Source of the DNA: a virus
Taxonomy: Duplodnaviria > Heunggongvirae > Uroviricota > Caudoviricetes
IMG/VR virus record: IMGVR_UViG_3300029305_011445
DNA: 53,015 bases
Reading direction: 5' to 3' (one strand)
In this document: positions 1 through 53,015 of the stretch, piece by piece
Position numbering within the stretch: the stretch's first letter is position 1
Layout: the number at the start of each line of letters is the position of its first letter
Position numbers and translations under genes: made by a program
Notes under the pieces: generated by a model
What the model was told of the DNA's origin: nothing
What the model saw: the letters and a program-made list of their open reading frames with translations, nothing else
Databases searched by the model: none

Positions 1-210
1 TCCGATCTATATATTGATATGGATGGAGTCCCACAGGTCGCAAAAGATTATACGGAAAACGGTTCTTGGCGTTACTATGGTGATCGTGTCGTTGCCTGGT
101 GGAATATGCCGAATCCAGGTGGTCCGTATAAAGCGGATTGTGATATTGCATCAATTAATGAAGAAGCAAAAGACTCTACGAAAAATCCAATCATTGGTTT
201 AAGGAGGTAG
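1..210 (+). CDS. Partial CDS (C-terminus; frame open at left edge), DUF551-like phage protein
   Basis: Frame 1 is open from base 1 to TAG at 210; RVVAWWNMPNP resembles the V-x-x-W-M-P-L-P motif of DUF551. Confidence 0.45.
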   Translation, partial: SDLYIDMDGVPQVAKDYTENGSWRYYGDRVVAWWNMPNPGGPYKADCDIASINEEAKDSTKNPIIGLRR

Positions 211-217
211 TTGAATC

Positions 218-541
218 GTGAAATTATATCAAGTTATTCCACGTGGTTTAAAATGCGATAACCCGTTTTGTGATTGGGAAGACATGTCAATCGAATATAA
301 AGATTATGAACTTTATGTCAATGCGGCATGCCCAAAATGCGGCGAAAATTTACTCACCGAAGAATGTTTCGAAAATGTTAAGAAGCAGGTTAAAACTGGT
401 GAAGAAATCAATAAGATGCTTCTTGATACAGCTCAAGAGTTAGGACTGGATCCGGAGACAATTTTAAAAGGGAATACTGCTTCTGTTTTCTTTGATGTTG
501 ATAAAGATGGCAACATTGTCAAACTAAGAGAATTATCGTAA
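218..541 (+). CDS. Zn-ribbon hypothetical protein
   Basis: 107-aa ORF after AGGAGG; CDNPFC and CPKCG cysteine pairs. Confidence 0.75.
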   Translation: MKLYQVIPRGLKCDNPFCDWEDMSIEYKDYELYVNAACPKCGENLLTEECFENVKKQVKTGEEINKMLLDTAQELGLDPETILKGNTASVFFDVDKDGNIVKLRELS

Positions 542-548
542 ACGAAAC

Positions 549-584
549 AAAGACCTATCAACATCATACTGATAGGTCTTTTTA
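549..584 (+). terminator. Rho-independent terminator (probably bidirectional)
   Basis: aagacctatca-N7-tgataggtctt followed by T run. Confidence 0.75.
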
Positions 585-747
585 TGGGTGCCTTAAAAAC
601 CACCCGGCCCGCACAACAGGCAACAACTTTCTTCCGGCACGCTATTTGGAAAAATATTAATATGTCGCAAATATCAATATAGATTCAAACAAGTTTTACA
701 ACAATACCTATTCGCGACTTAAGCACTGCTGCCATAAGGTGGTAAAA

Positions 748-807
748 GTGGCAATAGGGGATTCGAACCCCATCATTAACATAAGCAGAATTCCACGTTT
801 TATCCAC
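748..807 (-). pseudogene. tRNA remnant (T arm intact, body degenerate)
   Basis: GGGG-TTCGAAT-CCCC T arm; acceptor pairing poor; no D or anticodon arm. Confidence 0.4.
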
Positions 808-887
808 CGCGGACAAGAGGAATCGAACCTCAAGCGTGGTACTTATGTTCCCGCCGGATACCCAATCTTCTTCATACGCATGTCCGT
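808..887 (-). ncRNA. 80-nt tRNA-like RNA lacking canonical D and anticodon arms
   Basis: Acceptor CGGACA/TGTCCG, T arm GAGG-TTCGATT-CCTC; interior GCGT/ACGC and GGTAT/GTACC helices with a 15-nt loop. Confidence 0.5.
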
Positions 888-1022
888 TACAAATGTCCAT
901 GGTACATTTGTAATAAGTTTAAACATTAAGTGTAAACAGTGTACTTTACGACTCCGGTTTGCCATGTTATTTAATTTATTATGTTGTTTAACATATCTTT
1001 ATTAATCTTTTAACAAGATTAA

Positions 1023-1220
1023 TAGCGAGAGAGGGAATCGAACCCCCATATTCATACTCAATACAAGGTTTATACACGTTTTCAGCTTATTCCCATTTCA
1101 GCTTAAATTATCATACGTATCACTTCTTGTATCGCCTTTGAAAATTTCAACCGCCCTACGTTTATGCGAGCATTCAATTGTGGGAAACAACCGTTTACTC
1201 TATCCGCCGCAGTACTCGCC
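1023..1220 (-). ncRNA. 198-nt tRNA-like RNA with a very large internal insertion
   Basis: 5' GGCGAG pairs with 3' CTCGCT-A; T arm GGGGG-TTCGATT-CCCTC; about 150 nt of structured interior. Confidence 0.6.
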
Positions 1221-1229
1221 ATATTTTAT

Positions 1230-1631
1230 TTACCTCGAACGCGAATAGCCTCTTGGTCTTTCTGGAAGCTCATATACTTCATTTCGAAGAAATGGTCCGG
1301 AATTACACGATAAATATTTCTGAGTAATATTTTCAATAATACTCAACGCTTCTTCTTCTGTTTCGTAATCTGCAATCGCAAAATTCTGATCACCGATTGT
1401 TCGAACCATAACTGCACCGTACTCAGTAGCATACAAACATAACACATTATCAAGGTTTACTAACATTTTGCCACTCTGGTTTCTAATTAACATTATTTTT
1501 ATTCCTTTCTTTAAAACTCTGGATTCTTTCAATATATCGAATAATTCTTCTCTGTTTTTGTTATATAGATATTCGTTCCCATCTTTATCAAGTGGAAACA
1601 AACAAAGTTTGACTCGTGTAATTGTATCCAT
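1230..1631 (-). CDS. Hypothetical protein, paralog of 6730-7425 (shared N-terminus)
   Basis: 133 aa; MDTITRVKLCLFPLDKDGN vs MDTITRFHLCLFPFDKNGN. Confidence 0.8.
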   Translation of the reverse strand: MDTITRVKLCLFPLDKDGNEYLYNKNREELFDILKESRVLKKGIKIMLIRNQSGKMLVNLDNVLCLYATEYGAVMVRTIGDQNFAIADYETEEEALSIIENITQKYLSCNSGPFLRNEVYELPERPRGYSRSR

Positions 1632-1633
1632 TT

Positions 1634-1858
1634 TTATACTCCTGCCAAATCGATATAGTCTCTCATGGCATCTTCAATACCTTTTATAATTTCTTCATCT
1701 GAGAGTGAATCAAAAATATTATCGATATTGCATCTGTACGTTGTGGATAATTCACATAAAGCGAACTCTTCCGAAACTGGTCCTGTACCAACCTTTTCAT
1801 ATCTTGTTGCCAATTCATCATTAATCGCGATATCTCTGCCTTTTACATTAAGTAACAT
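1634..1858 (-). CDS. Small acidic hypothetical protein, paralog of 7428-7652 and 6163-6420
   Basis: 74 aa; RBS AAAGGA; INDELATRYEK shared with 7428-7652. Confidence 0.85.
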   Translation of the reverse strand: MLLNVKGRDIAINDELATRYEKVGTGPVSEEFALCELSTTYRCNIDNIFDSLSDEEIIKGIEDAMRDYIDLAGV

Positions 1859-1902
1859 AATTTTGATTCCTTTCTTTAAAGAATATTAACAAAAGTTTTT
1901 GT

Positions 1903-1938
1903 TATATTTATTATACTGTAATAAGTTTTTAAAGTCGA
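1903..1938 (-). promoter_or_regulatory. sigmaA-type promoter
   Basis: TCGACT-17 nt-TATAAT upstream of 1858. Confidence 0.55.
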
Positions 1939-1979
1939 ATGTTAGTATTTTTAGTGTCTAATCAACATCTCATTAATAG

Positions 1980-2053
1980 TAGATCCACTGGGGCTCGAAC
2001 CCAGGACCTTCCGGTTATGAGCCGGACGCTCTGACCAACTGAGCTATGGATCC
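1980..2053 (-). tRNA. tRNA with CAT anticodon, Ile2-like
   Basis: Canonical cloverleaf; GGCTCATAACCG anticodon arm resembles Firmicutes Ile2. Confidence 0.9.
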
Positions 2054-2199
2054 ATAGTGGTAGCAAGATTCAGTCTAATCACCTATCTTGCTACTTTAAC
2101 TATACGCAGTTCCCTTTAACAGTTTAGATTGCGCGCTTAATCTTAAACTATGTTGTTATCGGCTTTTTACGGTCGGCTCGCGTATCTCCGCATTCCGCG

Positions 2200-2271
2200 C
2201 TGAGCTGGAGGGATTCGAACCCACGAATACCGGAATCAAAATCCGGTGCCTTACCGCTTGGCGACAGCCCA
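2200..2271 (-). tRNA. tRNA-Gln(TTG)
   Basis: TGGGCTG/CAGCTCA acceptor; loop TTTTGAT. Confidence 0.93.
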
Positions 2272-2417
2272 ATATTTTAAGCAACTTGCAAAACGAATGA
2301 AACCAAGTTGTTTGATACATCACTATCCACGTTTAAGGATGCCCATCGTTGCGTCATGATGTATGTTTTAATATATATTATTAGGTCCAAAATTATTTAA
2401 AACGTAGTGATTTGTTT

Positions 2418-2777
2418 TTAAATTTCTGCTACAGTTTCCATAATCGGGATGACAATATACTTGCCACCCGGGTTAAAATCATCTTCTTTTGAATCCCACC
2501 ATGATGAAAGGAAACTTGATTTTGCTTTTCTTTCACTCATGTACGTTTTGATTGGCGTATCACCAATTTCGTCTACGTTTTTAAGTTCATAGTGGCGTGC
2601 TAACCCGCAAAAAATCCGTTTTCTATCTGATGTCATTACAACAAATCGTTTACGTTTGATTACAAGATTATCTGAAATAACATCTCCTAAATCCCAACCA
2701 CATTCCGTATGTATACTCCTGTAACATTTAAATTGACACAAGTATATCATGGAATTAACAAACCGTCTACATATCAT
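2418..2777 (-). CDS. Hypothetical protein (start uncertain)
   Basis: 119-aa ORF between tRNAs; RBS weak. Confidence 0.65.
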   Translation of the reverse strand: MICRRFVNSMIYLCQFKCYRSIHTECGWDLGDVISDNLVIKRKRFVVMTSDRKRIFCGLARHYELKNVDEIGDTPIKTYMSERKAKSSFLSSWWDSKEDDFNPGGKYIVIPIMETVAEI

Positions 2778-2883
2778 TCATTGTACGAATATTATTATTC
2801 CAAAACGAATAATTTAATTCCAAAACATTGATGTAAAAAAAATTGAATCAGATAAATCTGAATCAACTCTTTTGATTCAACAA

Positions 2884-2956
2884 TACCAGTACCAGGGATT
2901 GAACCTCTACAATTGAACATTAGTAGTTCGATTGTCATGCATTAAACTATACCGTC
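2884..2956 (-). tRNA. Degenerate tRNA with CTA (amber) anticodon
   Basis: 73 nt; loop TA-CTA-AT in GAAC/GTTC stem; A33, no D-loop GG, weak T stem. Confidence 0.45.
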
Positions 2957-2964
2957 TAAATAAA

Positions 2965-3035
2965 CTATGGCGCCGGGAATCGGACCCGAATAATCTGGTT
3001 CAAGGCCAGCCGCATTACCATTATGCTACACCACA
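2965..3035 (-). tRNA. tRNA-Gln(TTG)
   Basis: Loop CCTTGAA; variant T loop TCCGATT. Confidence 0.8.
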
Positions 3036-3041
3036 AAGAAA

Positions 3042-3132
3042 CGGCGCAGACAGGACTTGAACCTGCAATCCATTTAAAAATGGGGCCTATGATTAGCAAT
3101 CATCCGTCTTACCAATTAGACATTACTGCGCC
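3042..3132 (-). tRNA. tRNA-Ser(GCT)
   Basis: Loop TTGCTAA, long variable arm, G73. Confidence 0.92.
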
Positions 3133-3136
3133 ATAA

Positions 3137-3201
3137 CTACCGGTACAGGAATTGAACCTGTGTTTTATGGGTCAGAACCATATTGACCTCATCTCACGGT
3201 A
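3137..3201 (-). tRNA. tRNA-Gln(CTG) with truncated D arm
   Basis: 65 nt; perfect TATGG/CCATA anticodon stem and ACAGG/CCTGT T stem; D region about 7 nt short. Confidence 0.6.
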
Positions 3202-3213
3202 TTGAATTAGAAA

Positions 3214-3286
3214 AGACCTTGGTCGGACTCGAACCGACGATCCTGGTTTTGCAGACCAGAGTCTTAGCCATCTTGACTACAAGGCC
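3214..3286 (-). tRNA. tRNA-Cys(GCA)
   Basis: Loop CTGCAAA, U73. Confidence 0.95.
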
Positions 3287-3291
3287 ATATA

Positions 3292-3362
3292 CAGAGACGA
3301 GAGGAATTGAACCTCTATTTGATGGTTCAGAGCCACCCGGTTTACCATTAACCTACGTCCCT
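3292..3362 (-). tRNA. tRNA-Gln(CTG)
   Basis: Loop CTCTGAA; AGGGACG/CGTCTCT acceptor. Confidence 0.9.
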
Positions 3363-3370
3363 AAATTGAG

Positions 3371-3456
3371 CGGTACGGGAGGGTCTCGATCCCTCATGTC
3401 GATTTCTCGACTCCCGCTTAGCAGGCGGGCACATTTGCCACTTCTGTCACCGTACC
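3371..3456 (-). tRNA. tRNA-Ser(GCT)
   Basis: CCCGC/GCGGG stem, long variable arm, atypical T loop ATCGAGA. Confidence 0.85.
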
Positions 3457-3461
3457 AGATA

Positions 3462-3536
3462 TTTCCCCGACTGGACTCGAACCAGCAACAAGTAGATTAG
3501 AAGTCTACTGCTCTCATTCCATTGAGCTACGAGGAA
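3462..3536 (-). tRNA. tRNA-Arg(TCT)
   Basis: Loop CTTCTAA; canonical cloverleaf. Confidence 0.93.
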
Positions 3537-3537
3537 G

Positions 3538-3610
3538 TCCTGACAATAGGAATTGAACCTATCACCTCACGCTTATCAGACGTGTGCTCTACCTACTGAG
3601 CTATGCCAGG
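3538..3610 (-). tRNA. tRNA-Ile(GAT)
   Basis: Loop CTGATAA. Confidence 0.95.
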
Positions 3611-3615
3611 ATGAG

Positions 3616-3691
3616 TATCCCTGACACGATTCGAACGTGCAACAAACCTTGGTTCGTAGCCAAGTGCTCTCTTCCATTGAGCTACAGGGAT
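3616..3691 (-). tRNA. tRNA-Arg(ACG)
   Basis: Loop CTACGAA. Confidence 0.93.
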
Positions 3692-3696
3692 ATAAA

Positions 3697-3768
3697 TGTC
3701 GATAGCAAGAATCGAACTCGCATCAGGGAGGTAGAAACTCCCTGTTCTATCCATTGAACTATATCGAC
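3697..3768 (-). tRNA. tRNA-Arg(TCT)
   Basis: GGGAG/CTCCC stem, loop TTTCTAC. Confidence 0.9.
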
Positions 3769-3775
3769 AAATAAG

Positions 3776-3862
3776 CGGTTGGAGTGGGATTCGAACCCAC
3801 ATGACTGTTACATCACATTAGTTTTCAAGACTACGCCGTTATAACCATTTCGGTACCCAACC
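3776..3862 (-). tRNA. tRNA-Ser(TGA)
   Basis: Loop CTTGAAA, long variable arm. Confidence 0.93.
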
Positions 3863-3866
3863 ATAG

Positions 3867-3937
3867 CAGATCCACTCCGAATCGAACAGAGAAATGTGAG
3901 GCTGGAGCTCACTGTTTTACCATTAAACTATGGATCC
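3867..3937 (-). tRNA. tRNA-Trp(CCA)
   Basis: GTGAG/CTCAC stem, loop CTCCAGC. Confidence 0.9.
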
Positions 3938-3943
3938 ATATAA

Positions 3944-4026
3944 CGCCGTAGACACGATTCGAACGTGCAAGCCCTTTCAGACCAACGATTTTCAAGACCG
4001 CTTCTTCCCCAACCCAGACCTACGGC
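3944..4026 (-). tRNA. tRNA-Ser(TGA)
   Basis: GCCGTAG/CTACGGC acceptor, loop CTTGAAA, long variable arm, unusual D arm. Confidence 0.8.
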
Positions 4027-4110
4027 AAATAAAATAAGCAGAACATATTCATTGAAAACGAATACACTCTGCTTCATTAAGCTTTGTTTCAGTTATATCT
4101 GTAACAATAA

Positions 4111-4302
4111 TTATGCACAATCTGCATATCTGAAAGTAGTTTGATACTTACGATACGAGACTCCCTCACTTGTTTCAGATGTTTTCGTTTTCATATGAAT
4201 TTTTGCATGATGAATAAGACTAGATACGATACTTGACCAGCTGCATCTAATCTGACGAGACGATTGTGAAATTCGACAATTTGTTCTCATTGTTGCTTTC
4301 AT
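4111..4302 (-). CDS. Possible small basic Ser/Arg-rich protein between tRNAs
   Basis: AAAGGA RBS before ATG at 4302; 63 codons; no family recognised. Confidence 0.4.
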   Translation of the reverse strand: MKATMRTNCRISQSSRQIRCSWSSIVSSLIHHAKIHMKTKTSETSEGVSYRKYQTTFRYADCA

Positions 4303-4341
4303 GATTAAATTCATTCCTTTCATTAATTTGTTTACAAAAAA

Positions 4342-4422
4342 TGCCCGCTACGAGACTCGAACTCGTACGCTCTAGGCGGCTGCTTCTAAGGCAGCGGTGT
4401 CTCCCAGTTCCACCAAACGGGC
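4342..4422 (-). tRNA. tRNA-Leu(TAG)
   Basis: Loop CTTAGAA, long variable arm, A73. Confidence 0.93.
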
Positions 4423-4428
4423 AAATAG

Positions 4429-4509
4429 TACAGGAACCGGGATTTGAACCCGGATGAACGAGTCAATTGATTTTGAATCAACCGCGTCTGCCAATTTCGC
4501 CATTCCTGC
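4429..4509 (-). tRNA. tRNA-Leu(CAA)
   Basis: Loop TTCAAAA, long variable arm. Confidence 0.92.
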
Positions 4510-4513
4510 ATAG

Positions 4514-4587
4514 TACACCTGGTGAGATTCGAACTCACACTGAACCGGGCTTAAACCGGATGCCTCTTCCAATTGGGCTACAAGTGC
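4514..4587 (-). tRNA. tRNA-Leu(TAA) with short variable loop
   Basis: Loop TTTAAGC; 74 nt; no long variable arm. Confidence 0.8.
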
Positions 4588-4597
4588 ATATTATAAA

Positions 4598-4670
4598 TGA
4601 CTCCGGCCGGATTTGAACCGAGCATTACTGACTTGAAAGGCCAGTGTCGTAACCACTAGACCACGGAGCC
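4598..4670 (-). tRNA. tRNA-Glu(TTC)
   Basis: Loop CTTTCAA. Confidence 0.93.
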
Positions 4671-4674
4671 ATAG

Positions 4675-4759
4675 GGTGAAAGATGAGATTTGAACTCACA
4701 CGGGATTTCTCCCACCGGAACCACAATCCGGCGCGTCTACCAATTTCGCCACTAACACC
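4675..4759 (-). tRNA. tRNA-His(GTG) with long variable arm
   Basis: Loop TTGTGGT, encoded G-1:C73, GGGA-GAAA-TCCC variable hairpin. Confidence 0.85.
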
Positions 4760-4795
4760 ATATTATTCATTGTAACACTATTATATGTTACACAG

Positions 4796-4870
4796 TTGGA
4801 ACGACAGGATTCGAACCTGCGACCTCTCCGGCCCAAACGGAGCACTCTAGCCAAACTGAGCCACGTTCCA
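4796..4870 (-). tRNA. tRNA-Pro(TGG)
   Basis: Loop TTTGGGC. Confidence 0.93.
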
Positions 4871-4880
4871 ATATTCGTAA

Positions 4881-5105
4881 CTACACGACTGTAGTCACGA
4901 TAATGTTGTCTATTGTTGTATCAAATATTGTTGCTAAGATTACCAAATTATCTATCGTTGGTATCGTATCACCACGGAACCATTTATATATTGCTTGTGG
5001 TGTTTGAAATCCAAATGTATTTTGTACCTCAGCTATTGTCATTTTCTTTGCTTTTACCATATTTTTGATGTTAGCACCTGTTGCTATCATATCTATCGTT
5101 GGCAT
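4881..5105 (-). CDS. XRE-family helix-turn-helix regulator
   Basis: MPTIDMIATGANIK...TPQAIYKWFRGDTIPTIDNL; GGAG RBS before ATG at 5105. Confidence 0.9.
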   Translation of the reverse strand: MPTIDMIATGANIKNMVKAKKMTIAEVQNTFGFQTPQAIYKWFRGDTIPTIDNLVILATIFDTTIDNIIVTTVV

Positions 5106-5145
5106 ATTATTTTCTCCTTCGATTCTACTGGAGCGTTTTGCATAC

Positions 5146-5275
5146 AAAAAGACACCGTTTCATAAGCATTTAAGCCTAGTCCCGGTGTCTGTCCTATAAA
5201 CAAAAACACCGTTTCATTTCTTTGCATCAAATTAATTGCTTCATAAGCCTATGCAAAGTAATAAAACGGAAACAT
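5146..5275 (-). promoter_or_regulatory. Attenuator-like leader (candidate HTH-XRE RNA motif)
   Basis: Terminator GACACCG...CGGTGTC-TTTTT with an upstream competing CGGTGT copy and a further sequestering hairpin. Confidence 0.6.
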
Positions 5276-5318
5276 GTCAATGATACTTCTATTTATTGAT
5301 CAATCAATGAAAGTTTAA

Positions 5319-5453
5319 TCATTCCATTTTGGGTTCTTTTTGCATAGGTACGACAAATAAGCTTCTCTGTTCTCGTTCGCAAAGCGGTAACGAAATGAGA
5401 TGCCAAGGTCTAATACAACTATGCAATTGCGATACCATGAATGTTGTTTTCAT
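5319..5453 (-). CDS. Possible 44-aa leader or small protein upstream of the XRE gene
   Basis: AAGGA RBS; MKTTFMVSQLHSCIRPWHLISLPLCEREQ... Confidence 0.45.
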   Translation of the reverse strand: MKTTFMVSQLHSCIRPWHLISLPLCEREQRSLFVVPMQKEPKME

Positions 5454-5702
5454 TGTTTTGTTTCCTTGCGTACTCGTAACTAAAGTTACTCCGTCGTACG
5501 TTCCTTTCATAATTTTGTTTCTTTGTTTCTTTCTATATCAAGAGCACACGAATGTTTACATTCGGTGTGTGAATGATTTGAGAATAACCTTTCTTAAATT
5601 AATTATACTAAATTGTGACAAAAAGTAAAGTAAACCTGTAGTATACTAATCGTCATTATTGTTTGTTTCTAAAAGATATTTCGGCCAAAATTAACCAAAA
5701 TA

Positions 5703-6176
5703 TTAATCACCAATGTCACCATAATCATCGATTTCAAAATCATCCAAGTTACAGTTTTTATAATCTTCAGCATTCATTTGTGGATGCGAATCAATATAAT
5801 TTGATATCAAGTCTGTCACATGTTCGTGTATCATATTATTTTGAAATCCTGTTTTTATACTTTTCAAAATGCGGGATAAATAAAATTCATCACCAAGTAT
5901 GCTAACAATATCGTCTAATAATACAGCGTCGAAAAGTTTGTGACTGGATAAATTATACTGAAACAATTGAATGTATGGTTTATCTACAATGTTGTGAATA
6001 ATCATAAATACATTTTCATTTGCATCTGATCGTATATATGCATAATTCGTTGTAGAAAGTCCTTTTGCTGTTTCTGCAATTTTAAGTATATTATCTGTTA
6101 TTGCATTATAATTGTTTTGCAAATCTTCATGATTTTTGGCAATTATGTTTAAATTGAAACATTTATACCCAACCAT
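5703..6176 (-). CDS. Hypothetical protein
   Basis: GCAGGAG RBS before ATG at 6176; acidic tail. Confidence 0.75.
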   Translation of the reverse strand: MVGYKCFNLNIIAKNHEDLQNNYNAITDNILKIAETAKGLSTTNYAYIRSDANENVFMIIHNIVDKPYIQLFQYNLSSHKLFDAVLLDDIVSILGDEFYLSRILKSIKTGFQNNMIHEHVTDLISNYIDSHPQMNAEDYKNCNLDDFEIDDYGDIGD

Positions 6177-6420
6177 GATGAATATCTCCTGCTTCAATTT
6201 TCTTTGCAATTTCAGGCATTCTACGACCCATTTCTGCATAATCTTTTATTGCTTTAATCACGTGCGATTCAATATCTTCAATGCTTTTATTTTTTTTGAT
6301 CGCCCCATGTGCCATAAAATCAATTTCATCCTGTGTTAATTTTACACCGGTTGCAACTTCGTATTCTTTTACTAACTTATCATCAACTGTGATTTCTTTT
6401 CCTTCAATATTGTAAGTCAT
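6163..6420 (-). CDS. Small hypothetical protein, distant paralog of 1634-1858 and 7428-7652
   Basis: MTYNIEGKEITVDDKLVKEYE vs MLLTVKGRTVEINDELATRYE. Confidence 0.8.
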   Translation of the reverse strand: MTYNIEGKEITVDDKLVKEYEVATGVKLTQDEIDFMAHGAIKKNKSIEDIESHVIKAIKDYAEMGRRMPEIAKKIEAGDIHHGWV

Positions 6421-6497
6421 TTTTTCTCCTTTTCTTTTGCAACTATTTATTGTTACAAATATATAAGGACCAATTTCTTTAAAAACGTAGTAAATTG

Positions 6498-6707
6498 TTA
6501 TACCAACATATCTACGTTACCGCCAATATGCGGATTAACACTTCGCTCCATAGATACTTTTGACGGAGTCGGTGCTGCCTCAATCATTCGCACCATTCCT
6601 TCTCCTGCCGTCTTCATTGCATCCATATTTTTGTTTAATACGGCAAAACCAATTTTGGTGCCTAAATTTGCAGCAGATAAGTTGCTTGAAATCTGTCTTA
6701 TATTCAT
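6498..6707 (-). CDS. YjfB-family (putative motility) protein
   Basis: C-terminal MERSVNPHIGGNVDMLV typical of Clostridial YjfB proteins; AGGAG RBS. Confidence 0.75.
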   Translation of the reverse strand: MNIRQISSNLSAANLGTKIGFAVLNKNMDAMKTAGEGMVRMIEAAPTPSKVSMERSVNPHIGGNVDMLV

Positions 6708-6729
6708 TGTTTTATATACTCCTTTTGTT

Positions 6730-7425
6730 TTAATCATCGTCTGCTGGGTCAAACCCATTATAATCATCTAAATTACCAGCATCATCAGTTCCACCTGTAT
6801 TGTTGATACCAATGCCATAAGTATTGCACATTGCTTGAAATATTGGTGATGCATTATATACTGCTGCATAAAGATTTTCAACAGATACATATTCAAGCGA
6901 CATTGATTCATATGCACCTATCAATGCATCTATATGGTCATTATACTCTGGTAATGATTTGAAACTTGGTCTATATGTATCAATATACGTTTCATACATA
7001 TTAATTGCATCAATTAATGGAATTGCAGCAAGCCATGCTTCATATATTTTGTTTGTACAACCTTCTATATGGTGAGCATTTGCAATCTCTTGCTTTGTGT
7101 TTTGTTCCAAGTTTGCCAATACATACAATTTAATTTTATCAAAGAAAAATGTATCATCATTAAATACAATTCGTTGTTTTCTTGTGTCATATATTCCTAA
7201 ATATATATTATCGTTATGAATAAACATGGTAAGATATGTTGTTGGATCAGAATTATATCTTACAAGTGACACTATCCCTTTATTGTTTAAATTATATGAG
7301 TTCTTGAAACTTTCTATTACTTTTACAACATCATATAATTCTGCACGATTTTGATTATATTTATTTATATTACCATTCTTATCAAATGGAAATAAACATA
7401 AATGAAACCTGGTAATTGTATCCAT
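6730..7425 (-). CDS. Hypothetical protein, paralog of 1230-1631
   Basis: 231 aa; shared MDTITR...LFP..K.GN N-terminus. Confidence 0.85.
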   Translation of the reverse strand: MDTITRFHLCLFPFDKNGNINKYNQNRAELYDVVKVIESFKNSYNLNNKGIVSLVRYNSDPTTYLTMFIHNDNIYLGIYDTRKQRIVFNDDTFFFDKIKLYVLANLEQNTKQEIANAHHIEGCTNKIYEAWLAAIPLIDAINMYETYIDTYRPSFKSLPEYNDHIDALIGAYESMSLEYVSVENLYAAVYNASPIFQAMCNTYGIGINNTGGTDDAGNLDDYNGFDPADDD

Positions 7426-7427
7426 AT

Positions 7428-7652
7428 TTATACACCTGTCACTTCAATATAACCAATAATAGCATCCTCAATAGTCTTAACCATTTCTTCATCAGTAAGA
7501 TCGTCTAAAATGTCATCAGCTAAACACTTATATGTTGTTGAAATTTCGCCCAATGCAAATAATTCTGTAATAGGCCCCATTCCAATCTTTTCATATCTTG
7601 TTGCTAATTCATCGTTGATTTCAACTGTTCTACCTTTTACTGTAAGTAACAT
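7428..7652 (-). CDS. Small acidic hypothetical protein, paralog of 1634-1858
   Basis: 74 aa; collinear similarity along the whole length. Confidence 0.85.
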   Translation of the reverse strand: MLLTVKGRTVEINDELATRYEKIGMGPITELFALGEISTTYKCLADDILDDLTDEEMVKTIEDAIIGYIEVTGV

Positions 7653-7777
7653 ATTTTAATATTCCTTTCTTTTGTTACAACTATTTATTGTTACAAATAT
7701 ATAAGGCTCATTTCTTACTTAAACGTAGTAAATTTGATACCTATCTATATTATACACAAAAACATTAAATTTGAGTA

Positions 7778-7861
7778 TTCGGATACTTCGTATCCTGCGC
7801 AAAAGTTTTGTAAAAACTTGAAAGAATTTTCAATTCTTTTGTGCCCATCTTCGAATGTCCG
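7778..7861 (-). ncRNA. Copy 1 of a repeated three-way-junction motif
   Basis: AAAAGAA..TTCTTT and AAGTTT..AAACTT hairpins inside an outer stem. Confidence 0.45.
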
Positions 7862-8050
7862 CTACGACATTGTATTCCACATTTTTGTTCGCAACATTTT
7901 ATCATAACCTTTATCACATGAGTCTTCTGTGATTGGAGCATGTCTTGCTCGGCGGTTGATTTCTTTGCGACGATTTCGTTTGTCTATTTTAATTTCTCTA
8001 TCCCACCATTTGCGGCAAAAAACATTGCGTCTGGATTGTGTCATACTCAT
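7862..8050 (-). CDS. Small basic hypothetical protein
   Basis: 62 aa, AGGAG RBS, Arg/Lys-rich. Confidence 0.7.
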   Translation of the reverse strand: MSMTQSRRNVFCRKWWDREIKIDKRNRRKEINRRARHAPITEDSCDKGYDKMLRTKMWNTMS

Positions 8051-8073
8051 AATATGTTACTCCTATTGATTAA

Positions 8074-8147
8074 TGCGTGTAGCAGGAATCGAACCTGCAA
8101 TTATATCTGATTAAGAATCAGGAGCCATACCGTTAGGCGATACACGC
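8074..8147 (-). tRNA. tRNA-Lys(CTT)
   Basis: Loop TTCTTAA. Confidence 0.88.
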
Positions 8148-8189
8148 GCGCTATAACGAATCTTGTTATAGCCACAAATATTGTGCTAA

Positions 8190-8262
8190 TGCGCCATATC
8201 CGGCTCGAACGGATGACCTAAGAGTTAAAAGCTCCTTACTCTACCAACTGAGTTAATGACGC
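8190..8262 (-). tRNA. tRNA-Lys(TTT)
   Basis: Loop CTTTTAA. Confidence 0.93.
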
Positions 8263-8269
8263 AGGCTAA

Positions 8270-8341
8270 TCTCCCAGACAGGATTTGAACCTGCGATATA
8301 CGGGTTAAAGGCCCGTTGCCATACCACTTGGCTACTGAGAG
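8270..8341 (-). tRNA. tRNA-Lys(TTT) with C33
   Basis: ACGGG/CCCGT stem, loop CCTTTAA; Gln-like D arm. Confidence 0.8.
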
Positions 8342-8388
8342 ATACTAATATTCTGTTTTCGTACTTTTGATTTCTGTTTTCGTTTCAT
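8332..8388 (-). CDS. 18-aa Lys-rich mini-ORF (MKRKQKSKVRKQNISISQ) overlapping tRNA-Lys
   Basis: GAAAGGAAAA RBS; five AAA codons. Confidence 0.45.
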   Translation of the reverse strand: MKRKQKSKVRKQNISISQ

Positions 8389-8420
8389 GTTTTGTATTTT
8401 CCTTTCGATTTAATAATTAA

Positions 8421-8494
8421 AGCTGAATCTCAGAATCGAACTGAGAACCAACGGCTTACGACACCGCTGCGCTACCAATTTGCGCCAATCCAGC
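8421..8494 (-). tRNA. tRNA-Thr(CGT)
   Basis: Loop GTCGTAA (G32). Confidence 0.85.
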
Positions 8495-8511
8495 ATACTA
8501 TATAAATCAAG

Positions 8512-8591
8512 TGCGCCGCTCTGGACTTGAACCAGAAATGCCGAAGCTACGAATTTACAGTCCGCTGCGATACCATTCCGCTCACCGACGC
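8512..8591 (-). tRNA. tRNA-Tyr(GTA)
   Basis: Loop CTGTAAA, long variable arm. Confidence 0.9.
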
Positions 8592-8684
8592 ATATAAATG
8601 TTTTTGGCTCAGACTTGCTCTGTGTTTTCACCGATTTGGTTCTCTTTAAAGGCTCATCCCATGCACATGCCCACCAAAAACAAA

Positions 8685-8758
8685 TTGCGGATACGAGATT
8701 CGAACTCGTGTCAATGGCTTATGAGACCATGCTGGATCCAACTCCAGTCCAATCCACA
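8685..8758 (-). tRNA. tRNA-Met(CAT)
   Basis: Loop CTCATAA; TGTGGAT/ATCCGCA acceptor. Confidence 0.88.
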
Positions 8759-8782
8759 ATAATATTACGATGATTTGCTACA

Positions 8783-8971
8783 TCAATTTGCTTCTGAAAT
8801 TGCTTTTTCAATCTTTTTCACTTCGATGTTAGCATAAACCTCTTCACCACAATTTTCACATACATATGATTCAATTCCATGAACTGTAGTATCCTGACCA
8901 TTTATGTTAAACGTTTTTGAAACAGTTTTTAATGGCATGTTACCACCACATTGAATACAGGTTCTATGCAT
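8783..8971 (-). CDS. YgiT/MqsA-type zinc-finger protein
   Basis: CIQCGG...GIESYVCENCGEEVY. Confidence 0.85.
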   Translation of the reverse strand: MHRTCIQCGGNMPLKTVSKTFNINGQDTTVHGIESYVCENCGEEVYANIEVKKIEKAISEAN

Positions 8972-9023
8972 GATTTTTTTTCATTTTTAACTCCTTTGTT
9001 TTCGATAATTAATAAGTGACAAA

Positions 9024-9097
9024 AGCTCCAAGCAGGATTTGAACCCGCAACTTACTGCTTACAAGGCAGTCACTCTATCCAGTTGAGTTATTGGAGC
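9024..9097 (-). tRNA. tRNA-Thr(TGT)
   Basis: Loop CTTGTAA. Confidence 0.95.
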
Positions 9098-9222
9098 ATA
9101 ATATTAAATCCCGGTACGGTTTAAGTCGCCGCCCTCGCTACACATTTTGCCACTTATCGTTGTTCCTACGATTCGATGCAACATTTGTTCTTAGCATCGT
9201 ACTTCGATCACCAAAGTACTAA

Positions 9223-9293
9223 AGCTGGTAGTCCGAATTGAACGAACGTAGCTGGGTTACAAATCCAGTGCTCGACCACTGAGCGATACCAGC
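9223..9293 (-). tRNA. tRNA-Thr(TGT)
   Basis: Loop TTTGTAA, A31-C39 mismatch. Confidence 0.8.
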
Positions 9294-9299
9294 ATATGA

Positions 9300-9467
9300 A
9301 ACACTTAACACATAGACCACTCAACTCGCATTCTCTTCGACTAGGATAAATTCATTCCCGTATCCTCGGTTTTTCGTCCCAACCATCTGTTATACAATTT
9401 GTATCATCGCAATCTAAGTCACTAGCAAACTATATCGTGTCAGAATTAGGTTGTTGCATTAAGTGTT
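9300..9467 (-). ncRNA. Candidate 168-nt structured RNA
   Basis: Ends closed by a perfect 9-bp AACACTTAA/TTAAGTGTT helix; internal hairpins. Confidence 0.5.
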
Positions 9468-9469
9468 GA

Positions 9470-9541
9470 AGCACGTGACGGGTGCTGGCCCCGCGTTTCT
9501 GCGTTGGCAACGCAGTGTTTTAGCTGTTAAACTACACATGC
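9470..9541 (-). tRNA. tRNA-Gly(GCC), atypical T and D loops
   Basis: Loop TTGCCAA, U73; T loop GCCAGCA; D loop lacks GG. Confidence 0.8.
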
Positions 9542-9545
9542 ATAA

Positions 9546-9617
9546 AGCGGATGAGGGTAGTCGAAACCCCGTCTCTTGGTTGGAAGCCAAGCGTTCTAGC
9601 CGTTAAACTACACCCGC
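9546..9617 (-). tRNA. tRNA-Gly(TCC)
   Basis: Loop CTTCCAA, U73. Confidence 0.92.
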
Positions 9618-9624
9618 ATATTCT

Positions 9625-9846
9625 GTTTCAGAACAATGTAGTATGTTCACATTGTTCCGTTCTTAGTAACGTCTCGACAACATACGTCTCTTGCACTTGT
9701 CGCTACTAAGAACGTAACTAAACACTCCATCAAAAGGACCGCGAAACTGTAAAGAGGTTTGGAGTATTTAATTCTCTTTTGCTTCTACGAAAGAACTGTG
9801 CAAAAGTTTCTACGAAACTTTAAAGAATCTTCGATTCTTTTGCACC
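9625..9846 (-). ncRNA. Multi-hairpin structured spacer including copy 2 of the three-way-junction motif
   Basis: Long hairpins at 9631-9657, 9658-9714 and 9720-9769; GTGCA/TGCAC-closed junction at about 9798-9845. Confidence 0.5.
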
Positions 9847-9954
9847 ATGCTCTTTTGTTTTCACAAAAGCTTTTTTTGTTGCAGTTTCATTTTCAGGAAC
9901 AGTTATCCTGTCTCTTACCTTAATGCTCCGCAAAGCACCAGGGCCATCCTTTAG

Positions 9955-10027
9955 TACACCCACTAGGAGTCGAACCCAGAATCGCTGGATATAAGCCAGG
10001 TGCAACGTACCGCATCACCTTGGGTGC
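9955..10027 (-). tRNA. tRNA-Ile(TAT)
   Basis: Loop CTTATAT, A73; atypical D arm. Confidence 0.75.
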
Positions 10028-10062
10028 ATATTACTCTTGCAACAAATGCAAGAGTTATAAAT

Positions 10063-10479
10063 TTATTCGTTTACATATCTCTTTGCCACACCAGATGCCA
10101 TTTTGCCATCCATATTTGCGCCAAAATGCTCTTTTAACATCTTCATACATGTACCCATGTTTTTATCAGCATCATTTGTTACAAGATATTCCATGATTTC
10201 ATCTTCTGTTGCCATCTTTGGCAACACTGCTTCACAGTAGCCAATCTTTTCTGTAACTTCATTGTGTCGATCAGTACCTGCTTCACAATACGCTAACAAA
10301 TCATTAAGATCTTTGATTTCTTTTCTTGTAGCAGTTACAATCATTTCATCTGTTACAGCTACATTTGTTTCTTTTGCAATCTTTTGAGCCTTTTCTAAGA
10401 TGCTTTTGTACGTAATCTGTTTATTTTTATTACGCTCTTTCATTGCTTCTTTGATTAAGTTTCTAATTGTTGTTTCCAT
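10063..10479 (-). CDS. GatB/YqeY domain protein
   Basis: LIKEAMKERNK N-terminus; YCEAVLPKMATEDEI; NMGTCMKMLKEHFGANMDGK. Confidence 0.9.
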   Translation of the reverse strand: METTIRNLIKEAMKERNKNKQITYKSILEKAQKIAKETNVAVTDEMIVTATRKEIKDLNDLLAYCEAGTDRHNEVTEKIGYCEAVLPKMATEDEIMEYLVTNDADKNMGTCMKMLKEHFGANMDGKMASGVAKRYVNE

Positions 10480-10617
10480 TGTTTTTGTTTCCTTTGTTTT
10501 TATTCCGCTCTGCTGGTCTCGTATTTCTTTTTTACAAGACCAACAGGCAATTCAGCGGTGACGAACCGCCGAGAAACCATATGTTGTCATCATATGGATG
10601 GACTTGTGAGTCCTAAG

Positions 10618-10689
10618 TTGGAACGGTGAGACTCGAACTCACAACTACTGCATCCCAAATGCAGCCGTCTGCCATTGACTTACGTTCCA
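10618..10689 (-). tRNA. tRNA-Pro(TGG)
   Basis: Loop TTTGGGA. Confidence 0.9.
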
Positions 10690-10809
10690 AAGTTGTGAAA
10701 CATCACGTCTGATGTTTCACCATGCAAGCCTAACCTACATACTTGCTCGAACATTCCATTACGTCACGTTTGTGTGTCGCGATTCACACAAAAATGTTCT
10801 TCCGCCTCA

Positions 10810-10883
10810 TGTCCGATATAGGACTTGAACCTATAAGCCTTCTGCTTGTAAGGCAGCTGTTCTCCCAGTTGAACTAATCGGAC
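10810..10883 (-). tRNA. tRNA-Val(TAC)
   Basis: Loop CTTACAA. Confidence 0.93.
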
Positions 10884-11012
10884 TGATCAACCGTTACCAT
10901 AAATGGTAACTAGCTCACATGAGCTTTAATCATTCACACACTAAAGTGTGCTCTTGATTGCGCCACATTCTACCCATGACGTAGGCGACTCTGCAGAGTA
11001 TTCAGGCGCGAA

Positions 11013-11089
11013 TGGAGCCTACGAGAATTGAACTCGTCTGTTTTTCCTGCTTGCAAGGCAGGTGACCACCCCTTGCAGTCCCAGACCCC
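11013..11089 (-). tRNA. tRNA-Ala(TGC)
   Basis: Loop CTTGCAA; G3-U70 present. Confidence 0.88.
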
Positions 11090-11153
11090 ATATGTTTCTT
11101 GTTTTACTTGGACCAACACATATGTGGCTTGAAACAAGAAAAGCTATCCTGAG

Positions 11154-11226
11154 TGGCTTTGAGACGTTTCGAGCGTCTGACCTTCCGGGCTTCAACCGGA
11201 TGCTACTACCTCTGAGCTACAAAGCC
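11154..11226 (-). tRNA. tRNA-Phe(GAA)
   Basis: Loop TTGAAGC; T loop CTCGAAA. Confidence 0.88.
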
Positions 11227-11230
11227 ATAA

Positions 11231-11304
11231 CGGACACAGTAGGGCTTGAACCTACGACCCCCTGATTAACAGTCAGGTGCTACTACCAGCTGAGCTATGT
11301 GTCC
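11231..11304 (-). tRNA. tRNA-Asn(GTT)
   Basis: Loop CTGTTAA, G73. Confidence 0.95.
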
Positions 11305-11310
11305 ATGTAG

Positions 11311-11393
11311 ACGGTAGGGTGGGAATCGAACCCACGTTGTTTCTTTGTAACGGATTTACAGTCCGCCGTCATCGCCGCTAGACATACCTACCG
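11311..11393 (-). tRNA. tRNA-Tyr(GTA)
   Basis: Loop CTGTAAA, long variable arm. Confidence 0.88.
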
Positions 11394-11961
11394 ATTTTTG
11401 TTTTAATATTTTATTTTGAATAACCAAGACTTTTGCATAAGTTTGCACATTATCGTTTCATTTCTATATTCCTTTCTTCGTGTTTTATTAATATAAAAAG
11501 ACCGTCCCATATCATATACGGAACGATCTTAAGTGTAGACTTAATTAATTACTCTTTCATTACATTTTGGATAACAAAGTTTTGTCATCCAATGATAATT
11601 CCGTATATATATGGTTAGAATTGCAAAAATATCCTGTTGTATAGATAACTCCAAAATTGCACAATGAATTAAGCATAGCTGGTTTCGCTATACTGCCTGT
11701 ATAATTTTTAAAGTTTACATTATGCATTGGCTGTCTCATAATTTTTGCGTCCTTTCTTTTTTTTATATAAACCCGGAACTCATAGGTTACCGGAGTATGA
11801 ACCTTTCTTTAATTCGTTAATAAATATGGTTTATGTCCTTTACAAAGCAAAACATTTCGTTACCGCCTATAACGGCTATATACTCGGGGAAGTATATAGG
11901 TTGAATTTCACAAATTGCAAAATTAAACTTGAAAAGGAGAAAAGATGATTTCCATCTTTAA

Positions 11962-12032
11962 AGCTTATGAAGGGAATCGAACCCTCAAATCTTGCTTGGG
12001 AAGCAAGTGTTTTACCACTAAACTACATAAGC
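11962..12032 (-). tRNA. tRNA-Gly(CCC)
   Basis: Loop TTCCCAA, U73. Confidence 0.93.
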
Positions 12033-12092
12033 AAATTTATTTTATCGATATTGGAACAATGCATTACCCAAGTTCGATATTGTTTTGGGAAA

Positions 12093-12163
12093 TTGCAAAG
12101 GCAGGAGTTGAACCTGCATCCATGGGTCTATGAAGCCCGTGGGATGACCGCATCAGCTTTGCA
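12093..12163 (-). tRNA. Atypical CAT tRNA, initiator-like, with miniature D loop
   Basis: TGCAAAG/CTTTGCA acceptor; GGG/CCC anticodon pairs; GATG-CGGT-CATC D arm. Confidence 0.6.
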
Positions 12164-12234
12164 ACCTGTAACTTTATACACGGAGAAAACCTCATACCAC
12201 TGTCGCATTTCAGTGCCCTATTCTGAAATGCAAG

Positions 12235-12307
12235 CGACTCAGACGGGGATCGAACCCGCTACCTTCTGATAGACAGTCAGACGTGCATCCTATTACACCT
12301 CAGAGCC
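12235..12307 (-). tRNA. tRNA-Asp(GTC)
   Basis: Loop CTGTCTA, G73. Confidence 0.9.
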
Positions 12308-12315
12308 ATATTTAA

Positions 12316-12384
12316 CAGAAACGATGGGATTCGAACCCATGATCTTCCCGTAAAGGACACTCTGCCCGACTGAGCTACGTTTCT
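12316..12384 (-). tRNA. tRNA-like gene with collapsed anticodon arm (no assignable anticodon)
   Basis: Perfect acceptor, D and T arms; anticodon arm reduced to TCC-TTTACG-GGA. Confidence 0.65.
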
Positions 12385-12439
12385 GCGAATGCATACTTTA
12401 AGGTATACATTCTATTGCTACAACAAAACCGTTAGTAGA

Positions 12440-12523
12440 ATCATTGTAACGAAATATTGTTTGTTACCCGGATTTCAAAAGTTTCATAGAAACTTTAAAG
12501 AACCATTGATTCTTTTTACCGGG
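12440..12523 (-). ncRNA. Copy 3 of the three-way-junction motif
   Basis: Same two A/T hairpins, closed by CCCGG/CCGGG. Confidence 0.45.
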
Positions 12524-12544
12524 ATGTAAAGTCGATCCATTTTG

Positions 12545-13080
12545 TCGATCAAAGCGTTTTGTTACTGGTTTATGCTTTTAAACGAATCGCTACCAGACAA
12601 AGCATTCGTCCCTGTTTGTTTGTTGTTGCCAACAAGCACTTGGCTCTGTGCTTCTGTTTGTGTCAGTGCCCTGTATAAAAGTTTATGAAACTTTACGTTT
12701 AAATGAACCATCGCTGACACTGGTTCAACCCGTACAGTCTTTAAAGTGCGTCGGTTATATACACTATTAAATCCATTTTAATGAGCTGAGACATTGACTC
12801 ATGTACTTATCATCTATCATTGTTGGCAATGACATGTCACACAGCCGATTAAGCTGTAGATAAGAGCGACACCAGTTTCGGTTACTGGCTAACCACTGCG
12901 TTAGGTTTCATAGATTTCCGTTTGACACATTCTTCCTTGCGGGATTCAGAGATTGCAGTCTCTTAGAGTTGCATCTACTTGTACTTTTCTCACACTTTGT
13001 CTTGCGAACTCCATGTGCGTTCATATTTCAGAACGATAAGTCGCTTTTAGCCTTAACGCCGTACACACTTTTGCTTTATT
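12545..13080 (-). ncRNA. Large ornate ncRNA, about 540 nt (ROOL-like; family unverified)
   Basis: ORF-free; long-range helix 13055-13071 with 12743-12756; pseudoknot 12714-12720 with 12660-12666; many hairpins; tRNA-array context. Confidence 0.6.
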
Positions 13081-13149
13081 ATGTTTTGTATAATATGATT
13101 TCCTATTATTAAATCAGATAACACAATCCATTTGCAATAGATGTATACA

Positions 13150-13735
13150 ATAATATTCAATTGGATGATGAGGTGCACGTTTTGAATCTCCGTACCTTTT
13201 GAATACGGCCCAATTCGTCACCACCCTGCTCGTCTTGCGATCGACTTGCTTCGTAGCCAATATCCCACGTTGTCCGTGTCCGAATATCAATCAACGATTA
13301 ACATAGCACTTACGCTTGCGGCATTCGTACCATGAAACATTCAACCATCCCCGTATTTCTACGTTATTACAGTGCCTACTCTAGTTTCAAGACACCCACT
13401 CAAACCACATTTTACTAGACAGTAGTCCCTCTGAATGGAAGGTTTGGTGTAGGTTGTAATGGTTTTCCGTCAAACTCCCGATGCGTACGCTCGAAAAGTC
13501 GCAGTATATTAATTACCACTTTATCCCTGTCACCAGGTTTATTTTTAAGCTTTTGTACTTTTACGTAACCGTATTCACGTTTTGCGCGAATACAATCTCG
13601 CTTAAATACAATTACTTTCAGACCCGAAACCAGCCCGTTTGCATTTCTGCAAAAACCGTTCTACAAGACATGATCCTGCTCATAAGACTCAACTGGTATC
13701 TTATGCGTTCCCAACTGAACAGAACGGTGTTCAAA
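13150..13735 (-). ncRNA. Second large structured RNA, about 590 nt (family unknown)
   Basis: GC-enriched, ORF-free on the sense strand; nested helices; GCAA/GAAA/GTGA-capped hairpins. Confidence 0.55.
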
Positions 13736-13782
13736 AACTTTTACAAAAGGAGAAAGTTACAAAATGTTAAATCCTGTAACAG

Positions 13783-13856
13783 TTGCGGGGATTGGACTCG
13801 AACCAACGACCTCCGGGATATGAGCCCGGCGAGCTTCCAACTGCTACCACCCCGCA
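13783..13856 (-). tRNA. tRNA-fMet(CAT)
   Basis: Three G-C pairs in the anticodon stem, loop CTCATAT, U1-A72. Confidence 0.92.
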
Positions 13857-13944
13857 AGATGGCTGAAGATTTAAACTTCAGCCGATATTAAGTTTAAGGA
13901 AGTATAATAATGTACTATACATGTAAAGGTGAGAACATGTATAA

Positions 13945-14017
13945 TCACTCCGGTGGGAATTGAACCCAACATTACCGCCGTGAAAGGACGGTGTCCGTGC
14001 CACTAGACTACGGAGCG
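13945..14017 (-). tRNA. tRNA-Glu(TTC)
   Basis: Loop CTTTCAC. Confidence 0.92.
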
Positions 14018-14038
14018 AGAAATTTATTATATTTATTA

Positions 14039-14065
14039 TTAGGACCAAATTATTTCGAAACGAAG
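14039..14065 (-). promoter_or_regulatory. Class A promoter motif heading the tRNA array (one of 13 copies)
   Basis: CTTCGTTT-N-TGGTCCTAATA, fixed spacing. Confidence 0.65.
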
Positions 14066-14263
14066 TAATTTGATATATTTTTTTCTTACCTGCCTAATTG
14101 TTTCATTTGAAACAATTGAGACAGGATTTTGCGTGACTAAAAAAGATTAATTAGAAGACAATAATAAATATGGTTTATACTTTTTACAAAGTAAAACACT
14201 TTTTCGTTTCATATATAGTATTAGGGCCAGAATTATAAAAACGAAGTAATTTTTTAAAAGATT

Positions 14264-14512
14264 TTACAAAATTTCTTCAAATTCAAAGCCGTCTAATAAG
14301 CTACCAAGCTGTTTAAATGATAATTTACTTGTTTCATTTGTTCTCTCGTTTTTGCATGTGATATATACTGCTTTTACAGTATCTGACCATCCAGTTTTCT
14401 GAACCGGAGCTTCAAATGTTATAACATCACCGACACAAATTCCTTTAAATGCAGGACTTGATGATTTCTTGTTAATTTTTGTACATTTTGCTTTATTCTT
14501 TAATGTAATCAT
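14264..14512 (-). CDS. Hypothetical protein
   Basis: 82-aa ORF, AAAGGGG RBS. Confidence 0.75.
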   Translation of the reverse strand: MITLKNKAKCTKINKKSSSPAFKGICVGDVITFEAPVQKTGWSDTVKAVYITCKNERTNETSKLSFKQLGSLLDGFEFEEIL

Positions 14513-14721
14513 AAATTTTCATCCCCTTTCATTTTCTATAACGTTTGTTTAATCCGTTTCGTAGATATAAGCTAATTTGCATTATATTCTTTCTTGTTTA
14601 TAAACTTTAGTTTGTTTTACATATATAAGGTCCAATTTACGTAGAAACGTAGAAATATTCAAAAACATCACATCCCATATTTAATATGTATCAAATACAA
14701 CAATTTAAAAGGAGAATAATT

Positions 14722-15537
14722 ATGACAAAAGAACAATTAAAAACACGTTTGCCTGGTGACATTATTTATTGTTGCAATCGGAACAGTCTTAAAATGACAG
14801 AATTTGATGTTGTTGCAACAGTAATTGAAAATAATCCAGCCAATGAACAAATTACATTAGACCGTGCTATTAAATATGGGAAACTGAGAATTAAAGGGGA
14901 CCACAATAATAATCTTATTACATTAGATTATGATAGTGTTTTAAAATATTACGAAATTATAAATCCGGCGTTTCGATCGTTACAAAAATATGTAGCCGAA
15001 AACGAATTAACTGATGAACAAAAACTTTATTGGGATTCCATTAATGAAATTTGCATCGATGATCGTTGGTTTTATGAAGATGTTGCGCTGTGGTGTTTAC
15101 AAAACAAAATCAAGGATGTTACAGATATTGGTTGTTATCTTGGTATGCAGTCAGAACTCTTTGTACCAAATGGTATCAAATACACTGGCGTCGAAGAATA
15201 TCCTGACACAACTATCCTTGCGCCATGTACTGTTTCGGAAAATTGTAATTTGATTCATGGTACTTATCCATGTAAACTGCCGCATGGTACTATGGCGATT
15301 AGTAATCTTTGTGTCGGATATTTATGTACCGGCGAAAACGTATATAAGACACTTGCTGAACAATTTGAATATCTTGTGTTAGATCGCGATGAAGAAAAAG
15401 ATTTAATCGAAGAATATTGGACCGAAATTTATCGTGGACATCATAACTCATATACAAGATCTTATCGTCTAAAATATCCTAATGAAACACAAAACGTTGT
15501 TACAAACATGATTGTTTATCAAAGAAAACGTGAATAG
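14722..15537 (+). CDS. Class I SAM-dependent methyltransferase-like protein
   Basis: VTDIGCYLG motif I and YTGVE motif II; AGGAG RBS before ATG at 14722. Confidence 0.6.
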   Translation: MTKEQLKTRLPGDIIYCCNRNSLKMTEFDVVATVIENNPANEQITLDRAIKYGKLRIKGDHNNNLITLDYDSVLKYYEIINPAFRSLQKYVAENELTDEQKLYWDSINEICIDDRWFYEDVALWCLQNKIKDVTDIGCYLGMQSELFVPNGIKYTGVEEYPDTTILAPCTVSENCNLIHGTYPCKLPHGTMAISNLCVGYLCTGENVYKTLAEQFEYLVLDRDEEKDLIEEYWTEIYRGHHNSYTRSYRLKYPNETQNVVTNMIVYQRKRE

Positions 15538-15561
15538 TAATTTTATTTATTGAACACAAGT

Positions 15562-15602
15562 AAAAAAAACGGATACCAAATCGGCATCCGTTTCTTTTTT
15601 TT
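15562..15602. terminator. Bidirectional terminator between convergent genes
   Basis: A-run aaacggatac...gcatccgttt T-run. Confidence 0.75.
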
Positions 15603-16336
15603 TACACGATGAATTTATCCATAGGTTTTAATTTGAACAAATTGGTTTCGTGTTTCTTGCGAATCAAATCATCTGTTTCTTTATTACCACTAGTTCCAAT
15701 ACGAATATACTGGTCTAAAGCTTCGTATGTGAAACCGAAGTTGTCTTCATCTGTTTTGCCACAAAGACCGTCTGCCGGGGTTTTGTCGACCAGGTGGTTT
15801 GGTAATTTTAAGTATTTACCAATTGCAACGACTTCTGTTTTTGTTAATCCACCTAATGGGGCAAAATCACCATCTCCGTCACCACCAATTGTAAAATATC
15901 CAATATAATCTTCAGATAAATTACAAGTATTTACCATACGACCATTTACGCACTGGCAAACAGCTCGAATGACTTTTGTTCGTTCACGTGGCGGTAAATT
16001 TTCTCGGGCTTGTTTTGTGATATATAATTCACAATCGTTTAAAACATTGTATGTAGCATCTACGCCGCTTTTAATGTTGATTGTCAAATTCGGGATACCC
16101 AAGATGTCGCAAACCTCTTTAGCGTCAGCAATATCGGACTGTTCACCATTCGGCAACATCAACCCGAGCACGCGATCTGGTCCTAAAGCCTTGACGCATA
16201 ATGCAGCTGCGACGGTAGAATCCTTTCCGCCTGAAATGCCCAATACAGCTTTACTTTTTGGCCCATTTTCTTCGAACCACATTTTAATCCAGTTAACCAA
16301 CTCATTGGTTACACGTTCGACATTGAATTTGTACAT
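15602..16336 (-). CDS. nadE: NH3-dependent NAD+ synthetase
   Basis: VLGISGGKDS, NLSE..GYFTIGGDG.GD, LTKTEV, KTPADGL; no glutaminase domain. Confidence 0.97.
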   Translation of the reverse strand: MYKFNVERVTNELVNWIKMWFEENGPKSKAVLGISGGKDSTVAAALCVKALGPDRVLGLMLPNGEQSDIADAKEVCDILGIPNLTINIKSGVDATYNVLNDCELYITKQARENLPPRERTKVIRAVCQCVNGRMVNTCNLSEDYIGYFTIGGDGDGDFAPLGGLTKTEVVAIGKYLKLPNHLVDKTPADGLCGKTDEDNFGFTYEALDQYIRIGTSGNKETDDLIRKKHETNLFKLKPMDKFIV

Positions 16337-16361
16337 ATACTAATCTCCATTCCTTTCGTCA

Positions 16362-17252
16362 TTAGAAAATCAAACTCGCTTTTGAATCCCATTTGCTATA
16401 CAAGTGACCATTTGGTCTTAAAATGAGATACTTAACAGCTGTTTTATTAACGCCTTGTGACATAGAGTCTTCATCAATTACTGTTGAAAATCCTTTGTAA
16501 TCATATCGATCGGCGCCATATTCAAGTGTGTCAAGATACTTACCATCAGCTTCCACCGCTGTTTTAAATGTCTCAATAAACCCATATGTAGGGAGTGTTA
16601 CATTTTTATTGATCCAGTCTGCTTGCGGTGTACCATCTTCTGATGTCCATAAAGCGCGACACGTAATCTGATCTGCACCAAATGTTTTGCAACGATTAAT
16701 AACAGCTTCCAATGCTACTGGCGCATCTTCTAATCCTGCAATCATTTTATCGTTCATGTTAAGACAGATACGAAGATTCATATTACGTTCTTTGATTTTG
16801 CCACAAAGTTTTTTAATCTTAAGATTTTTATCCGGTGTCTTAATCATGTTACGATTTTTCTTGTCATCATCAAGACATGCAACAGAAATAGCCATTGTTG
16901 TTACACCTACATCCTGTAAAAAATCTAACATGTCATCATCAATAAATGCTCCAGATGTCTGCATTTCGATATTAAGGAATGGATCTTTGAGTGACTTATT
17001 TACAACACCAAGAACGCGTAAGAAGTCTTTGTTTTGCTGCGGTTCATTGTTACCTGTAAGCATCAACGTGTTGCAGCCATTATCTCTGGCGTACTGAAGT
17101 CTTTTCTTCATATCCTCAATGTAACTCATAGTTGTTGCAATTGGTGTGAATCGATCTTCATAATCAGCACCATGCATTTTACTGCAACAAAACTGACAAT
17201 CATTAATACATTTTTTAGCCGGCACACATACCGATAGTGATTGAATATTCAT
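16362..17252 (-). CDS. Radical SAM protein of unknown function
   Basis: CINDCQFC (CxxxCxxC), LTGNNEP. Confidence 0.9.
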   Translation of the reverse strand: MNIQSLSVCVPAKKCINDCQFCCSKMHGADYEDRFTPIATTMSYIEDMKKRLQYARDNGCNTLMLTGNNEPQQNKDFLRVLGVVNKSLKDPFLNIEMQTSGAFIDDDMLDFLQDVGVTTMAISVACLDDDKKNRNMIKTPDKNLKIKKLCGKIKERNMNLRICLNMNDKMIAGLEDAPVALEAVINRCKTFGADQITCRALWTSEDGTPQADWINKNVTLPTYGFIETFKTAVEADGKYLDTLEYGADRYDYKGFSTVIDEDSMSQGVNKTAVKYLILRPNGHLYSKWDSKASLIF

Positions 17253-17442
17253 TTTTATTACTCCTTTTCTTTGTAATTATTTGATACAGAAATAAATATG
17301 GTATATATATTACTAAAATAAAAAGAAAATGCATCGGAAACATTTCGATGCATTTGTCTTTTATTCTTTACTTACCATTGAATCCTGATTTAACCAGTTT
17401 TATATTCTAAGCAGGTTGTATTAGCCCGCTTGGAACTTAAGA

Positions 17443-18651
17443 TTACTGATTGTTCATACGCCAATCGATGCAACGTTGCAAATATTCAACGTATTCAGGA
17501 TTTTTACACATACCTTTACCTGGTGTGTCTGAGATTTTTGCAACATCCTGTCCGTTACAAACTGTAACCTTCATAACGATATTAAGAGGTTTTACATATG
17601 TATCGTTTGAAATGTGTGTACCAATACCAAAGGCAACACGTGCGCGGTTATGAAAGTGATGGAAAATTTCGTCTGCTTTTTTAAAATCAAGACTGTCACT
17701 AAACAACAGAGTCTTTGTCATTGGATCAATACCAAGTGACTCATAATGTTCAATCATCTTTTCACCCCATTCAATTGGATCTCCACTATCGTGACGAACG
17801 CCTGAGAATAAGGTTGCATAGGTAAGCTGGAAATCTTTAAGGAAACAATCAGTTGTGATTGTGTCAGTAAGCGCCGTACCATTCAACACCCCGTACTCTT
17901 TCACCCATGCATCCAGAGCGTACCAGTTAGAGTATGCTGGATTGTGTTTATGGTTACCCTGGCCGGTACACATGATCCATTCATGTGCCATGGTACCAAC
18001 TGGTGTTAAGCCATACTTCTTTGCAAGATACACATTAGATGTACCAACAAATGTGGAACAACCATATTTTGTTTCAGCTAAGCGTTTTACGGCATATTCC
18101 TGTGCTTCAGCTGATAAACGGCGACGAAGGCCAAATTCGCTAAAGCTTGATAAACAATAAGATCCGCCAATAGCAATCTTCTTTAACTTTTCTTCGAAAC
18201 GTTCTTTGAAGCTCTCAAAAAGTTCATCATAATCATACATCATCCAGAAATATGTTTCATTTACGATAGCAAGAACTGGAATTTCATACATTGATGTATT
18301 AAGCCATGTCCCTTTTGCTTCAATAGATAATCCGCACTCAGCATCGGTTGTGATAGTGAAATCTTCGAAACGAGGCTGCCAGAGACGTAAGAAATCTACA
18401 TAAGAGCCTTTGATCCATCTAATCGAATCAAGATACTGTAACTCATCTTCTGTGAAACGAAGATTACAGTACGCTTTAATCTGTTCTTTGATTTCTTCCA
18501 CAATTGCCGGTGTAAAATACACATCTTTGTTACGGCATTTGAAAGTCCAAGTTGTTTTATAATCAGAAAACTGATGGAAAATTGCTTGGCCCATTGAAAG
18601 TTTGTACATATCCGTTTCTAACAGACTTGTAATGATTTGATTTAATTTCAT
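17443..18651 (-). CDS. pncB: Nicotinate phosphoribosyltransferase
   Basis: LLETDMYK, SEFGLRRR, GTSNV, GTMAHEW, RHDSGDP, FSDSL, FGIGT. Confidence 0.97.
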   Translation of the reverse strand: MKLNQIITSLLETDMYKLSMGQAIFHQFSDYKTTWTFKCRNKDVYFTPAIVEEIKEQIKAYCNLRFTEDELQYLDSIRWIKGSYVDFLRLWQPRFEDFTITTDAECGLSIEAKGTWLNTSMYEIPVLAIVNETYFWMMYDYDELFESFKERFEEKLKKIAIGGSYCLSSFSEFGLRRRLSAEAQEYAVKRLAETKYGCSTFVGTSNVYLAKKYGLTPVGTMAHEWIMCTGQGNHKHNPAYSNWYALDAWVKEYGVLNGTALTDTITTDCFLKDFQLTYATLFSGVRHDSGDPIEWGEKMIEHYESLGIDPMTKTLLFSDSLDFKKADEIFHHFHNRARVAFGIGTHISNDTYVKPLNIVMKVTVCNGQDVAKISDTPGKGMCKNPEYVEYLQRCIDWRMNNQ

Positions 18652-18828
18652 AATCATTTCTCCTTTTTCTTGTATAAGATATTTGAAACTTTATGTTTCA
18701 GTTACAAAAATAAATATGGTATGCAGAAATTGCATACTATCGCATTTAATAAATCAAACGATCTTTCGTTACGCATTGACGCCTTTAACAAGTTAAAGGA
18801 TATGATATATAAAGAGATACGAAGCAGA

Positions 18829-19266
18829 TTACTCCACTTCGTATTCGTAAAATTCTCGTAACGCATTTAATTTTTCACAAACACATGGCGTTCCATCTGA
18901 ATTCATAAGCATAGTAAATGTTGTTCCAAAACCTCGTGCCTCAACACCGCTTACTTCCTTTTCTGTATATAGATACATTATTCCCGTCTCTAAATCAACG
19001 ATTGTATACATATACAAATATTCGTAATTCAAATAAATTGACTCTTTTTCAATTGGGACGAAACGTACATTGCCAGATATTTTCATCAGAATTCCATCAT
19101 CGGAAAGCTCGAAAATCTTTTCTGTTTCAATTTCTTCAATCACTTCAATTACTTTGTTATTCTCATAATTGGTGTTTAATTCATTTTTAACAGTAGATGA
19201 TGATGTTTCACCACACCCTGTAACAAATATCATTGTTCCAATTAAAAATATGATTAATTTTTTCAT
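18829..19266 (-). CDS. Lipoprotein, DUF6440-like
   Basis: Lipobox FVTGC; IVDLETGIMYLY...TMLMNSDGTP. Confidence 0.65.
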   Translation of the reverse strand: MKKLIIFLIGTMIFVTGCGETSSSTVKNELNTNYENNKVIEVIEEIETEKIFELSDDGILMKISGNVRFVPIEKESIYLNYEYLYMYTIVDLETGIMYLYTEKEVSGVEARGFGTTFTMLMNSDGTPCVCEKLNALREFYEYEVE

Positions 19267-19366
19267 ATCACTTTATCTCCTTTTATTATTGTATAATATA
19301 TATAAGGTCCAAAATATTTCAAAACGAAGAAAAAAAATACACCAGATTACTGGTGTATTTTTCTGT

Positions 19367-19924
19367 TTAAATAATCTCTACCTGACACATTTTCATTGCT
19401 TCAATTGCTGTTTTGTGTGACTCTGGAGTTACGCATGCACATGCTTTTTCGATGACAACGATTTTTGTTTCCGGTACTGCTGCTTTTGCAAGCAATACGT
19501 TACTGATAACACAAATACCTGTACAAACACCACAGAAATGAATTTCGTCATAGTCAGCGAATTCAAATTTAAGTTTATGTGCCAAAATTTCAGAACCAAA
19601 TGTTGGTTTCTCAAGAGCTATTCCTTTTATATATTTAGACGCAGATGTTAATTTTGAAGTCTGATTTACAATTGCATCTTTAACGTCTTTCTGAATCTCA
19701 TAGCCTTTTGTTCCTCTGATACAATGTGGAACCGGTAAATTTCTACCTTCCTGTGTTTCCATGTAATTTTCGCCATGAGTATCCTGAGTCGTAATAATTG
19801 TATCATACTCACCTGATGCAATAAGCTTAATTACTTCCGGTACTGTTGCTGCACATTCAGCGTTTCCCAATGGTCCTGTTAAAAAATCGTTCTGCATGTC
19901 CACGATTACTAATGCTTTTTTCAT
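19367..19924 (-). CDS. pncA: Nicotinamidase (isochorismatase/cysteine hydrolase family)
   Basis: VDMQNDF, TQDTH, HCIRGT.G, GVCTGICV; located in the NAD cluster. Confidence 0.9.
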   Translation of the reverse strand: MKKALVIVDMQNDFLTGPLGNAECAATVPEVIKLIASGEYDTIITTQDTHGENYMETQEGRNLPVPHCIRGTKGYEIQKDVKDAIVNQTSKLTSASKYIKGIALEKPTFGSEILAHKLKFEFADYDEIHFCGVCTGICVISNVLLAKAAVPETKIVVIEKACACVTPESHKTAIEAMKMCQVEII

Positions 19925-19954
19925 ATTTTTATTTCCTTTCATTTTTACATAAGA

Positions 19955-20527
19955 TTAATTGTTATTGTTCATCATGTTTCGATAATATGGCACCGACATT
20001 AACTCGGCACGAAGCTTATCATACATTTTGTGAAGTCTCGGATTTACCAGTGCCATCCACTCCTCGCGGCGATCTTCAACCATGAGCTGTCTTAACATTG
20101 TTGCAGAAATTGGAAGCTCTGCTCTGTTAATGATAAGCTCAGTTGTATTCTTAAGATCTTCTTTCGCAAACCAACTGGAACGACTTTCATCGTTACCATA
20201 AATCATGATTTCCGGGTTCTTATAGATATAACGATGTACGTTATCTAATAAATAACGCCCCCATTCCGGACGGATATCGTCTTCGTTTGTCATATCTGCA
20301 AGACCGTAAATCATAATGTTTGGTGAATCCCCATAAATTTCTTTTAACATTTCTGTTCGGGTATTGATGTTAAGCGGATTTCTTTCGGTACCACATTCCT
20401 GTGAACTACCTACTAAAATAATCAAACGATCACATAACAACAAACCTGTATCAACAAGTTTTTCATGACCTTTATGAAACGTCTGGAATCTACCAACAAT
20501 TAATCCTGTATCGTATGGTTTTCCCAT
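19955..20527 (-). CDS. NMN/NaMN adenylyltransferase (NadM-like cytidylyltransferase fold)
   Basis: GRFQTFHKGH (HxGH), GS...RNP, PISATMLR. Confidence 0.9.
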   Translation of the reverse strand: MGKPYDTGLIVGRFQTFHKGHEKLVDTGLLLCDRLIILVGSSQECGTERNPLNINTRTEMLKEIYGDSPNIMIYGLADMTNEDDIRPEWGRYLLDNVHRYIYKNPEIMIYGNDESRSSWFAKEDLKNTTELIINRAELPISATMLRQLMVEDRREEWMALVNPRLHKMYDKLRAELMSVPYYRNMMNNNN

Positions 20528-20586
20528 ATTTTTACTCCTTTCGTTTGTTAATAAGTATATTTTATAACGTAATAAATATGGTACGG

Positions 20587-20868
20587 CTAACACAGTGTTT
20601 TCTTAATAATTTCATCAATTAAAACAATATCCTGTTTATAGCGATCTGAATTTACATCACCATGATCAATTGCTTCATATCTGGCATTCTGCATGGTTCT
20701 TAACTGTTGCAAAAACTGTTCATTTTTAGTAGTTTCGATACACTTTAATTCCATGTAACAAGGTGCATCTTTTTCATTTATAATGTTTAATACACAATTA
20801 CCGTCTCTGTGCCATTTACAGATACTTTTTAGTTCATTGTGAATACATAATGATTTATCAATATGCAT
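20587..20868 (-). CDS. Hypothetical protein
   Basis: 93-aa ORF, AAGGAG RBS. Confidence 0.75.
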   Translation of the reverse strand: MHIDKSLCIHNELKSICKWHRDGNCVLNIINEKDAPCYMELKCIETTKNEQFLQQLRTMQNARYEAIDHGDVNSDRYKQDIVLIDEIIKKTLC

Positions 20869-20886
20869 ATGTTTGTTCTCCTTTTA

Positions 20887-21675
20887 CTATAAATTTTCAC
20901 AAATATTGCAATCTCTACATTCATCTAAGTATTGCGCTGTTGCTTCTATAACTTGGTTATATGCGTCACGGAACTCGTCATACTTATCTTTTTTCATTTT
21001 AAGCTTTGGAACCTTTTCTTCAAATTCCGTTTTCTTTTTTATAACGGTTTGTTCCGGAATAACTTCATGAAAACTTATATAATCTTTGTACAATGTTAAA
21101 TTATATGTACATTGTTCATTTGGTACTATATATGGCTCGCACACATATTTAATCCGGAACTTTTCATTTTTGTCCATATTGTATCCATACACACTATGCT
21201 TTTCGCCTAAACGATTTTTCTCTAAACGAATATCAAGTTTCCCATTCATAATCAGGTGTAACATTTTTAGTCGCGGACTTGTATTATATACATAATCTGT
21301 ATTTAACAATCCTTCGACAGTCAAGTATCGCACCTGATATTCCAATACGTCACAAAGCCAATAGAATCGTTCCAATCCTAATATTAATTCTTTAAAACTT
21401 TTTGTACCGAGCAATTCATTAAATCCATTGTTGAAAAATAATTGACCTAATATCGATCCACAAAAGAAAAAGAAAAGGAACCTTCTAACATTTGGTTCTG
21501 AAACAAGTAATGCTGGAGTCATAATTAGAATACTAAAACCAAGCGTTTTCAAACATTTCATAATTACTTTTTTTGCAAAGACTTTTGGGGCATATGTATT
21601 ATTTCGAAATGAATTCATAAATTCTGTTACAATTTCTTCTTTTGTAATCTGAACGTCTATATTATCAATAATCAT
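20887..21675 (-). CDS. Membrane-anchored hypothetical protein
   Basis: Two hydrophobic segments near the N-terminus. Confidence 0.75.
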   Translation of the reverse strand: MIIDNIDVQITKEEIVTEFMNSFRNNTYAPKVFAKKVIMKCLKTLGFSILIMTPALLVSEPNVRRFLFFFFCGSILGQLFFNNGFNELLGTKSFKELILGLERFYWLCDVLEYQVRYLTVEGLLNTDYVYNTSPRLKMLHLIMNGKLDIRLEKNRLGEKHSVYGYNMDKNEKFRIKYVCEPYIVPNEQCTYNLTLYKDYISFHEVIPEQTVIKKKTEFEEKVPKLKMKKDKYDEFRDAYNQVIEATAQYLDECRDCNICENL

Positions 21676-21777
21676 TTGTGTTAACCCTTTCGTCACTCTT
21701 CTTTATTAAATAAGGGCCAAAACAATTTAAAACGAAGAAAACGCACCAGAAATATTCTGATGCGTTGAATTACTCCA

Positions 21778-22554
21778 CTATACAATTTCTAATCTTTTTC
21801 TTGTAATCGGTGTTTCAATTTTTTCAATTTTACCTTTAAGGAAATCTTTCAAGAAGGTCTTAGCAAATTCTTCATTCACAATTTCATACGCAATAAGAAG
21901 CTCTTTTGTAATTCTGAAATATTCCTTGTCTTCAAGTATCCATTCCCTATTTTTTTTAGGTATCTGATTTAAAAACCATGCTAATTCATCTCGTAAAATT
22001 GGTTTTAATTCCGGCATCTTACTTACAGCTTCTTTTAATGCCTTAACATAACGATGTAAGGCACAAGTTTCGAAATAGGATTCACCATCTTTTGCTAAAT
22101 GTCTATATTTAACACAATTCCAAATGTTACAGTAATATATCCAGTAATACTGAATAAACGGAATAGGCACTTTGTTTTGTGATTCTACTTTGGAACACAG
22201 ATATTTGTAACAGCCGATCCAATCGACGCTTCGCTCTATGCCATAAGTTTTAGGATCAAATCTAAATTTCTCAAACAAATTCTTAACATCTGCATAACTC
22301 ATAATTGCATTGATAAAAGGTTGAGCATCCATTGGATTTTCCATAATTTTGTCAAAAATAATATATGAATAATCTTTTTCGCAAAATCGCTTTGCAATTC
22401 TATAATATTGTTTCTGATATATTTCATTTTGAACTATTTTCTGTATCTTTTTTTCGTACCAATCATACAAAAACTCGGCATCGAATACAATGATACAAAT
22501 CATTAATGTACCTAAGCCCATAAGCAAGATTGATGAACAATCAATTGTTCCCAT
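21778..22554 (-). CDS. Hypothetical protein with N-terminal TM helix
   Basis: 258-aa ORF, GAGGGG RBS. Confidence 0.8.
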   Translation of the reverse strand: MGTIDCSSILLMGLGTLMICIIVFDAEFLYDWYEKKIQKIVQNEIYQKQYYRIAKRFCEKDYSYIIFDKIMENPMDAQPFINAIMSYADVKNLFEKFRFDPKTYGIERSVDWIGCYKYLCSKVESQNKVPIPFIQYYWIYYCNIWNCVKYRHLAKDGESYFETCALHRYVKALKEAVSKMPELKPILRDELAWFLNQIPKKNREWILEDKEYFRITKELLIAYEIVNEEFAKTFLKDFLKGKIEKIETPITRKRLEIV

Positions 22555-22573
22555 AACTTAATTCCCCTCTTTC

Positions 22574-22945
22574 TTAAATATGGAAAATCAAATAACACAG
22601 ATACAATATAGTTGGAATTACAATTGGAAGGTATAATGTAACGATACCAATTGCAAACATAATCTTTCTATTTCGAATCTTCTTTTCCAACTCTTTCCAT
22701 TCTTTACCATAAATTTTACTAGCAATAATTTCACCGGCTTTTACTTCTAAATCCGCCATAAATTTATTATAGACTTTTTTAGGGCCAACACACATTGCTA
22801 TAACAGCGATAACAACAACAACAATCATAGCCATTAAACTAATGGTTAATCCAATTGTTGTCAAATAATCAAGAAATGTGAAATCACGTCCGGTTTTAAT
22901 TGCTTCAAACAGTGCTTGTAACGATTCAAGATATTTTGAAATCAT
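22574..22945 (-). CDS. Two-TM membrane protein
   Basis: 123 aa, GGAGG RBS, two hydrophobic stretches. Confidence 0.8.
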   Translation of the reverse strand: MISKYLESLQALFEAIKTGRDFTFLDYLTTIGLTISLMAMIVVVVIAVIAMCVGPKKVYNKFMADLEVKAGEIIASKIYGKEWKELEKKIRNRKIMFAIGIVTLYLPIVIPTILYLCYLIFHI

Positions 22946-23073
22946 AATAAACTTCCTCCATTGTGCTTTAATGCATATAATTAGGGCCAGTTCCTCTTAA
23001 AACGTAGAAAAAAAAAGAAACTCAAACAAAATTTGTTTAAGTTTCCTTTCATTTTACTAAATTTAACGATTTG

Positions 23074-25272
23074 CTACGCAGCTTTTATTAATTCATCTGC
23101 CAATCTTGTGTATCGCACTGTGTCTGTTGTGTTATCGATACACATCTGTAATGCGTCACCTGTATAAATAATTGCTACTACTTTCTTTGCTCTAGTAACA
23201 GCTGTATATAATAAAGATCTGTACATCATGTTACTTGTTGATTCTGGCAAATAGATGATAATAATAGGATTTTCAGAACCTTGTGATTTATGAATTGTAA
23301 ATGAATATGCTAAAACCATATCTCTAATTGCTGAATGTGGAACGACTTTTGTTTCTTCTCCGGCATCATCAATTACAACAATTTCTTTATCATCCATATA
23401 ATCAACGATACAAATTTCTCCATTTACATACAATGGTTGTGGTTCCGCATTATCTTCTGAGACAACGTACTGGTTTCGTAAAAACATAACTTTATCACCC
23501 GGCTGAATATCTGATGATACCATTTCATCTTTGAATACCAAGTCGCGGTGAACAAATTCATTTACTTTATATGTACCTGCAACACCTTTTTTAGATGGTT
23601 CGATAATTTGTGTTTTAAATGGATCATTGATGTCATAATATTCTTTAATTACAGATTTTAACGTTTCAAATCCATCCGTATCATCCTGACATTTAATAAT
23701 TCTAAAATCTGTATCATTTGCAACCGGAAGATTTCCGGCTAAAATGCGATCTGCATTATCAACAATTGTACCTGTGCCATTCTGTCTGAAATTCTCAGTT
23801 AAACGATAAACTGGAAATACTCCGCTTGCAATCATATCGTGCAAACAATTTCCCGGGCCTACAGACGGCAATTGATGTTCATCTCCCACAAAAAGAACTC
23901 TGCACGTATCTTTTACTGCAAGCAATAACATTTCCATCATCGGAACATCGACCATTGATACTTCGTCCACGATAATCAAATCTGCATTTAATGGATTCGT
24001 AGAATTGTATTCAACCGTATTTCCTGTTTCATATGGAGAATAGTTTACTAATTTATGAATCGTACTAGCTTTGTATCCGGAACTTTCTGTTAAACGTTTT
24101 GCCGCACGACCAGTAGGTGCAACGAACCGAATAATTGCTTTTGGATTCTCTAGCTTATAATATTCAACAATACCTCTGATTACAGAAGTTTTTCCGGTTC
24201 CGGGGCCACCGGTTAAAATACTGATGCCGCCGTCTTCCAATAAGTAAAATGCATTCTTTTGGTCATTACCATATTGCATTCTATATTTTTTTTCGATTTC
24301 TGCAATTTTATTTGCATCGATCTTGATATTGGATGCGACTAATGAAAGTCGTTTTAATCTAGTCGCAATATTTATCTCCGCATTATAAAGATATTTTAAT
24401 GCGACCGTTTTGTTTTGCGCATCTAATCGTACTTTCGGATTAGAGATTACTGCATCAGCGACACAGATAGCTGGAACTCTAGTCTTAAATACCGATCGTT
24501 CCGAAAAGCGATCTATAAACTGTGCTAATTTAGGAGCATGAGTATATGTATGCCCCTTGCTGCTACGTTGATCTAAATAGTACTCTATCAATCCATTTAA
24601 TCGTTTATAACTTAAACTTTGGATTCCGAGTTTATAAGCAATCGCATCTGCAATTCGAATACGAATTCCAAATTGTAAACAAATTGGATAAGGATTCTTT
24701 TTTATATAAGTTACAGAATTATCTTTGTATTCTTCATATATATTAAGAATCGTTTCGTAATTGATATCATATGGAGATAAAAACTGTTCTAATTCAATAA
24801 GTGATGTTGTATTATTGAATATCGCGTCCATAAATTTATAAATTGCCGTAACAGACCATTTATCAAATGTATGGATAAGCGAAGCTTGAAGTGTATTTCT
24901 GTCCATATGTGTAATACCACTACCATAATGTCTTACCATTGCTTCAATTTTTCGCTGTCCAATTCCTGTCTGTTTAGATTTTGTTAGCGCCATATAATAA
25001 TCGACTGTTGATTTTTCACTAATCCATGTAAATTCACAGCGTGTACAATTAATTCCGTTGCCATCATAATAGCCTTCAATTTCTACCGGCATCTCATCAA
25101 TCAATCCGGTTCGAAAAGCTCGGCATCGAACTGTATTATCATGTTCACGCTTTACGTTTGGAGTTGCAGTATCAATAAAGAATACTGTTTTCCCAGAGTC
25201 ATCCGTCTCTGTCGTAATTTTTTTGATAACACCTCTAAGTTTTATCAATTCCATATAACTTGAGTTTTGCAT
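23074..25272 (-). CDS. recD2: RecD2-like SF1 DNA helicase
   Basis: N-terminal OB/HhH region, GGPGTGKT, APTGRAAKRL, IIVDEVSM, TIHKSQGSE, YTAVTRAK. Confidence 0.95.
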   Translation of the reverse strand: MQNSSYMELIKLRGVIKKITTETDDSGKTVFFIDTATPNVKREHDNTVRCRAFRTGLIDEMPVEIEGYYDGNGINCTRCEFTWISEKSTVDYYMALTKSKQTGIGQRKIEAMVRHYGSGITHMDRNTLQASLIHTFDKWSVTAIYKFMDAIFNNTTSLIELEQFLSPYDINYETILNIYEEYKDNSVTYIKKNPYPICLQFGIRIRIADAIAYKLGIQSLSYKRLNGLIEYYLDQRSSKGHTYTHAPKLAQFIDRFSERSVFKTRVPAICVADAVISNPKVRLDAQNKTVALKYLYNAEINIATRLKRLSLVASNIKIDANKIAEIEKKYRMQYGNDQKNAFYLLEDGGISILTGGPGTGKTSVIRGIVEYYKLENPKAIIRFVAPTGRAAKRLTESSGYKASTIHKLVNYSPYETGNTVEYNSTNPLNADLIIVDEVSMVDVPMMEMLLLAVKDTCRVLFVGDEHQLPSVGPGNCLHDMIASGVFPVYRLTENFRQNGTGTIVDNADRILAGNLPVANDTDFRIIKCQDDTDGFETLKSVIKEYYDINDPFKTQIIEPSKKGVAGTYKVNEFVHRDLVFKDEMVSSDIQPGDKVMFLRNQYVVSEDNAEPQPLYVNGEICIVDYMDDKEIVVIDDAGEETKVVPHSAIRDMVLAYSFTIHKSQGSENPIIIIYLPESTSNMMYRSLLYTAVTRAKKVVAIIYTGDALQMCIDNTTDTVRYTRLADELIKAA

Positions 25273-25326
25273 AGTTTTCCCCTCTTATTACGAAACAAGA
25301 GGTTTATACAAAACCTCTTCGTTTCA

Positions 25327-26154
25327 TTATGCTTTTGGTGTCAAAAGGTTAATTAATTCCCAGATGTTTTCGCATTTCTTTTTTTCTAATACAAACGCTG
25401 TTAATGCGTCCATATCTACTAAATCGAAAAATCCTGGAGTCTTTTCTTCCCAGAAACCAGTAATACAATTAAGTCGAACATCTCCACATGGTGTTTTAAA
25501 AAAGATGTACTGTCTGTCGTATGCTTTCTTCCAATAATTCGCGCTTGTAACACGTGTCTGCTCGGTGCCGGTTGGAATTAATGAATAAAGTTTATTTAAT
25601 AATGCGACATAACCATGTAAGCCTTTATTTGTTGGAATTTTAAAACGACTCGCTAATGCTACATAACCGTATCCATCTGCTTTTTTCTGATAGATTAATG
25701 ATTTTGACATCTGAGTCATGTTAATAACAGTGCCAACAGAAAGTGTTAATCCGGCTCGACGAATCTCATTCATAAGCATCGGTCCTAAGAATTCCTTTGT
25801 ATTAAACCCTGCAATTGATGGTTCGTTCCCTAAGAATTCAACAACTTCTTTCATAACCGTTGTTGAATCAGGCGCATTTTTAATCATGTCATTTGTTACG
25901 CCATACATATCACTCACTTCATCTGGAATTAAAACACCCGGGTTGATGAGTGAAACGAATGAATCGTTTAATACAAATTCATCATCGCGCAAAACCACTT
26001 TTGCAATTGCAATACCTACGATTCGGTCATTTGCAGTATCCAATCCTGTTGTGTCGATTTTGATAAGATACAGCGGGTTCCATTTAATTTTCTGGATATT
26101 TGAACGCCATTTTGATTTTGGGTTTGTTTTATACATTCTTGTTTCTGTTGCCAT
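25327..26154 (-). CDS. DnaQ-like 3'-5' exonuclease fold with degenerate active site
   Basis: IDTTGLD..NDRIVGIA, SLINPG..IP, GVTNDM; ExoI reads KIDTTG instead of DxETTG. Confidence 0.8.
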   Translation of the reverse strand: MATETRMYKTNPKSKWRSNIQKIKWNPLYLIKIDTTGLDTANDRIVGIAIAKVVLRDDEFVLNDSFVSLINPGVLIPDEVSDMYGVTNDMIKNAPDSTTVMKEVVEFLGNEPSIAGFNTKEFLGPMLMNEIRRAGLTLSVGTVINMTQMSKSLIYQKKADGYGYVALASRFKIPTNKGLHGYVALLNKLYSLIPTGTEQTRVTSANYWKKAYDRQYIFFKTPCGDVRLNCITGFWEEKTPGFFDLVDMDALTAFVLEKKKCENIWELINLLTPKA

Positions 26155-26170
26155 TTCATCTTCTCCTTCA

Positions 26171-26353
26171 CTATTTCTTCACTATTTCTTCACTATTTTC
26201 GTATTCTGCATATACATAATCCGGATTATTTGTTACATTTTCACCAAAATAACAAAATGTTCCCAGTACGAATATGAGTAATATAAGACTTATGATCTCT
26301 GTTTTGATTTTCATAACATTACCTCTTTTTATCCTATATATTATTAGGACCAA
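26171..26353 (-). CDS. Small membrane or secreted protein
   Basis: 60 aa with a hydrophobic N-terminal segment. Confidence 0.55.
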   Translation of the reverse strand: MVLIIYRIKRGNVMKIKTEIISLILLIFVLGTFCYFGENVTNNPDYVYAEYENSEEIVKK

Positions 26354-26417
26354 TTAAATAAAATCGTAGAAAAAAAAAGAGAAACAAAACTTTTGTTTCA
26401 TTTCTCTTCTACTTTCA

Positions 26418-27101
26418 TTATTCGCTGAACATATTCTCTTCAAATAAGGAGCCGCCAGTACCATTTTCCATTTCTCGCAATACATCAGCTTCAATATTTG
26501 CTACTTCAGAGCTATTGATATCCACACTTATGAAATCAAGATTATTCGCATGAAATATCACATGCATGCAAGTATTTGTTCCAGAGTCATTAAGCGTTCT
26601 AAAATATGATACTGGAAATGCCATTTGGAACATCGCGCGACCCTCTAACGCATATGGCATAAATGCAATTGAAAATACTGGCATCTGGTTCGAAATATCT
26701 TCGTTGTTCGCGATTTCTTCCTGCATTTTACGGTATCTGTCTAGCATGTGTTTCATGTCCTGCAAGTATGCATTCTTTTCGGAATCAAAGATGAACACAG
26801 CATTGATTAATTCGCCGTCCATTGTGTACAAATCAACAGCACAGTCATTAATTTCCATGTCATCAACTTCTCGTTTATCATTTTCAGTAACATCTAATAA
26901 CGTCATACCTTCTCTGATATTTGAAATAACACTTAATTCTGCAAGAATATGACATGGACTATGACCATCTTCGTCTACAGAGTTAATAAGATATAAAATA
27001 TCATCTTGGTTAAATGTATCATATTTTTCATTATTAGTTTCGGCACTGACCGGTGCTGGAACTGGAACACTTTCATTTGTAAATAAATTTGTATCTGACA
27101 T
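26418..27101 (-). CDS. Acidic hypothetical protein
   Basis: 227-aa ORF, AAGGAG RBS. Confidence 0.8.
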   Translation of the reverse strand: MSDTNLFTNESVPVPAPVSAETNNEKYDTFNQDDILYLINSVDEDGHSPCHILAELSVISNIREGMTLLDVTENDKREVDDMEINDCAVDLYTMDGELINAVFIFDSEKNAYLQDMKHMLDRYRKMQEEIANNEDISNQMPVFSIAFMPYALEGRAMFQMAFPVSYFRTLNDSGTNTCMHVIFHANNLDFISVDINSSEVANIEADVLREMENGTGGSLFEENMFSE

Positions 27102-27236
27102 ATTTTATATTCTCCTTTATTTCTATTTACAATAAATATGGCTACAAACTTTACAAAGCAAACCGTTTTGTTTAGTTCAACTAACATACCATATTTATTA
27201 ATAGAGTAAAAAATATTTGGAAGGAGGACGGTTTCG

Positions 27237-28097
27237 ATGCAAACAATGGATAATGAACAATTATTTTTAAATCGATTGCAAATCCCGCAACCAGAGCGTA
27301 AATTGATTGAACGACTTAAAGAGCATAGTTTGTATGCATATAAACATAGTGTTGATACTGCAATGGTAACAAAGAGATTTATGGAATTTCTTAATTTTTC
27401 AAAAGAATCTATCGTACTTGGAACAATCGCAGCACTTGTTCATGATATTGGTTTATTATCTGTGCCATCAGAGATTATTAATAAACCTGGTGCGTGGACA
27501 ACTACAGAACGCAATCTTGTCAGCGAACATACAAATAATGCAATTGAATTTTTAAATAATTGCAATGAATTAGAACAATTGGCTGCTATTTCGCACCACA
27601 AGCACTATTCAGAAGAACTTGATGAATTAACACAAATTATTGCAATTTGTGCAACATATAGTGCAAACAAATCAGAACGCCCGGACCGAACTGCTGCTCC
27701 AAATATTATTGCGTTAAACGCTGTTCTTAGTGCAAAAAATCTGAATCCCGAATTTGTTTCTGATTTTAAAAATATGATTACAAAGTCTCGCGATTTAATA
27801 CAATTACAGACACCATTTATTAAATTGGATCCGACTCATTACGAACCACATGTATTACACTATATTGCGTTGAAATATCATGTTAATGAGACACAACTTT
27901 ATATCGATAACAATAATAATTATGTAGTATATGATAAGAAAGTTTTAGCGACTCTTGATAACAACGGCGTTATTGAAAATGAGCCTCACGAAATTGAATT
28001 ACTTGGAGACGGTCGTTTATTTGATAAACAGGTAGAATGGGAATCTCAAGATCGCGATTTCTTAGACATTAATGAATACGAAGAATTACTTTCATAA
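27237..28097 (+). CDS. HD-GYP-like domain protein, degenerate
   Basis: HSVDTA, ALVHDIG, EIINKPG.WT..ER, SHHKH; no GYP loop; SERPDR in place of RPYR. Confidence 0.8.
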   Translation: MQTMDNEQLFLNRLQIPQPERKLIERLKEHSLYAYKHSVDTAMVTKRFMEFLNFSKESIVLGTIAALVHDIGLLSVPSEIINKPGAWTTTERNLVSEHTNNAIEFLNNCNELEQLAAISHHKHYSEELDELTQIIAICATYSANKSERPDRTAAPNIIALNAVLSAKNLNPEFVSDFKNMITKSRDLIQLQTPFIKLDPTHYEPHVLHYIALKYHVNETQLYIDNNNNYVVYDKKVLATLDNNGVIENEPHEIELLGDGRLFDKQVEWESQDRDFLDINEYEELLS

Positions 28098-28142
28098 CAA
28101 AAAATGCTTACCAGATATTTTCTGATAAGCATTCTTTTTTTT
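28098..28142. terminator. Bidirectional terminator
   Basis: aatgcttaccaga...tctgataagcatt flanked by A and T runs. Confidence 0.75.
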
Positions 28143-28512
28143 ATATAAAATTATTACATCCCCAGTTGGTTGCACATACAGCATGTCCATATGTCAAACA
28201 TGTTCCGTCATAAAACTGTTTACAACTTTTGCATGTTTTAATATGCGGTGATATGTATCCAGTCATATAATACAAAAGATAATCTGTTACTGTAATAAAA
28301 CCATACTGCTTATAGTGATTATTGACATTATTTAAATCATCTAATGTTTGTATTTTAAAACCAACTTCTAATTCAATAAGGGTTAACAAACCCAATGTCT
28401 CATCCATTTCACCCCTAATACTGGCGGGAACCGATTCTTTGTATAATTGTGCATATGAAACCGGTATCTCTGCAACAACAATTCCGTTCTGCGTTTTAAT
28501 CTGATATAACAT
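28141..28512 (-). CDS. Hypothetical protein with Cys-rich C-terminus
   Basis: CKSCKQF..C....C....C. Confidence 0.75.
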   Translation of the reverse strand: MLYQIKTQNGIVVAEIPVSYAQLYKESVPASIRGEMDETLGLLTLIELEVGFKIQTLDDLNNVNNHYKQYGFITVTDYLLYYMTGYISPHIKTCKSCKQFYDGTCLTYGHAVCATNWGCNNFI

Positions 28513-28525
28513 TGTTTATCTTCTC

Positions 28526-29347
28526 CTATTCTGCAGCCCAACTATCACCGGTTGCATAATCAATTACGATGCCAGGTGCTACATTGTAACAATAAACATT
28601 AATGCAAACACCTTTTCCGTTATCTTCAATAGAATACGCTTCCATTAATACTCCACTTGCAACTAAATTATCATTTTCATAAATTGGTGTAACTCGATAC
28701 AACACATGATTCGATGGATTTTCTTTTACATAATTAAGAACTGTTTCCTCGATTTGCCACATGCCTTCAATATTCATATATCTTGTCCCAGTAATAAGAT
28801 TCTTTTCATTTGCATCTTCTCCGGCCAAAGAATGTGCGATTAAATGACACCTGTTGTATAACCAATCCTGATCAATTAATCCTTCATATTTTGCTTGAAT
28901 CCATCCACTTGGATAAATATCACTAATAGAACTTCGCTCTTTTGTCGGAAGAGTTTCTGTACAAATATTTGCAAATGCGACACCACAGCGACCAAGTGAA
29001 TCAAGTTCTGAATATTGTTCGAACATATCTGTTGTTATTTCATCTATTGTAAAAAACGGTACATTCCCATTTACATAAATATAAGCATCTCCGGAATATT
29101 CAGGTAACAATGATAAATCGAGACCAGTGGCTGTATCTTCTGGTTCAATAAAAGACTCTGTTGAAGATTTCTTTCCGAATTCTGTATTCAGTTCTTCAAT
29201 ATTATTAACAGTTGTAACAAATGATTCGGCTTCATCAAGAAATTCATTACTTTCCAAAGATTGCGCCGATGCAATTATCATAATTGCAAAAACTATAATG
29301 GGCGTAAGTTTTTTAAGCCATTTTTCTAATCGGGTTAATATTTCCAT
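28526..29347 (-). CDS. Secreted or membrane-anchored DNA/RNA non-specific endonuclease
   Basis: LDSLGRCGVA, YNRCHLIAHSL, NLITGTRYMN, YRVTPIY; N-terminal TM helix. Confidence 0.92.
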   Translation of the reverse strand: MEILTRLEKWLKKLTPIIVFAIMIIASAQSLESNEFLDEAESFVTTVNNIEELNTEFGKKSSTESFIEPEDTATGLDLSLLPEYSGDAYIYVNGNVPFFTIDEITTDMFEQYSELDSLGRCGVAFANICTETLPTKERSSISDIYPSGWIQAKYEGLIDQDWLYNRCHLIAHSLAGEDANEKNLITGTRYMNIEGMWQIEETVLNYVKENPSNHVLYRVTPIYENDNLVASGVLMEAYSIEDNGKGVCINVYCYNVAPGIVIDYATGDSWAAE

Positions 29348-29434
29348 ATTTAATTCTCCTTTTTCTTTTTTTTTATGAAATAAATATGGTGTTTGGTAAA
29401 TACAGAACAAAAAAGAAGGAGAAAATTCTCCTTC

Positions 29435-31174
29435 TTAGTACCAGCCAGAACCACCGCCACCAGTATATTTTGGTGAATAAACAGAACGCAATCCTGTGGG
29501 TTTTGGTTTTGTAGCAGTATTCGTTTTCTTTGTTTCGTATTTTTTCGGTTCCGTCTTTAAACGGTCAATCAAAATACCTGCCTGCTGTTTGGTTAATGTG
29601 TTAATATTGATATCTCCAATATCTCTTCCAGTTTGTGTAAATAACAATCGAATATAATCTTTTTGAGAATCTGATGCCGGTGCATTACCCCAATACGAAA
29701 CTAAACGAGCATCCCATAATGCCCTGGAATCAACTTCTTTCTGTAACAAATAATTATATACACTATCAATTACATCCTGTAATGGTGCTTTTTCAAATAT
29801 TTCTTTAATTGCTTTTGGATTGTTGAAATCAACAAATTCTGTTAAAATAGCTGTTGTTTCGCCCAATGCATCGGAACGGAAAATTGTAATTTCTCTACGA
29901 TTACCAAGACTTAAGTGTAATGAGTTATCTCCCATCGGAACGAAATTAACATCTCGTAAGTCAACATCGTTATCTTGAGAAAATAATGCAACTCGTTTGG
30001 CACCGTTAATCCAGCTGTCCGGTCCATCTAAAATGATTTCAATTTTATCTTCCATTTCAGTAATCTTAACACCTTGTAATTGCTCACGTTTTTTCTTTGG
30101 AACAATTTCCATGTTAAGACCAAATAAATGACCAACATTAATAGGTGGTTGTTTTGTAACACCGACACAATCGATTAATGTTAACGATTCTTTTCCCGGG
30201 TATGGTCTCAGTCCGCGGCCAACCATCTGCGTGTATAAGCTTTGGTTCTGTGTTGGTCGAACCATAATTACTGTTTCGATAAGCGGTATATCTGTGCCTT
30301 CTGAGAAAATCATTACCGAAACAATACATGGGAATTCCTTTTTTACAAATGATTCGATAATTTTATCTCGATTTGGAGTATCGCCAACAACAACTTTCGC
30401 TCCGGGAATTTTCTTTGCCAGTTCATAAGCATGCGCGACATTTACTGCAAAAATCATTGTCTGCCCTTTACGATATTGGTTGTATGCATCTACAACGGCG
30501 TCTACACATTCTGTCTTCATCATTGCATCTGAAAGACCGTTTATCGCATAATCACCCATCTGTTTTTTAACGCCAATAAGATTATATCCAACATCAACTT
30601 GATAACAATCAATATCGGTTAAAAATCCCTCTTTGATACCCCACTTCATATCTTTCATGTAGATAATATCATTATAGATTTTGTGAAGATCTGCCTTGTC
30701 TGCTCGATCAGGTGTTGCTGTAAATCCAATATGTATACGTGGTTTAAAATAATCGTAAATTTTCTGATATGATGGTGCTGTTGCGTGATGTGCTTCATCC
30801 GTAATAATCATATCAAATTCTTCTGGATGAAATTTATCCAGTCGACGTATCAAAGATTGTACCGACGCGGAAACAACTTCTTCCCCATTGCTATGTTCTT
30901 CCGCCTGTTCTACACCAAAACTGCAGTCATAGTATTTCTCCGGTTGATGTACCAACTCATCACGATGACTAAGAATCAAAACTCGTCCGCGACGAGGAAT
31001 GTGAGAAAACACGTAGGTTTTACCGCATCCTGTTGGTAACACTACTAAATGCGATCCTTCTTTACATGCATCAATTTTATCGATACACTCTTTCTGATAT
31101 GGTCGCAGTGTTGATTGGTCCGGGGTATGTGGCGGATCAAAATGTACTGATGTGAAATTATTTGTTTCATTCAT
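29435..31174 (-). CDS. SF2 DEAD/H helicase (ResIII/Irc3-like)
   Basis: LPTGCGKT, DEAHH, TAT, QMVGRGLR. Confidence 0.93.
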   Translation of the reverse strand: MNETNNFTSVHFDPPHTPDQSTLRPYQKECIDKIDACKEGSHLVVLPTGCGKTYVFSHIPRRGRVLILSHRDELVHQPEKYYDCSFGVEQAEEHSNGEEVVSASVQSLIRRLDKFHPEEFDMIITDEAHHATAPSYQKIYDYFKPRIHIGFTATPDRADKADLHKIYNDIIYMKDMKWGIKEGFLTDIDCYQVDVGYNLIGVKKQMGDYAINGLSDAMMKTECVDAVVDAYNQYRKGQTMIFAVNVAHAYELAKKIPGAKVVVGDTPNRDKIIESFVKKEFPCIVSVMIFSEGTDIPLIETVIMVRPTQNQSLYTQMVGRGLRPYPGKESLTLIDCVGVTKQPPINVGHLFGLNMEIVPKKKREQLQGVKITEMEDKIEIILDGPDSWINGAKRVALFSQDNDVDLRDVNFVPMGDNSLHLSLGNRREITIFRSDALGETTAILTEFVDFNNPKAIKEIFEKAPLQDVIDSVYNYLLQKEVDSRALWDARLVSYWGNAPASDSQKDYIRLLFTQTGRDIGDININTLTKQQAGILIDRLKTEPKKYETKKTNTATKPKPTGLRSVYSPKYTGGGGSGWY

Positions 31175-31238
31175 GTTTGTGTCCTCAAAACGAAAAGGAC
31201 CGGGAAATTACCCGATCCCTTCGTTTATTCTTTCCTAT

Positions 31239-32300
31239 TTACTTCCATTCATTAGTGTCGTCATCATTGTCATCTTCATTGTTTTCAAAGATGTCGATAC
31301 GCAACGTGTCTTTACGACCGCACATTGCTCTTAAGAATCCAGTAGCGTTTACAAACTCACTATCTTCCGGAATAATAATGTCCGAACCAAAAACTTCTTT
31401 GATTTCATCATCAATCATATTTACGGTTCCACCAATAAATACGAACTGAGTATAATCAACTGACCACTGAGCAGTACGACAATCATCCATAATTCCAGTT
31501 ACATAATCTGTAATGTATCGAGTAATTGCTGCCTTCGACTCAGCTTCTACTTTCTTATCCTGACGTCTCGGTTTTAAACAACGTTCATCGCCACGTTTAT
31601 TTAATAAATCAGAAATCTGGTCTTTATTAATAAACGAGAACGCAGCTGTAAGTTTCTGTGCTAATCCGGATGTAAGAGCATTTGCTCCTTTATTTGTTGT
31701 TACAGAAAATGTTGCGCTCGGCTCACCATCGTTGAAAATTGTCATGTTCACATTTAACCAACCGATATCGATTACACCAATTGTTTCCATTGGATCTACG
31801 CCATCTACAAAAATCGCACCAAGTGACTCTGGATACACATAGCGTCCTGCAAACTTAAATGTTTTTGTAACAACAGGCCCGTTTCCATCTAATTTGTAAC
31901 TAATAGTAATTTCTTCATCTGCTGGTAAGATGAAATCACGATATTTGTTTCGAAGTTCCACTTCCTGATAATCCTTAACCGGAATACCAATTGCTGCATA
32001 AACTTCATCAACCTCATTTTCGGAACATTCTTTTGCAATTGCAAATAAGGTACAAAGTTTATGTACAAAAGTTTTCTTTGAAGATGTCAACTCTGCACCA
32101 TTTGCTGCATTACGACCAACTTTATACGTTCTTCCATTCATCTGAACAAGAAATGTTGAACTACCTGGATCAGTGTCTTCAAATGTACCCTCATCGTATC
32201 TGGTTGGAAATGTCGCTTTTGTAACAGTATTTGATGTTACATCATATGTCGCCACTTTTGTATGTCCTTTACCGGAATCTACTGCAATATATCTTTTCAT
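31239..32300 (-). CDS. parM: ParM/StbA-family actin-like segregation ATPase
   Basis: AVDSGKGHTK, IGIP, YPESLGA, VIDIGWLNVN, FIGGT. Confidence 0.9.
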   Translation of the reverse strand: MKRYIAVDSGKGHTKVATYDVTSNTVTKATFPTRYDEGTFEDTDPGSSTFLVQMNGRTYKVGRNAANGAELTSSKKTFVHKLCTLFAIAKECSENEVDEVYAAIGIPVKDYQEVELRNKYRDFILPADEEITISYKLDGNGPVVTKTFKFAGRYVYPESLGAIFVDGVDPMETIGVIDIGWLNVNMTIFNDGEPSATFSVTTNKGANALTSGLAQKLTAAFSFINKDQISDLLNKRGDERCLKPRRQDKKVEAESKAAITRYITDYVTGIMDDCRTAQWSVDYTQFVFIGGTVNMIDDEIKEVFGSDIIIPEDSEFVNATGFLRAMCGRKDTLRIDIFENNEDDNDDDTNEWK

Positions 32301-32315
32301 ATGTTATTCTCCTTT

Positions 32316-32687
32316 CTACGCGTCAAGTTTATCAACAATATCGAAAAAGCTATTTTTCTTTGTTTCTTTTTGATTCTTTTTGGTTTCTAATTTTACATCA
32401 GGCAAGTTTGCTTTTGGAACCGTATTTTCTTTGTTTACAATCGGCCTTGCGGTACTATTCTTTTCAGCTGTATTTGGGATTGTTGCTGAAAGACTTGGTT
32501 GCTGCAAACTCTGTTCACAACTAGGTTTTGATACAGTATATGGAATCATAGATGTTGCAAACCCATTTTGGATTTCCTGCATTGCTTGTCCTCTGATTTG
32601 CAAGTATTCCTGCATTGTAGGCGCTCGTCCCGTTAATTGTCTGTACTCTTCTACAAGTTCTCTTGCAAGTTCTGTGATTGAGTTCAT
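32316..32687 (-). CDS. Candidate ParR-like adaptor
   Basis: Small helical N-terminus plus disordered linker, immediately upstream of parM. Confidence 0.45.
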   Translation of the reverse strand: MNSITELARELVEEYRQLTGRAPTMQEYLQIRGQAMQEIQNGFATSMIPYTVSKPSCEQSLQQPSLSATIPNTAEKNSTARPIVNKENTVPKANLPDVKLETKKNQKETKKNSFFDIVDKLDA

Positions 32688-33082
32688 ACGTTTGGCTCCT
32701 TTTTCTTTCTTTTTGCCTTATGAATATTTGCATATTTTGAAATTGCATAACATTCTGCATTAACAATTTTTCCATTTGGCAACGATAACTCTTTTGTTTT
32801 CGGAGATGCAATTGTGTAAATGATTTCTCCTTTAAACAATTTCATTTCTAATACTGGTCCATTAATTACCAAATAAGAATTCCTACCGTCAACAATTGCG
32901 ATTGTAATGGATTCTAAAACATTTTTATTTATTGAATAACGTCTGGATTTGATTTCAATCTCTTCAGAATCTAAACGCAAAAGTACTGCTGAATTATCAG
33001 TTACTTGTTCTTTATTTTTTAAACAAAATGTAGCAATACAATACGTTTCCGGTGCCTCTTTTTTCTTTCTCAAACTATTCAC
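32684..33082 (-). CDS. Hypothetical protein
   Basis: 132 aa; 4-bp overlap with the next gene. Confidence 0.75.
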   Translation of the reverse strand: MNSLRKKKEAPETYCIATFCLKNKEQVTDNSAVLLRLDSEEIEIKSRRYSINKNVLESITIAIVDGRNSYLVINGPVLEMKLFKGEIIYTIASPKTKELSLPNGKIVNAECYAISKYANIHKAKRKKKEPNV

Positions 33083-33147
33083 CTCTTTGCTTTATGTTTT
33101 TTGTTCTTGTCTATTATTAGGACCAAAAATACATAAAACGAAGCAAA

Positions 33148-33531
33148 TTATATTAATCGAATTGCATACCAGAAAAAAGCGATTGTGATTGTGATAAATA
33201 TCGGTGTAATAATATGATAGGTTCTGTGACCTAAATGTTCATTTTTTGAACCATCTTTATTAAACATATTTGTGATACTTGATTCATTTTTCTTTTGAAG
33301 TCTCATTCGCATCAAGATAGTAAGGATCCACAGCCCACATACCGCCAAAATAATTGCAAATATCCATTGATTTTCTTGCACAATTTTTATAATATTAAAC
33401 AAAAATTGTGCTGGATTGTTTTCAGCTATTAAAGTTTCTCCGGCATTAACGGTTTCTTCAATAACGTTTGTAACAGAGTCTATTGAATCTGCTAATAAAA
33501 TATTGTCATAATTTACTAATGCTTGTTTCAT
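33148..33531 (-). CDS. Membrane protein
   Basis: Two TM segments; AGGAG RBS before ATG at 33531. Confidence 0.75.
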   Translation of the reverse strand: MKQALVNYDNILLADSIDSVTNVIEETVNAGETLIAENNPAQFLFNIIKIVQENQWIFAIILAVCGLWILTILMRMRLQKKNESSITNMFNKDGSKNEHLGHRTYHIITPIFITITIAFFWYAIRLI

Positions 33532-33593
33532 AAAATTTCTCCTAAAAAGAGAGTCACTAAACACTTATAATGATAATGACTCTCTTGTATTAA

Positions 33594-34877
33594 TTATTCT
33601 TCACCAGATGAAATAGTTTTAGGTTCTTGTTTCTCAAACCCTCGTTCCATATAACATTCTGGACATTCAATAAAATGCGGTCCCGGTGATAAAAATGTAA
33701 CATCCTCATTCCACTCATGTGCACAAAATGCACATCCCATATGAATCACTTGATGTACAACACTTTTATGGAACTCTTTTGTCGCAATATCAAGTTCATA
33801 TAGTCTTCTGTAAAGTTCTGTTGAATTATCAGATGAAATTTCTAAATACGCAGGACACCACTGTACCTTAAATTGATTTGAAGACAATTCGTCTTGCATT
33901 CGATTCTTAATAATACTCCATTGTGAATTACATGTTTTTTCAATGAAATCGATTGTATCTTTGTACTGCTTGCGAATCACTTCTAATAATTCACGATTCT
34001 TTTTGTCTTCATCAGCAGATAACGTTGTTTTCACAATAAAATCTGAATCCTGTTTTTTCGAAACAGGAGCAGGTACAGGGTTTTGATTTTGTTCTTCAAC
34101 AGCTTTTTCTGTTTCATTTTTATGCTGTTGCGTTTCTGCTTTCTTTTCGCTTTCAGCTTGAACTTTATGTTGTTCCGAATTTATTGTTGGTTCATTGATT
34201 TTTGTATCCGACATAATGATGTGCTTAGTATCTTCTTTTATAATTTCCGGTTCCATTTTCTCTGGTTCAGAAACAATTGATTCCGTAATTGTAGGCTCGT
34301 TTTTGATAGAGCCTTTGTTCAACCATGCAAAATCAACTTCGATACGACAAACATTATCATCGAATTCCTCATAATGAGCCATTAACACATTGTTTACAGT
34401 CTGTTCCAATGATGTTTCTTTAATTGAAGCTTCTAATGCTGCTGCGATGCCAAAATCATATAACATATCTTGTGTCAACTCTTTAAAATCCAATGTGTTT
34501 ATAAATTCAGAAAAATCGAATCTATCGTTTTTGCTGATACCAGTAATATCAAACTCGTTTTTGTCTTTTGCATCACACTCTTTAAAGAAATAAAGACTAC
34601 CAATGTTTCGTTCTAAATCTTTATCATTATTCAATAAATAAACCTGCGGAGATGTTCTGTCTGTCTTATCACGACACACAACATCGCTTAGCATCATTCC
34701 GGCATCTGCAAAGAATTTTGCTTCTTGTGCAGCACACAGTTCGATATCTTCATCGGTTCCAATAAGAACAATATTTTGAACTAAGCCACGGCCACCACGT
34801 AATGTATAAACTTTGTTAAATGTGGCCAATTTTGGACATGCGTCCTGACACCAATCTGCACGAATCATTTCTTGCAT
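33594..34877 (-). CDS. Hypothetical protein with C-terminal Zn finger
   Basis: 427 aa; CAFC...CPEC; acidic low-complexity middle. Confidence 0.8.
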   Translation of the reverse strand: MQEMIRADWCQDACPKLATFNKVYTLRGGRGLVQNIVLIGTDEDIELCAAQEAKFFADAGMMLSDVVCRDKTDRTSPQVYLLNNDKDLERNIGSLYFFKECDAKDKNEFDITGISKNDRFDFSEFINTLDFKELTQDMLYDFGIAAALEASIKETSLEQTVNNVLMAHYEEFDDNVCRIEVDFAWLNKGSIKNEPTITESIVSEPEKMEPEIIKEDTKHIIMSDTKINEPTINSEQHKVQAESEKKAETQQHKNETEKAVEEQNQNPVPAPVSKKQDSDFIVKTTLSADEDKKNRELLEVIRKQYKDTIDFIEKTCNSQWSIIKNRMQDELSSNQFKVQWCPAYLEISSDNSTELYRRLYELDIATKEFHKSVVHQVIHMGCAFCAHEWNEDVTFLSPGPHFIECPECYMERGFEKQEPKTISSGEE

Positions 34878-34895
34878 ATTAAAATACCTTTCCTG

Positions 34896-35096
34896 TTATA
34901 CGATTTCAAAAATGTTATTATCAGCTTCTCCGACTGCTTCTAATCCTTTGATTGCGGTTTTTGCAGCAGCTTCTGTTTTGTATGGTTTTGCTTCTGATTC
35001 AAGATATGTGTTTTCAAAGTGTCCTTCTTTTTTGCTGAACGCTTTAACATAACCTGTTTCACCACTTACTTTGTTTGTCCATTTAATTTTTGCCAT
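34896..35096 (-). CDS. Small hypothetical protein
   Basis: 66 aa, GAGG RBS. Confidence 0.8.
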   Translation of the reverse strand: MAKIKWTNKVSGETGYVKAFSKKEGHFENTYLESEAKPYKTEAAAKTAIKGLEAVGEADNNIFEIV

Positions 35097-35167
35097 AATT
35101 TTAATACCTCACTTACAATTTTCTTCTTTCAATAAATATGGTATGTTTAAACTACAAAGCAAACGCA

Positions 35168-36028
35168 TTAGACACATTTACCTCGCAAAATAATATTAGA
35201 TTCACCAACAAACAAAATAGTTTCTTCTGTTAAAGGTGTCTCATGTTCCAATAAACTAATATTTGATAAATTAGGTAACAATTCTATACCCGATTCGGAT
35301 GCATACATGAGAACTTTTGCTATTTGTCTCGTTGTTAAATTAGAAATATCTATTAACACACAAAATGTTCCGTTTTTAATAAATACTGATTCGTAATTCG
35401 ACAATCCTAATTTCTTTATACAATTATGAAACCATTGCAATTGTTTCCCGGATATTGTCTGGAATGATAAAGACACGCCGTTACATATTGCTTCAATATC
35501 TAAGCTATCCGATTCAAAGTGACATTCACCATCATCAATGTCATCGTCATTATTCTTCCCAAATTGATCTCGAATCCAGTAATATACATCATCACCAATT
35601 GTGTCGCGAATATCTTTTGATTCTTCAAAGTCTCGGTTTAAAACTTCATTAATAATCATTTCTATCGCTTCAAGAAGAATAGCAACGCTTTCTTTTATGT
35701 GATCCGGTGTGTCAGAAATTTTTAATATGAATATCATTTTTTCAGTGTCTTCTTCAAAACGATTAATATCGATTGTGAAAAGTGTAAATATGATATCTTC
35801 ACTCGTTTCTTCCATATTTGAATCAAATGCTAACAATATAATCGCTTGCTGATTTTTTCTTACATTTTCAACGAAACACTTGATATCTTCATCTTTATTG
35901 CTTGCAAGTTCTATAAATTCTTTTACATTAAATCTTTCCGGATTCGCTTCCATACCATAACTATTTAATTCAGAACGTGTCATACGAATTGCGTAATGTC
36001 TATCCGTTGCTTTTGTTATAAATGCCAT
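35168..36028 (-). CDS. Hypothetical protein, possibly a MecA-like ClpC adaptor
   Basis: N-terminal IRMTRSELNSYGM and C-terminal S.F...G.FCVL...LLEHE resemble MecA domains. Confidence 0.4.
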   Translation of the reverse strand: MAFITKATDRHYAIRMTRSELNSYGMEANPERFNVKEFIELASNKDEDIKCFVENVRKNQQAIILLAFDSNMEETSEDIIFTLFTIDINRFEEDTEKMIFILKISDTPDHIKESVAILLEAIEMIINEVLNRDFEESKDIRDTIGDDVYYWIRDQFGKNNDDDIDDGECHFESDSLDIEAICNGVSLSFQTISGKQLQWFHNCIKKLGLSNYESVFIKNGTFCVLIDISNLTTRQIAKVLMYASESGIELLPNLSNISLLEHETPLTEETILFVGESNIILRGKCV

Positions 36029-36210
36029 TTCCGTTGCCCCCTTATTGGAAGATATTATTTATAAGGACCAAAACACCCTTATACGAAGAAATGCCATAAC
36101 AAATTGTTACGGCATTTTTACTATTCTGTCTTGATGTATGCTGGCTCAAAAAAAATAACATGATTAAATATGGTTTATGTATACAAACCAAAAGAGTAAC
36201 GTCTATGGCG

Positions 36211-36972
36211 TTACTCTTTCTGTTCGTTGTTTTGTTCATTTTTATTGAGTTCTTGCGACTCTAATTCTGCCAGTTTCGTCTCGAAGTCAACAAACTGCAA
36301 TAAAAATTCTGACTTGCAACTACGAATATCTCCCTCTTCCGGCAATGATTCATGAAAATATTCAAGCGGTGTTTTAAAAAAGTATGCAGACGCTTTATCT
36401 AACTTAATCTTTTTTAAATATCCATTAGCTTCCTTGGATGCGAAAAATCGATACATTGCTTCTAAATCAGTAAAACGTTCCTCTGGGTGATTTACTAACC
36501 AATGGTTAAACAGCAATCGAGCCTTATCGTATCCCTGTTCCGTTTCAAAATCTTTAACCGATGCTCTTTTTTCACCGGATAACTCACGATTATATTCCAT
36601 AATCCATAAATTATGAAGATCGTATTCTCGAATTACATTCGGATAACATAATGCAGCAACATATCCATATGCTGAACGAGAATCAAGTGTTCTTGTTGAA
36701 CGACCATTTTTCACATCTGCTGGCCACATAAGTTTTGAATACGGTTTTGACAATCCTAATTTATCTACGATCTCAGCGGACATATAATTCATTGCATCAT
36801 ATGGTGTCCAATCCAAGATGTTTTCAAATACATAACGAAACAGATAACATGCTTCTTCGTGGTTCTGTTCATCTGAATATGAAAAATAAACATCTGGTAT
36901 CTTAATTGTTTTGTTATTTGCTAATTGTTGCTCCCATTCCTGAATAAGAGCATCCGTGGTTTCTGATTTCAT
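36211..36972 (-). CDS. Hypothetical protein (weakly DUF4046-like)
   Basis: LFRYVFENILDWTP..A helical motif. Confidence 0.7.
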   Translation of the reverse strand: MKSETTDALIQEWEQQLANNKTIKIPDVYFSYSDEQNHEEACYLFRYVFENILDWTPYDAMNYMSAEIVDKLGLSKPYSKLMWPADVKNGRSTRTLDSRSAYGYVAALCYPNVIREYDLHNLWIMEYNRELSGEKRASVKDFETEQGYDKARLLFNHWLVNHPEERFTDLEAMYRFFASKEANGYLKKIKLDKASAYFFKTPLEYFHESLPEEGDIRSCKSEFLLQFVDFETKLAELESQELNKNEQNNEQKE

Positions 36973-37289
36973 GAATCTTCGCCTCCTAATATTTCATCAA
37001 ATACGATTCTTTTTCGTTTTCTTTCTCTTTTATAAGAATTATACGTATTATAGTGCTGACACGTTTGTAATTCTTTTGTCTGTTTCAAATATGTAATTTG
37101 GAAAGAACATATTTTGTATTTATCAATATCTTCTGCAAATTCTATAAAATCGTCAAATTGCTCCTCTGTTATATATTTGCGTTTCCACATTTCATATACT
37201 TCATTTAATACTGCTTCCGGAGTTACACCAAGTTCCATATCGAGTTTTAGAATTGCATATAACATATCGCGTAATTTATCTATTTTCAC
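36969..37289 (-). CDS. Hypothetical protein
   Basis: 106-aa ORF, coupled to 36211-36972. Confidence 0.75.
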   Translation of the reverse strand: MKIDKLRDMLYAILKLDMELGVTPEAVLNEVYEMWKRKYITEEQFDDFIEFAEDIDKYKICSFQITYLKQTKELQTCQHYNTYNSYKRERKRKRIVFDEILGGEDS

Positions 37290-37301
37290 GTTTTTTCATT
37301 C

Positions 37302-37733
37302 CTATGATAATCCAAGCAACGCGCGCATTGCAGCTTGTTCATCTTCGTCACAATCGTTTTCCGACTCATCATCTTCATCATTTAAAATATATTTTCTGAT
37401 AATCTGATCCAACCACACTGCAACAATATCTGCAGGTAATGCATTTTTCTCAGCACGTAACTCTCCTGTTTCGTCTTCTTTTTCTGAAACAAAATTTGTA
37501 TTAATAAATACATGTTTTGCGTTTCCAGGATATGTATACCAATCTCTAGTGCTGAGATAAATAATAAAATTCACATATTTATTGGATCCGGATTTTAAAT
37601 CACTCTCCATTCGCTCCATATCTGTTTGTGTCATTCCATAATCATGAATTGGATCATTCATCTCTGTCAACTTGTCTACTAATTCGATATATTCATCGAA
37701 TGTCATCTTTTTCAGTTCTGCTTTGTTATCCAT
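37302..37733 (-). CDS. Acidic hypothetical protein
   Basis: 143 aa, GAGG RBS. Confidence 0.8.
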   Translation of the reverse strand: MDNKAELKKMTFDEYIELVDKLTEMNDPIHDYGMTQTDMERMESDLKSGSNKYVNFIIYLSTRDWYTYPGNAKHVFINTNFVSEKEDETGELRAEKNALPADIVAVWLDQIIRKYILNDEDDESENDCDEDEQAAMRALLGLS

Positions 37734-38118
37734 ATTTTTTTCCTCTCTTTAAAAGGCCGTAATAATTCCTTCCTCATAAATATGGAAATAGAATTTGCAA
37801 AGCAAAACCATTTGTCTCATTTTTAGAATTTTAAGCAAAGATGTGAATAATATAAATGGGACGTTTGAAATGTTTAGCTGTGACAACATTACTTGCCGCA
37901 AATATTCCTGTTTAAATAATATGGTGTGCATTTGTTTAGAAAAGCAAACACAAACCACATCCTACGCACTAAAGTGCGGTTGGATAAGGATGAAATTATC
38001 GCGACGGGTTAATAGTGTCACGAGAGTTGCAATACGCAACTATAATTTATTAGGACCATTCTTATTAAAACGAAGAAAAAAAACACCTGATGAAAATTCA
38101 TCAAGTGTTTTTTTTCTT

Positions 38119-39465
38119 TTACGCACTAAATTCGACCAAATATTCAATGGTTGCCTGACACTGTTGATATACAATTACCTCATCATTACGCAATCGCATA
38201 CCATTGTCACCATTGTTACGTTCTGCCCATAAGCAGTCGCAATCCGGATGATCTCTGTGAAAATCCTCCCAATGATGTGGTGATTTACACATACCACCGT
38301 CTCTGTAAATATAATATGGATTTCCTGTTGCAACTTTGAAAATTGCAAGATAGGCTTTGTTATCAGACCCTTGTGCCCAATAAGAACCTCGTGACGAAGT
38401 ATATCCTATTGATTTACCAGCACTAGGTGCAAAATAAATGCCATATCCAAACATTTTACCACAAATACGAACATCTGCTTTTACGAGCTCCGGATTCAAA
38501 TATAAACCGTTTAAGAAAATACTCCACCAATTTGGTGTGCCGGAACCATGCCAAAGTTTTGTAATACCACCATTTTCTTCAGTAAGATTCCGTGATTTAC
38601 AATATTTGTTAAAAGCATCTTCTGTTTGATGATTTTTACATTTCCATGCTCGCAAATATCTTGCGCGATTATTTGTCATCAAATCTTTGATAAAGTTCTC
38701 TTCATCTTTTGTGACATCTCGCATTTCAAGATTGTTTGCTTCCAGAATTGTTTTGTTAGCATCAACAGCACCTGTGGTTCGAAGCATTGAACACAAGAAA
38801 TCTAACAATTCCTGTTCCGCTTGAATTTTGTTCGTGAAATCGCTTTGTTTTTTAACGATTTCATTTTTCATCTGGCGAATTGGACGAGGAATAATTGTCC
38901 ACAAATCCATCAGTAATTTGTTAAATTCAGATACAGATAAAGAATCTTTTTCTGTATTTAACTTATTGATAAGTTCTTGTGCAGCGGTTAAATCCTTTTC
39001 CGGGATTGTATCGATTTTAACAGAATACTGTTCGCTAAGGACTTCATTTGCGGCAGCTAATAACTCTTTTAAAATGTCACGAACTGAAACGTTCTCGATT
39101 TCACGATATTCACCTGACTTCTTAATTTCTTTGGCATCAAGTTTTTCTGTAGAAACGACATTCCATTTCGAACAAATCTTGCGGCTTACATACTCGCACC
39201 ATTCTGTTATTGGTAACCTTCTACAAGTCTGTTTGTTTGGGCCAAACTTAACCTGCGTTTTGCCACTTTTTACGGTGAAGAAAAGCCCGTCCGCAGAAAC
39301 TTCCAATTCTTCCTGCTCGTTTTTACCGATATTTGTGCCAAAATTCATTGCCACTTTACGAAGTAAAAGGTACTTCGTTTTTGTCGGATCAAAAATTGGA
39401 TCCATTGCCATATCATCTACGATATCTGCAGTGTCCATGTTGTTCATTGATAATTCACTTGCCAT
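38119..39465 (-). CDS. PARP-type ADP-ribosyltransferase (regulatory plus catalytic domains)
   Basis: LWHGS, GKMFGYGIYFA..A.KS..Y, LRNDEVIVY (H-Y-E triad); LWTIIP regulatory-domain motif. Confidence 0.92.
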   Translation of the reverse strand: MASELSMNNMDTADIVDDMAMDPIFDPTKTKYLLLRKVAMNFGTNIGKNEQEELEVSADGLFFTVKSGKTQVKFGPNKQTCRRLPITEWCEYVSRKICSKWNVVSTEKLDAKEIKKSGEYREIENVSVRDILKELLAAANEVLSEQYSVKIDTIPEKDLTAAQELINKLNTEKDSLSVSEFNKLLMDLWTIIPRPIRQMKNEIVKKQSDFTNKIQAEQELLDFLCSMLRTTGAVDANKTILEANNLEMRDVTKDEENFIKDLMTNNRARYLRAWKCKNHQTEDAFNKYCKSRNLTEENGGITKLWHGSGTPNWWSIFLNGLYLNPELVKADVRICGKMFGYGIYFAPSAGKSIGYTSSRGSYWAQGSDNKAYLAIFKVATGNPYYIYRDGGMCKSPHHWEDFHRDHPDCDCLWAERNNGDNGMRLRNDEVIVYQQCQATIEYLVEFSA

Positions 39466-39545
39466 ATTTGTTCTCCTTCTTTTTATTTATCTATATAAAC
39501 AACAAAAAGGAGACTATTAATGTCTCCTTTTTGTTGATGATTATG

Positions 39546-40040
39546 TTACAGAATAAATATGGTATGTAGAAGATCCTCAATAAATCCACCAACCAACAAT
39601 TCTGTATTTATATTACATTTTCTATCAGAACCATACACATTGTGAATCAAAAACACTTCTGTTTCTAATCGATCTTCGCCAGGGCTTCTTTGAAGATTAA
39701 TTGTTAGAAACAATGGTTCTGTTGTATACCAATAAGGTGGCTTACCGAATTCATATACATGTTTTCTGATTAACTCAATTGTTTCTTTTTCTTCCGTGTC
39801 TTTAAGATATTGAATTAAATCATCTTTTGTTTCAAATGTAAATAGTTTCAATGCATTCATTGGAGGAAGAAAGTCGTTAAACTGTATTGTTATATCTAAC
39901 AAATAATATAATCCGTGACTGTACAGTAAAATTTCTTTATGTATATCAATATAACGTATGCCAAGCAGTTTAATTTTGTAACAATAATCATTTTGGAACA
40001 TTGGATGGTTCCAAACATCTGTTGTCTCACTTAATATCAT
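39546..40040 (-). CDS. Hypothetical protein
   Basis: 164 aa, GGAGG RBS. Confidence 0.75.
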   Translation of the reverse strand: MILSETTDVWNHPMFQNDYCYKIKLLGIRYIDIHKEILLYSHGLYYLLDITIQFNDFLPPMNALKLFTFETKDDLIQYLKDTEEKETIELIRKHVYEFGKPPYWYTTEPLFLTINLQRSPGEDRLETEVFLIHNVYGSDRKCNINTELLVGGFIEDLLHTIFIL

Positions 40041-40172
40041 TTAATTACCTCCGTATCTTATTATTACAATAAATATGGAACAATTATTTACGAAACAAAA
40101 AGCCTGCACCAATTGACGCAAGCTTCAAGTTTTTAAATATTAAGCCCGTGCAAACCACACGAGCTCTATTTA

Positions 40173-40424
40173 TTATTCAATTTCTACTTCTGCCGCAAAT
40201 CCGTAGTGACAATATTCGTATGTATCAGATAGATAATCAGATAAATTCTCAGCACTACCATCAATATCTTCTAATAAATGGACATTGCTTATATTAATAT
40301 CAATAACGACTTTATCCGGCAAACTAATTGATTTTGGAGCATCCCAATCAATATCTGTAACGGTAATTGTAATCTTTTTGTCAAGATCATATACTGTTCC
40401 ATCTTCCATTTCGTACGGTTTCAT
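40173..40424 (-). CDS. Small acidic phage hypothetical protein
   Basis: GGGAG RBS; ENLSDYLSDTYEYCHYGF C-terminus. Confidence 0.75.
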   Translation of the reverse strand: MKPYEMEDGTVYDLDKKITITVTDIDWDAPKSISLPDKVVIDINISNVHLLEDIDGSAENLSDYLSDTYEYCHYGFAAEVEIE

Positions 40425-40808
40425 AATTGTTTCTCCCTTCTTAAAACACAAATGGTTGTTTACGTAATAAATATGGTACATATTTGAGACATAATTTGCT
40501 ATTTGTAAAATTATGTTTTATGAAATGAAGTTACAGAATATATATATATGTATAGATATCAGATTCAATAATCATAAGGTTCATAAGATTCATATAGTCT
40601 ATATTCATAATAGGTAACAGGAAAGTTTGAAACCCCTTGTAAACTCTATGGTTGCATGATTTTTTACGAATCCGAAGTTGACAAGAAATAATGTAGTTTA
40701 GGTTTTAAAATTTCTAACAACGTCTTTAAAAATCACATCGTGTTTTCATTTTTACAATTAACAACAAATAATCTCAATTCACATCTTAAAACTTGAAAAC
40801 TGTCCAAC

Positions 40809-40817
40809 TGTGGATAA
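40809..40817 (-). promoter_or_regulatory. Perfect DnaA box in a long AT-rich intergenic region
   Basis: TGTGGATAA = reverse complement of TTATCCACA. Confidence 0.4.
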
Positions 40818-40958
40818 TTTAAAATGAAATCAAAACAAAAACGTAAGCAAAATTACGAACAGGTTCTTGTGTTTGTATCATATTCTGAGTAATTAATACA
40901 CGAAAAAGAGCCCGGAATTTGCTTCCGAGCTACTAAATATTTATGAAATTATGAATGG

Positions 40959-42116
40959 CTATCCTGCCAACAATTGGTATCCGTAAATATCCCAGGCTAA
41001 AGTTCGAACCATTGCTCCAATACTGTGGATTCGTTCTCCTTTTTTTACATATAACTCGTACAATCTACAAACAGCTGATACAATAACTGTTTCCGGTAGC
41101 TGCAATGCAATTTTGGATATATCATTTAAGTCTTGTAATTTAACCTGCAACAATGGATCCTGCTTCTTCTGCTTTTTATTCGTTTTTGAAATACTATCGT
41201 TTAAGGTTTTAATAGCATCTGTTATCGTATCTCTGCAATGATCACATATTTCAGATTTAAGTCGTACCGGATTAAATCTATCTTTCATGGTTAAATAAAA
41301 GAAACGATTTCCTTTTGACAATTTAACTCCAAACATAGTTCCAAACTCAGGAGTTGTAATAATTTGTATAATCTGTTTTTTTGTTACATAATCTGGCAGC
41401 ATACGTTTTGTATCTGCAAAAGAGGTTTCGTTTAAAAACTGATTATTTTGTAATCCATCCAATGTGGATACAATTCCTCGTAACTGAAGTCGCAATACAT
41501 TAATGGTTTTGCAATTAATTAAAGTTTTTAACATATCAAATGACAACACAAAATATCCGCGACCACCTTCTGATGCGGATTTTTGATTATCTTTTATAGA
41601 CAATATAAATACTTGATATGTTCCTGGATACAACCCTTTCCCGTAAGAGATATATCCTCGCTTTGATAATGTTTCAAGGTTACGAGTAACACTCTTTTTT
41701 GAACATGATAACTGCTCTGCAGCCTCTGTTACTTCAATACGTGCGTATCCATACTTATCTACACGTAAAAAATGTAAATACAAGAATAATTTGATTGCAA
41801 GAGTATTTAGTTTCTGTCTTGTTCCGAAATGATTTCTTTCATTCACATAAATACGTTGCGTTAAAACTTGGAACCTTTTTTGACCACAGGAACGAGTACA
41901 ATTTTCGCCTCGATTGTAATACGGACAAGCATAACAATTACTTGCATCCACATCAACAATATTTGTTTTTTGTGTCTGTATCTTATAATGATTCGGCTGA
42001 TTTTTAATAGCGTTGATTATTGCAGCAGTATTGATGAGCGCAGTTTTAGGATATTCCATATGAAAATAGAATTGCTCCATATTTGGTTCTTGGATTTGTT
42101 CTTTTGTGCCAATCAT
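40959..42116 (-). CDS. Winged-HTH protein, putative replication initiator
   Basis: EAAEQLSCSKKSVTRNLETLSKRGYI HTH; CYACP...C...C cluster; DnaD-like C-terminus. Confidence 0.65.
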   Translation of the reverse strand: MIGTKEQIQEPNMEQFYFHMEYPKTALINTAAIINAIKNQPNHYKIQTQKTNIVDVDASNCYACPYYNRGENCTRSCGQKRFQVLTQRIYVNERNHFGTRQKLNTLAIKLFLYLHFLRVDKYGYARIEVTEAAEQLSCSKKSVTRNLETLSKRGYISYGKGLYPGTYQVFILSIKDNQKSASEGGRGYFVLSFDMLKTLINCKTINVLRLQLRGIVSTLDGLQNNQFLNETSFADTKRMLPDYVTKKQIIQIITTPEFGTMFGVKLSKGNRFFYLTMKDRFNPVRLKSEICDHCRDTITDAIKTLNDSISKTNKKQKKQDPLLQVKLQDLNDISKIALQLPETVIVSAVCRLYELYVKKGERIHSIGAMVRTLAWDIYGYQLLAG

Positions 42117-42234
42117 AATAACTGCCTCCTTTCTTTTACTGCAAATAATACAATGTATAACTTTAAACTCATCATAACAGTTTTAAAAGGTTTGTAAAGG
42201 CATACGAAAAACACCTTTTCGAAGTAAAACAATT

Positions 42235-42760
42235 TATATCGAAAGGGATTGAACCATCTTTATTGACTGTCGAAAAGTTTGCGATCACGTAATTTGTTGT
42301 ACGAAGATGTTACGGCTACAAATTGTTTTTGCGAATTATTATTCCGCAAATCGAAAAATAACGTAACAGATAAAATATTGTCGAACATGTATACATTGTT
42401 TTGAAAGGGCGTCGAAAAAATGAATGCTGAACTGATTGTATTTCGAATGTTTGTGTACCTAAATTTACTTTAATCGAAAATTTGATATCATATCGTAATT
42501 ACGTCGAAGGAATATGCACTATTTGAGAATTTGGCGAAAAATATGAAACTAATTTACAATGCATCGAAAAAAAATAGAACCATATTATGCTGTATCGAAA
42601 AAATGCACACTACATTATGATACGTCGAAAAAAACATGCACCATATTATATATTTCGAAGAAAGTTGAACCATAATTAAATATTTCGAAGAAAATGGTAC
42701 TATTTTACATTACGTCGAAGGAAATTGTGCCATATTACTACTGTGTCGAAATATTTAATA
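42235..42760. repeat. Degenerate tandem array, 30-31-bp period (candidate iterons)
   Basis: CGAA at 42240, 42271, 42302, 42332, then 42352, 42382, 42413, 42444, 42475, 42505, 42535, 42565, 42596, 42626, 42656, 42686, 42716, 42747. Confidence 0.85.
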
Positions 42761-42866
42761 CCAAATCAAATAATATAGGTAATGGTCGAACAAAAATTGG
42801 TCTATGACTGTCGGGTTGTACTTTCTCCTGCTTTCGTTTATAATAGTTCTAAATTGGAGGTAGGCT

Positions 42867-44354
42867 ATGAGCTCTATTAAGTATTCAAAAAGCTTTATAA
42901 ATAAAATCACAGCAACATTGGATTCAGATTTGATTGAATTCTATAATAATAAACAGCTAAAGTTAAAGCCGTTTAATGAGCCGTTAGAAACAGTTGTTGA
43001 ACGTGTTTTTATTGAAGAACTAGATAATACTGCAGATCGTGCAGAACTTCGCAAAATCGTATCTGCTAAGAAACGAAATTTATCAAGAAAAAAAGCCCGG
43101 TGCTATAAATCTTGTGCTGCAATGGTTGATACGGAAGAGTGGAAAAATGAAAGCGAATGTTATTTTTACCGTGACGCTCTTACAGTATTTCAAATGACAG
43201 GCCAATTGGTAGCAAATGGTATTAAATATAAAAGTTTCCCAGAAATGGAACGTGAACAACTTGCACGTATCAAACAGTGGGCTGAAAGTGATGAAACCCG
43301 AATGATGGATTATCCGGGACAGGAGAAAAAGACACCAAAAACCATATTCTCAAATTTTATGCTTGATTTAACTTTAAACGTATTACAAATTATTGGAAAA
43401 GAATATGATTACGACATCACAAGTGCAACATATGCGGTTGTTGATGATTTGAGCAATCAGGCATTGTTCGCAAATACCAGAGAGGCAATTAAAAAGGAAG
43501 ACTTAAAAGATGGTAGTTTAGAGATTTATCGTAGTGAAGACGGGAAGCACAAAACAGTTTTAACATTTCCGCCGGATCTATTTGATAAAAAGGGCTATGT
43601 AACTTTATTTGATGATAAAGATATGAGGATACTATCGTATCTGATTCAAAAATGGGATGAGAATCGTAGTGTTGTTAGGCCATTACCAATTCGTGTCATA
43701 GATATTTGTCACTATCTTTCCGGCAATGCAAAGTCAAACCCAAGTTCATATCAATACAATGACATCTGGCATCGTATTTATAAAATGTATGCATTGGGTT
43801 TTGAATCTTATAACAACGAGAATGTTACAGGTGGTAAACGTTTGATTGCGGAATGTACTTATGATGATACGAATAAGATTATTTATTACGTTATTAGTGA
43901 ATTTTTATATGAAGAATTCACTAACAATAAGATTCGTAAGATGCCGGCAGAACAATTAAATCAATTAGAAGATAAAACAGCGCGTATTCTTTATTATCCA
44001 TTCATGAAACAGCGTGTATCAGCATACGAAACGGCAATAGAGAATAACATGACGGTTGATTGTTATCCAATGTATTTCCAATATGAGCATTTTCTTCGTT
44101 GGGTTAACTTTGGTAACGGAAATCAAAAAGATAACCACACTGCTATTATTGACGCCTTAGAAGATTTTAAAGAAAAAGGTATTTTTATTCGGACGTACAA
44201 GCATCTGCCACGTAAACGTATGTACTATGTCGAATTCTTTGTATTATCTGACATTGAAATCCAGGATCTTGATTTTTACTTCAACAAGAGCGATCAAGAA
44301 GACGCGGAAGAAGTAATTGAACAATTAAGCATTTTTACTCCATTATTAGATTAA
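42867..44354 (+). CDS. Putative plasmid-type replication initiator (Rep_3/RepA-like C-terminal half)
   Basis: DMRILSYLI...VIDICHYL...YNDIWHRIYKM...KTARILY pattern; adjacent to the repeat array. Confidence 0.55.
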   Translation: MSSIKYSKSFINKITATLDSDLIEFYNNKQLKLKPFNEPLETVVERVFIEELDNTADRAELRKIVSAKKRNLSRKKARCYKSCAAMVDTEEWKNESECYFYRDALTVFQMTGQLVANGIKYKSFPEMEREQLARIKQWAESDETRMMDYPGQEKKTPKTIFSNFMLDLTLNVLQIIGKEYDYDITSATYAVVDDLSNQALFANTREAIKKEDLKDGSLEIYRSEDGKHKTVLTFPPDLFDKKGYVTLFDDKDMRILSYLIQKWDENRSVVRPLPIRVIDICHYLSGNAKSNPSSYQYNDIWHRIYKMYALGFESYNNENVTGGKRLIAECTYDDTNKIIYYVISEFLYEEFTNNKIRKMPAEQLNQLEDKTARILYYPFMKQRVSAYETAIENNMTVDCYPMYFQYEHFLRWVNFGNGNQKDNHTAIIDALEDFKEKGIFIRTYKHLPRKRMYYVEFFVLSDIEIQDLDFYFNKSDQEDAEEVIEQLSIFTPLLD

Positions 44355-44359
44355 TAAAT

Positions 44360-44395
44360 AAAAAAGACGGATCAGAGATTCTGATCCGTCTTTGT
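44360..44395. terminator. Bidirectional terminator
   Basis: aaagacggatcaga-ga-ttctgatccgtcttt. Confidence 0.8.
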
Positions 44396-44421
44396 CTGTT
44401 ATAACAATTTTATCACAAGTT

Positions 44422-44481
44422 CTATAAGTGTAACTTTCGCATTGCAATTTCTTGCGTACGGCCTTGATTCCAGTACTGGCT
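44422..44481 (-). CDS. nrdD: Anaerobic (class III) ribonucleotide reductase, exon 3
   Basis: SQYWNQGRTQEIAMRKLHL* matches the conserved NrdD C-terminus; absent from the ORF track. Confidence 0.9.
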   Translation of the reverse strand, partial: SQYWNQGRTQEIAMRKLHL

Positions 44482-44834
44482 CGGTAGTTATTATCTGTTA
44501 GTTTTTTATCTAACACTCTGGAACTTTCGTTCATTTTCATCGATTGGTCAATTCCAATCCAGCCTAGCATAGCTTTTTACCAATATATGATAATCATATA
44601 TACTGAATGGTAAAGCAGTCTCGTGGAAGCATTATATTCTGCAACTAATTACAGGTTCAGCTTCTATGCGTTGCCCCTGACTATCTTTTTACAATAGCCT
44701 TCGGTTCGGATTAGGATAGCCACACCCTTCCCGTTTAATACTGCTTTAATTATTCTAAACAGATACTTCAGCAATCTGCTTAAAACGGCATTATAGAATA
44801 TTTGGCTAAAATATATCATATTCTATACTTATTT
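44482..44834 (-). ncRNA. Group I intron without ORF (353 nt), nrdD intron 2
   Basis: Exon ends GGT (U), intron ends G; removal gives in-frame RRTCGYIG|SQYW; GATTGCTGAA, GGGGCAACGCATAG and AAGCTATGCTAG core-like segments. Confidence 0.85.
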
Positions 44835-46493
44835 ACCAATATATCCGCACGTACGACGCGCAACACTCATCGTTTCCTGATGTCTATTGCCACAATTCGG
44901 GCACTCCCATACCAGTTTCTTATGTTCGTCTTCTACGATTTTGATTTCTCCATCGTAACCACATTCCATGCAGTAATCAGACTTTGTATTAAGTTCAGCA
45001 TACATAATATTATTATAAATATACTGAATTACCGAAATTACAGCAGGAATATTGTCCTGCATATTCGGAACTTCTACGTAACTGATTGCACCACCTGGTG
45101 ATAATGCCTGAAATTCTGATTCAAATTTCAGTTTTGTAAAAGCATCAATTTCTTCAAAAACTGGAACATGATAACTGTTTGTGATAAAGTTTCGATCTGT
45201 TACACCTTCAATCTTTCCAAAACGTTTCTGTAAACATTTTGCAAATTTGTATGTTGTTGATTCCAATGGTGTTCCGTATAAACTGTAGTCAATATTTTCT
45301 GCAGCTTTCCATTCTGCACACGCATCATTTAAACGCTGCATAACTTTCAATGCAAAAGGTTTACCGGTTTCATCTGTATGTGATACGCCTTTCATGTATT
45401 TCACACATTCGTATAAACCTGCAAATCCAAGTGAAATTGTTGAATATCCATCATACAGCAATTTATCAATGGTTTCGCCCTTCTCTAAGCGTGCTAATGC
45501 ACCATGCTGCCAAAGAATTGGCGCTACATCAGATTTTGTACCAAGTAATCTTTCGTGACGACGTCTTAATGCTCTATGGCATAATTCCAGACGTTCTTCT
45601 AAAATACGCCAGAATTCTGTCTCATCTTTATATGATGAACATGCTACGTCAACAAGATTAATTGTAACAACACCCTGATTAAATCTTCCGTAGTATTTGC
45701 TAGAGCCTTCAACATAATTCAATGCTTTCGCAAGATTTTCTGTTGTTCTGTCTACGGTTAAGAAAGAACGGCATCCCATACACGGATAACACTGACCGGC
45801 ACCAGTTTTATCAACTTTAAGCTGATTCATCATCTTTTCAGAAATATAATCTGGTACCATTCTCTTTGCGGTACAACGAGCTGCTAATTCTGTTAACCAG
45901 AAATATTCACTACCAGATTCAATATTGTCTTCTTCTAAAACGTACAACAACTTCGGGAATGCTGGTGTTACATATACACCCTTTTCATTCTTTGTTCCGA
46001 GGATTCTCTGGTGTAATACTTCTTCGATGATCATTGCTAAGTCGTCTCGCAACTGTCCTTCCGGTACCTCATTCAGATACATAAATACTGAAACAAATGG
46101 AGCTTGCCCGTTTGTTGTCATAAGGGTATTTACCTGATAATGGATTAACTGAACACCACTCTTAACTTCTTTCACAACACGCTTCTCGGCAATTTTGTTT
46201 ATCTTTTCATCTGTTGCATCAATGCCAGCTTCTGCAAGCTCTTCACGAACCTGTTTACGATATTTCTGTCGACTGATATCAACAAATGGTGCAAGATGAG
46301 ACAATGTAATTGTCTGACCGCCATATTGTGAACTAGCAATCTGCGCCACAGCCTGTGTCGCGATATTACATGCTGTCAAAAAACTCTTTGGCGGATCAAT
46401 CATGGTTCCGGAAATTACTGTTCCGTTCTGGAGCATGTCTTCAAGGTTAACTAAGCAGCAATTGTGCATATGCTGCGCGAAGTAATCTGCATC
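44835..46493 (-). CDS. nrdD: Anaerobic ribonucleotide reductase, exon 2
   Basis: DADYF..HNCCL, YGGQT, MGCRSFL, GRFNQGVVTINL, TPLEST, Zn site CMECG/CPNCG, RRTCGYIG. Confidence 0.97.
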
Positions 46494-47467
46494 CAACGCA
46501 TTTTTGTACAAAATGCGCCTGACTATATCATAATCTGTGATTCTGTTACCAAAACACAGATTCCAGGCACTTCCAAATAGAGAATTTCACTCTAAATGTA
46601 CTCTACTTACTTTACCATGTAACGTCTTTCTCGTTAACGGTCGCTTTCGATAGTCGATTGACCTTTTTCTTTTATATCTTTTACATGTATCCCATATTGT
46701 TCAAAATAATTATTTTTTTCACCCATTACTGCTTTTCTAATTAAAGCATCAGTATAAGACTGTGACAAATTTAACAATAATGATAAATCTGATCTGGAAT
46801 AATTGTTTCCGTTTTTATCATAGATATCATATCTGAATCGTCCATTATTTTTCCATTTTGATAAATTCAGCATTTTATTAATTTCTGAAAAATGTTTTGC
46901 AGTTCTTTTTCGAAAATCTGGATTTTGCCATCGTTTGGAATTTGATTCAGAAATATTGTTAAGATTATTGATACGAGCATGGTAGTTATTGTAATAATGT
47001 GTACACCATTCAAGATTTGAATAGTGATTATTAAGTTTATTACCATCTTTATGATTTACGACTAATTCTTTGTAATTTGATGGAACATCTAAAAACAAAA
47101 AGGCAACTAGCCGATTCGCTCTAAATGCTTGCAACTTGTTATTAATTGATAGTCGATAAACCAAATATCCGTATTTTGTTACTTCGCCTTTTAAGAATTT
47201 ATTACTTTTTGTAGAAAATACTCTTCCATCTTCGTATGCTAAATATGAGAAGAATTCTTTGTAATGCAATGTATCAACCCCTTTCATGAAGGGATATATA
47301 TACGATATAAAAGAAACTTGGCACAGGATTGATAAATCTTTCCCTGTTAGCACATTACCAAACTGCCATTTCCTGCAGTTCCGTATTTACGTGTAATGTA
47401 CACCGTAGATTTCTACGTTCACCTGGTTTTTCACTGTATATCACTACACAGTGCCACAATGTTATTT
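46494..47467 (-). mobile_element. Group I intron (974 nt) with HNH homing endonuclease, nrdD intron 1
   Basis: Removal gives GLIHFH|DADYF; 5' exon U and terminal G; R-like GTCAATCGACTA and S-like ATGATATAGTC. Confidence 0.92.
46634..47269 (-). CDS. HNH homing endonuclease
   Basis: RANRLVAFLF, VVNHKDGNKLNNHYSNLEWCT; probable TTG start after AGGGG. Confidence 0.92.
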   Translation of the reverse strand: MHYKEFFSYLAYEDGRVFSTKSNKFLKGEVTKYGYLVYRLSINNKLQAFRANRLVAFLFLDVPSNYKELVVNHKDGNKLNNHYSNLEWCTHYYNNYHARINNLNNISESNSKRWQNPDFRKRTAKHFSEINKMLNLSKWKNNGRFRYDIYDKNGNNYSRSDLSLLLNLSQSYTDALIRKAVMGEKNNYFEQYGIHVKDIKEKGQSTIESDR

Positions 47468-47956
47468 ATGGAAATGGATAAGACCCTTTTCATGTGCATC
47501 AACGATATCCTGATCCAATAAGAATCGTTTCGTAATATCTTTGCTTACTTCACCAGCCATGTAATCACGCTGTGTACTGTTAATCACCGGGTTCTTGTTT
47601 GAATTTTCCTGTTTCACCTCTTCATTGTTACATTCAATTAAGCTCATAATCTGCTCATCTGTTGAGTTTGATTTACGAACTAAAGCTCTCTTGTAACGAT
47701 AAGTGATGTAAGCCTTTGCAAGTTCATATGCATTCTGAGCAACAATCTGTTTCTCAACCATATCCTGAACTTCCTCTACGCTTACAGCTCGCTCCAAACG
47801 AGTGATTGTTTTTTCAACATCTGCAACAATTTCTTTGATTGTTTCAGCCGAGAGCTGATCAGCTTTTGACACTTCGTTATTTGCTGCTTCGATTGCCTTT
47901 CTGATTTTTTCATTGTTGAACTCTACCTGAGTCCCATTTCTTTTGATGATATACAT
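47468..47956 (-). CDS. nrdD: Anaerobic ribonucleotide reductase, exon 1 (ATP cone)
   Basis: MYIIKRNG..VEF..EKI..AI ATP cone; ENSNKN, TQRDYMAGEVSK, IHFH. Confidence 0.95.
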
Positions 47957-48002
47957 TTTTAATGTACCTCCCTTTCTTTTTGTAATTATTTGATACAGAA
48001 AT

Positions 48003-48030
48003 AAATATGGTATGCGACAATAATTAAACA
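48003..48030 (-). promoter_or_regulatory. Class B promoter motif upstream of nrdD (one of about 20 copies)
   Basis: TTTGTTT-N-ATACCATATTTATT. Confidence 0.6.
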
Positions 48031-48072
48031 AAATAAAAGAGTCAGCATTTCTACTGACTCACATATAGCTAT

Positions 48073-48678
48073 TTATTTTATATTCACAATTACTCCTACT
48101 GCTTTCCGATTCTTATTTACTACAACAAATTTATCATAATCCATCTGTTCCAGTTCTTTAAGTGAAACATCCTGAGTTGTTAATAAGAAATCTGTATCAA
48201 ACATATCTTTGTATTTTAATACCTTTTCTGATAACTTCCCTCCTATTGCAATCATTTGTACCAATTTGCTGTGGTCAATAAATCCAATCGCTTCTCCCGT
48301 TTTTGTATTTGTAATTAATACTTGACCATTTTTCTTAGTGTACAAAAGTTTTGCGACAAACTCAATTGACTCAATATCACTGCATGTTCCGAATTTTGCA
48401 ACAGAAATCATTGCATCTTTTGCAATTCCATCTTCCAACTCGATACGTTTAATGAGTTTGTCAAGAAATTGTAATTCTCCTTCTGATACAGTAACAAACG
48501 CATCAAAATTATTTTCATGTTGGATATAATTACGTTGCAAACGAATCAGTTGCATCTTTTTCTGCTCTGATTCTTCCATAGTTTGCTCATATTCATAAAC
48601 TGATTGATTATAATGTTCTCGGATCAGTAATTCTAATGTTTTGTATTTTTCAATCAATTGTGTGTGAAGTTTACTCAT
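48073..48678 (-). CDS. HEPN plus CBS domain protein
   Basis: RLQRNYIQH (RxxxxH); C-terminal CBS-like segments (IGFID, VVVNKNRKAVGVI); start uncertain. Confidence 0.7.
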   Translation of the reverse strand: MSKLHTQLIEKYKTLELLIREHYNQSVYEYEQTMEESEQKKMQLIRLQRNYIQHENNFDAFVTVSEGELQFLDKLIKRIELEDGIAKDAMISVAKFGTCSDIESIEFVAKLLYTKKNGQVLITNTKTGEAIGFIDHSKLVQMIAIGGKLSEKVLKYKDMFDTDFLLTTQDVSLKELEQMDYDKFVVVNKNRKAVGVIVNIK

Positions 48679-48709
48679 ATAAATATGGTATGTAAACAAA
48701 AAGGACCAG

Positions 48710-49192
48710 TTAAACCTGATCCGATCTGTTCTTGATTATGATATCATCCGCATAAAACATAACAATCTGCGTTGATGTCCTATCATTTTCTTCTTTGCAA
48801 TTCATCATAATTAATGAATCATATCGCGGACTATGCGAGGGATTGAAGCCGCAGGCGCTAAATCCTGCATCTTGTACATAATCTGCAAGAACCCCTGCAG
48901 TCAATCCTTCCTGTTTAAAATATTCCAGTTCCGATTCATCACCTGCAGCGGCAAATTCGATGCATTTCTGTTGTAATTCTTCGTCATCTAAGAAAAATCC
49001 GCCCCAAGATTGCCCATGTAAATCAACAATTAATGGATTCTTCATATACAATTCACAATCATAGATCCGCTCAATATCGTTACCAAATGCTTTTGCAAAG
49101 AATTGCGCCGTTACAAAGTCATCAGTGAAATACGCAGGACAGTTAAATTTTTCGAACAAAAATGTTGTCCCATGATAAGCTCGTGTCATCAT
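48710..49192 (-). CDS. Stand-alone ADP-ribosyltransferase-like protein (ART-PolyVal-like)
   Basis: AYHGT..F..F..PAYFTDD...A..F, IYDCELYMKNPL, YDSLI, TQIVMF. Confidence 0.7.
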   Translation of the reverse strand: MMTRAYHGTTFLFEKFNCPAYFTDDFVTAQFFAKAFGNDIERIYDCELYMKNPLIVDLHGQSWGGFFLDDEELQQKCIEFAAAGDESELEYFKQEGLTAGVLADYVQDAGFSACGFNPSHSPRYDSLIMMNCKEENDRTSTQIVMFYADDIIIKNRSDQV

Positions 49193-49194
49193 AA

Positions 49195-49527
49195 TTACGC
49201 TACCTCGCTTTTACCCCAGGTTAAACGCTGCAAACAATTACTGCAACCAGTATGATCATGAAGCTGTTTTACAACCTGTCCGCATTCTGGACAATAACCC
49301 CATACCGGAATTCCCTGAATCTGTAATACTTTCATCGGAATCTGTTTCTTAAGAGCTTCGATAGCAGCATTATTTGCATCATAAATACTACGATTCAAAT
49401 CACTTAATGAATCAGGTGTATTAATTTCACCTGTACTTGCATCAAACAACATCAATTCCTGATCTGCCTGTAACGCTTTAATTGCTTCCTGTGGTGTCAT
49501 TGTTCCATTCTTTTCATTCTGTTTCAT
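49195..49527 (-). CDS. Phage Zn-ribbon hypothetical protein
   Basis: AIEALKKQIP...CPECG...CSNCLQRLTW. Confidence 0.8.
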   Translation of the reverse strand: MKQNEKNGTMTPQEAIKALQADQELMLFDASTGEINTPDSLSDLNRSIYDANNAAIEALKKQIPMKVLQIQGIPVWGYCPECGQVVKQLHDHTGCSNCLQRLTWGKSEVA

Positions 49528-49660
49528 GATTTTATTCTCCTTTCGTACTCGAAGCTAAAGCATCTCCGTCGCACGTCGCTTTGCTCCTTTCGTTGAAATA
49601 ATTTTATTTGAAACTTAAGTTTCGTTTACAATATTAAATATGGTATGCGAGGTTACATTC

Positions 49661-49840
49661 ATTAAATCAAGAACATACGAAGGTGAACCTTCGGTGTGTG
49701 ATTGATTAAAGACTATCAGAACTTAGGTTCTGATGGTCTAGTTCGCATAGCACACATCCTTAAGGATAGGATGATTTAACACCATTTGGTGTTAACCCGT
49801 TCAGACAATCTGAACGATTGTGCGAACGGTTGATCAACAT
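49661..49840. other. Dense multi-hairpin palindromic element
   Basis: Five near-perfect hairpins; GTTCGCA/TGCGAAC closes three of them. Confidence 0.65.
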
Positions 49841-49907
49841 ACAATGATATTGAAATTGGTGATGAAAAAACAAAAAGAACCGGGATTTATTCCGGTTCTT
49901 TCTTTGT

Positions 49908-50336
49908 TTACGCCACTTTTTGTTTCAATTGATAAATTTGTTGCTTAATTGATTCTTTTTCCTCATCTGTTAATTCAACAGATGTTGTATCCGCGGATCC
50001 ATCTGGATAACCAATTTCGATACAAAATCTCCACATTGGATCATCATCTAATGGTTCCGATACAACAAGTAATCGATATTCTTCATCAACTTCGCATTCA
50101 ATTCGTTTACAATATGTACCAGCAGCACAATATTCTTTAAACTCATTGTTTATAGTTTCTGATTTATCACATACTTCCGGATTATATCCGTTGCAATAGT
50201 CATTAATTTTATGACAATATAATGCAACGACTACAGGTCTAGGTGGTGTTATTGGATTACCCTCGCTATCGAATTCGCAGTAAGAATAATCGTCTTCGTA
50301 GATTGGTTCTCCACAACCACAATAATTTTCGTCCAT
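49908..50336 (-). CDS. Cys-rich acidic hypothetical protein
   Basis: 142 aa, GAGG RBS. Confidence 0.75.
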   Translation of the reverse strand: MDENYCGCGEPIYEDDYSYCEFDSEGNPITPPRPVVVALYCHKINDYCNGYNPEVCDKSETINNEFKEYCAAGTYCKRIECEVDEEYRLLVVSEPLDDDPMWRFCIEIGYPDGSADTTSVELTDEEKESIKQQIYQLKQKVA

Positions 50337-50339
50337 TTT

Positions 50340-51098
50340 TCATACCTCTTTCATCTTATTGTTGTATTGTCCAAGATCAGGCACGCAACATCTACAATGC
50401 TGCTTTACTTCTTCTGGCTGACGTTCATGTAAATATCGGCCCATTTTATCCATTCCATACTTGATACCACCACCATCTTTCTGTTTGCAGCGATTATCTT
50501 TGTTGAATGGGCAATCGGACCAAAGACATTTGTGCCCGGTTTTTGACAAATACTCTTCAATGGTTCCTGATTTATCTGCTTTGATTGGATTAATATCAAC
50601 AACGCGGCCATACAAATGTAACGGATTCTCATGTAAAATATTAAACACTGCATCCTCTCTCATTGTACCTTTGTATTCAATAAGAACATCGATATCAGAA
50701 GTTTCTGTTTCGGTTCCTGCTGCAAAGCTTCCATATAACTTAACACCAAGGAAACGGAATTCCTCTCTAGTAGCTTCAGAAAACATTCTATTTGTTACAA
50801 AATCACGTGTCTTCTCTTCAATCTTTGCTGCAATATGATAGCGACATTCTTTATTGTCACAATACATAAGTTCGACATCGTCATCCTCATCGCGCATACC
50901 AATGCCGTATAAATGCTCGCAACGATCACATGCGTCATTACAACCCTTGCCACACATTGTTATCAAATAATCATTTTTAACAGCAATTTCGTAACGCGTT
51001 CTGCTTTCCATAAAACATTTGTGTCGACGTTCTTGAATCTCCGGATTTGCACCACCAACATGGAAATTATCTCGCCACTGTTCATATTTTGTATACAT
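50340..51098 (-). CDS. Pol-beta/MNT-type nucleotidyltransferase with Cys-rich flanks
   Basis: LYGSFAAGTETETSDIDVLI ... VVDINP. Confidence 0.85.
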   Translation of the reverse strand: MYTKYEQWRDNFHVGGANPEIQERRHKCFMESRTRYEIAVKNDYLITMCGKGCNDACDRCEHLYGIGMRDEDDDVELMYCDNKECRYHIAAKIEEKTRDFVTNRMFSEATREEFRFLGVKLYGSFAAGTETETSDIDVLIEYKGTMREDAVFNILHENPLHLYGRVVDINPIKADKSGTIEEYLSKTGHKCLWSDCPFNKDNRCKQKDGGGIKYGMDKMGRYLHERQPEEVKQHCRCCVPDLGQYNNKMKEV

Positions 51099-51205
51099 AA
51101 ACATTTCTCCTTTCAATGTAAATATGTTTTTGCATATTAAATATGGCATATGTTTATTGCGAAACAAAAAAAACGCCCATCATTATGACAGACGTTTTGT
51201 GATTT

Positions 51206-51409
51206 TTACACAACTTTTTCAACAGCAAGGATTTCTGATGGGCTACAAAGATGCGTATAACCTGCTTCTGTTCTTGCGACATAACGAATTGATTCTCCAT
51301 TTGCCTCTTTAAATGCAGATTTTTCAGAAACCTTAATAATTGTCGCATGTTTTACTTTTACAAGTCCATTGTCAAATGAAATAATGTCTCCACATTTGAG
51401 CTGATCCAT
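51206..51409 (-). CDS. Small hypothetical protein (SH3-like)
   Basis: 67 aa, AAAGGAG RBS. Confidence 0.7.
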   Translation of the reverse strand: MDQLKCGDIISFDNGLVKVKHATIIKVSEKSAFKEANGESIRYVARTEAGYTHLCSPSEILAVEKVV

Positions 51410-51427
51410 AAATTATAGACTCCTTTC

Positions 51428-51919
51428 TTATGCGTATTCTAATGAAATTTTGCCACTTCTAACAAGCTCGTAATGCTCCTTTTTGGAACGAAGACTATGT
51501 TCCATATTATCGATTTCTTCACTCAATCGCTGTAACACTTTGTCTTCATTCTTTGTTGCACCAATACGAATAAACCATTTTGCAAATTTCCACCCACCAC
51601 TATCTACTGCAATACGCCAATAATCAGAATCATTGTAATCGTAGATATTGTCTCCAGAATGTCGTTCAACTTTGTTTCGGTCAAATACGAATTCAAACTC
51701 ATTGAAATTTTCATCTGTGAGTTCAATTGATTTGTCACCAAAATAAGTATCAACCATCCACCATGAATCTTCCTTTTCATTATGATACACTGTAAATGTC
51801 CAGTTAAAACAATGATACAACTGATTTTTAAAGATTTCTCCACGGTACTTTTCATCCGGTTCATGTTTGTACAATCCGGATAAACATAATTTTGCTACGT
51901 TTTCTTTTGATAATGCCAT
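51428..51919 (-). CDS. Hypothetical phage protein
   Basis: 163 aa, AAAAGGAG RBS. Confidence 0.8.
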   Translation of the reverse strand: MALSKENVAKLCLSGLYKHEPDEKYRGEIFKNQLYHCFNWTFTVYHNEKEDSWWMVDTYFGDKSIELTDENFNEFEFVFDRNKVERHSGDNIYDYNDSDYWRIAVDSGGWKFAKWFIRIGATKNEDKVLQRLSEEIDNMEHSLRSKKEHYELVRSGKISLEYA

Positions 51920-52019
51920 AATTGTTTCTCCTTTTCTTGTTTAAATATTAATTGAATCAAAATAAATATGGTTTGCAATACAAAAGAAAAGAGCCAGTAT
52001 AAACTGACTCAAATTCTTT

Positions 52020-52124
52020 TTACTTACCAGTAACAAGTTTTGCGAACCCTACTATACAAGCGGATATCCCTGTTACAAGGAATAGACCTAAAACGATAGT
52101 GGCTGTCCAAATTACTACTTCCAT
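52020..52124 (-). CDS. 34-aa single-TM peptide (MEVVIWTATIVLGLFLVTGISACIVGFAKLVTGK)
   Basis: AAGGAG RBS; below the ORF-track cutoff. Confidence 0.65.
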   Translation of the reverse strand: MEVVIWTATIVLGLFLVTGISACIVGFAKLVTGK

Positions 52125-52146
52125 TTTATTTACACTCCTTTACTTG

Positions 52147-52764
52147 TTATGCTTTTCCGGTACTACCAATACCACCACGATCAGCATTGCCAAGCACATC
52201 TACTTCTTCAAAAGTAATTTGTGGCTGGTGTTTCTGGATTCTAAACTGACAGATACGATCGTTTACATGAATCACAGTATCACGCATTGCATATGCCGGG
52301 AATTTCCAAACATCGTTGTCGCCACAATAAGTTTCATCAATAACACCCATGTGATTTGTCTGAATGATACCAAAGTTTTTGAATGTACTTGATCTCGGGA
52401 CTACTACTGCTTCGTAGCCGGCCGGGAGCTGCATACCGATTCCAAGACTAATAAGCTTGAATTCACCAGCTTTGAGTTCAACTTCTTCTGCTGCACGCAA
52501 ATCGATCCAATCACTCTTACCAGCAATGTATGTAAGCTTATCAATTGCGTCAGAATGATATTTGATACGGATTGTTTCGCCTGCCGGTTTTTCTGTTCCA
52601 GGAAGTTCCATATTCCAACATTTTTCACATTTTTCTTCATCACCGCCTTTGCAGTTCGGTAATTCGGGATAACCATATTCAGATGGACACCCATCTACAC
52701 CTCCTAAAAAGTTTGAATCAACATGATCTGGATATTCCATTGCTACTTTTTCTCTTAATGTCAT
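52147..52764 (-). CDS. dut: Trimeric dUTPase with a Cys-rich N-terminal extension
   Basis: [32 protein letters not shown]. Confidence 0.95.
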
Positions 52765-52897
52765 AATTTTGAGCTCCTTTTCTTTTTGTTTTAATTATTT
52801 TGATAACTTTAGTTATCTGAATGTAATAAATATGGTTTGTATTGACTGTAAAATAAAAAAGAGAAACGGACAAAATATCCGTTTCTATCCTGTTTAC

Positions 52898-53015
52898 TTA
52901 CTTCATAAATGTTACATCTGTATATGCAACGCCATAATAATGCCCATCTGTTGTTTCAATAATAACTGAATTAGTCCCACAATTGTATGATTTTATAGAT
53001 ACTGTAATTACCGTA
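52898..53015 (-). CDS. Partial CDS (C-terminus) running off the right edge
   Basis: Open frame ending ...GVAYTDVTFMK*, followed by a hairpin terminator. Confidence 0.55.
   Translation of the reverse strand, partial: TVITVSIKSYNCGTNSVIIETTDGHYYGVAYTDVTFMK

Follow-up and report, generated by a model that had tools for sequence, protein, structure and literature searches.

Twin hairpins in the spacers of a phage tRNA array

The window, the whole stretch of 53,015 nucleotides analysed here, lies on a large phage-like element and carries a tRNA array of at least 40 genes on its minus strand (1979..14018), which also holds a YqeY-like gene (10063..10479, minus strand) and a GOLLD-like RNA (12783..13640, minus strand). 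Three copies of a twin hairpin, all on the minus strand, sit in spacers of this array: copy 1 at 7802..7839 (loops GAA and TAC on the tRNA strand), copy 2 at 9803..9840 (loops GAA and GTA), and copy 3 at 12478..12515 (loops AAT and TAT). Each hairpin of the phage twin has an 8-bp stem and a 3-nt loop, and the two hairpins abut. A lone 7-bp hairpin at 12678..12694 (minus strand) is a single unit of the same family; a 6-bp hairpin with a GAA loop adjoins copy 1 at 7781..7795 (minus strand) and is outside the conserved unit. The three copies make up family D12 in the repeat analysis of the window, where a covariance model finds these three and no more.

An earlier note on this DNA had described the three recurrent copies and the lone hairpin, and all its coordinates hold. 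The hairpin patterns AAAGAA/TTCTTT and AAAGTTT/AAACTTT match the window 4 and 3 times against 0.08 and 0.23 expected, counts reached by no shuffle of the window, and none of 30 shuffled windows contains a comparable twin hairpin. Each copy had also been read as a three-way junction with a closing stem and a further hairpin behind it. With a 5-bp closing stem included (a form to which strand does not apply), copy 2 is a perfect three-way junction (9798..9845), but copy 1 (7797..7844) is predicted with RNA energies to be a single irregular hairpin and with DNA energies to be a junction on both strands; copy 3 (12467..12523) has unpaired linkers of 3 and 6 nt between twin and closing stem. The further hairpins are present but mutually unrelated, and weak at copy 2. 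The twins keep their pairing at 68-81% identity: copy 1 has T-A in place of the innermost C-G pair in both hairpins and has lost one basal pair. Wobble pairs conflict as to strand, the single G-U pair of copy 3 being valid only on the minus (tRNA) strand and the closing stem of copy 1 showing the opposite, with G-U on the plus strand only and an A-C mismatch on the minus.

Within the transcribed array the copies share one orientation, which three copies would do by chance in 1 of 4 cases. They keep no fixed spacing from the upstream tRNA (234, 113, and 1266 nt), and distances to the downstream tRNA are 185 and 93 nt. Copy 2 lies in a highly structured spacer between tRNA-Ile(TAT) and tRNA-Gly (9618..9953, minus strand; z = -6.3) that measures 336 nt here against about 49 nt in two relatives (L002 and L397). 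The neighbouring GOLLD-like RNA (RF02032; PMC12286853) is located downstream of tRNA-Met in the tRNA island; Rfam RF02032 matches full-length at 12783-13226 with 81.9 bits (E 2.7e-21) against a cut-off of 150 bits, and 5' motifs near 13631 and 13542 are common to two jumbo phages. The twin lies outside this RNA and is not a GOLLD domain, since it is found about 270 nt past the GOLLD 3' end and is missing beside the GOLLDs of two related phages.

Rfam models give no family match to the twin in the window or at host loci, promoter-like sites are at chance level, and none of the copies scores as a terminator. On inspection the core motifs of a hammerhead, theta, or group II intron are missing, and these readings were rejected. 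A possible pseudoknot around the lone hairpin was rejected too, for want of a folding signal (z -0.6) and of a homologue. Phage relatives were found with the YqeY-like gene as a handle; they include four complete phages of 244-394 kb, and all lack the twin. In related phages, 279 kb of loci and five genomes contain no copy. Plasmids and cultured phages match the window in nothing beyond tRNAs, and pattern scans of IMG/VR and JGI return chance matches only, 28 viral and metagenome matches to a similar pattern also having the look of chance; the fully paired form was not seen in IMG/VR.

A dispersed chromosomal family in gut Clostridia

Homologues of the twin are found in Clostridia chromosomes, with strong covariation of the inner stem pairs. 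A pattern derived from the window and run over 596 Gb gives 56 matches, and those with both stems fully paired all come from three metagenome-assembled genomes (MAGs) of one uncultured Clostridia genus. About 50 distinct copies are dispersed between unrelated genes in these three gut species, and none occurs in four sister species or in about 700 other Clostridia genomes sampled. This patchy range is repeated by the covariance model, with 59, 36, and 36 matches in the three species versus 1-4 weak ones in the four sister species, counts that come from incomplete MAGs and in which copies and species are non-independent samples. The 54 open reading frames neighbouring twins match 66 unrelated Pfam families, and some twins lie between convergent genes.

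The repeat unit is 36-44 bp long and consists of two short AAG...CTT-based hairpins set back to back across a joint of about two bases, usually TA; the individual palindromes measure 17-21 bp. In most copies the two halves differ, and the predicted fold of these heterodimers is two hairpins. The phage twin shares with this family ten basal bases, the spacer, the loop size, and GNA loops, and one host hairpin (L195) differs from the first phage hairpin by a single loop base. The phage stems are shorter and more AT-rich, with one pair fewer than most host copies.

Although the search pattern prescribed basal pairs only, the inner arms pair in 28 of the 29 matches from the three-species genomes. 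The sequence of the inner 4-5 bp changes freely without loss of pairing, and changes on both sides of a stem fill 30 cells compared with 9.0 +/- 2.8 after shuffling, a signal that palindrome repair by template switching can mimic. Loop order is purine-then-pyrimidine in a ratio of 26:1, which identifies an inverted hairpin pair with the tags outward, and identical stems occur with a loop or with its reverse complement. Relative to transcription 13 host twins are sense and 12 antisense, with gene strands assigned by a composition heuristic. Of the undescribed RNA module proposed in the earlier note, an undescribed structured module that covaries in homologues stands, but a strand-specific RNA signal is disfavoured by the even orientation, the flipping loops, and the lack of a fixed distance to tRNA ends. 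Two marks of a cis-acting RNA, a fixed strand and a conserved third helix, are lacking while covariation is present.

Insertion into palindromes and a related monomer repeat

Conservation is limited to the hairpin pair. The closing stem lies outside the element and is supplied by the palindrome that holds the pair; the flanks of twins belong to unrelated repeats with no conserved closing helix. For 13 of 48 copies an empty version of the flanking repeat was found (control, 0-4). In clean empty/filled pairs about 2 additional nt stand on either side, and target-site duplication, a hallmark of MITEs, is absent. For the phage copies no empty site was found.

The two halves of the twin are akin to a monomer, a hairpin repeat with a GAAG tag and a GNA loop that is present 67, 6, and 5 times in the same three genomes and 0 times in the other four. 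In host twins, G precedes the outer AAG at 51 of 98 ends; the phage copies have A at that position, and no heptamer arrays were found near them. The monomer repeat also brackets a gene cassette for a four-helix-bundle protein (TIGR02436). Of the seven members of the genus, six have genes of this kind; the five related phage records have none. Monomer-type ends are found only on the cassette type located at valS, and one genome that has twins (G003) does not carry that cassette at valS.

No mobilising enzyme could be assigned in these genomes, as Y1 transposase, GIY-YIG, and DUF559 genes are not flanked by twins, an absence read in incomplete MAGs. Each was rejected as the driver, being genus-wide or without a flanking twin. 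IS200 copies have ends unlike the twin, and the sole RAYT-like gene (in G001) has no adjoining twin, the nearest monomer being about 0.7 kb off, past another gene. In five genomes searched there is no single-domain GIY-YIG gene, only UvrC-length frames of 617-633 amino acids.

Origin of the phage copies

A REP-like mobile DNA repeat, a reading absent from the earlier note, fits these data. The host copies have the traits of REPs, being short, palindromic, extragenic, multi-copy, and uneven among related species. REP dimers with GTAG or CGTC tags and BIMEs are likewise short extragenic tagged hairpins of patchy distribution, mostly in tag-outward dimers; heterodimers among them may fold separately, some families have 1-2 bp spacers, and some dimers are inserted in other palindromes (PMC3733652). 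The tag of the present family is GAAG (in the monomer), unlike these, and no transposase gene is flanked by the twin; strict membership fails because no cognate transposase was found. The main text of the REP survey mentions neither Firmicutes nor phages (PMC3733652). In REPINs, as here, an inverted doublet is the apparent mobile unit, non-autonomous and extragenic, but the REPIN doublet folds into a single long hairpin and is served by a cognate RAYT (PMC3116915, PMC6006769), whereas the twin usually has differing halves that form two hairpins, and no cognate RAYT was found for it. The NTS/SRM repeats of Ssn resemble the family in their oriented hairpin, conserved 5' flank, mosaic clusters, and bracketing of a small gene (PMC11893778); there the gene encodes a GIY-YIG nuclease, in contrast to the four-helix-bundle protein here.

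The phage twin probably belongs to a new sequence family of REP-type head-to-head heterodimers and came from a Clostridia host of this lineage; we put the probability at about 0.6. A mobile DNA repeat is more likely than a new RNA machine because dozens of copies lie in either direction in three Clostridia species. The unit, an inverted heterodimer of a GAAG-tagged, GNA-loop hairpin repeat that expanded in three species of one genus, would move as single-stranded DNA recognised by its fold and the basal AAG/CTT. A putative site-specific nuclease or transposase would paste it into exposed hairpins, a route already suggested for REP dimers. The phage-like element may have taken one or more copies from the host lineage, with palindromic tRNA spacers as landing sites. 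With a closing stem contributed by the target, the phage copies would have the look of three-way junctions; they may be tolerated because they fold on themselves within the tRNA precursor. A phage radical-SAM protein is 67% identical to the product of a twin-adjacent gene in one host genome, the best match among 119 other Clostridia reaching 46-47%, a link that consists of one gene from a genome not chosen blind; no CRISPR-spacer-like match ties the window to the genus. Against acquisition of such a heterodimer stand the missing enzyme, the short AT-rich phage stems without the tag G, heptamer arrays, or an empty site, and the co-orientation and retained pairing of the copies.

That co-orientation in a tRNA operon speaks for a second reading of the same origin, in which the copies now serve the phage as RNA, two short stacked helices binding a protein or stalling nucleases and so shaping the processing or stability of the tRNA/GOLLD precursor. 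Pairing that survives through two compensatory changes and one G-U pair, next to differing loops, and the strong structure around copy 2 point the same way, and REP dimers have been proposed to influence RNA cleavage (PMC3733652). Three-base loops are poor RNA loops, however, and copy 1 is no junction with RNA energies, distances to tRNAs vary, and the related phage loci and genomes lack the twin; use as RNA is unlikely. A bolder scenario, and a more doubtful one, makes the twin a new kind of minimal 40-bp mobile element that parasitises the hairpin ends of other small cassettes (four-helix-bundle, DUF559) by way of an enzyme that is neither Y1 nor Ssn, jumped into a jumbo phage, and was kept as a decoy for the host protein or as an RNA-processing module.

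It is improbable that the phage copies are decoys or recognition sites for a host repeat-binding protein, be it the four-helix-bundle protein or a nuclease that binds hairpins. Only a narrow lineage carries the repeat, and it has exchanged at least one gene with the phage; Ssn is a known case of a small nuclease that cuts its own hairpin repeats (PMC11893778). But no such host protein was identified, GIY-YIG genes are only UvrC-length, and three phage copies are few beside dozens in the host. Equally poor odds attach to an independent phage motif, spread by local duplication and similar to the chromosomal family through convergence of AT-rich hairpins: the shorter stems, the missing host-type flanks, and the AT-rich window would suit it, whereas the shared basal bases, spacer, and loops, and the confinement of the fully paired form to this family among the Clostridia genomes and IMG/VR, argue against it. 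The palindromic DNA operator offered in the earlier note, taken here as a tandem double site for a dimeric protein, is very improbable: it would explain strand independence and a pair of adjoining 19-bp palindromes whose half-sites are related and which lie about two helical turns apart, but not inner pairs that change freely yet stay palindromic, palindromes of variable length, copies between convergent genes, or neighbours without a common theme.

These findings add to the range of REP-type hairpin dimers a gut Clostridia lineage whose repeat has another tag and where no transposase can be recognised. They also link the repeat to four-helix-bundle cassettes that have heptamer arms; the filled and empty targets give a starting point for finding the enzyme. 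Covarying "three-way junctions" in phage tRNA spacers call for caution, as they can be DNA insertions into palindromes, and a lineage-restricted repeat on an uncultured phage is a possible marker for host assignment.

Twin hairpins in a phage tRNA array

Each copy of the twin in the window (copies 1, 2 and 3, at 7802-7839, 9803-9840 and 12478-12515) consists of two abutting hairpins of 8 bp each with 3-nt loops. The three-copy motif described in the earlier note is borne out: patterns for hairpins 1 and 2 match the window 4 and 3 times against 0.08 and 0.23 expected, repeat analysis of the window groups the three twins as one family, and shuffled windows hold no comparable twin hairpin. In copy 1 the innermost C-G pair is T-A in both hairpins. 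The G-U pairs conflict on strand: that in copy 3 forms on the minus strand only and that in the copy 1 closing stem on the plus strand only. Copy 1 forms a junction fold with DNA energies and none with RNA energies. A possible pseudoknot surrounds the lone hairpin (12655-12740, minus strand), with one stem's loop pairing with a downstream 7-mer; it has no folding signal, and no homologue was found.

At least 40 tRNAs form an array on the minus strand, and the twins occupy its spacers. The array also contains a YqeY-like gene and, 3' of tRNA-Met, a divergent GOLLD-like RNA (12783-13640, minus strand; RF02032, E 2.7e-21, score under the curated cut-off). Two jumbo phages with complete genomes, L363 and L364, have GOLLDs that are ~69% identical to the 3' domain of this RNA. 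YqeY relatives lie in tRNA arrays, on contigs that reach 460 kb and in complete phages from IMG/VR (244-394 kb), two of them with a GOLLD as well; the window therefore probably derives from a jumbo phage of Clostridia. No virion gene was identified in it, and a megaplasmid is a less probable alternative. The twin is absent from all YqeY-linked relatives examined, contigs and complete phages alike. Copy 2 lies in the Ile-Gly spacer, which measures 336 nt in the window vs. ~49 nt in two relatives.

Other features of the window

A separate 53-nt stem with internal loops (9660-9712; no Rfam match) has a homologue 3' of tRNA-Asn in a relative (L395:2394-2446; 83% identity, compensatory changes), and a structured-looking spacer separating two tRNA-Thr(TGT) genes (9120-9197; no Rfam match) is 80% identical to a relative's spacer (L003:1180-1260). 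A ~210-nt non-coding unit (1020-1230, minus strand), with a tRNA-type T arm and an acceptor-like strand at its end, has short matches in L355 and L356 and is called by neither ARAGORN nor Rfam. Three tRNA-like genes (9470-9541, 12093-12164 and 12316-12384) are called by Rfam and not by ARAGORN; the second has only a weak score and is possibly an atypical tRNA. A related 394-kb phage has an ARAGORN-called tRNA with a TTA (ochre-reading) anticodon (L354:3138-3209).

Two related repeat families (D9, D11), one at 6432-6496, 7670-7734 and 14594-14658 and the other at 2366-2414, 14024-14072 and 14206-14254, lie upstream of minus-strand transcription units and are probably phage promoters. A two-gene module of undefined role is duplicated (1230-1858 and 6730-7652; smaller gene 72% identical in DNA across 127 nt), and a hairpin word with CACAC/GTGTG arms recurs in two spacers (~5525-5575 and 10925-10960). 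An NAD salvage cluster (NAD synthase, nicotinate phosphoribosyltransferase, isochorismatase-family and cytidylyltransferase-family genes) and a rare radical-SAM gene occupy 15602-20593; the window additionally encodes a PARP-domain protein, an actin-like partition protein and NrdD.

Chromosomal twins and their insertion into palindromes

The proposed search for homologues succeeded in chromosomes of three Clostridia species and found none in relatives of the window phage. In a set of one genome per species, the window-derived pattern matched 56 times; the matches whose two stems pair throughout lie in three MAGs (RGIG7291, SIG622 and T1900044873), all members of one seven-genome genus. The pattern, which constrains basal pairs only, occurs there in 29 places, in 28 of which the inner arms are paired and differ in sequence. 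Pair counting on the twins, with the three window rows misaligned by one column in hairpin 1, gave 94% of cells paired; the predicted covariation was seen, with 30 both-sided changes vs. 9.0 +/- 2.8 in shuffles, a count that relatedness inflates. A model built from host copies gave 59, 36 and 36 matches in the three species (E <= 0.5, including some both-strand duplicates) and 1-4 weak matches in four sister species; no further fully paired twin family appeared among the matches listed for the order (~300 genomes) and the class (~400 genomes).

The closing stem flanking each twin is paired but varies, as the earlier note had it. When the twin is deleted together with a few adjacent bases, a repeat known from elsewhere reappears for 13 of 48 copies vs. 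0-4 in controls, so the variation reflects insertion into different palindromes, among them monomers (single GAAG-tagged hairpins), DUF559-cassette ends and heptamer arrays. The cleanest insertions read TG-twin-CA immediately 3' of a GNA mini-hairpin, with no duplication. The phage twins probably also arose by insertion, a step that we infer, since no empty site was recovered for them.

The monomer is a hairpin that carries a GAAG tag and a GAA loop and precedes heptamer arrays. Its counts are 67, 6 and 5 in the three twin-bearing genomes and 0 in the other four members of the genus; in 144 more genomes from the family it appears at most once. Several twin halves are monomers in perfected form. 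In two species an inverted monomer pair flanks a four-helix-bundle gene (TIGR02436) 5' of valS, a site that lacks the cassette in the remaining species. This 554-bp cassette, with hairpin and heptamer arms (L327 and L328 vs. L482-L486), is cleanly missing from sister species G304.

A probable DNA-level element and its proposed origin

The earlier note left a choice between an RNA module and a palindromic DNA operator. Of 49 distinct host copies, with gene strands assigned by a composition heuristic, 13 are sense and 12 antisense in gaps that separate co-directional genes; others lie between convergent or divergent genes, and adjoining genes have no common theme. The same stems occur with one loop or its reverse complement (e.g., GAA/TTC), and the phage twins show GTA vs. 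TAC. Loop order is purine left, pyrimidine right in 26 twins and opposite in 1; being identical from both strands, this order makes the twin an inverted pair. GNA triloops stabilize DNA hairpins. Orientation, themeless neighbors, loop flips, inverted geometry and triloops together point to a DNA-level element, which may also have effects on RNA.

GTAG and CGTC repeats include heterodimers, spacers of 1-2 bp and dimers lodged within other palindromes (Di Nocera et al.; PMC3733652); REPINs are inverted doublets linked to RAYTs (PMC3116915), and Ssn nucleases are flanked by hairpins that they cleave (PMC11893778). The twin behaves like REP dimers but is not a REP member, because its tag differs and no RAYT or Ssn flanked by it was found in the genomes searched. 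On the favored reading (probability roughly 0.6), the twin represents a tag-outward heterodimer of REP type that would spread through single-stranded DNA, assisted by a putative nuclease or transposase, and that the phage would have received from a host of the twin-bearing lineage. The phage radical-SAM protein is 67% identical to the product of a gene adjoining a twin in SIG622; the top figures among 119 other Clostridia are 46-47%. This suggests a link to that lineage, from one gene and a choice of genome that was not blind.

Secondary use of the twin as RNA in the phage is unlikely. Two readings are distinctly improbable: a decoy role in the phage, and convergence, by which the phage twin would be unrelated by descent to the chromosomal family. 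An operator is very improbable.

No description of the twin family was found in the literature searched, which included few subscription papers. The twin is a real, undescribed sequence family of a familiar kind, the REP-like hairpin dimers, and is unusual among them both for an enzyme that was not found and for its presence on a phage.

Follow-up and report, generated by a model that had tools for sequence, protein, structure and literature searches.

Genomic context of the locus

The DNA analysed here, referred to throughout as the window, is a stretch of 53,015 nucleotides from a virus of the Caudoviricetes (IMG/VR record IMGVR_UViG_3300029305_011445). All 40 of its tRNA genes lie on the minus strand, from position 1979 to position 14018, and its phage-type replication genes encode helicases, an exonuclease V-like protein, NrdD and a polymerase. 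In protein comparisons the top matches, with about 30% identity, come from uncultured phages in human faecal samples. The collections searched contain no close relative of the phage: a distant-mode DNA search of the INPHARED phage collection (50,697 records) with 12385-13781 gave no match, exact 22-mers of the spacer hairpin and of P1 with the insertion that follows it (Table 1) are absent from viral contigs, and the neighbouring 283-aa protein has no relative in the same contigs.

Within this array, the segment 12385-13781 sits between a tRNA-like gene and tRNA-Met and contains no ORF of at least 60 aa. A first-pass annotation, made from the letters of the sequence, had placed a large ornate noncoding RNA of about 540 nt at 12545-13080, in a block that is indeed free of such ORFs, the longest being 52 aa. 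A large ornate RNA is present in this phage tRNA array and is supported by covariation, and its strand is that of the tRNAs on either side. Its extent and its identity are other than had been proposed, as set out below.

Several further features were observed in the array. Between tRNA-Met and the 5' end of the RNA, the minus strand of 13655-13728 holds a decayed tRNA-like sequence of 74 nt, cloverleaf-like in shape, with an acceptor stem of 7-8 bp, a normal D arm, a T-like loop of 3 nt and, in the 'anticodon' arm, an 8-bp stem closing a 9-nt loop. It is called by neither ARAGORN nor the Rfam tRNA model, and the fold z-score for 13640-13781 is -3.2. The minus-strand sequences 12316-12384 and 9470-9541 score 50.8 and 49.3 bits with the Rfam tRNA model, are uncalled by ARAGORN and could represent tRNA-like genes of aberrant form. 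In AT-rich sequence before the first tRNAs in the array, at 14161-14189 on the minus strand, TTGTAA and TATTAT with a 17-nt spacer resemble a sigma-70 promoter. This promoter could drive a transcript spanning the tRNAs and the RNA described here, but it is a consensus match only, of a kind not enriched over shuffles.

Identity and extent of the RNA

Apart from the tRNAs found at gathering thresholds, the sole significant Rfam family in the region (E-value reporting, 12380-13790) is GOLLD (RF02032), an RNA reportedly going back to Weinberg et al. 2009. The GOLLD model matches 12783-13226 on the minus strand over all of its positions 1-416 (81.9 bits, E 2.7e-21), a score about half of the curated gathering score of 150 bits, which is an operational cut-off rather than a biological feature. 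Since the score lies below this cut-off, default Rfam annotation is silent on the RNA, and at gathering thresholds the whole window returns tRNAs only, with GOLLD unreported. In the Rfam alignment the inner P19-like helix of the model is left unpaired and large indels are required. ROOL (RF03087), which the first-pass annotation had considered as a relative, gives no match at the gathering threshold in the whole window or at E up to 10 in 12380-13790. Thus the search with the Rfam ROOL and GOLLD models that the same annotation had recommended found GOLLD and no ROOL.

The conserved unit, as delimited by an alignment of 29 loci, with domain limits taken from alignment A2 and the Rfam match, occupies 12782-13636 on the minus strand (855 nt). 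The homologous span runs from 12782 to about 13544 and takes in the 5' hairpin 13620-13636, located beyond an insertion of 75 nt. Alignment resolves two domains separated by a variable linker, and in its size of about 800 nt, its variable 5' and conserved 3' domains and this linker the RNA agrees with GOLLD. The block 12545-13080 proposed before covers the GOLLD 3' domain, but this is only the back half of the RNA, joined to about 240 nt of unrelated spacer, and its part 12545-12781 has no homologue in any related locus. The signature motifs of GOLLD are present in invariant or near-invariant columns of alignments A2 and A3 that were matched to the Rfam consensus, namely the A-rich L14 loop, AAAGCAAAAGU, GCAA-capped hairpins and the 3' UCUCAGC hairpin. 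The several GCAA loops noted in the first-pass annotation are likewise real and conserved: hairpins with this loop occur near 12999-13009, 12948-12963 and 12934-12944, the 5' half has another two, and the relatives show little or no variation in the CGCAAG motifs. Elements of the RNA and of the adjoining spacer are collected in Table 1.

Table 1. Elements of the GOLLD-family RNA and the spacer downstream of it, in window coordinates
Element	Position	Strand	Evidence
Whole GOLLD-family RNA: 5' domain, P13/P14, linker, 3' domain	12782..13636	-	nhmmer profile: 29 loci over ~780-810 nt
P1, 5'-terminal hairpin	13620..13636	-	6 pairs, 99% canonical, 4 with double changes; hairpin followed by AAUAA also in canonical GOLLDs
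Lineage-specific insertion of ~75 nt with a local hairpin, between P1 and P2	13544..13619	-	missing from other members and canonical GOLLDs (alignment A4)
P2 hairpin, then conserved GAUAAAG	13522..13541	-	7 pairs, 94% canonical, 5 with double changes; common to canonical GOLLDs
Rest of 5' ('cap') domain, nested helices including GCAA-capped hairpins	13227..13521	-	consensus helices with compensatory changes
P13/P14 hairpin	13163..13226	-	Rfam GOLLD model positions 1-64; 21 pairs, 97% canonical, 16 with double changes
L14 loop UCAAAAG	13196-13202	-	invariant in alignment A2
P15 pseudoknot, 5' strand (partner 13060-13066)	13173..13179	-	7 pairs, 100% canonical, 6 with compensatory changes
Variable AU-rich linker J13/15, without embedded tRNA in the window copy	13078..13162	-	not alignable between members
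Invariant AAAGCAAAAGUG, then 3' strand of P15	13060..13077	-	invariant columns in alignments A2/A3; matches Rfam consensus AAAGCAAAAGU
Long-range helix closing the 3'-domain core, 5' strand (partner 12898-12905)	13051..13059	-	outer helix of Rfam model
Second pseudoknot helix, 5' strand (partner 12865-12870), crosses the long-range helix	13040..13045	-	6 pairs, 100% canonical, 3 with double changes
Remaining 3' domain: P16-P27 equivalents, GCAA-capped hairpins	12782..13039	-	Rfam match to model end 416; model R1 286 bits
Terminal hairpin with UCUCAGC	12782-12801	-	part of 3' domain
Non-conserved spacer downstream of the RNA, outside it	12385..12781	-	no blastn/nhmmer match in 355 loci, only repeats within the window

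Relatives and compensatory changes

Related loci were gathered from viral and metagenome contigs by pattern scans on conserved GOLLD motifs and sorted by nhmmer profiles, which yielded 29 full-length relatives of about 780-810 nt that fall into about eight lineages and share 48-64% identity with the window copy. Their contigs belong to large uncultured phages (68-196 kb where long contigs exist), some of them from human-gut assemblies. Among bacterial genome contigs, the pattern scan returned 120 loci, of which none was a true member by the nhmmer profile, and no prophage or host was found there. A description of this clade was not found in the papers searched that mention both GOLLD and phage.

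For 18 members, RNAalifold gave a fold of 106 pairs, and compensatory changes affect 84 of these. A full-length consensus, built from domain-wise folds with one added pseudoknot, comprises 171 pairs that are 92% canonical, and compensatory double changes occur in 133 of the 171, as compared to 41-56 when partners are slid and 86+/-4 when they are permuted. Examples in the 5' domain are the helices 13302-13334 (12 bp, 10 covarying) and 13261-13289 (8 bp, 8 covarying). For the 3' domain, 23 clade members and 8 canonical GOLLDs were aligned to the clade 3'-domain model, designated R1; 96.6% of cells are paired versus 69.5% in shuffles and 31-42% when slid, and 42 of the 50 pairs are compensatory, values reached by 0 of 500 shuffles, in an alignment fitted to the model, which favours pairing, but with slid controls and independent MAFFT-based counts in agreement. 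R1 holds only 50 pairs, and RNAalifold on the 3' domain alone lost several true helices because two of them are pseudoknotted.

Run with loose settings, an all-against-all screen for covariation produced numerous false positives of 3 bp, hence only helices with high summed covariation were trusted. Three helices, pairing 13173-13179 with 13060-13066, 13051-13059 with 12898-12905 and 13040-13045 with 12865-12870, are jointly incompatible with a nested model, yet each is well supported. The long-range helix among them is represented by at least 10 different complementary sequence pairs in the relatives. For the second pseudoknot helix, the Rfam consensus has complementary gugaC and Gucac, and its assignment in canonical GOLLD is based on this complementarity within the consensus. 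As judged from these alignments, the helices and the two pseudoknots have been maintained by compensatory evolution.

The window copy forms 156 of the 171 consensus pairs (91%) and keeps 152 of the 158 near-invariant bases, and hence is intact. That it could instead be a decaying, non-functional remnant of a GOLLD is suggested by the 75-nt insertion between P1 and P2, by its unusually long flanks to the neighbouring tRNAs and by the decayed tRNA-like sequences on both sides. Pairing and base retention, which equal those of several other members, argue against decay and make it quite improbable. A shorter insertion occurs at the same spot between P1 and P2 in one relative, L112.

Relation to canonical GOLLD RNAs

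Two results separate the clade from the known members of the family. Four relatives from the clade score 71-107 bits with the Rfam model versus 308.9 bits for a canonical GOLLD (L063), and with R1 the clade members reach 205-314 bits but about 27 canonical GOLLDs 23-38 bits. By this gap in R1 scores the clade is discrete. Together with the sub-threshold Rfam score and with a clade nhmmer profile that matches no canonical GOLLD at E below 1e-3, the gap could be taken to mean a new family of large ornate RNA, or a relative of ROOL, that resembles GOLLD by convergence, much as the first-pass annotation had suggested with 'a ROOL-like RNA or a new family'.

Such a reading is very improbable, as covariance models match at full length in both directions. 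The Rfam model, with all of its positions, matches 12783-13226, and R1 in turn matches the approximately 27 canonical GOLLDs, L063 included, over its full length (positions 1-302) with E from 1e-7 to 1e-3. The order of elements and the invariant motifs are those of GOLLD, in a joint alignment the canonical sequences keep the clade helices, and the P15 pseudoknot lies at the same place with an exact counterpart in 24 canonical GOLLD loci. Clade and canonical GOLLDs also have the same 5' end, consisting of the P1 hairpin, AAUAA, the P2 hairpin and GAUAAAG. A profile of the clade 5' domain matches nine canonical loci weakly, each match being insignificant alone, and in all nine cases the strand is correct and the distance to the downstream 3' domain is 494-505 nt. 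For ROOL, the search up to E of 10 was blank. Common P1/P2, L14, the P15 pseudoknot and the 3'-domain helices thus speak against both proposals of the first-pass annotation.

Hence, the window RNA is a divergent homologue of a known family rather than a new kind of RNA, one that the Rfam rule would leave unannotated. Its homology to GOLLD is established by comparison of sequences and models, and 12782-13636 on the minus strand very probably represents one intact, divergent GOLLD-family RNA, located within the tRNA array of a large, uncultured phage.

The downstream spacer and its repeat

The spacer 12385-12781 contains much of what the first-pass annotation had built upon: the 3' arm at 12743-12756 of a proposed long-range helix, the GAACCA/UGGUUC hairpin 12705-12726, the CUGACAC at 12660-12666 and a copy of a local repeat at 12467-12523. 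On that account, a 540-nt RNA at 12545-13080 would be closed by a helix of 13055-13071 with 12743-12756 and would carry a pseudoknot between the GUGUCAG loop (12714-12720) and 12660-12666. The quoted strings are all present on the minus strand exactly where they had been placed, the complementary strings pair with -15.1 kcal/mol, a 7-nt complement to the loop exists, and 12385-12782 folds somewhat better than shuffles (z -2.8). Nevertheless, an equally good duplex arises with 9% of shuffled downstream sequences, and such a loop complement in about 14% of shuffles. The 5' arm of the proposed helix is already divided between two helices with compensatory support, 13060-13066 with 13173-13179 and 13051-13059 with 12898-12905, while its 3' arm lies beyond the end of homology at about 12782, where relatives have a tRNA within tens of bases. 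The hairpin of the pseudoknot, moreover, is part of a degenerate copy of the spacer repeat and lies outside the conserved RNA. A 540-nt RNA of this kind is therefore scarcely credible, and neither the closing helix nor the pseudoknot was retained in the description of the GOLLD-family RNA.

The repeat itself is a two-hairpin element on the minus strand, found in spacers of the tRNA array, in which AAAGAAU...AUUCUUU is followed by AAAGUUU...AAACUUU inside a closing stem. Copies lie at 7797-7844, 9798-9845 and 12467-12523, with a degenerate fourth at about 12670-12735, which contains the hairpin 12705-12726; this hairpin aligns to the first one of the motif. In addition to the GOLLD RNA, and as a complement to the main reading, 12385-12781 might encode separate small structured RNAs or processing modules built from this repeat. 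The motif recurs four times in the window, the folds of two copies are much more stable than those of shuffles (z -4.0 and -2.6) and the spacer as a whole has a fold z-score of -2.8; against this, the repeat has no homologue outside the window, the other two copies fold no better than shuffles, and four copies are too few to judge covariation. We regard such RNAs as rather unlikely.

Position in tRNA arrays and proposed assembly

A rise in expression over the lytic cycle is counted among the traits of GOLLD. The window shows the phage or prophage location beside or inside tRNA clusters that is characteristic of GOLLD, and all relatives on long enough contigs are found in same-strand tRNA arrays. 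In these, a tRNA usually follows about 10-40 nt past the 3' hairpin and another often closely precedes the RNA. Three relatives carry a tRNA within the linker (L066, 4847-4920; L100, 4579-4651; L128, 410-483), which is tRNA-Leu(GAG) in two of them, while the third has an 8-nt anticodon loop and is unassigned by ARAGORN. Both the tRNA-array location and the linker tRNA are published traits of GOLLD (PMC12286853, PMC12990946).

In several relatives (such as L066, L096 and L021; alignment A2 columns ~950-1000) a terminator-like GC hairpin with a U run was observed between the GOLLD 3' hairpin and the next tRNA, and at that place the window copy has none.

Two GOLLD RNAs have been solved by cryo-EM, the env-38 14-mer (PDB 9MEE) and the S. 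agalactiae 12-mer (9L0R), and from these two only is it known that GOLLD can assemble without protein into a closed dihedral homo-oligomer (10-, 12- or 14-mer). In the structures the L14 adenosines make an inter-subunit minor-groove contact (PMC12286853, PMC12990946). Contacts solved in 9MEE and 9L0R include L14-P21', L15-L20', L21-L21'' and L24-P21''. The invariant UCAAAAG loop of the window RNA corresponds to L14 of the solved structures. A kissing contact of the J13/15 linker (L15) with L20, as in the solved GOLLDs, has a 6-nt complement in the window, AUUGCA at about 13133-13138 with UGCAAU at about 12952-12957, but across the clade the best complement is often of 3-4 nt, which is chance level; among eight 3'-domain loops examined for linker-to-loop kissing, there was a hint for L20 only, inconsistent across the clade.

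Based on the literature and the context, the GOLLD RNA would be transcribed together with the tRNA array, and the arrangement in relatives suggests that processing of the neighbouring tRNAs would free it. The RNA would then form a 'cap' from its 5' domain and a 'ring' from its 3' domain and, by analogy with the two cryo-EM GOLLDs, could self-assemble, with no protein involved, into a closed homo-oligomeric cage of dihedral symmetry that has the linker on its inner side (PMC12286853, PMC12990946). The invariant A-rich L14 loop would presumably provide the inter-subunit minor-groove contact. As to function, our preferred guess, which is loosely held, is that the cage holds or shields translation components such as phage tRNAs during infection.

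It is possible, though on balance doubtful, that this gut/rumen phage clade constitutes a distinct GOLLD subfamily in which remodelled P18-P21 and a largely different 5' cap result in a cage stoichiometry or geometry unlike that of the solved 12- and 14-mers, and that the spacer 12385-12781 in addition encodes small structured RNAs, built from the two-hairpin repeat and released from the tRNA array by processing. If such a subfamily exists, the clade merits a model of its own. Very few natural RNAs other than GOLLD are known to form cages without protein, and the present work adds a well-sampled divergent clade of 29 full-length copies, down to about 48% identity, from contigs of large uncultured phages. 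As the clade is unannotated at the Rfam threshold, it can improve the GOLLD family model; it also gives strong compensatory evidence for helices and two pseudoknots, and provides new sequences for testing how differences in secondary structure set cage size. At the same time, the claim of a new RNA family at this locus is removed.

Comparison with known large phage RNAs

ROOL (RF03087) resembles the window RNA in being a large ornate RNA of phages and prophages near tRNA genes and forms an RNA-only cage (PMC12286853), but its model finds nothing in the window RNA at E up to 10. In the GOLLDs of Mycobacterium tRNA arrays, a tRNA may sit in the single-stranded J13/15 linker (Morgado et al. 2020 via PMC12990946; PMC6582537). 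They share with the clade the embedding in tRNA arrays and a linker tRNA such as that of L066, L100 and L128, whereas they lie on bacterial chromosomes or accessory islands and reach the Rfam threshold, the clade being found on large uncultured phage contigs and the window copy having no embedded tRNA.

From canonical GOLLD (RF02032) the clade differs in having GACUUAU in place of GACUAAU and AAAGUG in place of AAAGUC, in a longer and shifted inner helix around the P20/P21 hairpins and in a 5' domain most of which cannot be aligned to canonical copies at the sequence level, to which the window copy adds the 75-nt insertion after P1. In common with canonical GOLLD are the length (about 800-850 nt), a variable linker that connects the 5' domain to a conserved 3' domain, the P13/P14 hairpin with its UCAAAAG loop, the AAAGCAAAAGU motif, the P15 pseudoknot, the long-range closing helix, GCAA-capped hairpins, the terminal UCUCAGC hairpin, the 5' P1/P2 and the setting within tRNA arrays of phages, where the linker sometimes contains a tRNA.

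Follow-up and report, generated by a model that had tools for sequence, protein, structure and literature searches.

The 53,015-nt phage stretch IMGVR_UViG_3300029305_011445, which we call the window and to which all coordinates refer, very probably carries a single GOLLD-class RNA gene of about 870 nt (13653-12783, minus strand) within the tRNA array of a large phage. The region under study, 13150-13735, lies on the same strand and most probably consists of the GOLLD 5' domain and a tRNA-like remnant. A large structured RNA had been noticed here from the sequence alone; that observation is real, and the kind of element is ordinary. A second, unknown giant RNA is absent here: the region is a divergent gut-phage member of the GOLLD family.

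Family assignment and phage setting

The initial annotation had asked for an Rfam search and had named a match to a known element as evidence against its own reading; the search returned such an element, the GOLLD model RF02032. In a sensitive scan of 12000-14300, RF02032 matches 12783-13226 (-) over its entire length (model positions 1-416 of 416) with 81.9 bits and an E-value of 4.5e-21, and the match begins inside the region under study. The score lies below the gathering score of 150, which is an operational cut-off and describes no structural feature. When the whole window was scanned at the Rfam gathering thresholds, only tRNAs were reported, and neither GOLLD nor ROOL. Kretsch et al. 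take a cmsearch E-value below 1e-5 as the criterion for GOLLD, and the window falls within that cut-off. The signatures of the GOLLD 3' part, namely the UCAAAAG hairpin, AAAGCAAAAGU, the long-range pseudoknot, the GCAA hairpins and the UCUCAGC end, are all aligned with high posterior probability. The family was at first said to be unassignable; it can be assigned as GOLLD, in the form of a divergent clade that scores under the Rfam gathering score.

The neighbouring block had been called ROOL-like, and it is GOLLD by RF02032. ROOL RNA resembles the RNA described here in being a large, ornate, phage-associated RNA that is found near tRNA genes and forms nanocages (PMC12286853), but its Rfam model (RF03087) gives no match up to E 10 in 12000-14300.

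In GOLLD RNAs, conservation is lower in the 5' domain (P1-P13, residues 1-420 in env-38) than in the conserved 3' domain (P14-P27); their linker is variable and at times embeds a tRNA, and their genes lie in phage tRNA islands (PMC12286853, PMC12990946). The RF02032 model spans only the 3' half. The RNA in the window shares with known GOLLDs the layout of two domains with an AU-rich linker and a total length above 800 nt, the setting in a phage tRNA array, the occurrence of a tRNA within the linker of some members, a full-length match to the 3' core, and a first half of the 5' domain that is homologous in both search directions. It differs in its scores, with 82 bits for the window and 62-108 bits for its clade against 227-332 bits for lake-type GOLLDs, and in the 5' domain, whose second half is clade-specific and some 65 nt shorter. 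Further differences of the window itself are an extra 70-nt hairpin after P1, a P0 hairpin with a GAAA loop, and about 400 nt of sequence beyond the 3' end.

Rfam and ARAGORN together identify 40 tRNA genes in the whole window, all on the minus strand between 1980 and 14018. Phage-type genes of replication and nucleotide metabolism are present as well: a RecD2-like helicase, an anaerobic ribonucleotide reductase (NrdD; 44829-46511 (-)), a nicotinate phosphoribosyltransferase (NAPRTase; 17443-18657 (-)) and a protein with a PARP-type ADP-ribosyltransferase domain (38119-39465 (-)). The upstream flank of the RNA unit is formed by a tRNA-Met(CAU) at 13782-13856 (-), called by ARAGORN and matched by the Rfam tRNA model with 34.5 bits. 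Another match to the tRNA model, at 12316-12384 (-), reaches 50.8 bits; in the Rfam alignment its anticodon arm is shrunk to a few nucleotides, and ARAGORN makes no call there.

The general properties first reported for the region were confirmed. The GC content of 13150-13740 is 0.39-0.47, compared with 0.24-0.33 in the flanks past the adjoining tRNA genes, and the minus strand, which had been described as free of open reading frames, contains none of 60 or more amino acids. Every motif that had been quoted is literally found in the sequence. The minus strand of 13150-13740 folds with -177.8 kcal/mol (z -4.21), a value that beats 100 of 100 dinucleotide shuffles.

A probable single unit from the 5' domain to the 3' core

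We collected relatives with three pattern scans, one for the generic GOLLD core in viral contigs (L001-L080) and two for the junction hairpin, in viral contigs and in metagenome contigs. The scans yielded 238 loci in total, of which about 150 are matched by the region's sequence in nhmmer, always from query position ~170-200 to the end; clustering at 97% identity left 52 representatives. Most of the relatives lie on contigs of 75-400 kb from human gut and rumen samples. Among GenBank phages, blastn in distant mode found no match to 12500-13780.

In more than 100 and up to about 150 of the gut and rumen loci, the same 5' domain is fused to an RF02032-like core. The layout is constant: a tRNA, often Asn(GUU) or Met, is followed by a spacer of a few nucleotides, P0, P1, a domain of about 400 nt, the UCAAAAG hairpin, the linker and the 3' core. 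Beyond the core another tRNA follows at once, its place being taken by a terminator-like hairpin in L057 and L018. The clade's RF02032 scores are 62-108 bits (E 1e-13 to 1e-27), and because these lie below 150, annotation at the Rfam gathering score misses the clade; it would pass the E < 1e-5 criterion of Kretsch et al.

Other RNA genes were seen near GOLLD in the fetched loci. A phage tmRNA gene lies within about 1-2 kb of GOLLD in several freshwater and some gut or rumen loci (L059, L021, L072, L028, L041, L098 and L179). A 'drum' RNA (RF02958, 80.8 bits) is located at L138:1998-2105 (-), about 430 nt downstream of the GOLLD-like RNA, and there is a group I intron in L041 and a freshwater-1 RNA in L021.

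For the part of the unit that RF02032 leaves uncovered, we built two covariance models, R1 and R2, both trained without the window's sequence. RNAalifold gave only 10 pairs for R1, so R1 works mainly as a sequence profile. R1 matches 13344-13640 with 114.1 bits (E 6.5e-28) and R2 matches 13227-13343 with 76.7 bits (E 2.4e-16), each over the full model. Together with RF02032 they leave no gap in the locus, and the resulting unit, 13653-12783, is about 870 nt long. In the eight relatives tested, the RF02032 match starts at most 3 bases from the end of the R2 match.

The 3' edge that had been placed at 13150 cuts through this unit: in the Rfam alignment, the junction hairpin with its UCAAAAG loop (13165-13226 (-)) corresponds to RF02032 positions 1-63. 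The loop does not vary among the 49 aligned sequences, and the stems covary. The hairpin is followed by an AU-rich stretch at 13078-13164 (-), which aligns to the unstructured internal linker of RF02032, and by the 3' domain core at 12783-13077 (-), identified by RF02032 and holding AAAGCAAAAGU, the pseudoknot, the GCAA hairpins and the UCUCAGC terminus. The AT-rich linker of the initial annotation exists, from 13164 to about 13078, and is the internal linker of GOLLD. A long-range helix that had been proposed for this neighbouring block, 13071-13055 with 12756-12743, competes with the Rfam-aligned GOLLD pseudoknot (~13060 with ~12900).

The 5' models also connect the clade to canonical GOLLDs. 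R1 gives full-length matches, with E-values of about 1e-6 to 1e-3, in some 30 loci that had been fetched by the generic core pattern only. Eight of these are canonical by Rfam (L059, L072, L068, L028, L041, L021, L007 and L073, with RF02032 scores of 227-332 bits), and in all eight the R1 match lies 182-186 nt upstream of the RF02032 match on the same strand. In the opposite direction we used a reciprocal model, R3, built from the upstream regions of lake-type loci only (16 loci, 8 of them confirmed canonical). R3 matches the gut clade with E-values of 1e-14 to 1e-7, and its matches are full-length in gut and rumen relatives such as L097 (52 bits, E 1.3e-14) and L081, L057, L082 and L134 (35-40 bits). 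In the window it matches 13470-13545 with 21.2 bits (E 6.4e-5) over model positions 23-96 only; the match is partial because the 70-nt insertion parts P1 from the rest. By eye, both groups share the signature block AAAUAAAC-[stem-GNRA-stem]-GGAUAAAGUG, whose stems covary. R2 found nothing significant in the canonical GOLLD loci, its best match there (L072; 16 bits, E 0.4) standing at the right place, and this result fits the less conserved GOLLD 5' region of the literature. Given the tiling by R1, R2 and RF02032 and the matches at canonical GOLLDs, 13640-13165 is very probably the variable 5' ("cap") domain of GOLLD. The points that weigh against this reading are the score below 150, the missing R2 counterpart in canonical loci, the short R3 match in the window and the extra sequence of about 400 nt after the 3' end.

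Several relatives (L057/L157, L097, L207, L212 and L216) have a genuine tRNA in the linker, and RNase P and RNase Z could excise such a tRNA and thereby split the RNA. The 5' and 3' domains would then be two RNAs, cut from one transcript and either assembling non-covalently or remaining apart. We consider this improbable. The window's own linker contains no tRNA according to Rfam and ARAGORN, embedded tRNAs have been proposed to be shielded within the cage and to stay uncut (PMC12990946), and full-length GOLLDs of known structure enter the assembly as single chains (PMC12286853).

Lower still is the probability that the region is a separate second RNA gene, having its own promoter, terminator and function beside a GOLLD- or ROOL-like RNA. 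The unstructured AU-rich stretch between the halves would agree with two genes, as would the finding that the two domains of GOLLD fold as separate 3D domains (PMC12286853). Against this, the last hairpin of the region already belongs to RF02032, and the 5' block is always joined at fixed spacing to a GOLLD core, canonical cores included. A sequence scan found promoter- and terminator-like sites no more often than in shuffles and none in the linker between the halves, and the terminators of relatives appear only after the 3' core. Of the two options that had been offered, a separate giant RNA is not supported; the other, one domain of a larger RNA, is borne out, as R1, R2 and RF02032 tile one unit and the contiguous layout is found also in more than 100 loci.

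Helices of the 5' domain and the cloverleaf beside it

The 5' domain of this GOLLD-class RNA begins with P0 and P1, continues with the 70-nt expansion, and then forms a conserved multi-helix fold of about 390 nt that ends in the UCAAAAG hairpin. P0, just 5' of P1 at 13638-13653 (-), is the hairpin UUUGCA-GAAA-UGCAAA (fold z -3.3). At its position L189 has CCGCA-GAAA-UGCGG, and the gut clade has another covarying hairpin, with stems CCUAC/GUAGG, CCCAU/GUGGG or CCUAU/AUAGG. P1 (CGGGCU-GGUUUCG-GGUCUG, 13619-13637 (-)) is the first conserved helix of the domain. It is present in 49 of 49 sequences, shows compensatory changes at 5 of its 6 pairs in the alignment of these sequences, and has an equivalent hairpin in canonical GOLLDs.

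The expansion hairpin of about 70 nt at 13547-13617 (-) is specific to the window, as the alignments show, and folds with -28.1 kcal/mol (z -6.71). Its site in relatives is empty or holds a 16-nt hairpin, and an exact-pattern scan of IMG/VR found no match to it. The first half of the 5' domain proper (13344-13546 (-)) is supported by R1, by covariation, by minimum free energy (MFE) folds that converge in 49 sequences and by the partial R3 match. It contains AAAUAAAC-[CCUG-GUGA-CAGG]-GGAUAAAGUG, with the hairpin at 13537-13526, and in addition a long helix H1 that encloses a nested hairpin, a local hairpin H2 and a GAAA hairpin. The clade-specific second half (13227-13343 (-)) is supported by R2 and by covariation in alignment A5, and has two multi-helix arms with GCAA-type loops.

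Covariation was measured in two alignments. For A2, with 49 sequences, RNAalifold gave 60 pairs, 47 of which have changes on both sides; 95.3% of the cells are paired, and the covariation is 0.596, compared with 0.222 in shuffled alignments (0 of 300 reach the observed value) and at most 0.126 with slid partners. For A5, the model-based alignment of the second half, 89% of the cells are paired, both sides have changed in 26 of 28 pairs, and the covariation is 0.706, compared with 0.261 in shuffles, none of 500 reaching it, and no more than 0.151 with slid partners.

In the middle region the MFE folds of the 49 single sequences converge on one order, a helix of about 9 bp around a nested hairpin followed by a local hairpin and a GAAA hairpin, and the MFE fold of the window agrees. 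Its helices were tested singly by column counts against shuffles. H1 (13449-13441/13406-13397) is paired in 93% of cases and compensated at 8 of 9 pairs, and both H2 (13396-13390/13377-13371) and the GAAA hairpin (13363-13352) beat all shuffles.

Of the pairings that had been proposed from the single sequence, three show compensatory changes in relatives: CCUG-GUGA-CAGG (13537-13526), CGUA-GAAA-UACG (13363-13352), and CAAACC/GGUUUG, which is part of H1. The outermost one, CCUAC/GUAGG, did not hold up, for its covariation is no better than that of shuffles (75 of 300 reach it) and its closing pair lies in a 6-nt insertion specific to the window. ACACC/GGUGU has mixed support, being paired in 85% of cases and above the shuffles, but it is an alternative register that excludes H2 and the outer part of H1. 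It also covaries because its 3' strand contains a GGUR-GGUR repeat. This repeat, in the 13406-13371 region, covaries with both the upstream ACRCC and the downstream AGGYAC strands, and in alignment A_w the two mutually exclusive registers are both kept across relatives. The long-helix register is favoured, as its Watson-Crick pattern is cleaner (UA 26, CG 14). The double register could represent a conformational switch or pairing between subunits, or it could simply follow from the repeat.

Protein-coding or antisense-coding DNA is an explanation to which we give practically no weight: a 136-aa ORF does exist on the plus strand (13481-13891), but it crosses the opposite-strand tRNA-Met, the longest open stretch differs in strand and frame between relatives, and the helix substitutions are compensatory. 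Protein-like conservation was not seen, with no conserved frame, no 3-base periodicity in the variable columns (66/61/61) and no Pfam match of the ORF.

The 5' edge of the region is occupied by a different element. The pairing ACCGUUCU/AGAACGGU, which had been taken to close a 5' domain, is the acceptor-like stem of a tRNA-like cloverleaf and lies outside the large fold. This cloverleaf is 75 nt long (13654-13728 (-)) and resembles a degenerate tRNA-Asn(GUU); ARAGORN reports it at the 80% threshold only, with no call at default settings, and Rfam gives no tRNA match up to E 10. Its acceptor-like stem has 8 bp, the D arm reads GUUC-AGUUGG-GAAC, the anticodon position is taken by GUU, and the T loop (AUCAUGU) is degenerate; the cloverleaf is also the MFE structure of 13728-13654 (-25.1 kcal/mol, z -2.96). 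Its identity is 45-49% to the upstream tRNA-Asn(GUU) of relatives and 34-36% to tRNA-Met, and it stands 3 nt before P0, where relatives have their flanking tRNA. Unlike a true tRNA, it lacks the UUCGA consensus in the T loop, has A at position 33, and joins the acceptor stem to the D stem without a spacer. With decayed phage tRNA genes in arrays it shares the 75-nt cloverleaf with acceptor-like stem, D arm and GUU, and the slot of tRNA-Asn or tRNA-Met. An exact-pattern scan of IMG/VR found no match to the element. We conclude with moderate confidence that 13728-13654 is a decayed or diverged tRNA gene and no domain of the large RNA.

At the other end of the unit, about 400 nt (12385-12782 (-)) lie between the GOLLD 3' end and the next tRNA-like gene; in relatives, a tRNA or a terminator comes directly after the 3' end. 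Part of this stretch had been joined to the GOLLD core when the neighbouring block was delimited as 12545-13080. This 3' extension, 12782-12385, has no nhmmer match in any fetched locus, and relaxed ARAGORN finds no credible tRNA in it.

Upstream of the 5' domain, rumen relatives (L057:5330-5390 (-), L097, L157, L207, L212 and L216) have the near-consensus sequence TTGAAA-17-TATAAT about 30 nt before P1. To go by this motif, the RNA of the rumen lineage seems to have its own sigma-70-type promoter; at the same place the gut lineage has the flanking tRNA and the P0 hairpin.

Predicted cage assembly and the value of the clade

Solved GOLLD cages include the env-38 14-mer (PDB 9MEE) and the Streptococcus agalactiae 12-mer (9L0R), and in them the cap is made by the 5' domain, which also decides between a 12-mer and a 14-mer (PMC12286853, PMC12990946). 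The S. agalactiae RNA forms a 12-mer at full length and is heterogeneous when reduced to its 3' domain; env-38, which has additional helices in its 5' and 3' domains, forms a 14-mer (PMC12286853, PMC12990946). By analogy with these structures, the RNA of the window would self-assemble into a closed, RNA-only, homo-oligomeric nanocage. The 3' domains would build the rings of the cage, and the 5' domains, that is, the region under study, would close each half-shell as a cap and determine how many subunits the cage has, with the linker facing the lumen. By the same analogy, the conserved A-minor bridge and loop L11a may have their counterparts in the invariant, A-rich UCAAAAG loop and in the conserved GAAA loop.

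The geometry of the locus suggests how the RNA is released. Its ends are probably set by tRNA-processing enzymes that act on a polycistronic array transcript and cut it at the tRNAs or tRNA-like elements on either side. Because tRNAs abut both ends of the RNA in relatives, RNase P and RNase Z are the enzymes that probably free it from the array transcript.

Three features of the clade would amount to a remodelled cap: the clade-specific second half, the lineage-specific expansion hairpins and the register ambiguity of the GGUR-GGUR repeat. We suggest, as a tentative idea that is rather doubtful at present, that the clade forms a distinct GOLLD subclass in which the remodelled cap leads to another subunit number or to a switchable cap, and in which the flanking tRNA, reduced in the window to a decayed cloverleaf, is kept as a processing handle for freeing the RNA from the array transcript.

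For this locus, the analysis clears away a false lead, as neither a second unknown giant RNA nor a ROOL RNA is present. For the family, more than 100 loci of large gut and rumen phages, with their whole 5' domains, turn out to be left unannotated by Rfam's GOLLD model, which is restricted to the 3' half and has a high gathering score. Of use beyond this locus are the clade itself, missed at the gathering score, the first alignment and models of its 5' domain, and a definition of its natural insertion sites. In the solved structures, capping and stoichiometry of the cage depend on the 5' domain, and a well-aligned, divergent and covarying set of such domains is therefore useful material for asking how an RNA encodes cage size. 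It also offers natural insertions at defined sites, as well as tRNAs in the linker, and the clade bears on the function of GOLLD in phage tRNA islands.

What the first reader, a model, noticed from the sequence alone, without database searches (positions are those of the whole stretch)
15602..20527. Complete four-enzyme deamidating NAD+ rebuild pathway on a mobile element: candidate new anti-defence route
Seen: pncA, pncB, an HxGH adenylyltransferase and nadE cluster within 5 kb; a class B motif precedes the nadE, pncB and adenylyltransferase units. Known: these give Nam -> NA -> NaMN -> NaAD -> NAD+. SIR2/TIR defences (Thoeris, DSR, SIR2-HerA, SEFIR) destroy NAD+ to Nam plus ADPR, and phages counter with the two-enzyme NARP1 (Adps+Namat) or NARP2 (Nampt+Nmnat). 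Inference: this is a chemically different Preiss-Handler-type reconstitution route that could rescue infection or feed the element's own ARTs.
Basis: partly seen in the sequence, partly recalled or inferred. Interest (0 to 1): 0.85.

Follow-up and report, generated by a model that had tools for sequence, protein, structure and literature searches.

The report
Mobile-element nicotinamide-to-NAD salvage genes
A large mobile element of gut or rumen Lachnospiraceae carries its own copies of the four ordinary enzymes that turn nicotinamide back into NAD+; such gene sets are already catalogued on large phages, and their proposed role against NAD-destroying bacterial defences is still untested.

Summary
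On the minus strand of 15602-20527 lie an NMN/NaMN adenylyltransferase, a nicotinamidase (PncA), a nicotinate phosphoribosyltransferase (PncB) and an ammonia-type NAD synthetase (NadE). All have intact catalytic motifs.

They form three cassettes, each with its own terminator and each led by the element's 12-base promoter motif. Two genes the finding did not mention are interleaved: a lipoprotein and a radical SAM enzyme co-transcribed with nadE.

Corrections:
- The adenylyltransferase is NadM/archaeal type, not NadD. The order of the last two steps is therefore not fixed by sequence.
- The motif precedes the radical SAM gene, not nadE itself.

The pathway is not new. Preiss-Handler clusters on large phages were published in 2024 (PMC11662467). 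I found the same set on dozens of IMG/VR contigs, including a complete 332-kb phage. This scan has noted it before on other DNA (316 notes, at least 285 genomes). Lachnospiraceae chromosomes carry pncA-pncB(-nadE) with PncB 77-82% identical.

No paper I could search tests the deamidating route against Thoeris, DSR or SIR2-HerA. The anti-defence role stays a plausible hypothesis. Feeding the element's own PARP is an equally good one.

The most unusual part is the radical SAM enzyme, which recurs inside these clusters.

The parts
19955..20527 (-). NMN/NaMN adenylyltransferase, NadM/archaeal type (190 aa; HKGH 18-21, ISATMLR 140-146). First gene of cassette 1.
   Evidence: PF01467 40.9 bits. The NCBIfam best hits are all NMNAT families, below the equivalog cut-offs. 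The best PDB relatives are 9x6f, 2qjt, 1ej2 and 1f9a, all NMNATs. A 75% identical copy lies between pncB and nadE in L002. Motifs.
19367..19942 (-). PncA nicotinamidase (the likely start is the ATG at 19924). Second gene of cassette 1.
   Evidence: PF00857 69.4 bits. PDB best hits are the nicotinamidases 1ilw/1im5 and 3pl1. Asp15, Lys112 (or 97) and Cys144 are aligned, as are the metal ligands Asp54/His56/His73.
18829..19266 (-). Interleaved lipoprotein cassette (signal peptide with lipobox VTGC, weak DUF6440). Not part of the pathway.
   Evidence: It has its own sigma-70-like promoter (19322-19295) and its own terminator (18844-18817).
17443..18657 (-). PncB nicotinate phosphoribosyltransferase (404 aa). 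Cassette 2.
   Evidence: TIGR01514 428 bits (cut-off 269.55) and NF003704 493.5 bits (cut-off 379). 1yir E 4.8e-97. GTMAHE at 221-226.
16362..17252 (-). Radical SAM enzyme of unknown reaction (CINDCQFC 15-22). First gene of cassette 3, 25 bp upstream of nadE.
   Evidence: PF04055 45.7 bits. MoaA/viperin-like fold, TM 0.6-0.67. Homologues lie inside NAD clusters in L166/167, L169/170, L171, L174 and L175.
15602..16336 (-). NadE, single-domain ammonia-type NAD synthetase (244 aa; SGGKDS 35-40). Second gene of cassette 3.
   Evidence: PF02540 171 bits; TIGR00552 158.5 bits (cut-off 63.65). Nearest PDB entries are 2e18 and 3fiu.
20571..20582 (-). Element promoter motif ACCATATTTATT before cassette 1.
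   Evidence: It lies 43 nt upstream of the ATG at 20527.
18709..18720 (-). Element promoter motif before pncB, abutted by a stem-loop at 18737-18719.
17291..17302 (-). Element promoter motif before rSAM-nadE.
   Evidence: It lies 38 nt upstream of the ATG at 17252.
19331..19364 (-). Terminator hairpin after pncA.
17327..17355 (-). Terminator hairpin after pncB. It is palindromic: the scan called it on the + strand, and on the minus strand it is followed by a T-run.
15562..15598 (-). Terminator hairpin after nadE.
38119..39465 (-). PARP-domain protein, an NAD+ consumer on the same element that releases nicotinamide. Context only.
   Evidence: PF00644 61.5 bits (cut-off 26.7).

Best explanation
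This is the element's own copy of the ordinary bacterial deamidating nicotinamide salvage route.

The steps:
1. PncA hydrolyses nicotinamide to nicotinate.
2. PncB makes nicotinate mononucleotide from nicotinate, PRPP and ATP.
3. A NadM-type adenylyltransferase and an ammonia-dependent NadE then finish NAD+. The most likely order is NaMN -> NaAD -> NAD+.

The genes sit in three cassettes, each driven by the promoter motif that the element places before its own genes. They are therefore expressed with the element's programme, independently of host NAD regulation.

The effect is to keep the NAD+ pool up in a Lachnospiraceae host by recycling nicotinamide, whichever enzyme released it. That enzyme could be the element's own PARP or a host NADase.

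Shown by sequence here: gene identity, catalytic motifs, cassette structure, and conservation of the set.
Inferred: enzyme activities, the order of the last two steps, the benefit to the element, and the role of the radical SAM enzyme that travels with the set.
For: - Family scores are above curated cut-offs for PncB and NadE.
- PncA has a complete nicotinamidase triad and metal site.
- The adenylyltransferase has both NMNAT motifs, and its best relatives are all NMNATs.
- There are three exact promoter motifs and three terminators.
- The motif is enriched 21 against 1.45 expected in the window. It is absent from other elements that carry the same module.
- The same enzyme set is clustered, in varied order, in L169, L171, L174 and L175.
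- It is also clustered in about 61 of 80 IMG/VR loci. These include a complete 332-kb record with terminal repeats.
- PncB is 77-82% identical to chromosomal Lachnospiraceae PncB, which is usually adjacent to pncA.
- A PARP lies on the same element.
- Archaeal NadM uses both NaMN and NMN, and it works with a conventional NAD synthetase (PMC3376133).
Against: - No activity or expression data exist.
- PncA scores far below the PncA equivalog cut-off (27 against 174 bits). Its assignment rests on motifs and context.
- The adenylyltransferase is below every equivalog cut-off. NadM-type enzymes often prefer NMN.
- NadE is about as close to the Francisella NMN synthetase (3fiu) as to an archaeal NadE (2e18).
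- The host already has this route, so the benefit of a second copy is only assumed.
Confidence: 0.65

Rival explanations
1. Dedicated counter-defence. The set was selected mainly to rebuild NAD+ from the nicotinamide released by SIR2, TIR or SEFIR effectors during infection, as a four-step analogue of NARP2.
For: - NAD+-rebuilding pathways do rescue phages from such defences: NARP1/2 and NARP3.
- Related clusters start with an NrtR-type repressor that responds to ADP-ribose, the other product of NADases.
- The set is common on large phage genomes.
Against: - No paper in the searched library tests the deamidating route.
- The route duplicates a host pathway and has four ATP/PRPP-costly steps.
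- Earlier notes of this scan describe the element as plasmid-like, with a relaxase (I did not check this). No close relative of its backbone is in IMG/VR.
- No known defence or anti-defence family lies beside the cluster.
Confidence: 0.25
2. Supply line for the element's own NAD+ consumers. The set mainly recycles the nicotinamide produced by the element's PARP-type enzymes (and NAD-dependent ligase in relatives), so that they do not drain the cell.
For: - A PARP is in the window. Earlier notes report a second PARP and a PARG further along the element (I did not check this).
- In L171 an NAD-dependent DNA ligase lies directly upstream of pncA.
- The 2024 paper reports that NAD-synthesis and NAD-consuming genes co-occur on jumbo phages.
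Against: - The PARP is 18 kb away and in a separate cassette.
- Many clusters in other loci show no consumer within 10 kb.
- The ART-like ORF at 48710 is below threshold.
Confidence: 0.3
3. Francisella-type order of steps. NadE acts as an NMN synthetase (NaMN -> NMN) and the NadM-type enzyme then adenylates NMN.
For: - The adenylyltransferase is NadM type.
- The NadE is of the short kind, and 3fiu (Francisella) is its second-best solved relative at E 4.6e-33.
- This pairing is known from Francisella (PMC3376133).
Against: - The archaeal NadE of the same short kind showed no NMN synthetase activity (PMC3376133).
- 2e18 scores slightly higher than 3fiu.
- The residues that decide specificity could not be checked, because the paper is not held.
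Confidence: 0.2
4. Host-benefit cargo of a resident plasmid. The genes improve niacin or nicotinamide scavenging by the bacterium and have nothing to do with infection.
For: - Plasmid-like traits: a ParM-like gene and a Rep-like gene in the window, and a relaxase in earlier notes (I did not check this).
- A Selenomonas megaplasmid carries a 69% identical pncB.
Against: - Host chromosomes of this lineage usually have pncA-pncB already.
- The window looks like a takeover genome. It has 40 tRNAs, split NrdD, dUTPase, helicases and its own promoter system.
Confidence: 0.12

Closest known systems
Preiss-Handler clusters of 'NAD-jumbo phages' (Microbiome 2024, PMC11662467; e.g. Kuafu_71 pncB-nadD-nadE)
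   Same: NAD+ synthesis genes of the nicotinate route are clustered on a large mobile genome. NAD-consuming enzymes such as PARP sit on the same genome. The same counter-defence speculation was made.
   Different: - Here the adenylyltransferase is NadM type, not NadD.
- pncA is included.
- The genes are split into three cassettes under an element-specific promoter.
- A radical SAM gene is co-transcribed with nadE.
- The element is not shown to be a phage.
Chromosomal pncA-pncB(-nadE) operons of Lachnospiraceae, and NrtR-regulated salvage operons
   Same: The enzymes are the same. PncB is 77-82% identical. pncA is adjacent in 51 of 80 loci and nadE in 22 of 80.
   Different: - The window has no NrtR and uses the element's promoter.
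- It adds a NadM-type adenylyltransferase, which is rare beside host pncB (4 of 80 loci, weak hits).
NARP2 (Nampt + Nmnat; Vibrio phage KVP40)
   Same: It starts from nicotinamide and ends with an NMNAT-family enzyme. It also leaves ADP-ribose unused.
   Different: NARP2 has two steps through NMN. Here there is no Nampt: the phosphoribosyltransferase is a nicotinate-type PncB, so a deamidation and a re-amidation are needed.
NARP1 (Adps + Namat)
   Same: It has the same end product, NAD+.
   Different: NARP1 rebuilds NAD+ from ADP-ribose plus nicotinamide through ADPR-PP. The cluster here has no PRPS-like gene and no Namat.
NARP3 (PnuC + NadR-like; PMC13464706)
   Same: Its adenylyltransferase belongs to the same broad NMNAT family. 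The best solved relative of the window's enzyme is 9x6f, annotated only as an NMN adenylyltransferase.
   Different: NARP3 imports nicotinamide riboside and phosphorylates it. No transporter or kinase is present here.
Francisella route (NadE as NMN synthetase + NadM)
   Same: It pairs a NadM-type adenylyltransferase with a short single-domain NadE.
   Different: Substrate preference is unknown here. The archaeal pairing of the same two families runs through NaAD.

Membership tests
Deamidating nicotinamide salvage (PncA, PncB, NadD, NadE) | A nicotinamidase with the Asp-Lys-Cys triad and a metal site | tested here: met
   Asp15, Lys112 (or 97) and Cys144 are present, with Asp54/His56/His73. They align to 1im5 and 5zn8. 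The whole-protein equivalog score is not reached (27 against 174 bits).
Deamidating nicotinamide salvage (PncA, PncB, NadD, NadE) | A nicotinate phosphoribosyltransferase | tested here: met
   TIGR01514 428 bits against 269.55. 1yir E 4.8e-97.
Deamidating nicotinamide salvage (PncA, PncB, NadD, NadE) | A NadD-type NaMN adenylyltransferase | tested here: not met
   The best matches are NadM, archaeal or NadR NMNATs, with no NadD model among the hits. The L012 lineage does have a NadD-type enzyme (TIGR00482 102 bits).
Deamidating nicotinamide salvage (PncA, PncB, NadD, NadE) | An NAD synthetase | tested here: met
   TIGR00552 158.5 bits against 63.65. SGGKDS P-loop. Single domain with no glutaminase, so ammonia-dependent.
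Deamidating nicotinamide salvage (PncA, PncB, NadD, NadE) | Measured conversion of nicotinamide to NAD+ | not testable with these tools
   This needs enzyme assays.
NAD-jumbo phage Preiss-Handler cluster (PMC11662467) | pncB, an adenylyltransferase and nadE clustered on one genome | tested here: met
   All lie within 5 kb.
NAD-jumbo phage Preiss-Handler cluster (PMC11662467) | The carrier is a phage with a genome over 200 kb | tested here: inconclusive
   - No virion gene is in the window.
- The backbone has no close relative in IMG/VR.
- The RecD-like helicase is about 30% identical to both phage and plasmid genes.
- Earlier notes call the element plasmid-like.
NARP2 | Nampt (nicotinamide phosphoribosyltransferase) | tested here: not met
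   The only phosphoribosyltransferase is a nicotinate-type PncB. Its match to the phage Nampt family phrog_448 is weak (67 bits), against 428 bits to NAPRTase.
NARP1 | Adps (PRPS-like) and Namat | tested here: not met
   No such families were found among the cluster genes and their neighbours.
NARP3 | A PnuC transporter and a NadR-like kinase/adenylyltransferase | tested here: not met
   None was found among the ORFs scanned. The adenylyltransferase has 190 aa and no kinase domain.
Anti-defence system against NAD+ depletion | Rescue of infection and of NAD+ level in cells with an NADase defence | not testable with these tools
   No experiment on this route was found in the library.

The most novel reading that the evidence does not exclude
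The radical SAM enzyme that travels with these genes is a fifth catalytic member. If so, this is a five-enzyme module with an undescribed radical step on a pyridine nucleotide or on ADP-ribose, and the module as a whole works as a counter-measure to NAD+-destroying defences.
Probability: 0.15. Interest if true: 0.75.

Novelty: new member of a known kind. Interest (0 to 1): 0.3.

Why it matters
If the deamidating route protects mobile elements from NAD+-depleting immunity, it would be a fourth way to rebuild NAD+. It would also be a common one, so it would matter for predicting which phages escape Thoeris-, DSR- or SIR2-type defences in gut bacteria.

As it stands, this locus adds one more example to a set already catalogued from sequence. 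Three features are useful:
- The module is cleanly split into three self-promoted cassettes, which are easy to clone and test.
- It uses a NadM-type adenylyltransferase.
- It is tightly linked to an unstudied radical SAM family, which may point to unknown NAD chemistry.

Tried and rejected
- An exact look-up of the window's PncB found nothing on record. NadE and the radical SAM protein were found, but only on short metagenome contigs of the same element.
- No close relatives of the element's backbone are in IMG/VR. The 732-aa helicase gave none, the radical SAM profile gave none, and the 579-aa helicase gave only 48% hits on small contigs.
- The helicase search in the phage and plasmid collections gave about 30% identity in both, so it does not discriminate.
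- No whole genome is held for the window.
- PADLOC gave nothing for the cluster neighbours or for the radical SAM protein, so it is not a catalogued prokaryotic viperin.
- The radical SAM proteins of the window and of the L012 lineage are not detectably similar (E 0.31). I therefore do not treat them as one family.
- I considered the radical SAM protein as the missing NrdD activase. I think this less likely. It has no NrdG model hit, its fold is nearest to MoaA and viperin, and it is linked to NAD genes in loci with no NrdD nearby.
- The PncB tree is poorly resolved. It shows only that element and chromosomal copies are interleaved (quick tree, the careful search did not finish).
- The supplements of PMC11662467 are not held, and the Francisella NMN synthetase paper is not held.
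Full report
**What is in the sequence**

Six genes lie head to tail on the minus strand between 15602 and 20527:
- an adenylyltransferase (19955-20527);
- PncA (19367-19942);
- a lipoprotein (18829-19266);
- PncB (17443-18657);
- a radical SAM protein (16362-17252);
- NadE (15602-16336).

PncB and NadE pass curated family cut-offs. PncB scores 428 bits on TIGR01514 against 269.55, and NadE scores 158.5 bits on TIGR00552 against 63.65.

PncA is an isochorismatase-fold protein. Its best solved relatives are nicotinamidases. It keeps the catalytic Asp15, a Lys (112 or 97) and Cys144, and also the Asp54/His56/His73 metal site. Its whole-protein score against the PncA equivalog model is low (27 against 174 bits).

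The adenylyltransferase has HKGH and ISATMLR motifs. It matches only NMN adenylyltransferases of the NadM, archaeal and NadR kinds, not NadD. Its real start is the ATG at 20527, which has a strong ribosome-binding site. The upstream GTG listed by the ORF finder is not the start. This agrees with the finding's end coordinate.

**Transcription units**

The 12-mer ACCATATTTATT occurs exactly before the adenylyltransferase, before pncB and before the radical SAM gene, 38-51 nt from the start codons. The window has 21 matches at up to one mismatch, against 1.45 expected.

Terminator hairpins follow pncA, the lipoprotein gene, pncB and nadE. The pathway is therefore split into three cassettes: adenylyltransferase-pncA, pncB, and rSAM-nadE. 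An unrelated lipoprotein cassette, with a sigma-70-like promoter, lies between the first two.

I confirmed only its enrichment and its positions.

**What carries it**

The window is not chromosomal in character:
- 40 tRNA genes, for all 20 amino acids, lie in 12 kb.
- Almost all genes are on one strand.
- There are helicases, a polymerase exonuclease-like gene, a ParM-like gene and a Rep-like gene.
- NrdD is split by an HNH endonuclease gene, and there is a dUTPase and a PARP.

No virion gene is in the window, and the backbone has no close relative in IMG/VR. The same element occurs on short contigs in several metagenomes. Earlier notes call it plasmid-like, with a relaxase; I did not check this. 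I leave open whether it is a phage, a phage-plasmid or a plasmid.

The host lineage is most likely Lachnospiraceae. The closest cellular PncB proteins (77-82% identity) are from Butyrivibrio, Bovifimicola, Agathobacter and Roseburia. In a quick tree, element and chromosomal copies are interleaved.

**How common the set is**

In the 80 nearest chromosomal loci, pncA sits next to pncB in 51 and nadE follows in 22. The element therefore duplicates a host route.

In IMG/VR, 141 contigs encode a PncB 76-82% identical to the window's. About 61 of the 80 fetched have pncA, pncB, an adenylyltransferase and nadE together. In that lineage the adenylyltransferase is NadD type. One record with all four genes within 6.5 kb is a 332-kb genome with terminal repeats, rated complete. 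Cultured jumbo phages such as Atu_ph07 also carry pncB.

**What is already published**

- A 2024 paper reports 174 jumbo phages with complete NAD+ synthesis by salvage or Preiss-Handler routes. It describes clustered pncB-nadD-nadE, accompanying PARP and ligase genes, and a counter-defence speculation (PMC11662467).
- NARP1 and NARP2 and NARP3 (PnuC plus NadR-like) are the tested pathways.
- None of the papers I could search tests the deamidating route.
- This scan has itself noted the same set many times on other DNA (316 notes in at least 285 genomes).

**How it probably works**

Nicotinamide goes to nicotinate, then to NaMN, then to NAD+. The last two steps can run in either order, because the adenylyltransferase is NadM type:
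- Archaeal NadM uses both NaMN and NMN, and pairs with a normal NAD synthetase.
- In Francisella the NadE homologue is an NMN synthetase (PMC3376133).

The window's NadE is about equally close to an archaeal NadE (2e18) and to the Francisella enzyme (3fiu). I favour the NaAD order (about 0.8 to 0.2), because it is the common one.

The three element-specific promoters show that the element expresses these genes itself. In related modules on other elements the same cluster is instead led by an NrtR-type repressor responsive to ADP-ribose, and the motif is absent from those elements.

The selective reason is not decided by the data. Recycling nicotinamide serves equally well after the element's own PARP and after a host NADase.

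**The radical SAM gene**

It belongs to an unnamed family with at least 716 homologues. I looked at eight genomic contexts of this family:
- Six place it inside pncA/pncB/adenylyltransferase/nadE clusters, in different orders and with different NadE types. These are the window, L166/167, L169/170, L171, L174 and L175.
- One places it between MnmA-like and CoaE genes.
- One is a lone chromosomal gene.

Its predicted fold (mean pLDDT 76.6) is nearest to MoaA and viperin, both of which act on nucleoside triphosphates. It has no PADLOC viperin match.

Other notes of this scan report radical SAM genes in NAD operons of unrelated organisms. I regard it as the most interesting part of the locus, but its reaction is unknown.

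**Verdict**

The pathway assignment is well supported by sequence. The claim of a new anti-defence route is not new as a genomic observation and remains untested as a function. This is a new member of a known kind.

Noticed in passing
window 16362-17252; loci L166, L169, L171, L174, L175: An unnamed radical SAM family with a MoaA/viperin-like fold sits inside nicotinamide salvage clusters in 6 of 8 contexts examined. The clusters differ in gene order and lie on different mobile backbones.
   Followed up: partly
L169 7872-8753; L174 5385-6224; L175 7829-8419: Related NAD modules on other elements start with an NrtR-type repressor (Nudix plus winged helix; L175 shows only the winged-helix part). 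The matching NCBIfam model, scored on L169 only (158.9 bits, cut-off 400), is an ADP-ribose-responsive repressor. The window has no such gene and uses its own promoter motif instead.
   Followed up: partly
window 1979-14018: An array of 40 tRNA genes, all on the minus strand, covers all 20 amino acids and has several duplicates.
   Followed up: no
window 44829-48031: The anaerobic ribonucleotide reductase NrdD is split. The ATP-cone plus N-terminus lie at 47462-48031, an HNH endonuclease ORF at 46634-47353, and the rest at 44829-46511. No NrdG activase was recognised in the window.
   Followed up: no
window 38119-39465 and 48710-49192: A protein with a PARP catalytic domain scores above the Pfam cut-off. 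A second ORF has only a sub-threshold ART-PolyVal match.
   Followed up: no
window 18719-18737: A 7-bp stem-loop directly abuts the promoter motif of pncB.
   Followed up: no
L012 9370-9999 and 60 of 80 IMG/VR loci: A DUF5662 protein is conserved between pncA and pncB in the main IMG/VR lineage. In 16 loci a 214-aa radical SAM protein with a weak NrdG2 match is also present.
   Followed up: partly
L003, L004, L006 compared with L108, L125: Some IMG/VR 'viral' contigs share the gene order of Agathobacter chromosomal loci: adenylyltransferase-like gene, pncA, pncB, distant nadE. They may be host or provirus-flank fragments. IMG/VR also labels the L012 record a provirus.
   Followed up: no
window 31239-32300 and 40959-42116: A ParM-like partition ATPase and a Rep-like HTH protein give a plasmid-style maintenance module beside phage-style replication genes.
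   Followed up: no

Follow-up and report, generated by a model that had tools for sequence, protein, structure and literature searches.

What switches on a eukaryote-like PARP that is encoded on a stretch of DNA filed as viral, and what does the enzyme do for the element that carries it? The stretch (the window, 53,015 nt of IMG/VR record IMGVR_UViG_3300029305_011445) had been read initially as encoding a DNA-activated PARP that, with a second ART and a cluster for rebuilding NAD, would act as a single programme in host takeover or counter-defence. The gene and its domains are laid out as follows.

38119-39465, minus strand: PARP gene, 448 amino acids; acidic tail at residues 1-25, WGR-derived region at about 26-105, helical domain at 126-243, ART at 246-447
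39151-39390, minus strand: remodelled WGR-like domain, residues 26-105, pI 9.5; N49 kept, S67 and K69 at the Trp and Arg positions
38737-39090, minus strand: helical (autoinhibitory-type) domain, residues 126-243; N182 and P193 invariant, D222 conserved
38122-38730, minus strand: ART catalytic domain with H306, Y344 and E429; D-loop longer by 4 residues

The open reading frame is exact at these coordinates, with an ATG start, a Shine-Dalgarno site and a terminator-like hairpin past the stop codon. Two antisense frames (38828-39520 and 37795-38232) had no family match and were taken as shadows. Among Pfam families, only PF00644 matched the 448-aa protein, at residues 272-447 (E = 1e-16, 61.5 bits against a cut-off of 26.7), with no match to WGR or to PARP_reg, the latter being usually missing in Clade 1 bacterial PARPs. 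The H-Y-E triad is invariant among 119 aligned homologues and aligns with the HGS, GIYFA and NEYIVY motifs of PARP1, E429 falling on the glutamate of NEYIVY; M338, K351, S352 and Y355 are further matches, to the PARP1 segment GYMFGKGIYFA..KSANY. PARP1 fragments were the top PDB sequence matches (phmmer), in an alignment that begins at query residue 151 and covers the helical domain and the ART, and a profile built from 50 close relatives recovered PARP1 at E = 5e-23. The AF2 model (pLDDT 87, pTM 0.80) shows a beta-sheet at residues 32-105, helices at 126-243 and the ART at 246-447, and its top Foldseek matches were human PARP1 WGR-HD-ART chains (E = 6e-20, TM 0.59-0.64). Judged by sequence and predicted fold, the protein is a genuine three-domain PARP homologue, PARP1/2/3-like and a member of the bacterial PARP family, and the initial assignments of a full triad and of a helical regulatory domain hold up.

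The N-terminal domain tells a different story. We built a tree of 178 non-redundant PARPs from residues 120-447 alone. It placed the query in a 54-leaf clade with a long stem (support 1.0), the members of which carry an insert in this domain, and within it in a 31-leaf subclade (support 0.996) that carries the four-residue D-loop extension. PARPs outside the clade nearly always have N-x-K-[FY]-Y plus [YWF]-G-R here; the query reads N49-E-Q-E and S67-G-K69. Position 67 (Ser in the query) is aromatic in 0 of 31 subclade members versus 112 of 124 PARPs outside the clade, position 52 is aromatic in 0 of 31 versus 117 of 124, and position 69 (Lys in the query) is Arg in 2 of 31 versus 122 of 124. 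N49, which corresponds to PARP1 N567, the WGR Asn in contact with the helical domain, is retained. The clade insert adds five residues after the motif, such that F63 to W89 spans 27 residues versus 22, and comprises K73-F74-G75-P76-N77-K78 in the query. Lys or Arg is conserved at positions 73 and 78 of the clade insert, and in the subclade G75, F63 and W89 are each present in 31 of 31 members and K/R78 in 30 of 31. Intermediate members of the clade retain G-R (17 of 23) and so bridge the alignment register; a continuous alignment through them to members with a Pfam WGR match supports descent from WGR, one of the comparisons being partly circular. The isolated N-terminal domain gave Z scores of 4.9-5.4 to PARP WGR domains (overall 4.9-6.8), with CYTH-fold proteins tied (VIA), and its model gave no Foldseek match at E<=0.001. 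The WGR-like region described initially was thus right as to its beta strands and ancestry but not as to its signature. Within the subclade, the sensor hairpin is more conserved (0.44) than the helical domain (0.36), which argues for remodelling into a rebuilt binding surface rather than decay.

PARP1, PARP2 and PARP3 depend on each of three WGR residues, Trp, Arg and Asn, for their DNA-dependent activity (PMC4081085). The query retains the Asn and has lost the Trp and Arg, as has its subclade, and on this sequence test it falls outside the canonical DNA-break-activated kind; activation by DNA, as first proposed, is doubtful in the canonical sense. The WGR-like domain is basic, so nucleic acid probably stays the most likely activator. 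Literature searches, which reached few subscription papers, turned up no description of a plasmid PARP clade with a degenerate WGR.

The claim that an H-Y-E PARP can make poly(ADP-ribose) needs a similar qualification: the triad is intact, but H-Y-E is not sufficient for polymer synthesis because PARP3 and PARP4 carry it and are mono-ARTs, perhaps on account of their D-loop (PMC9189837). In the subclade, the acceptor loops are altered and the D-loop is extended. M338 and K351 of the query correspond to PARP1 M890 and K903; the M890-like position is Ala in 26 of 31 subclade members and Met in the query. Ala at this position and the altered acceptor loops could mean mono-ART activity. Weighing these features, a polymer seems a somewhat likelier product than single ADP-ribose. 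The PARP itself is probably active.

Comparison with described PARPs sets the query apart in the same places. Catalogues of bacterial PARPs date from 2014 and 2018 (28 and then 72 sequences, including Butyrivibrio proteoclasticus and four viruses; PMC4245714, PMC5966428). In vitro synthesis of PAR with activated DNA has been demonstrated for two bacterial PARPs only (PMC5966428), HaPARP (Herpetosiphon aurantiacus) and CdPARP (Clostridioides difficile CD160). Both have the three-domain plan and the triad of the query; compared through the family pattern rather than sequence to sequence, their family conserves [YWF]-G-R and the query does not. Human PARP1, PARP2 and PARP3 (WGR-HD-ART), the best PDB matches, also share the triad, the HD and the N567 equivalent, but identity is about 16% in structure alignments, and the query lacks zinc fingers and BRCT, has replaced the W589 and R591 equivalents and bears an acidic rather than basic N-terminal tail. 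The PARPs of phages (Cellulophaga phi4:1 and phi17:2, XacN1, Klebsiella 05F01) and of 'NAD-jumbo phages' are, like the query, mobile-element PARPs, but all those sampled keep N-x-K-[FY]-Y and [YW]-G-R. The PARP of Butyrivibrio proteoclasticus pCY360 (NC_014389.1, BPR_RS17450; 'Clade 1.2 Clostridiales', PMC5966428) resembles the query in its WGR-type, helical and H-Y-E ART domains and in its setting, a Lachnospiraceae megaplasmid, which also bears a PARG. The two are 27.5% identical: the pCY360 protein lies outside the derived clade and keeps G-R, whereas the query is without the W and R and has the basic insert and the longer D-loop.

To ask what kind of element carries the gene, we considered two regions of the window.

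40959-44354, no strand assigned to the region: wHTH protein, 30-bp repeat array (42564-42694) and Rep-like initiator (42867-44354, plus strand); GC skew flips here
23074-34877, minus strand: backbone common to related PARP loci, comprising RecD2, an exonuclease, an SF2 helicase, ParM and a 427-aa ORF

Host takeover in infection presumes a phage, and the evidence points to a plasmid-like replicon instead. The initiator is Rep3/RPA/TrfA-like and lies with its 30-bp array 3 kb from the PARP gene; both features by which we recognized plasmids, a Rep initiator with repeats and a ParM partition ATPase, are present. Capsid, terminase, portal and tail genes were found neither among about 50 window ORFs scanned nor in the next 10 kb. 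With RecD2 and the 40 tRNA genes that are arrayed at 1979-14018, all on the minus strand, these features suggest a plasmid, and by its gene content the element looks like a Clostridia megaplasmid-like replicon, not a phage. The window also encodes a dUTPase and NrdD (44829-48031); past profile position 47 the latter is interrupted by a gene for an HNH_3 endonuclease, which would fit an intron that encodes a homing endonuclease.

JGI and ENA contigs, the longest of 158 kb, carry the identical protein, and gut metagenome contigs, the longest of 181 kb, carry its closest relatives (42-50% identity); more distant members occur in Lachnospiraceae MAGs. Together they look like a family of megaplasmid-like elements in Clostridia. 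A single-sequence search of IMG/VR with the query found nothing, and no member of the close clade was found among IMG/VR contigs above 39% identity. One group of relatives has the 427-aa ORF, ParM, helicase, exonuclease and RecD2 in common with the window, and other clade loci adjoin TopoIII, DnaE, HNH, UvrD, MobV or VirB11-like genes. Immediate neighbours vary, none standing out as a conserved partner, and this neighbourhood of DNA enzymes may reflect only their large share of the backbone.

PARPs had been called rare in prokaryotes and phages, which is correct for isolates (5 of 401 Lachnospiraceae-family genomes, 20 of 72,556 plasmids and 16 of 50,697 phage records) but not for gut metagenomes, where they are common. 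Searches yielded 476 relatives of the query, 232 IMG/VR stretches and 162 matches in GTDB, and a canonical relative matched 4,147 metagenomic clusters at E<=1e-50. Nineteen of the 20 PARP plasmids in PLSDB are at least 359 kb and typed as non-mobilizable, among them pCY360, BTB_502p, pSC2, pMPPla107 and Vibrio and Variovorax megaplasmids. Megaplasmids may thus be the home of many 'bacterial' PARPs, and the survey indicates that genes with that annotation are often carried by megaplasmids and large phages.

The query is not the only PARP of its element. A second PF00644 gene, of 409 aa, lies on the same 135.9-kb contig (JGI 3300031555), about 24 kb from the first and 10.8 kb past the end of the window (window-equivalent end 63856), two genes from an SPFH/band-7 gene; its length suggests the canonical type. 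In a second lineage (L194-L201), a subclade PARP and a canonical PARP form a tandem pair, each preceded by the promoter motif described below; the canonical frame seems shortened in some copies. Elements with two PARPs within a few kilobases include L194 (9902-13205) and L200 (10001-13205), as well as L149, L227, L469/L472 and L015. Coexistence in two lineages suggests duplication and division of labour. Pairing is not universal, as the MAGs of three intermediate clade members hold a single PARP each. A PARG gene shares a replicon or contig with a PARP in L178, G051:C6, G053:C79 and pCY360; in L178, PARG and YAcAr genes (17737-19027) sit beside NrdD, 6.4 kb from the subclade PARP. The window itself has no PARG, nor have 33 IMG/VR PARP phage records. 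The presence of PARG beside clostridial PARPs and its absence from phage records fit reversible signalling in a persistent replicon.

Three short features flank the gene.

39554-39562, minus strand: element-wide promoter-like motif CCATATTTA, 88 nt before the PARP ATG
39500-39536, minus strand: 15-bp terminator-like hairpin between CCATATTTA and the RBS, a possible attenuator
38073-38118, minus strand: terminator-like hairpin directly after the PARP stop codon

The motif occurs 26 times in the window (1.1 expected), mostly 30-60 nt before gene starts, including those of PncB, NadD, the ART operon, NrdD and dUTPase; a scan for sigma-70 promoters gave only chance-level ones. The copy at the PARP gene lies within the last codons of a 164-aa upstream ORF. 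Because PARP, the NAD genes and the ART operon have the motif in common, they are probably one regulon, but a general one, as about 20 other genes share it. Relatives carry it too, at a distance of about 50 nt from many clade PARP genes; it lies upstream of those in L174, L178, L180, L194, L200, L202, L203, L205, L084 and L480. The order of motif then hairpin and the 88-nt spacing are found in the window alone, the relatives having the terminator first and the motif second; a hairpin between motif and RBS means that PARP expression may be low. A second promoter-like motif, CT[TA]CGTTTT-N(9-11)-TGG[TAC]CCT[AT]AT, has 12 copies on the minus strand between 2389 and 38058 and precedes a different set of genes, suggesting two expression classes.

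The account we favour, with slightly less than an even chance of being correct, is that the gene encodes an active, re-tuned PARP paralogue of a gut-Clostridia plasmid-like element, serving the upkeep of the element's own DNA. By sequence and model, the protein has its H-Y-E ART behind a PARP1-type helical domain; such an enzyme is expected to bind NAD+ and cleave it, but to stay inhibited in the absence of an allosteric signal. At the sensor, N49 is kept, the Trp/Arg are lost together with the two aromatic residues that follow the Asn, and a conserved basic insert has been gained at the same hairpin. The domain would still bind nucleic acid, of a kind other than the 5'-phosphorylated break read by a canonical WGR. 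The likeliest ligand may be an intermediate of replication, recombination or transfer of the element, such as ssDNA, a fork, a gap or a protein-blocked end. The enzyme would then, rather more probably than otherwise, make polymer, mainly on itself and on the DNA-handling proteins of the element, and an element-borne PARG would reverse the ADP-ribose mark. In two lineages it coexists with a second PARP, as expected if the copies divided the labour after duplication. The NAD cluster would be cargo in its own right that shares the element-wide promoter, and as a side effect it may compensate for NAD consumption.

An ordinary DNA-break-activated PARP, the substitutions of which are compensated and which acts like HaPARP and CdPARP in the repair of element or host DNA, is an unlikely alternative. 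In its favour, N49, the HD and the triad are kept, and the WGR-like domain is basic. Compensation would come from the insert, through an aromatic-Gly-basic motif located seven residues downstream; many clade members do read F/Y-G-R/K in the insert, and the intermediates keep G-R. However, the insert of the query reads F-G-P, and single mutants of W, R or N each abolish DNA activation in PARP1-3 (PMC4081085). Conservation of the WGR positions exceeds 90% across the remaining prokaryotic PARPs sampled, and here they are lost together; redundancy is also unlikely given that the element has a second PARP.

Anti-phage or anti-competitor defence, in which the rebuilt sensor would detect a foreign nucleic acid or protein and NAD+ drain or target modification would abort infection, is improbable in our estimate. 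NAD-depleting defence is common (PMC13464706), divergence of the sensor while catalysis is conserved would fit it, and the possible attenuator suits a toxic product. Against this, PADLOC gave no credible match for the PARP gene or nine neighbours (two weak partial matches were taken as chance), the context is a backbone rather than a defence island, and most relatives have the element-wide promoter.

Less probable still is the initial reading, a single programme of PARP, second ART and NAD salvage that serves host takeover or counter-defence. Its two further components are both in the window.

15602-20527, minus strand: NAD salvage cluster NadD, PncA, PncB, NadE, 17.6 kb from PARP
48710-49192, minus strand: 160-aa ART-PolyVal/AcrIF11-like probable mono-ART; below the Pfam cut-off, Atlas score 0.93

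The cluster is real and of Preiss-Handler type (PncA, PncB with NAPRTase_N, NadD, NadE), and the ART domain initially noted at 48710 is probable, although it scores below the Pfam cut-off. All three parts share one element and the CCATATTTA motif, and PncA and PncB would recycle the nicotinamide that ARTs release. The NARP anti-defence pathways consist of Adps and Namat (NARP1), NAMPT and NMNAT (NARP2) or NadR and PnuC (NARP3) (PMC13464706), and the NAD genes of the window, taken alone, fit none of these gene sets. A radical SAM gene (16362-17252) sits between pncB and nadE, and the 40 nt upstream of it are 95% identical to the stretch before nrdD (47974-48013).

Co-occurrence of PARP and NAD genes, which the programme predicts, was mostly negative. 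A NAPRTase-family gene is present in 8 of 28 PARP-carrying near-complete IMG/VR genomes versus 16 of 34 controls (Fisher p 0.19, odds ratio 0.45), the genomes not being independent and the controls being NrdD-selected near-complete genomes without PARP. Among 30 near-complete phages with a PncB 76-79% identical to that of the window, one has a PARP; there is no sign of PARP-NAD coupling among near-complete gut phages. Genes in large gut phages match the window PncB at 76-82% identity, so the cluster moves as its own module. NAD salvage genes are absent from pCY360, unlike the element of the query, which has a NAPRTase-family gene, and from 280-, 218- and 84-kb clostridial PARP contigs. None of 28 clade loci has an NAD gene or a homologue of the 160-aa ART, co-occurrence within the 31-member subclade being judged from 10-kb flanks only. 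The ART lies 9.2 kb from PARP; none of 260 PARP loci has a homologue of it nearby, and a search with it against four genomes and pCY360, run without a positive control, gave no match. Plasmids and named phages look more favourable: a NAPRTase-family gene occurs in 7 of 11 PARP plasmid lineages (all of other taxa) and in 5 of 6 named PARP phages, compared with PncB-like genes in 88 of 72,556 PLSDB plasmid records, but the plasmid enrichment is confounded by lineage and by size (19 of 20 records at least 359 kb), with no size-matched control. The integrated programme is in this sense unsupported. Residence of PARP and NAD salvage genes on one genome is also not new, having been described in 2024 for gut jumbo phages, where NAD synthesis was proposed to feed PARP and repair (PMC11662467).

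Some neighbouring observations concern the same families. On pCY360, a DUF3990 gene (L279:13520-14023) lies two genes before PARP, and DUF3990 came near the 160-aa ART in the Atlas structure search. Selenomonas plasmid pSRC1 (L306) has pncA-pncB-nadE with NUDIX and sirtuin genes and no PARP, its PncB being 69% identical to that of the window. A PncB in MAG G051 was rejected as PARP-linked, since its context is chromosomal and not on the PARP contig.

Least probable of the readings is an uncoupled or decaying paralogue with a dead sensor and a constitutive, mono-ADP-ribosylating or silent enzyme, which would suit the loss of essential WGR residues, the hairpin in the leader and a clade-wide identity below that of canonical relatives, but not the full-length H-Y-E frames in 52 of 54 clade members (the other two being cut contigs), the invariance of G75, W89, N182 and P193 or the conserved upstream promoter motif.

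Neither the presence of an H-Y-E PARP as such nor that of NAD genes on the same element is new. The lineage offers a natural experiment on PARP activation, in which catalysis and the helical switch are conserved and the DNA-sensing residues are swapped for another conserved motif; as canonical and derived PARPs lie side by side on single elements, a direct comparison is possible. A bolder extension, conceivable but rather improbable, is a plasmid PARP lineage, widespread in gut Clostridia, with its allosteric switch rewired to a non-break activator, which together with a canonical paralogue and PARG would make up dedicated, reversible ADP-ribose signalling for the maintenance or transfer of giant elements. 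We know of no bacterial PARP with an established biological role. If the bolder extension is true, this would be the first WGR-HD-ART PARP to be switched on without the W-G-R residues, and the first physiological role for a bacterial PARP.
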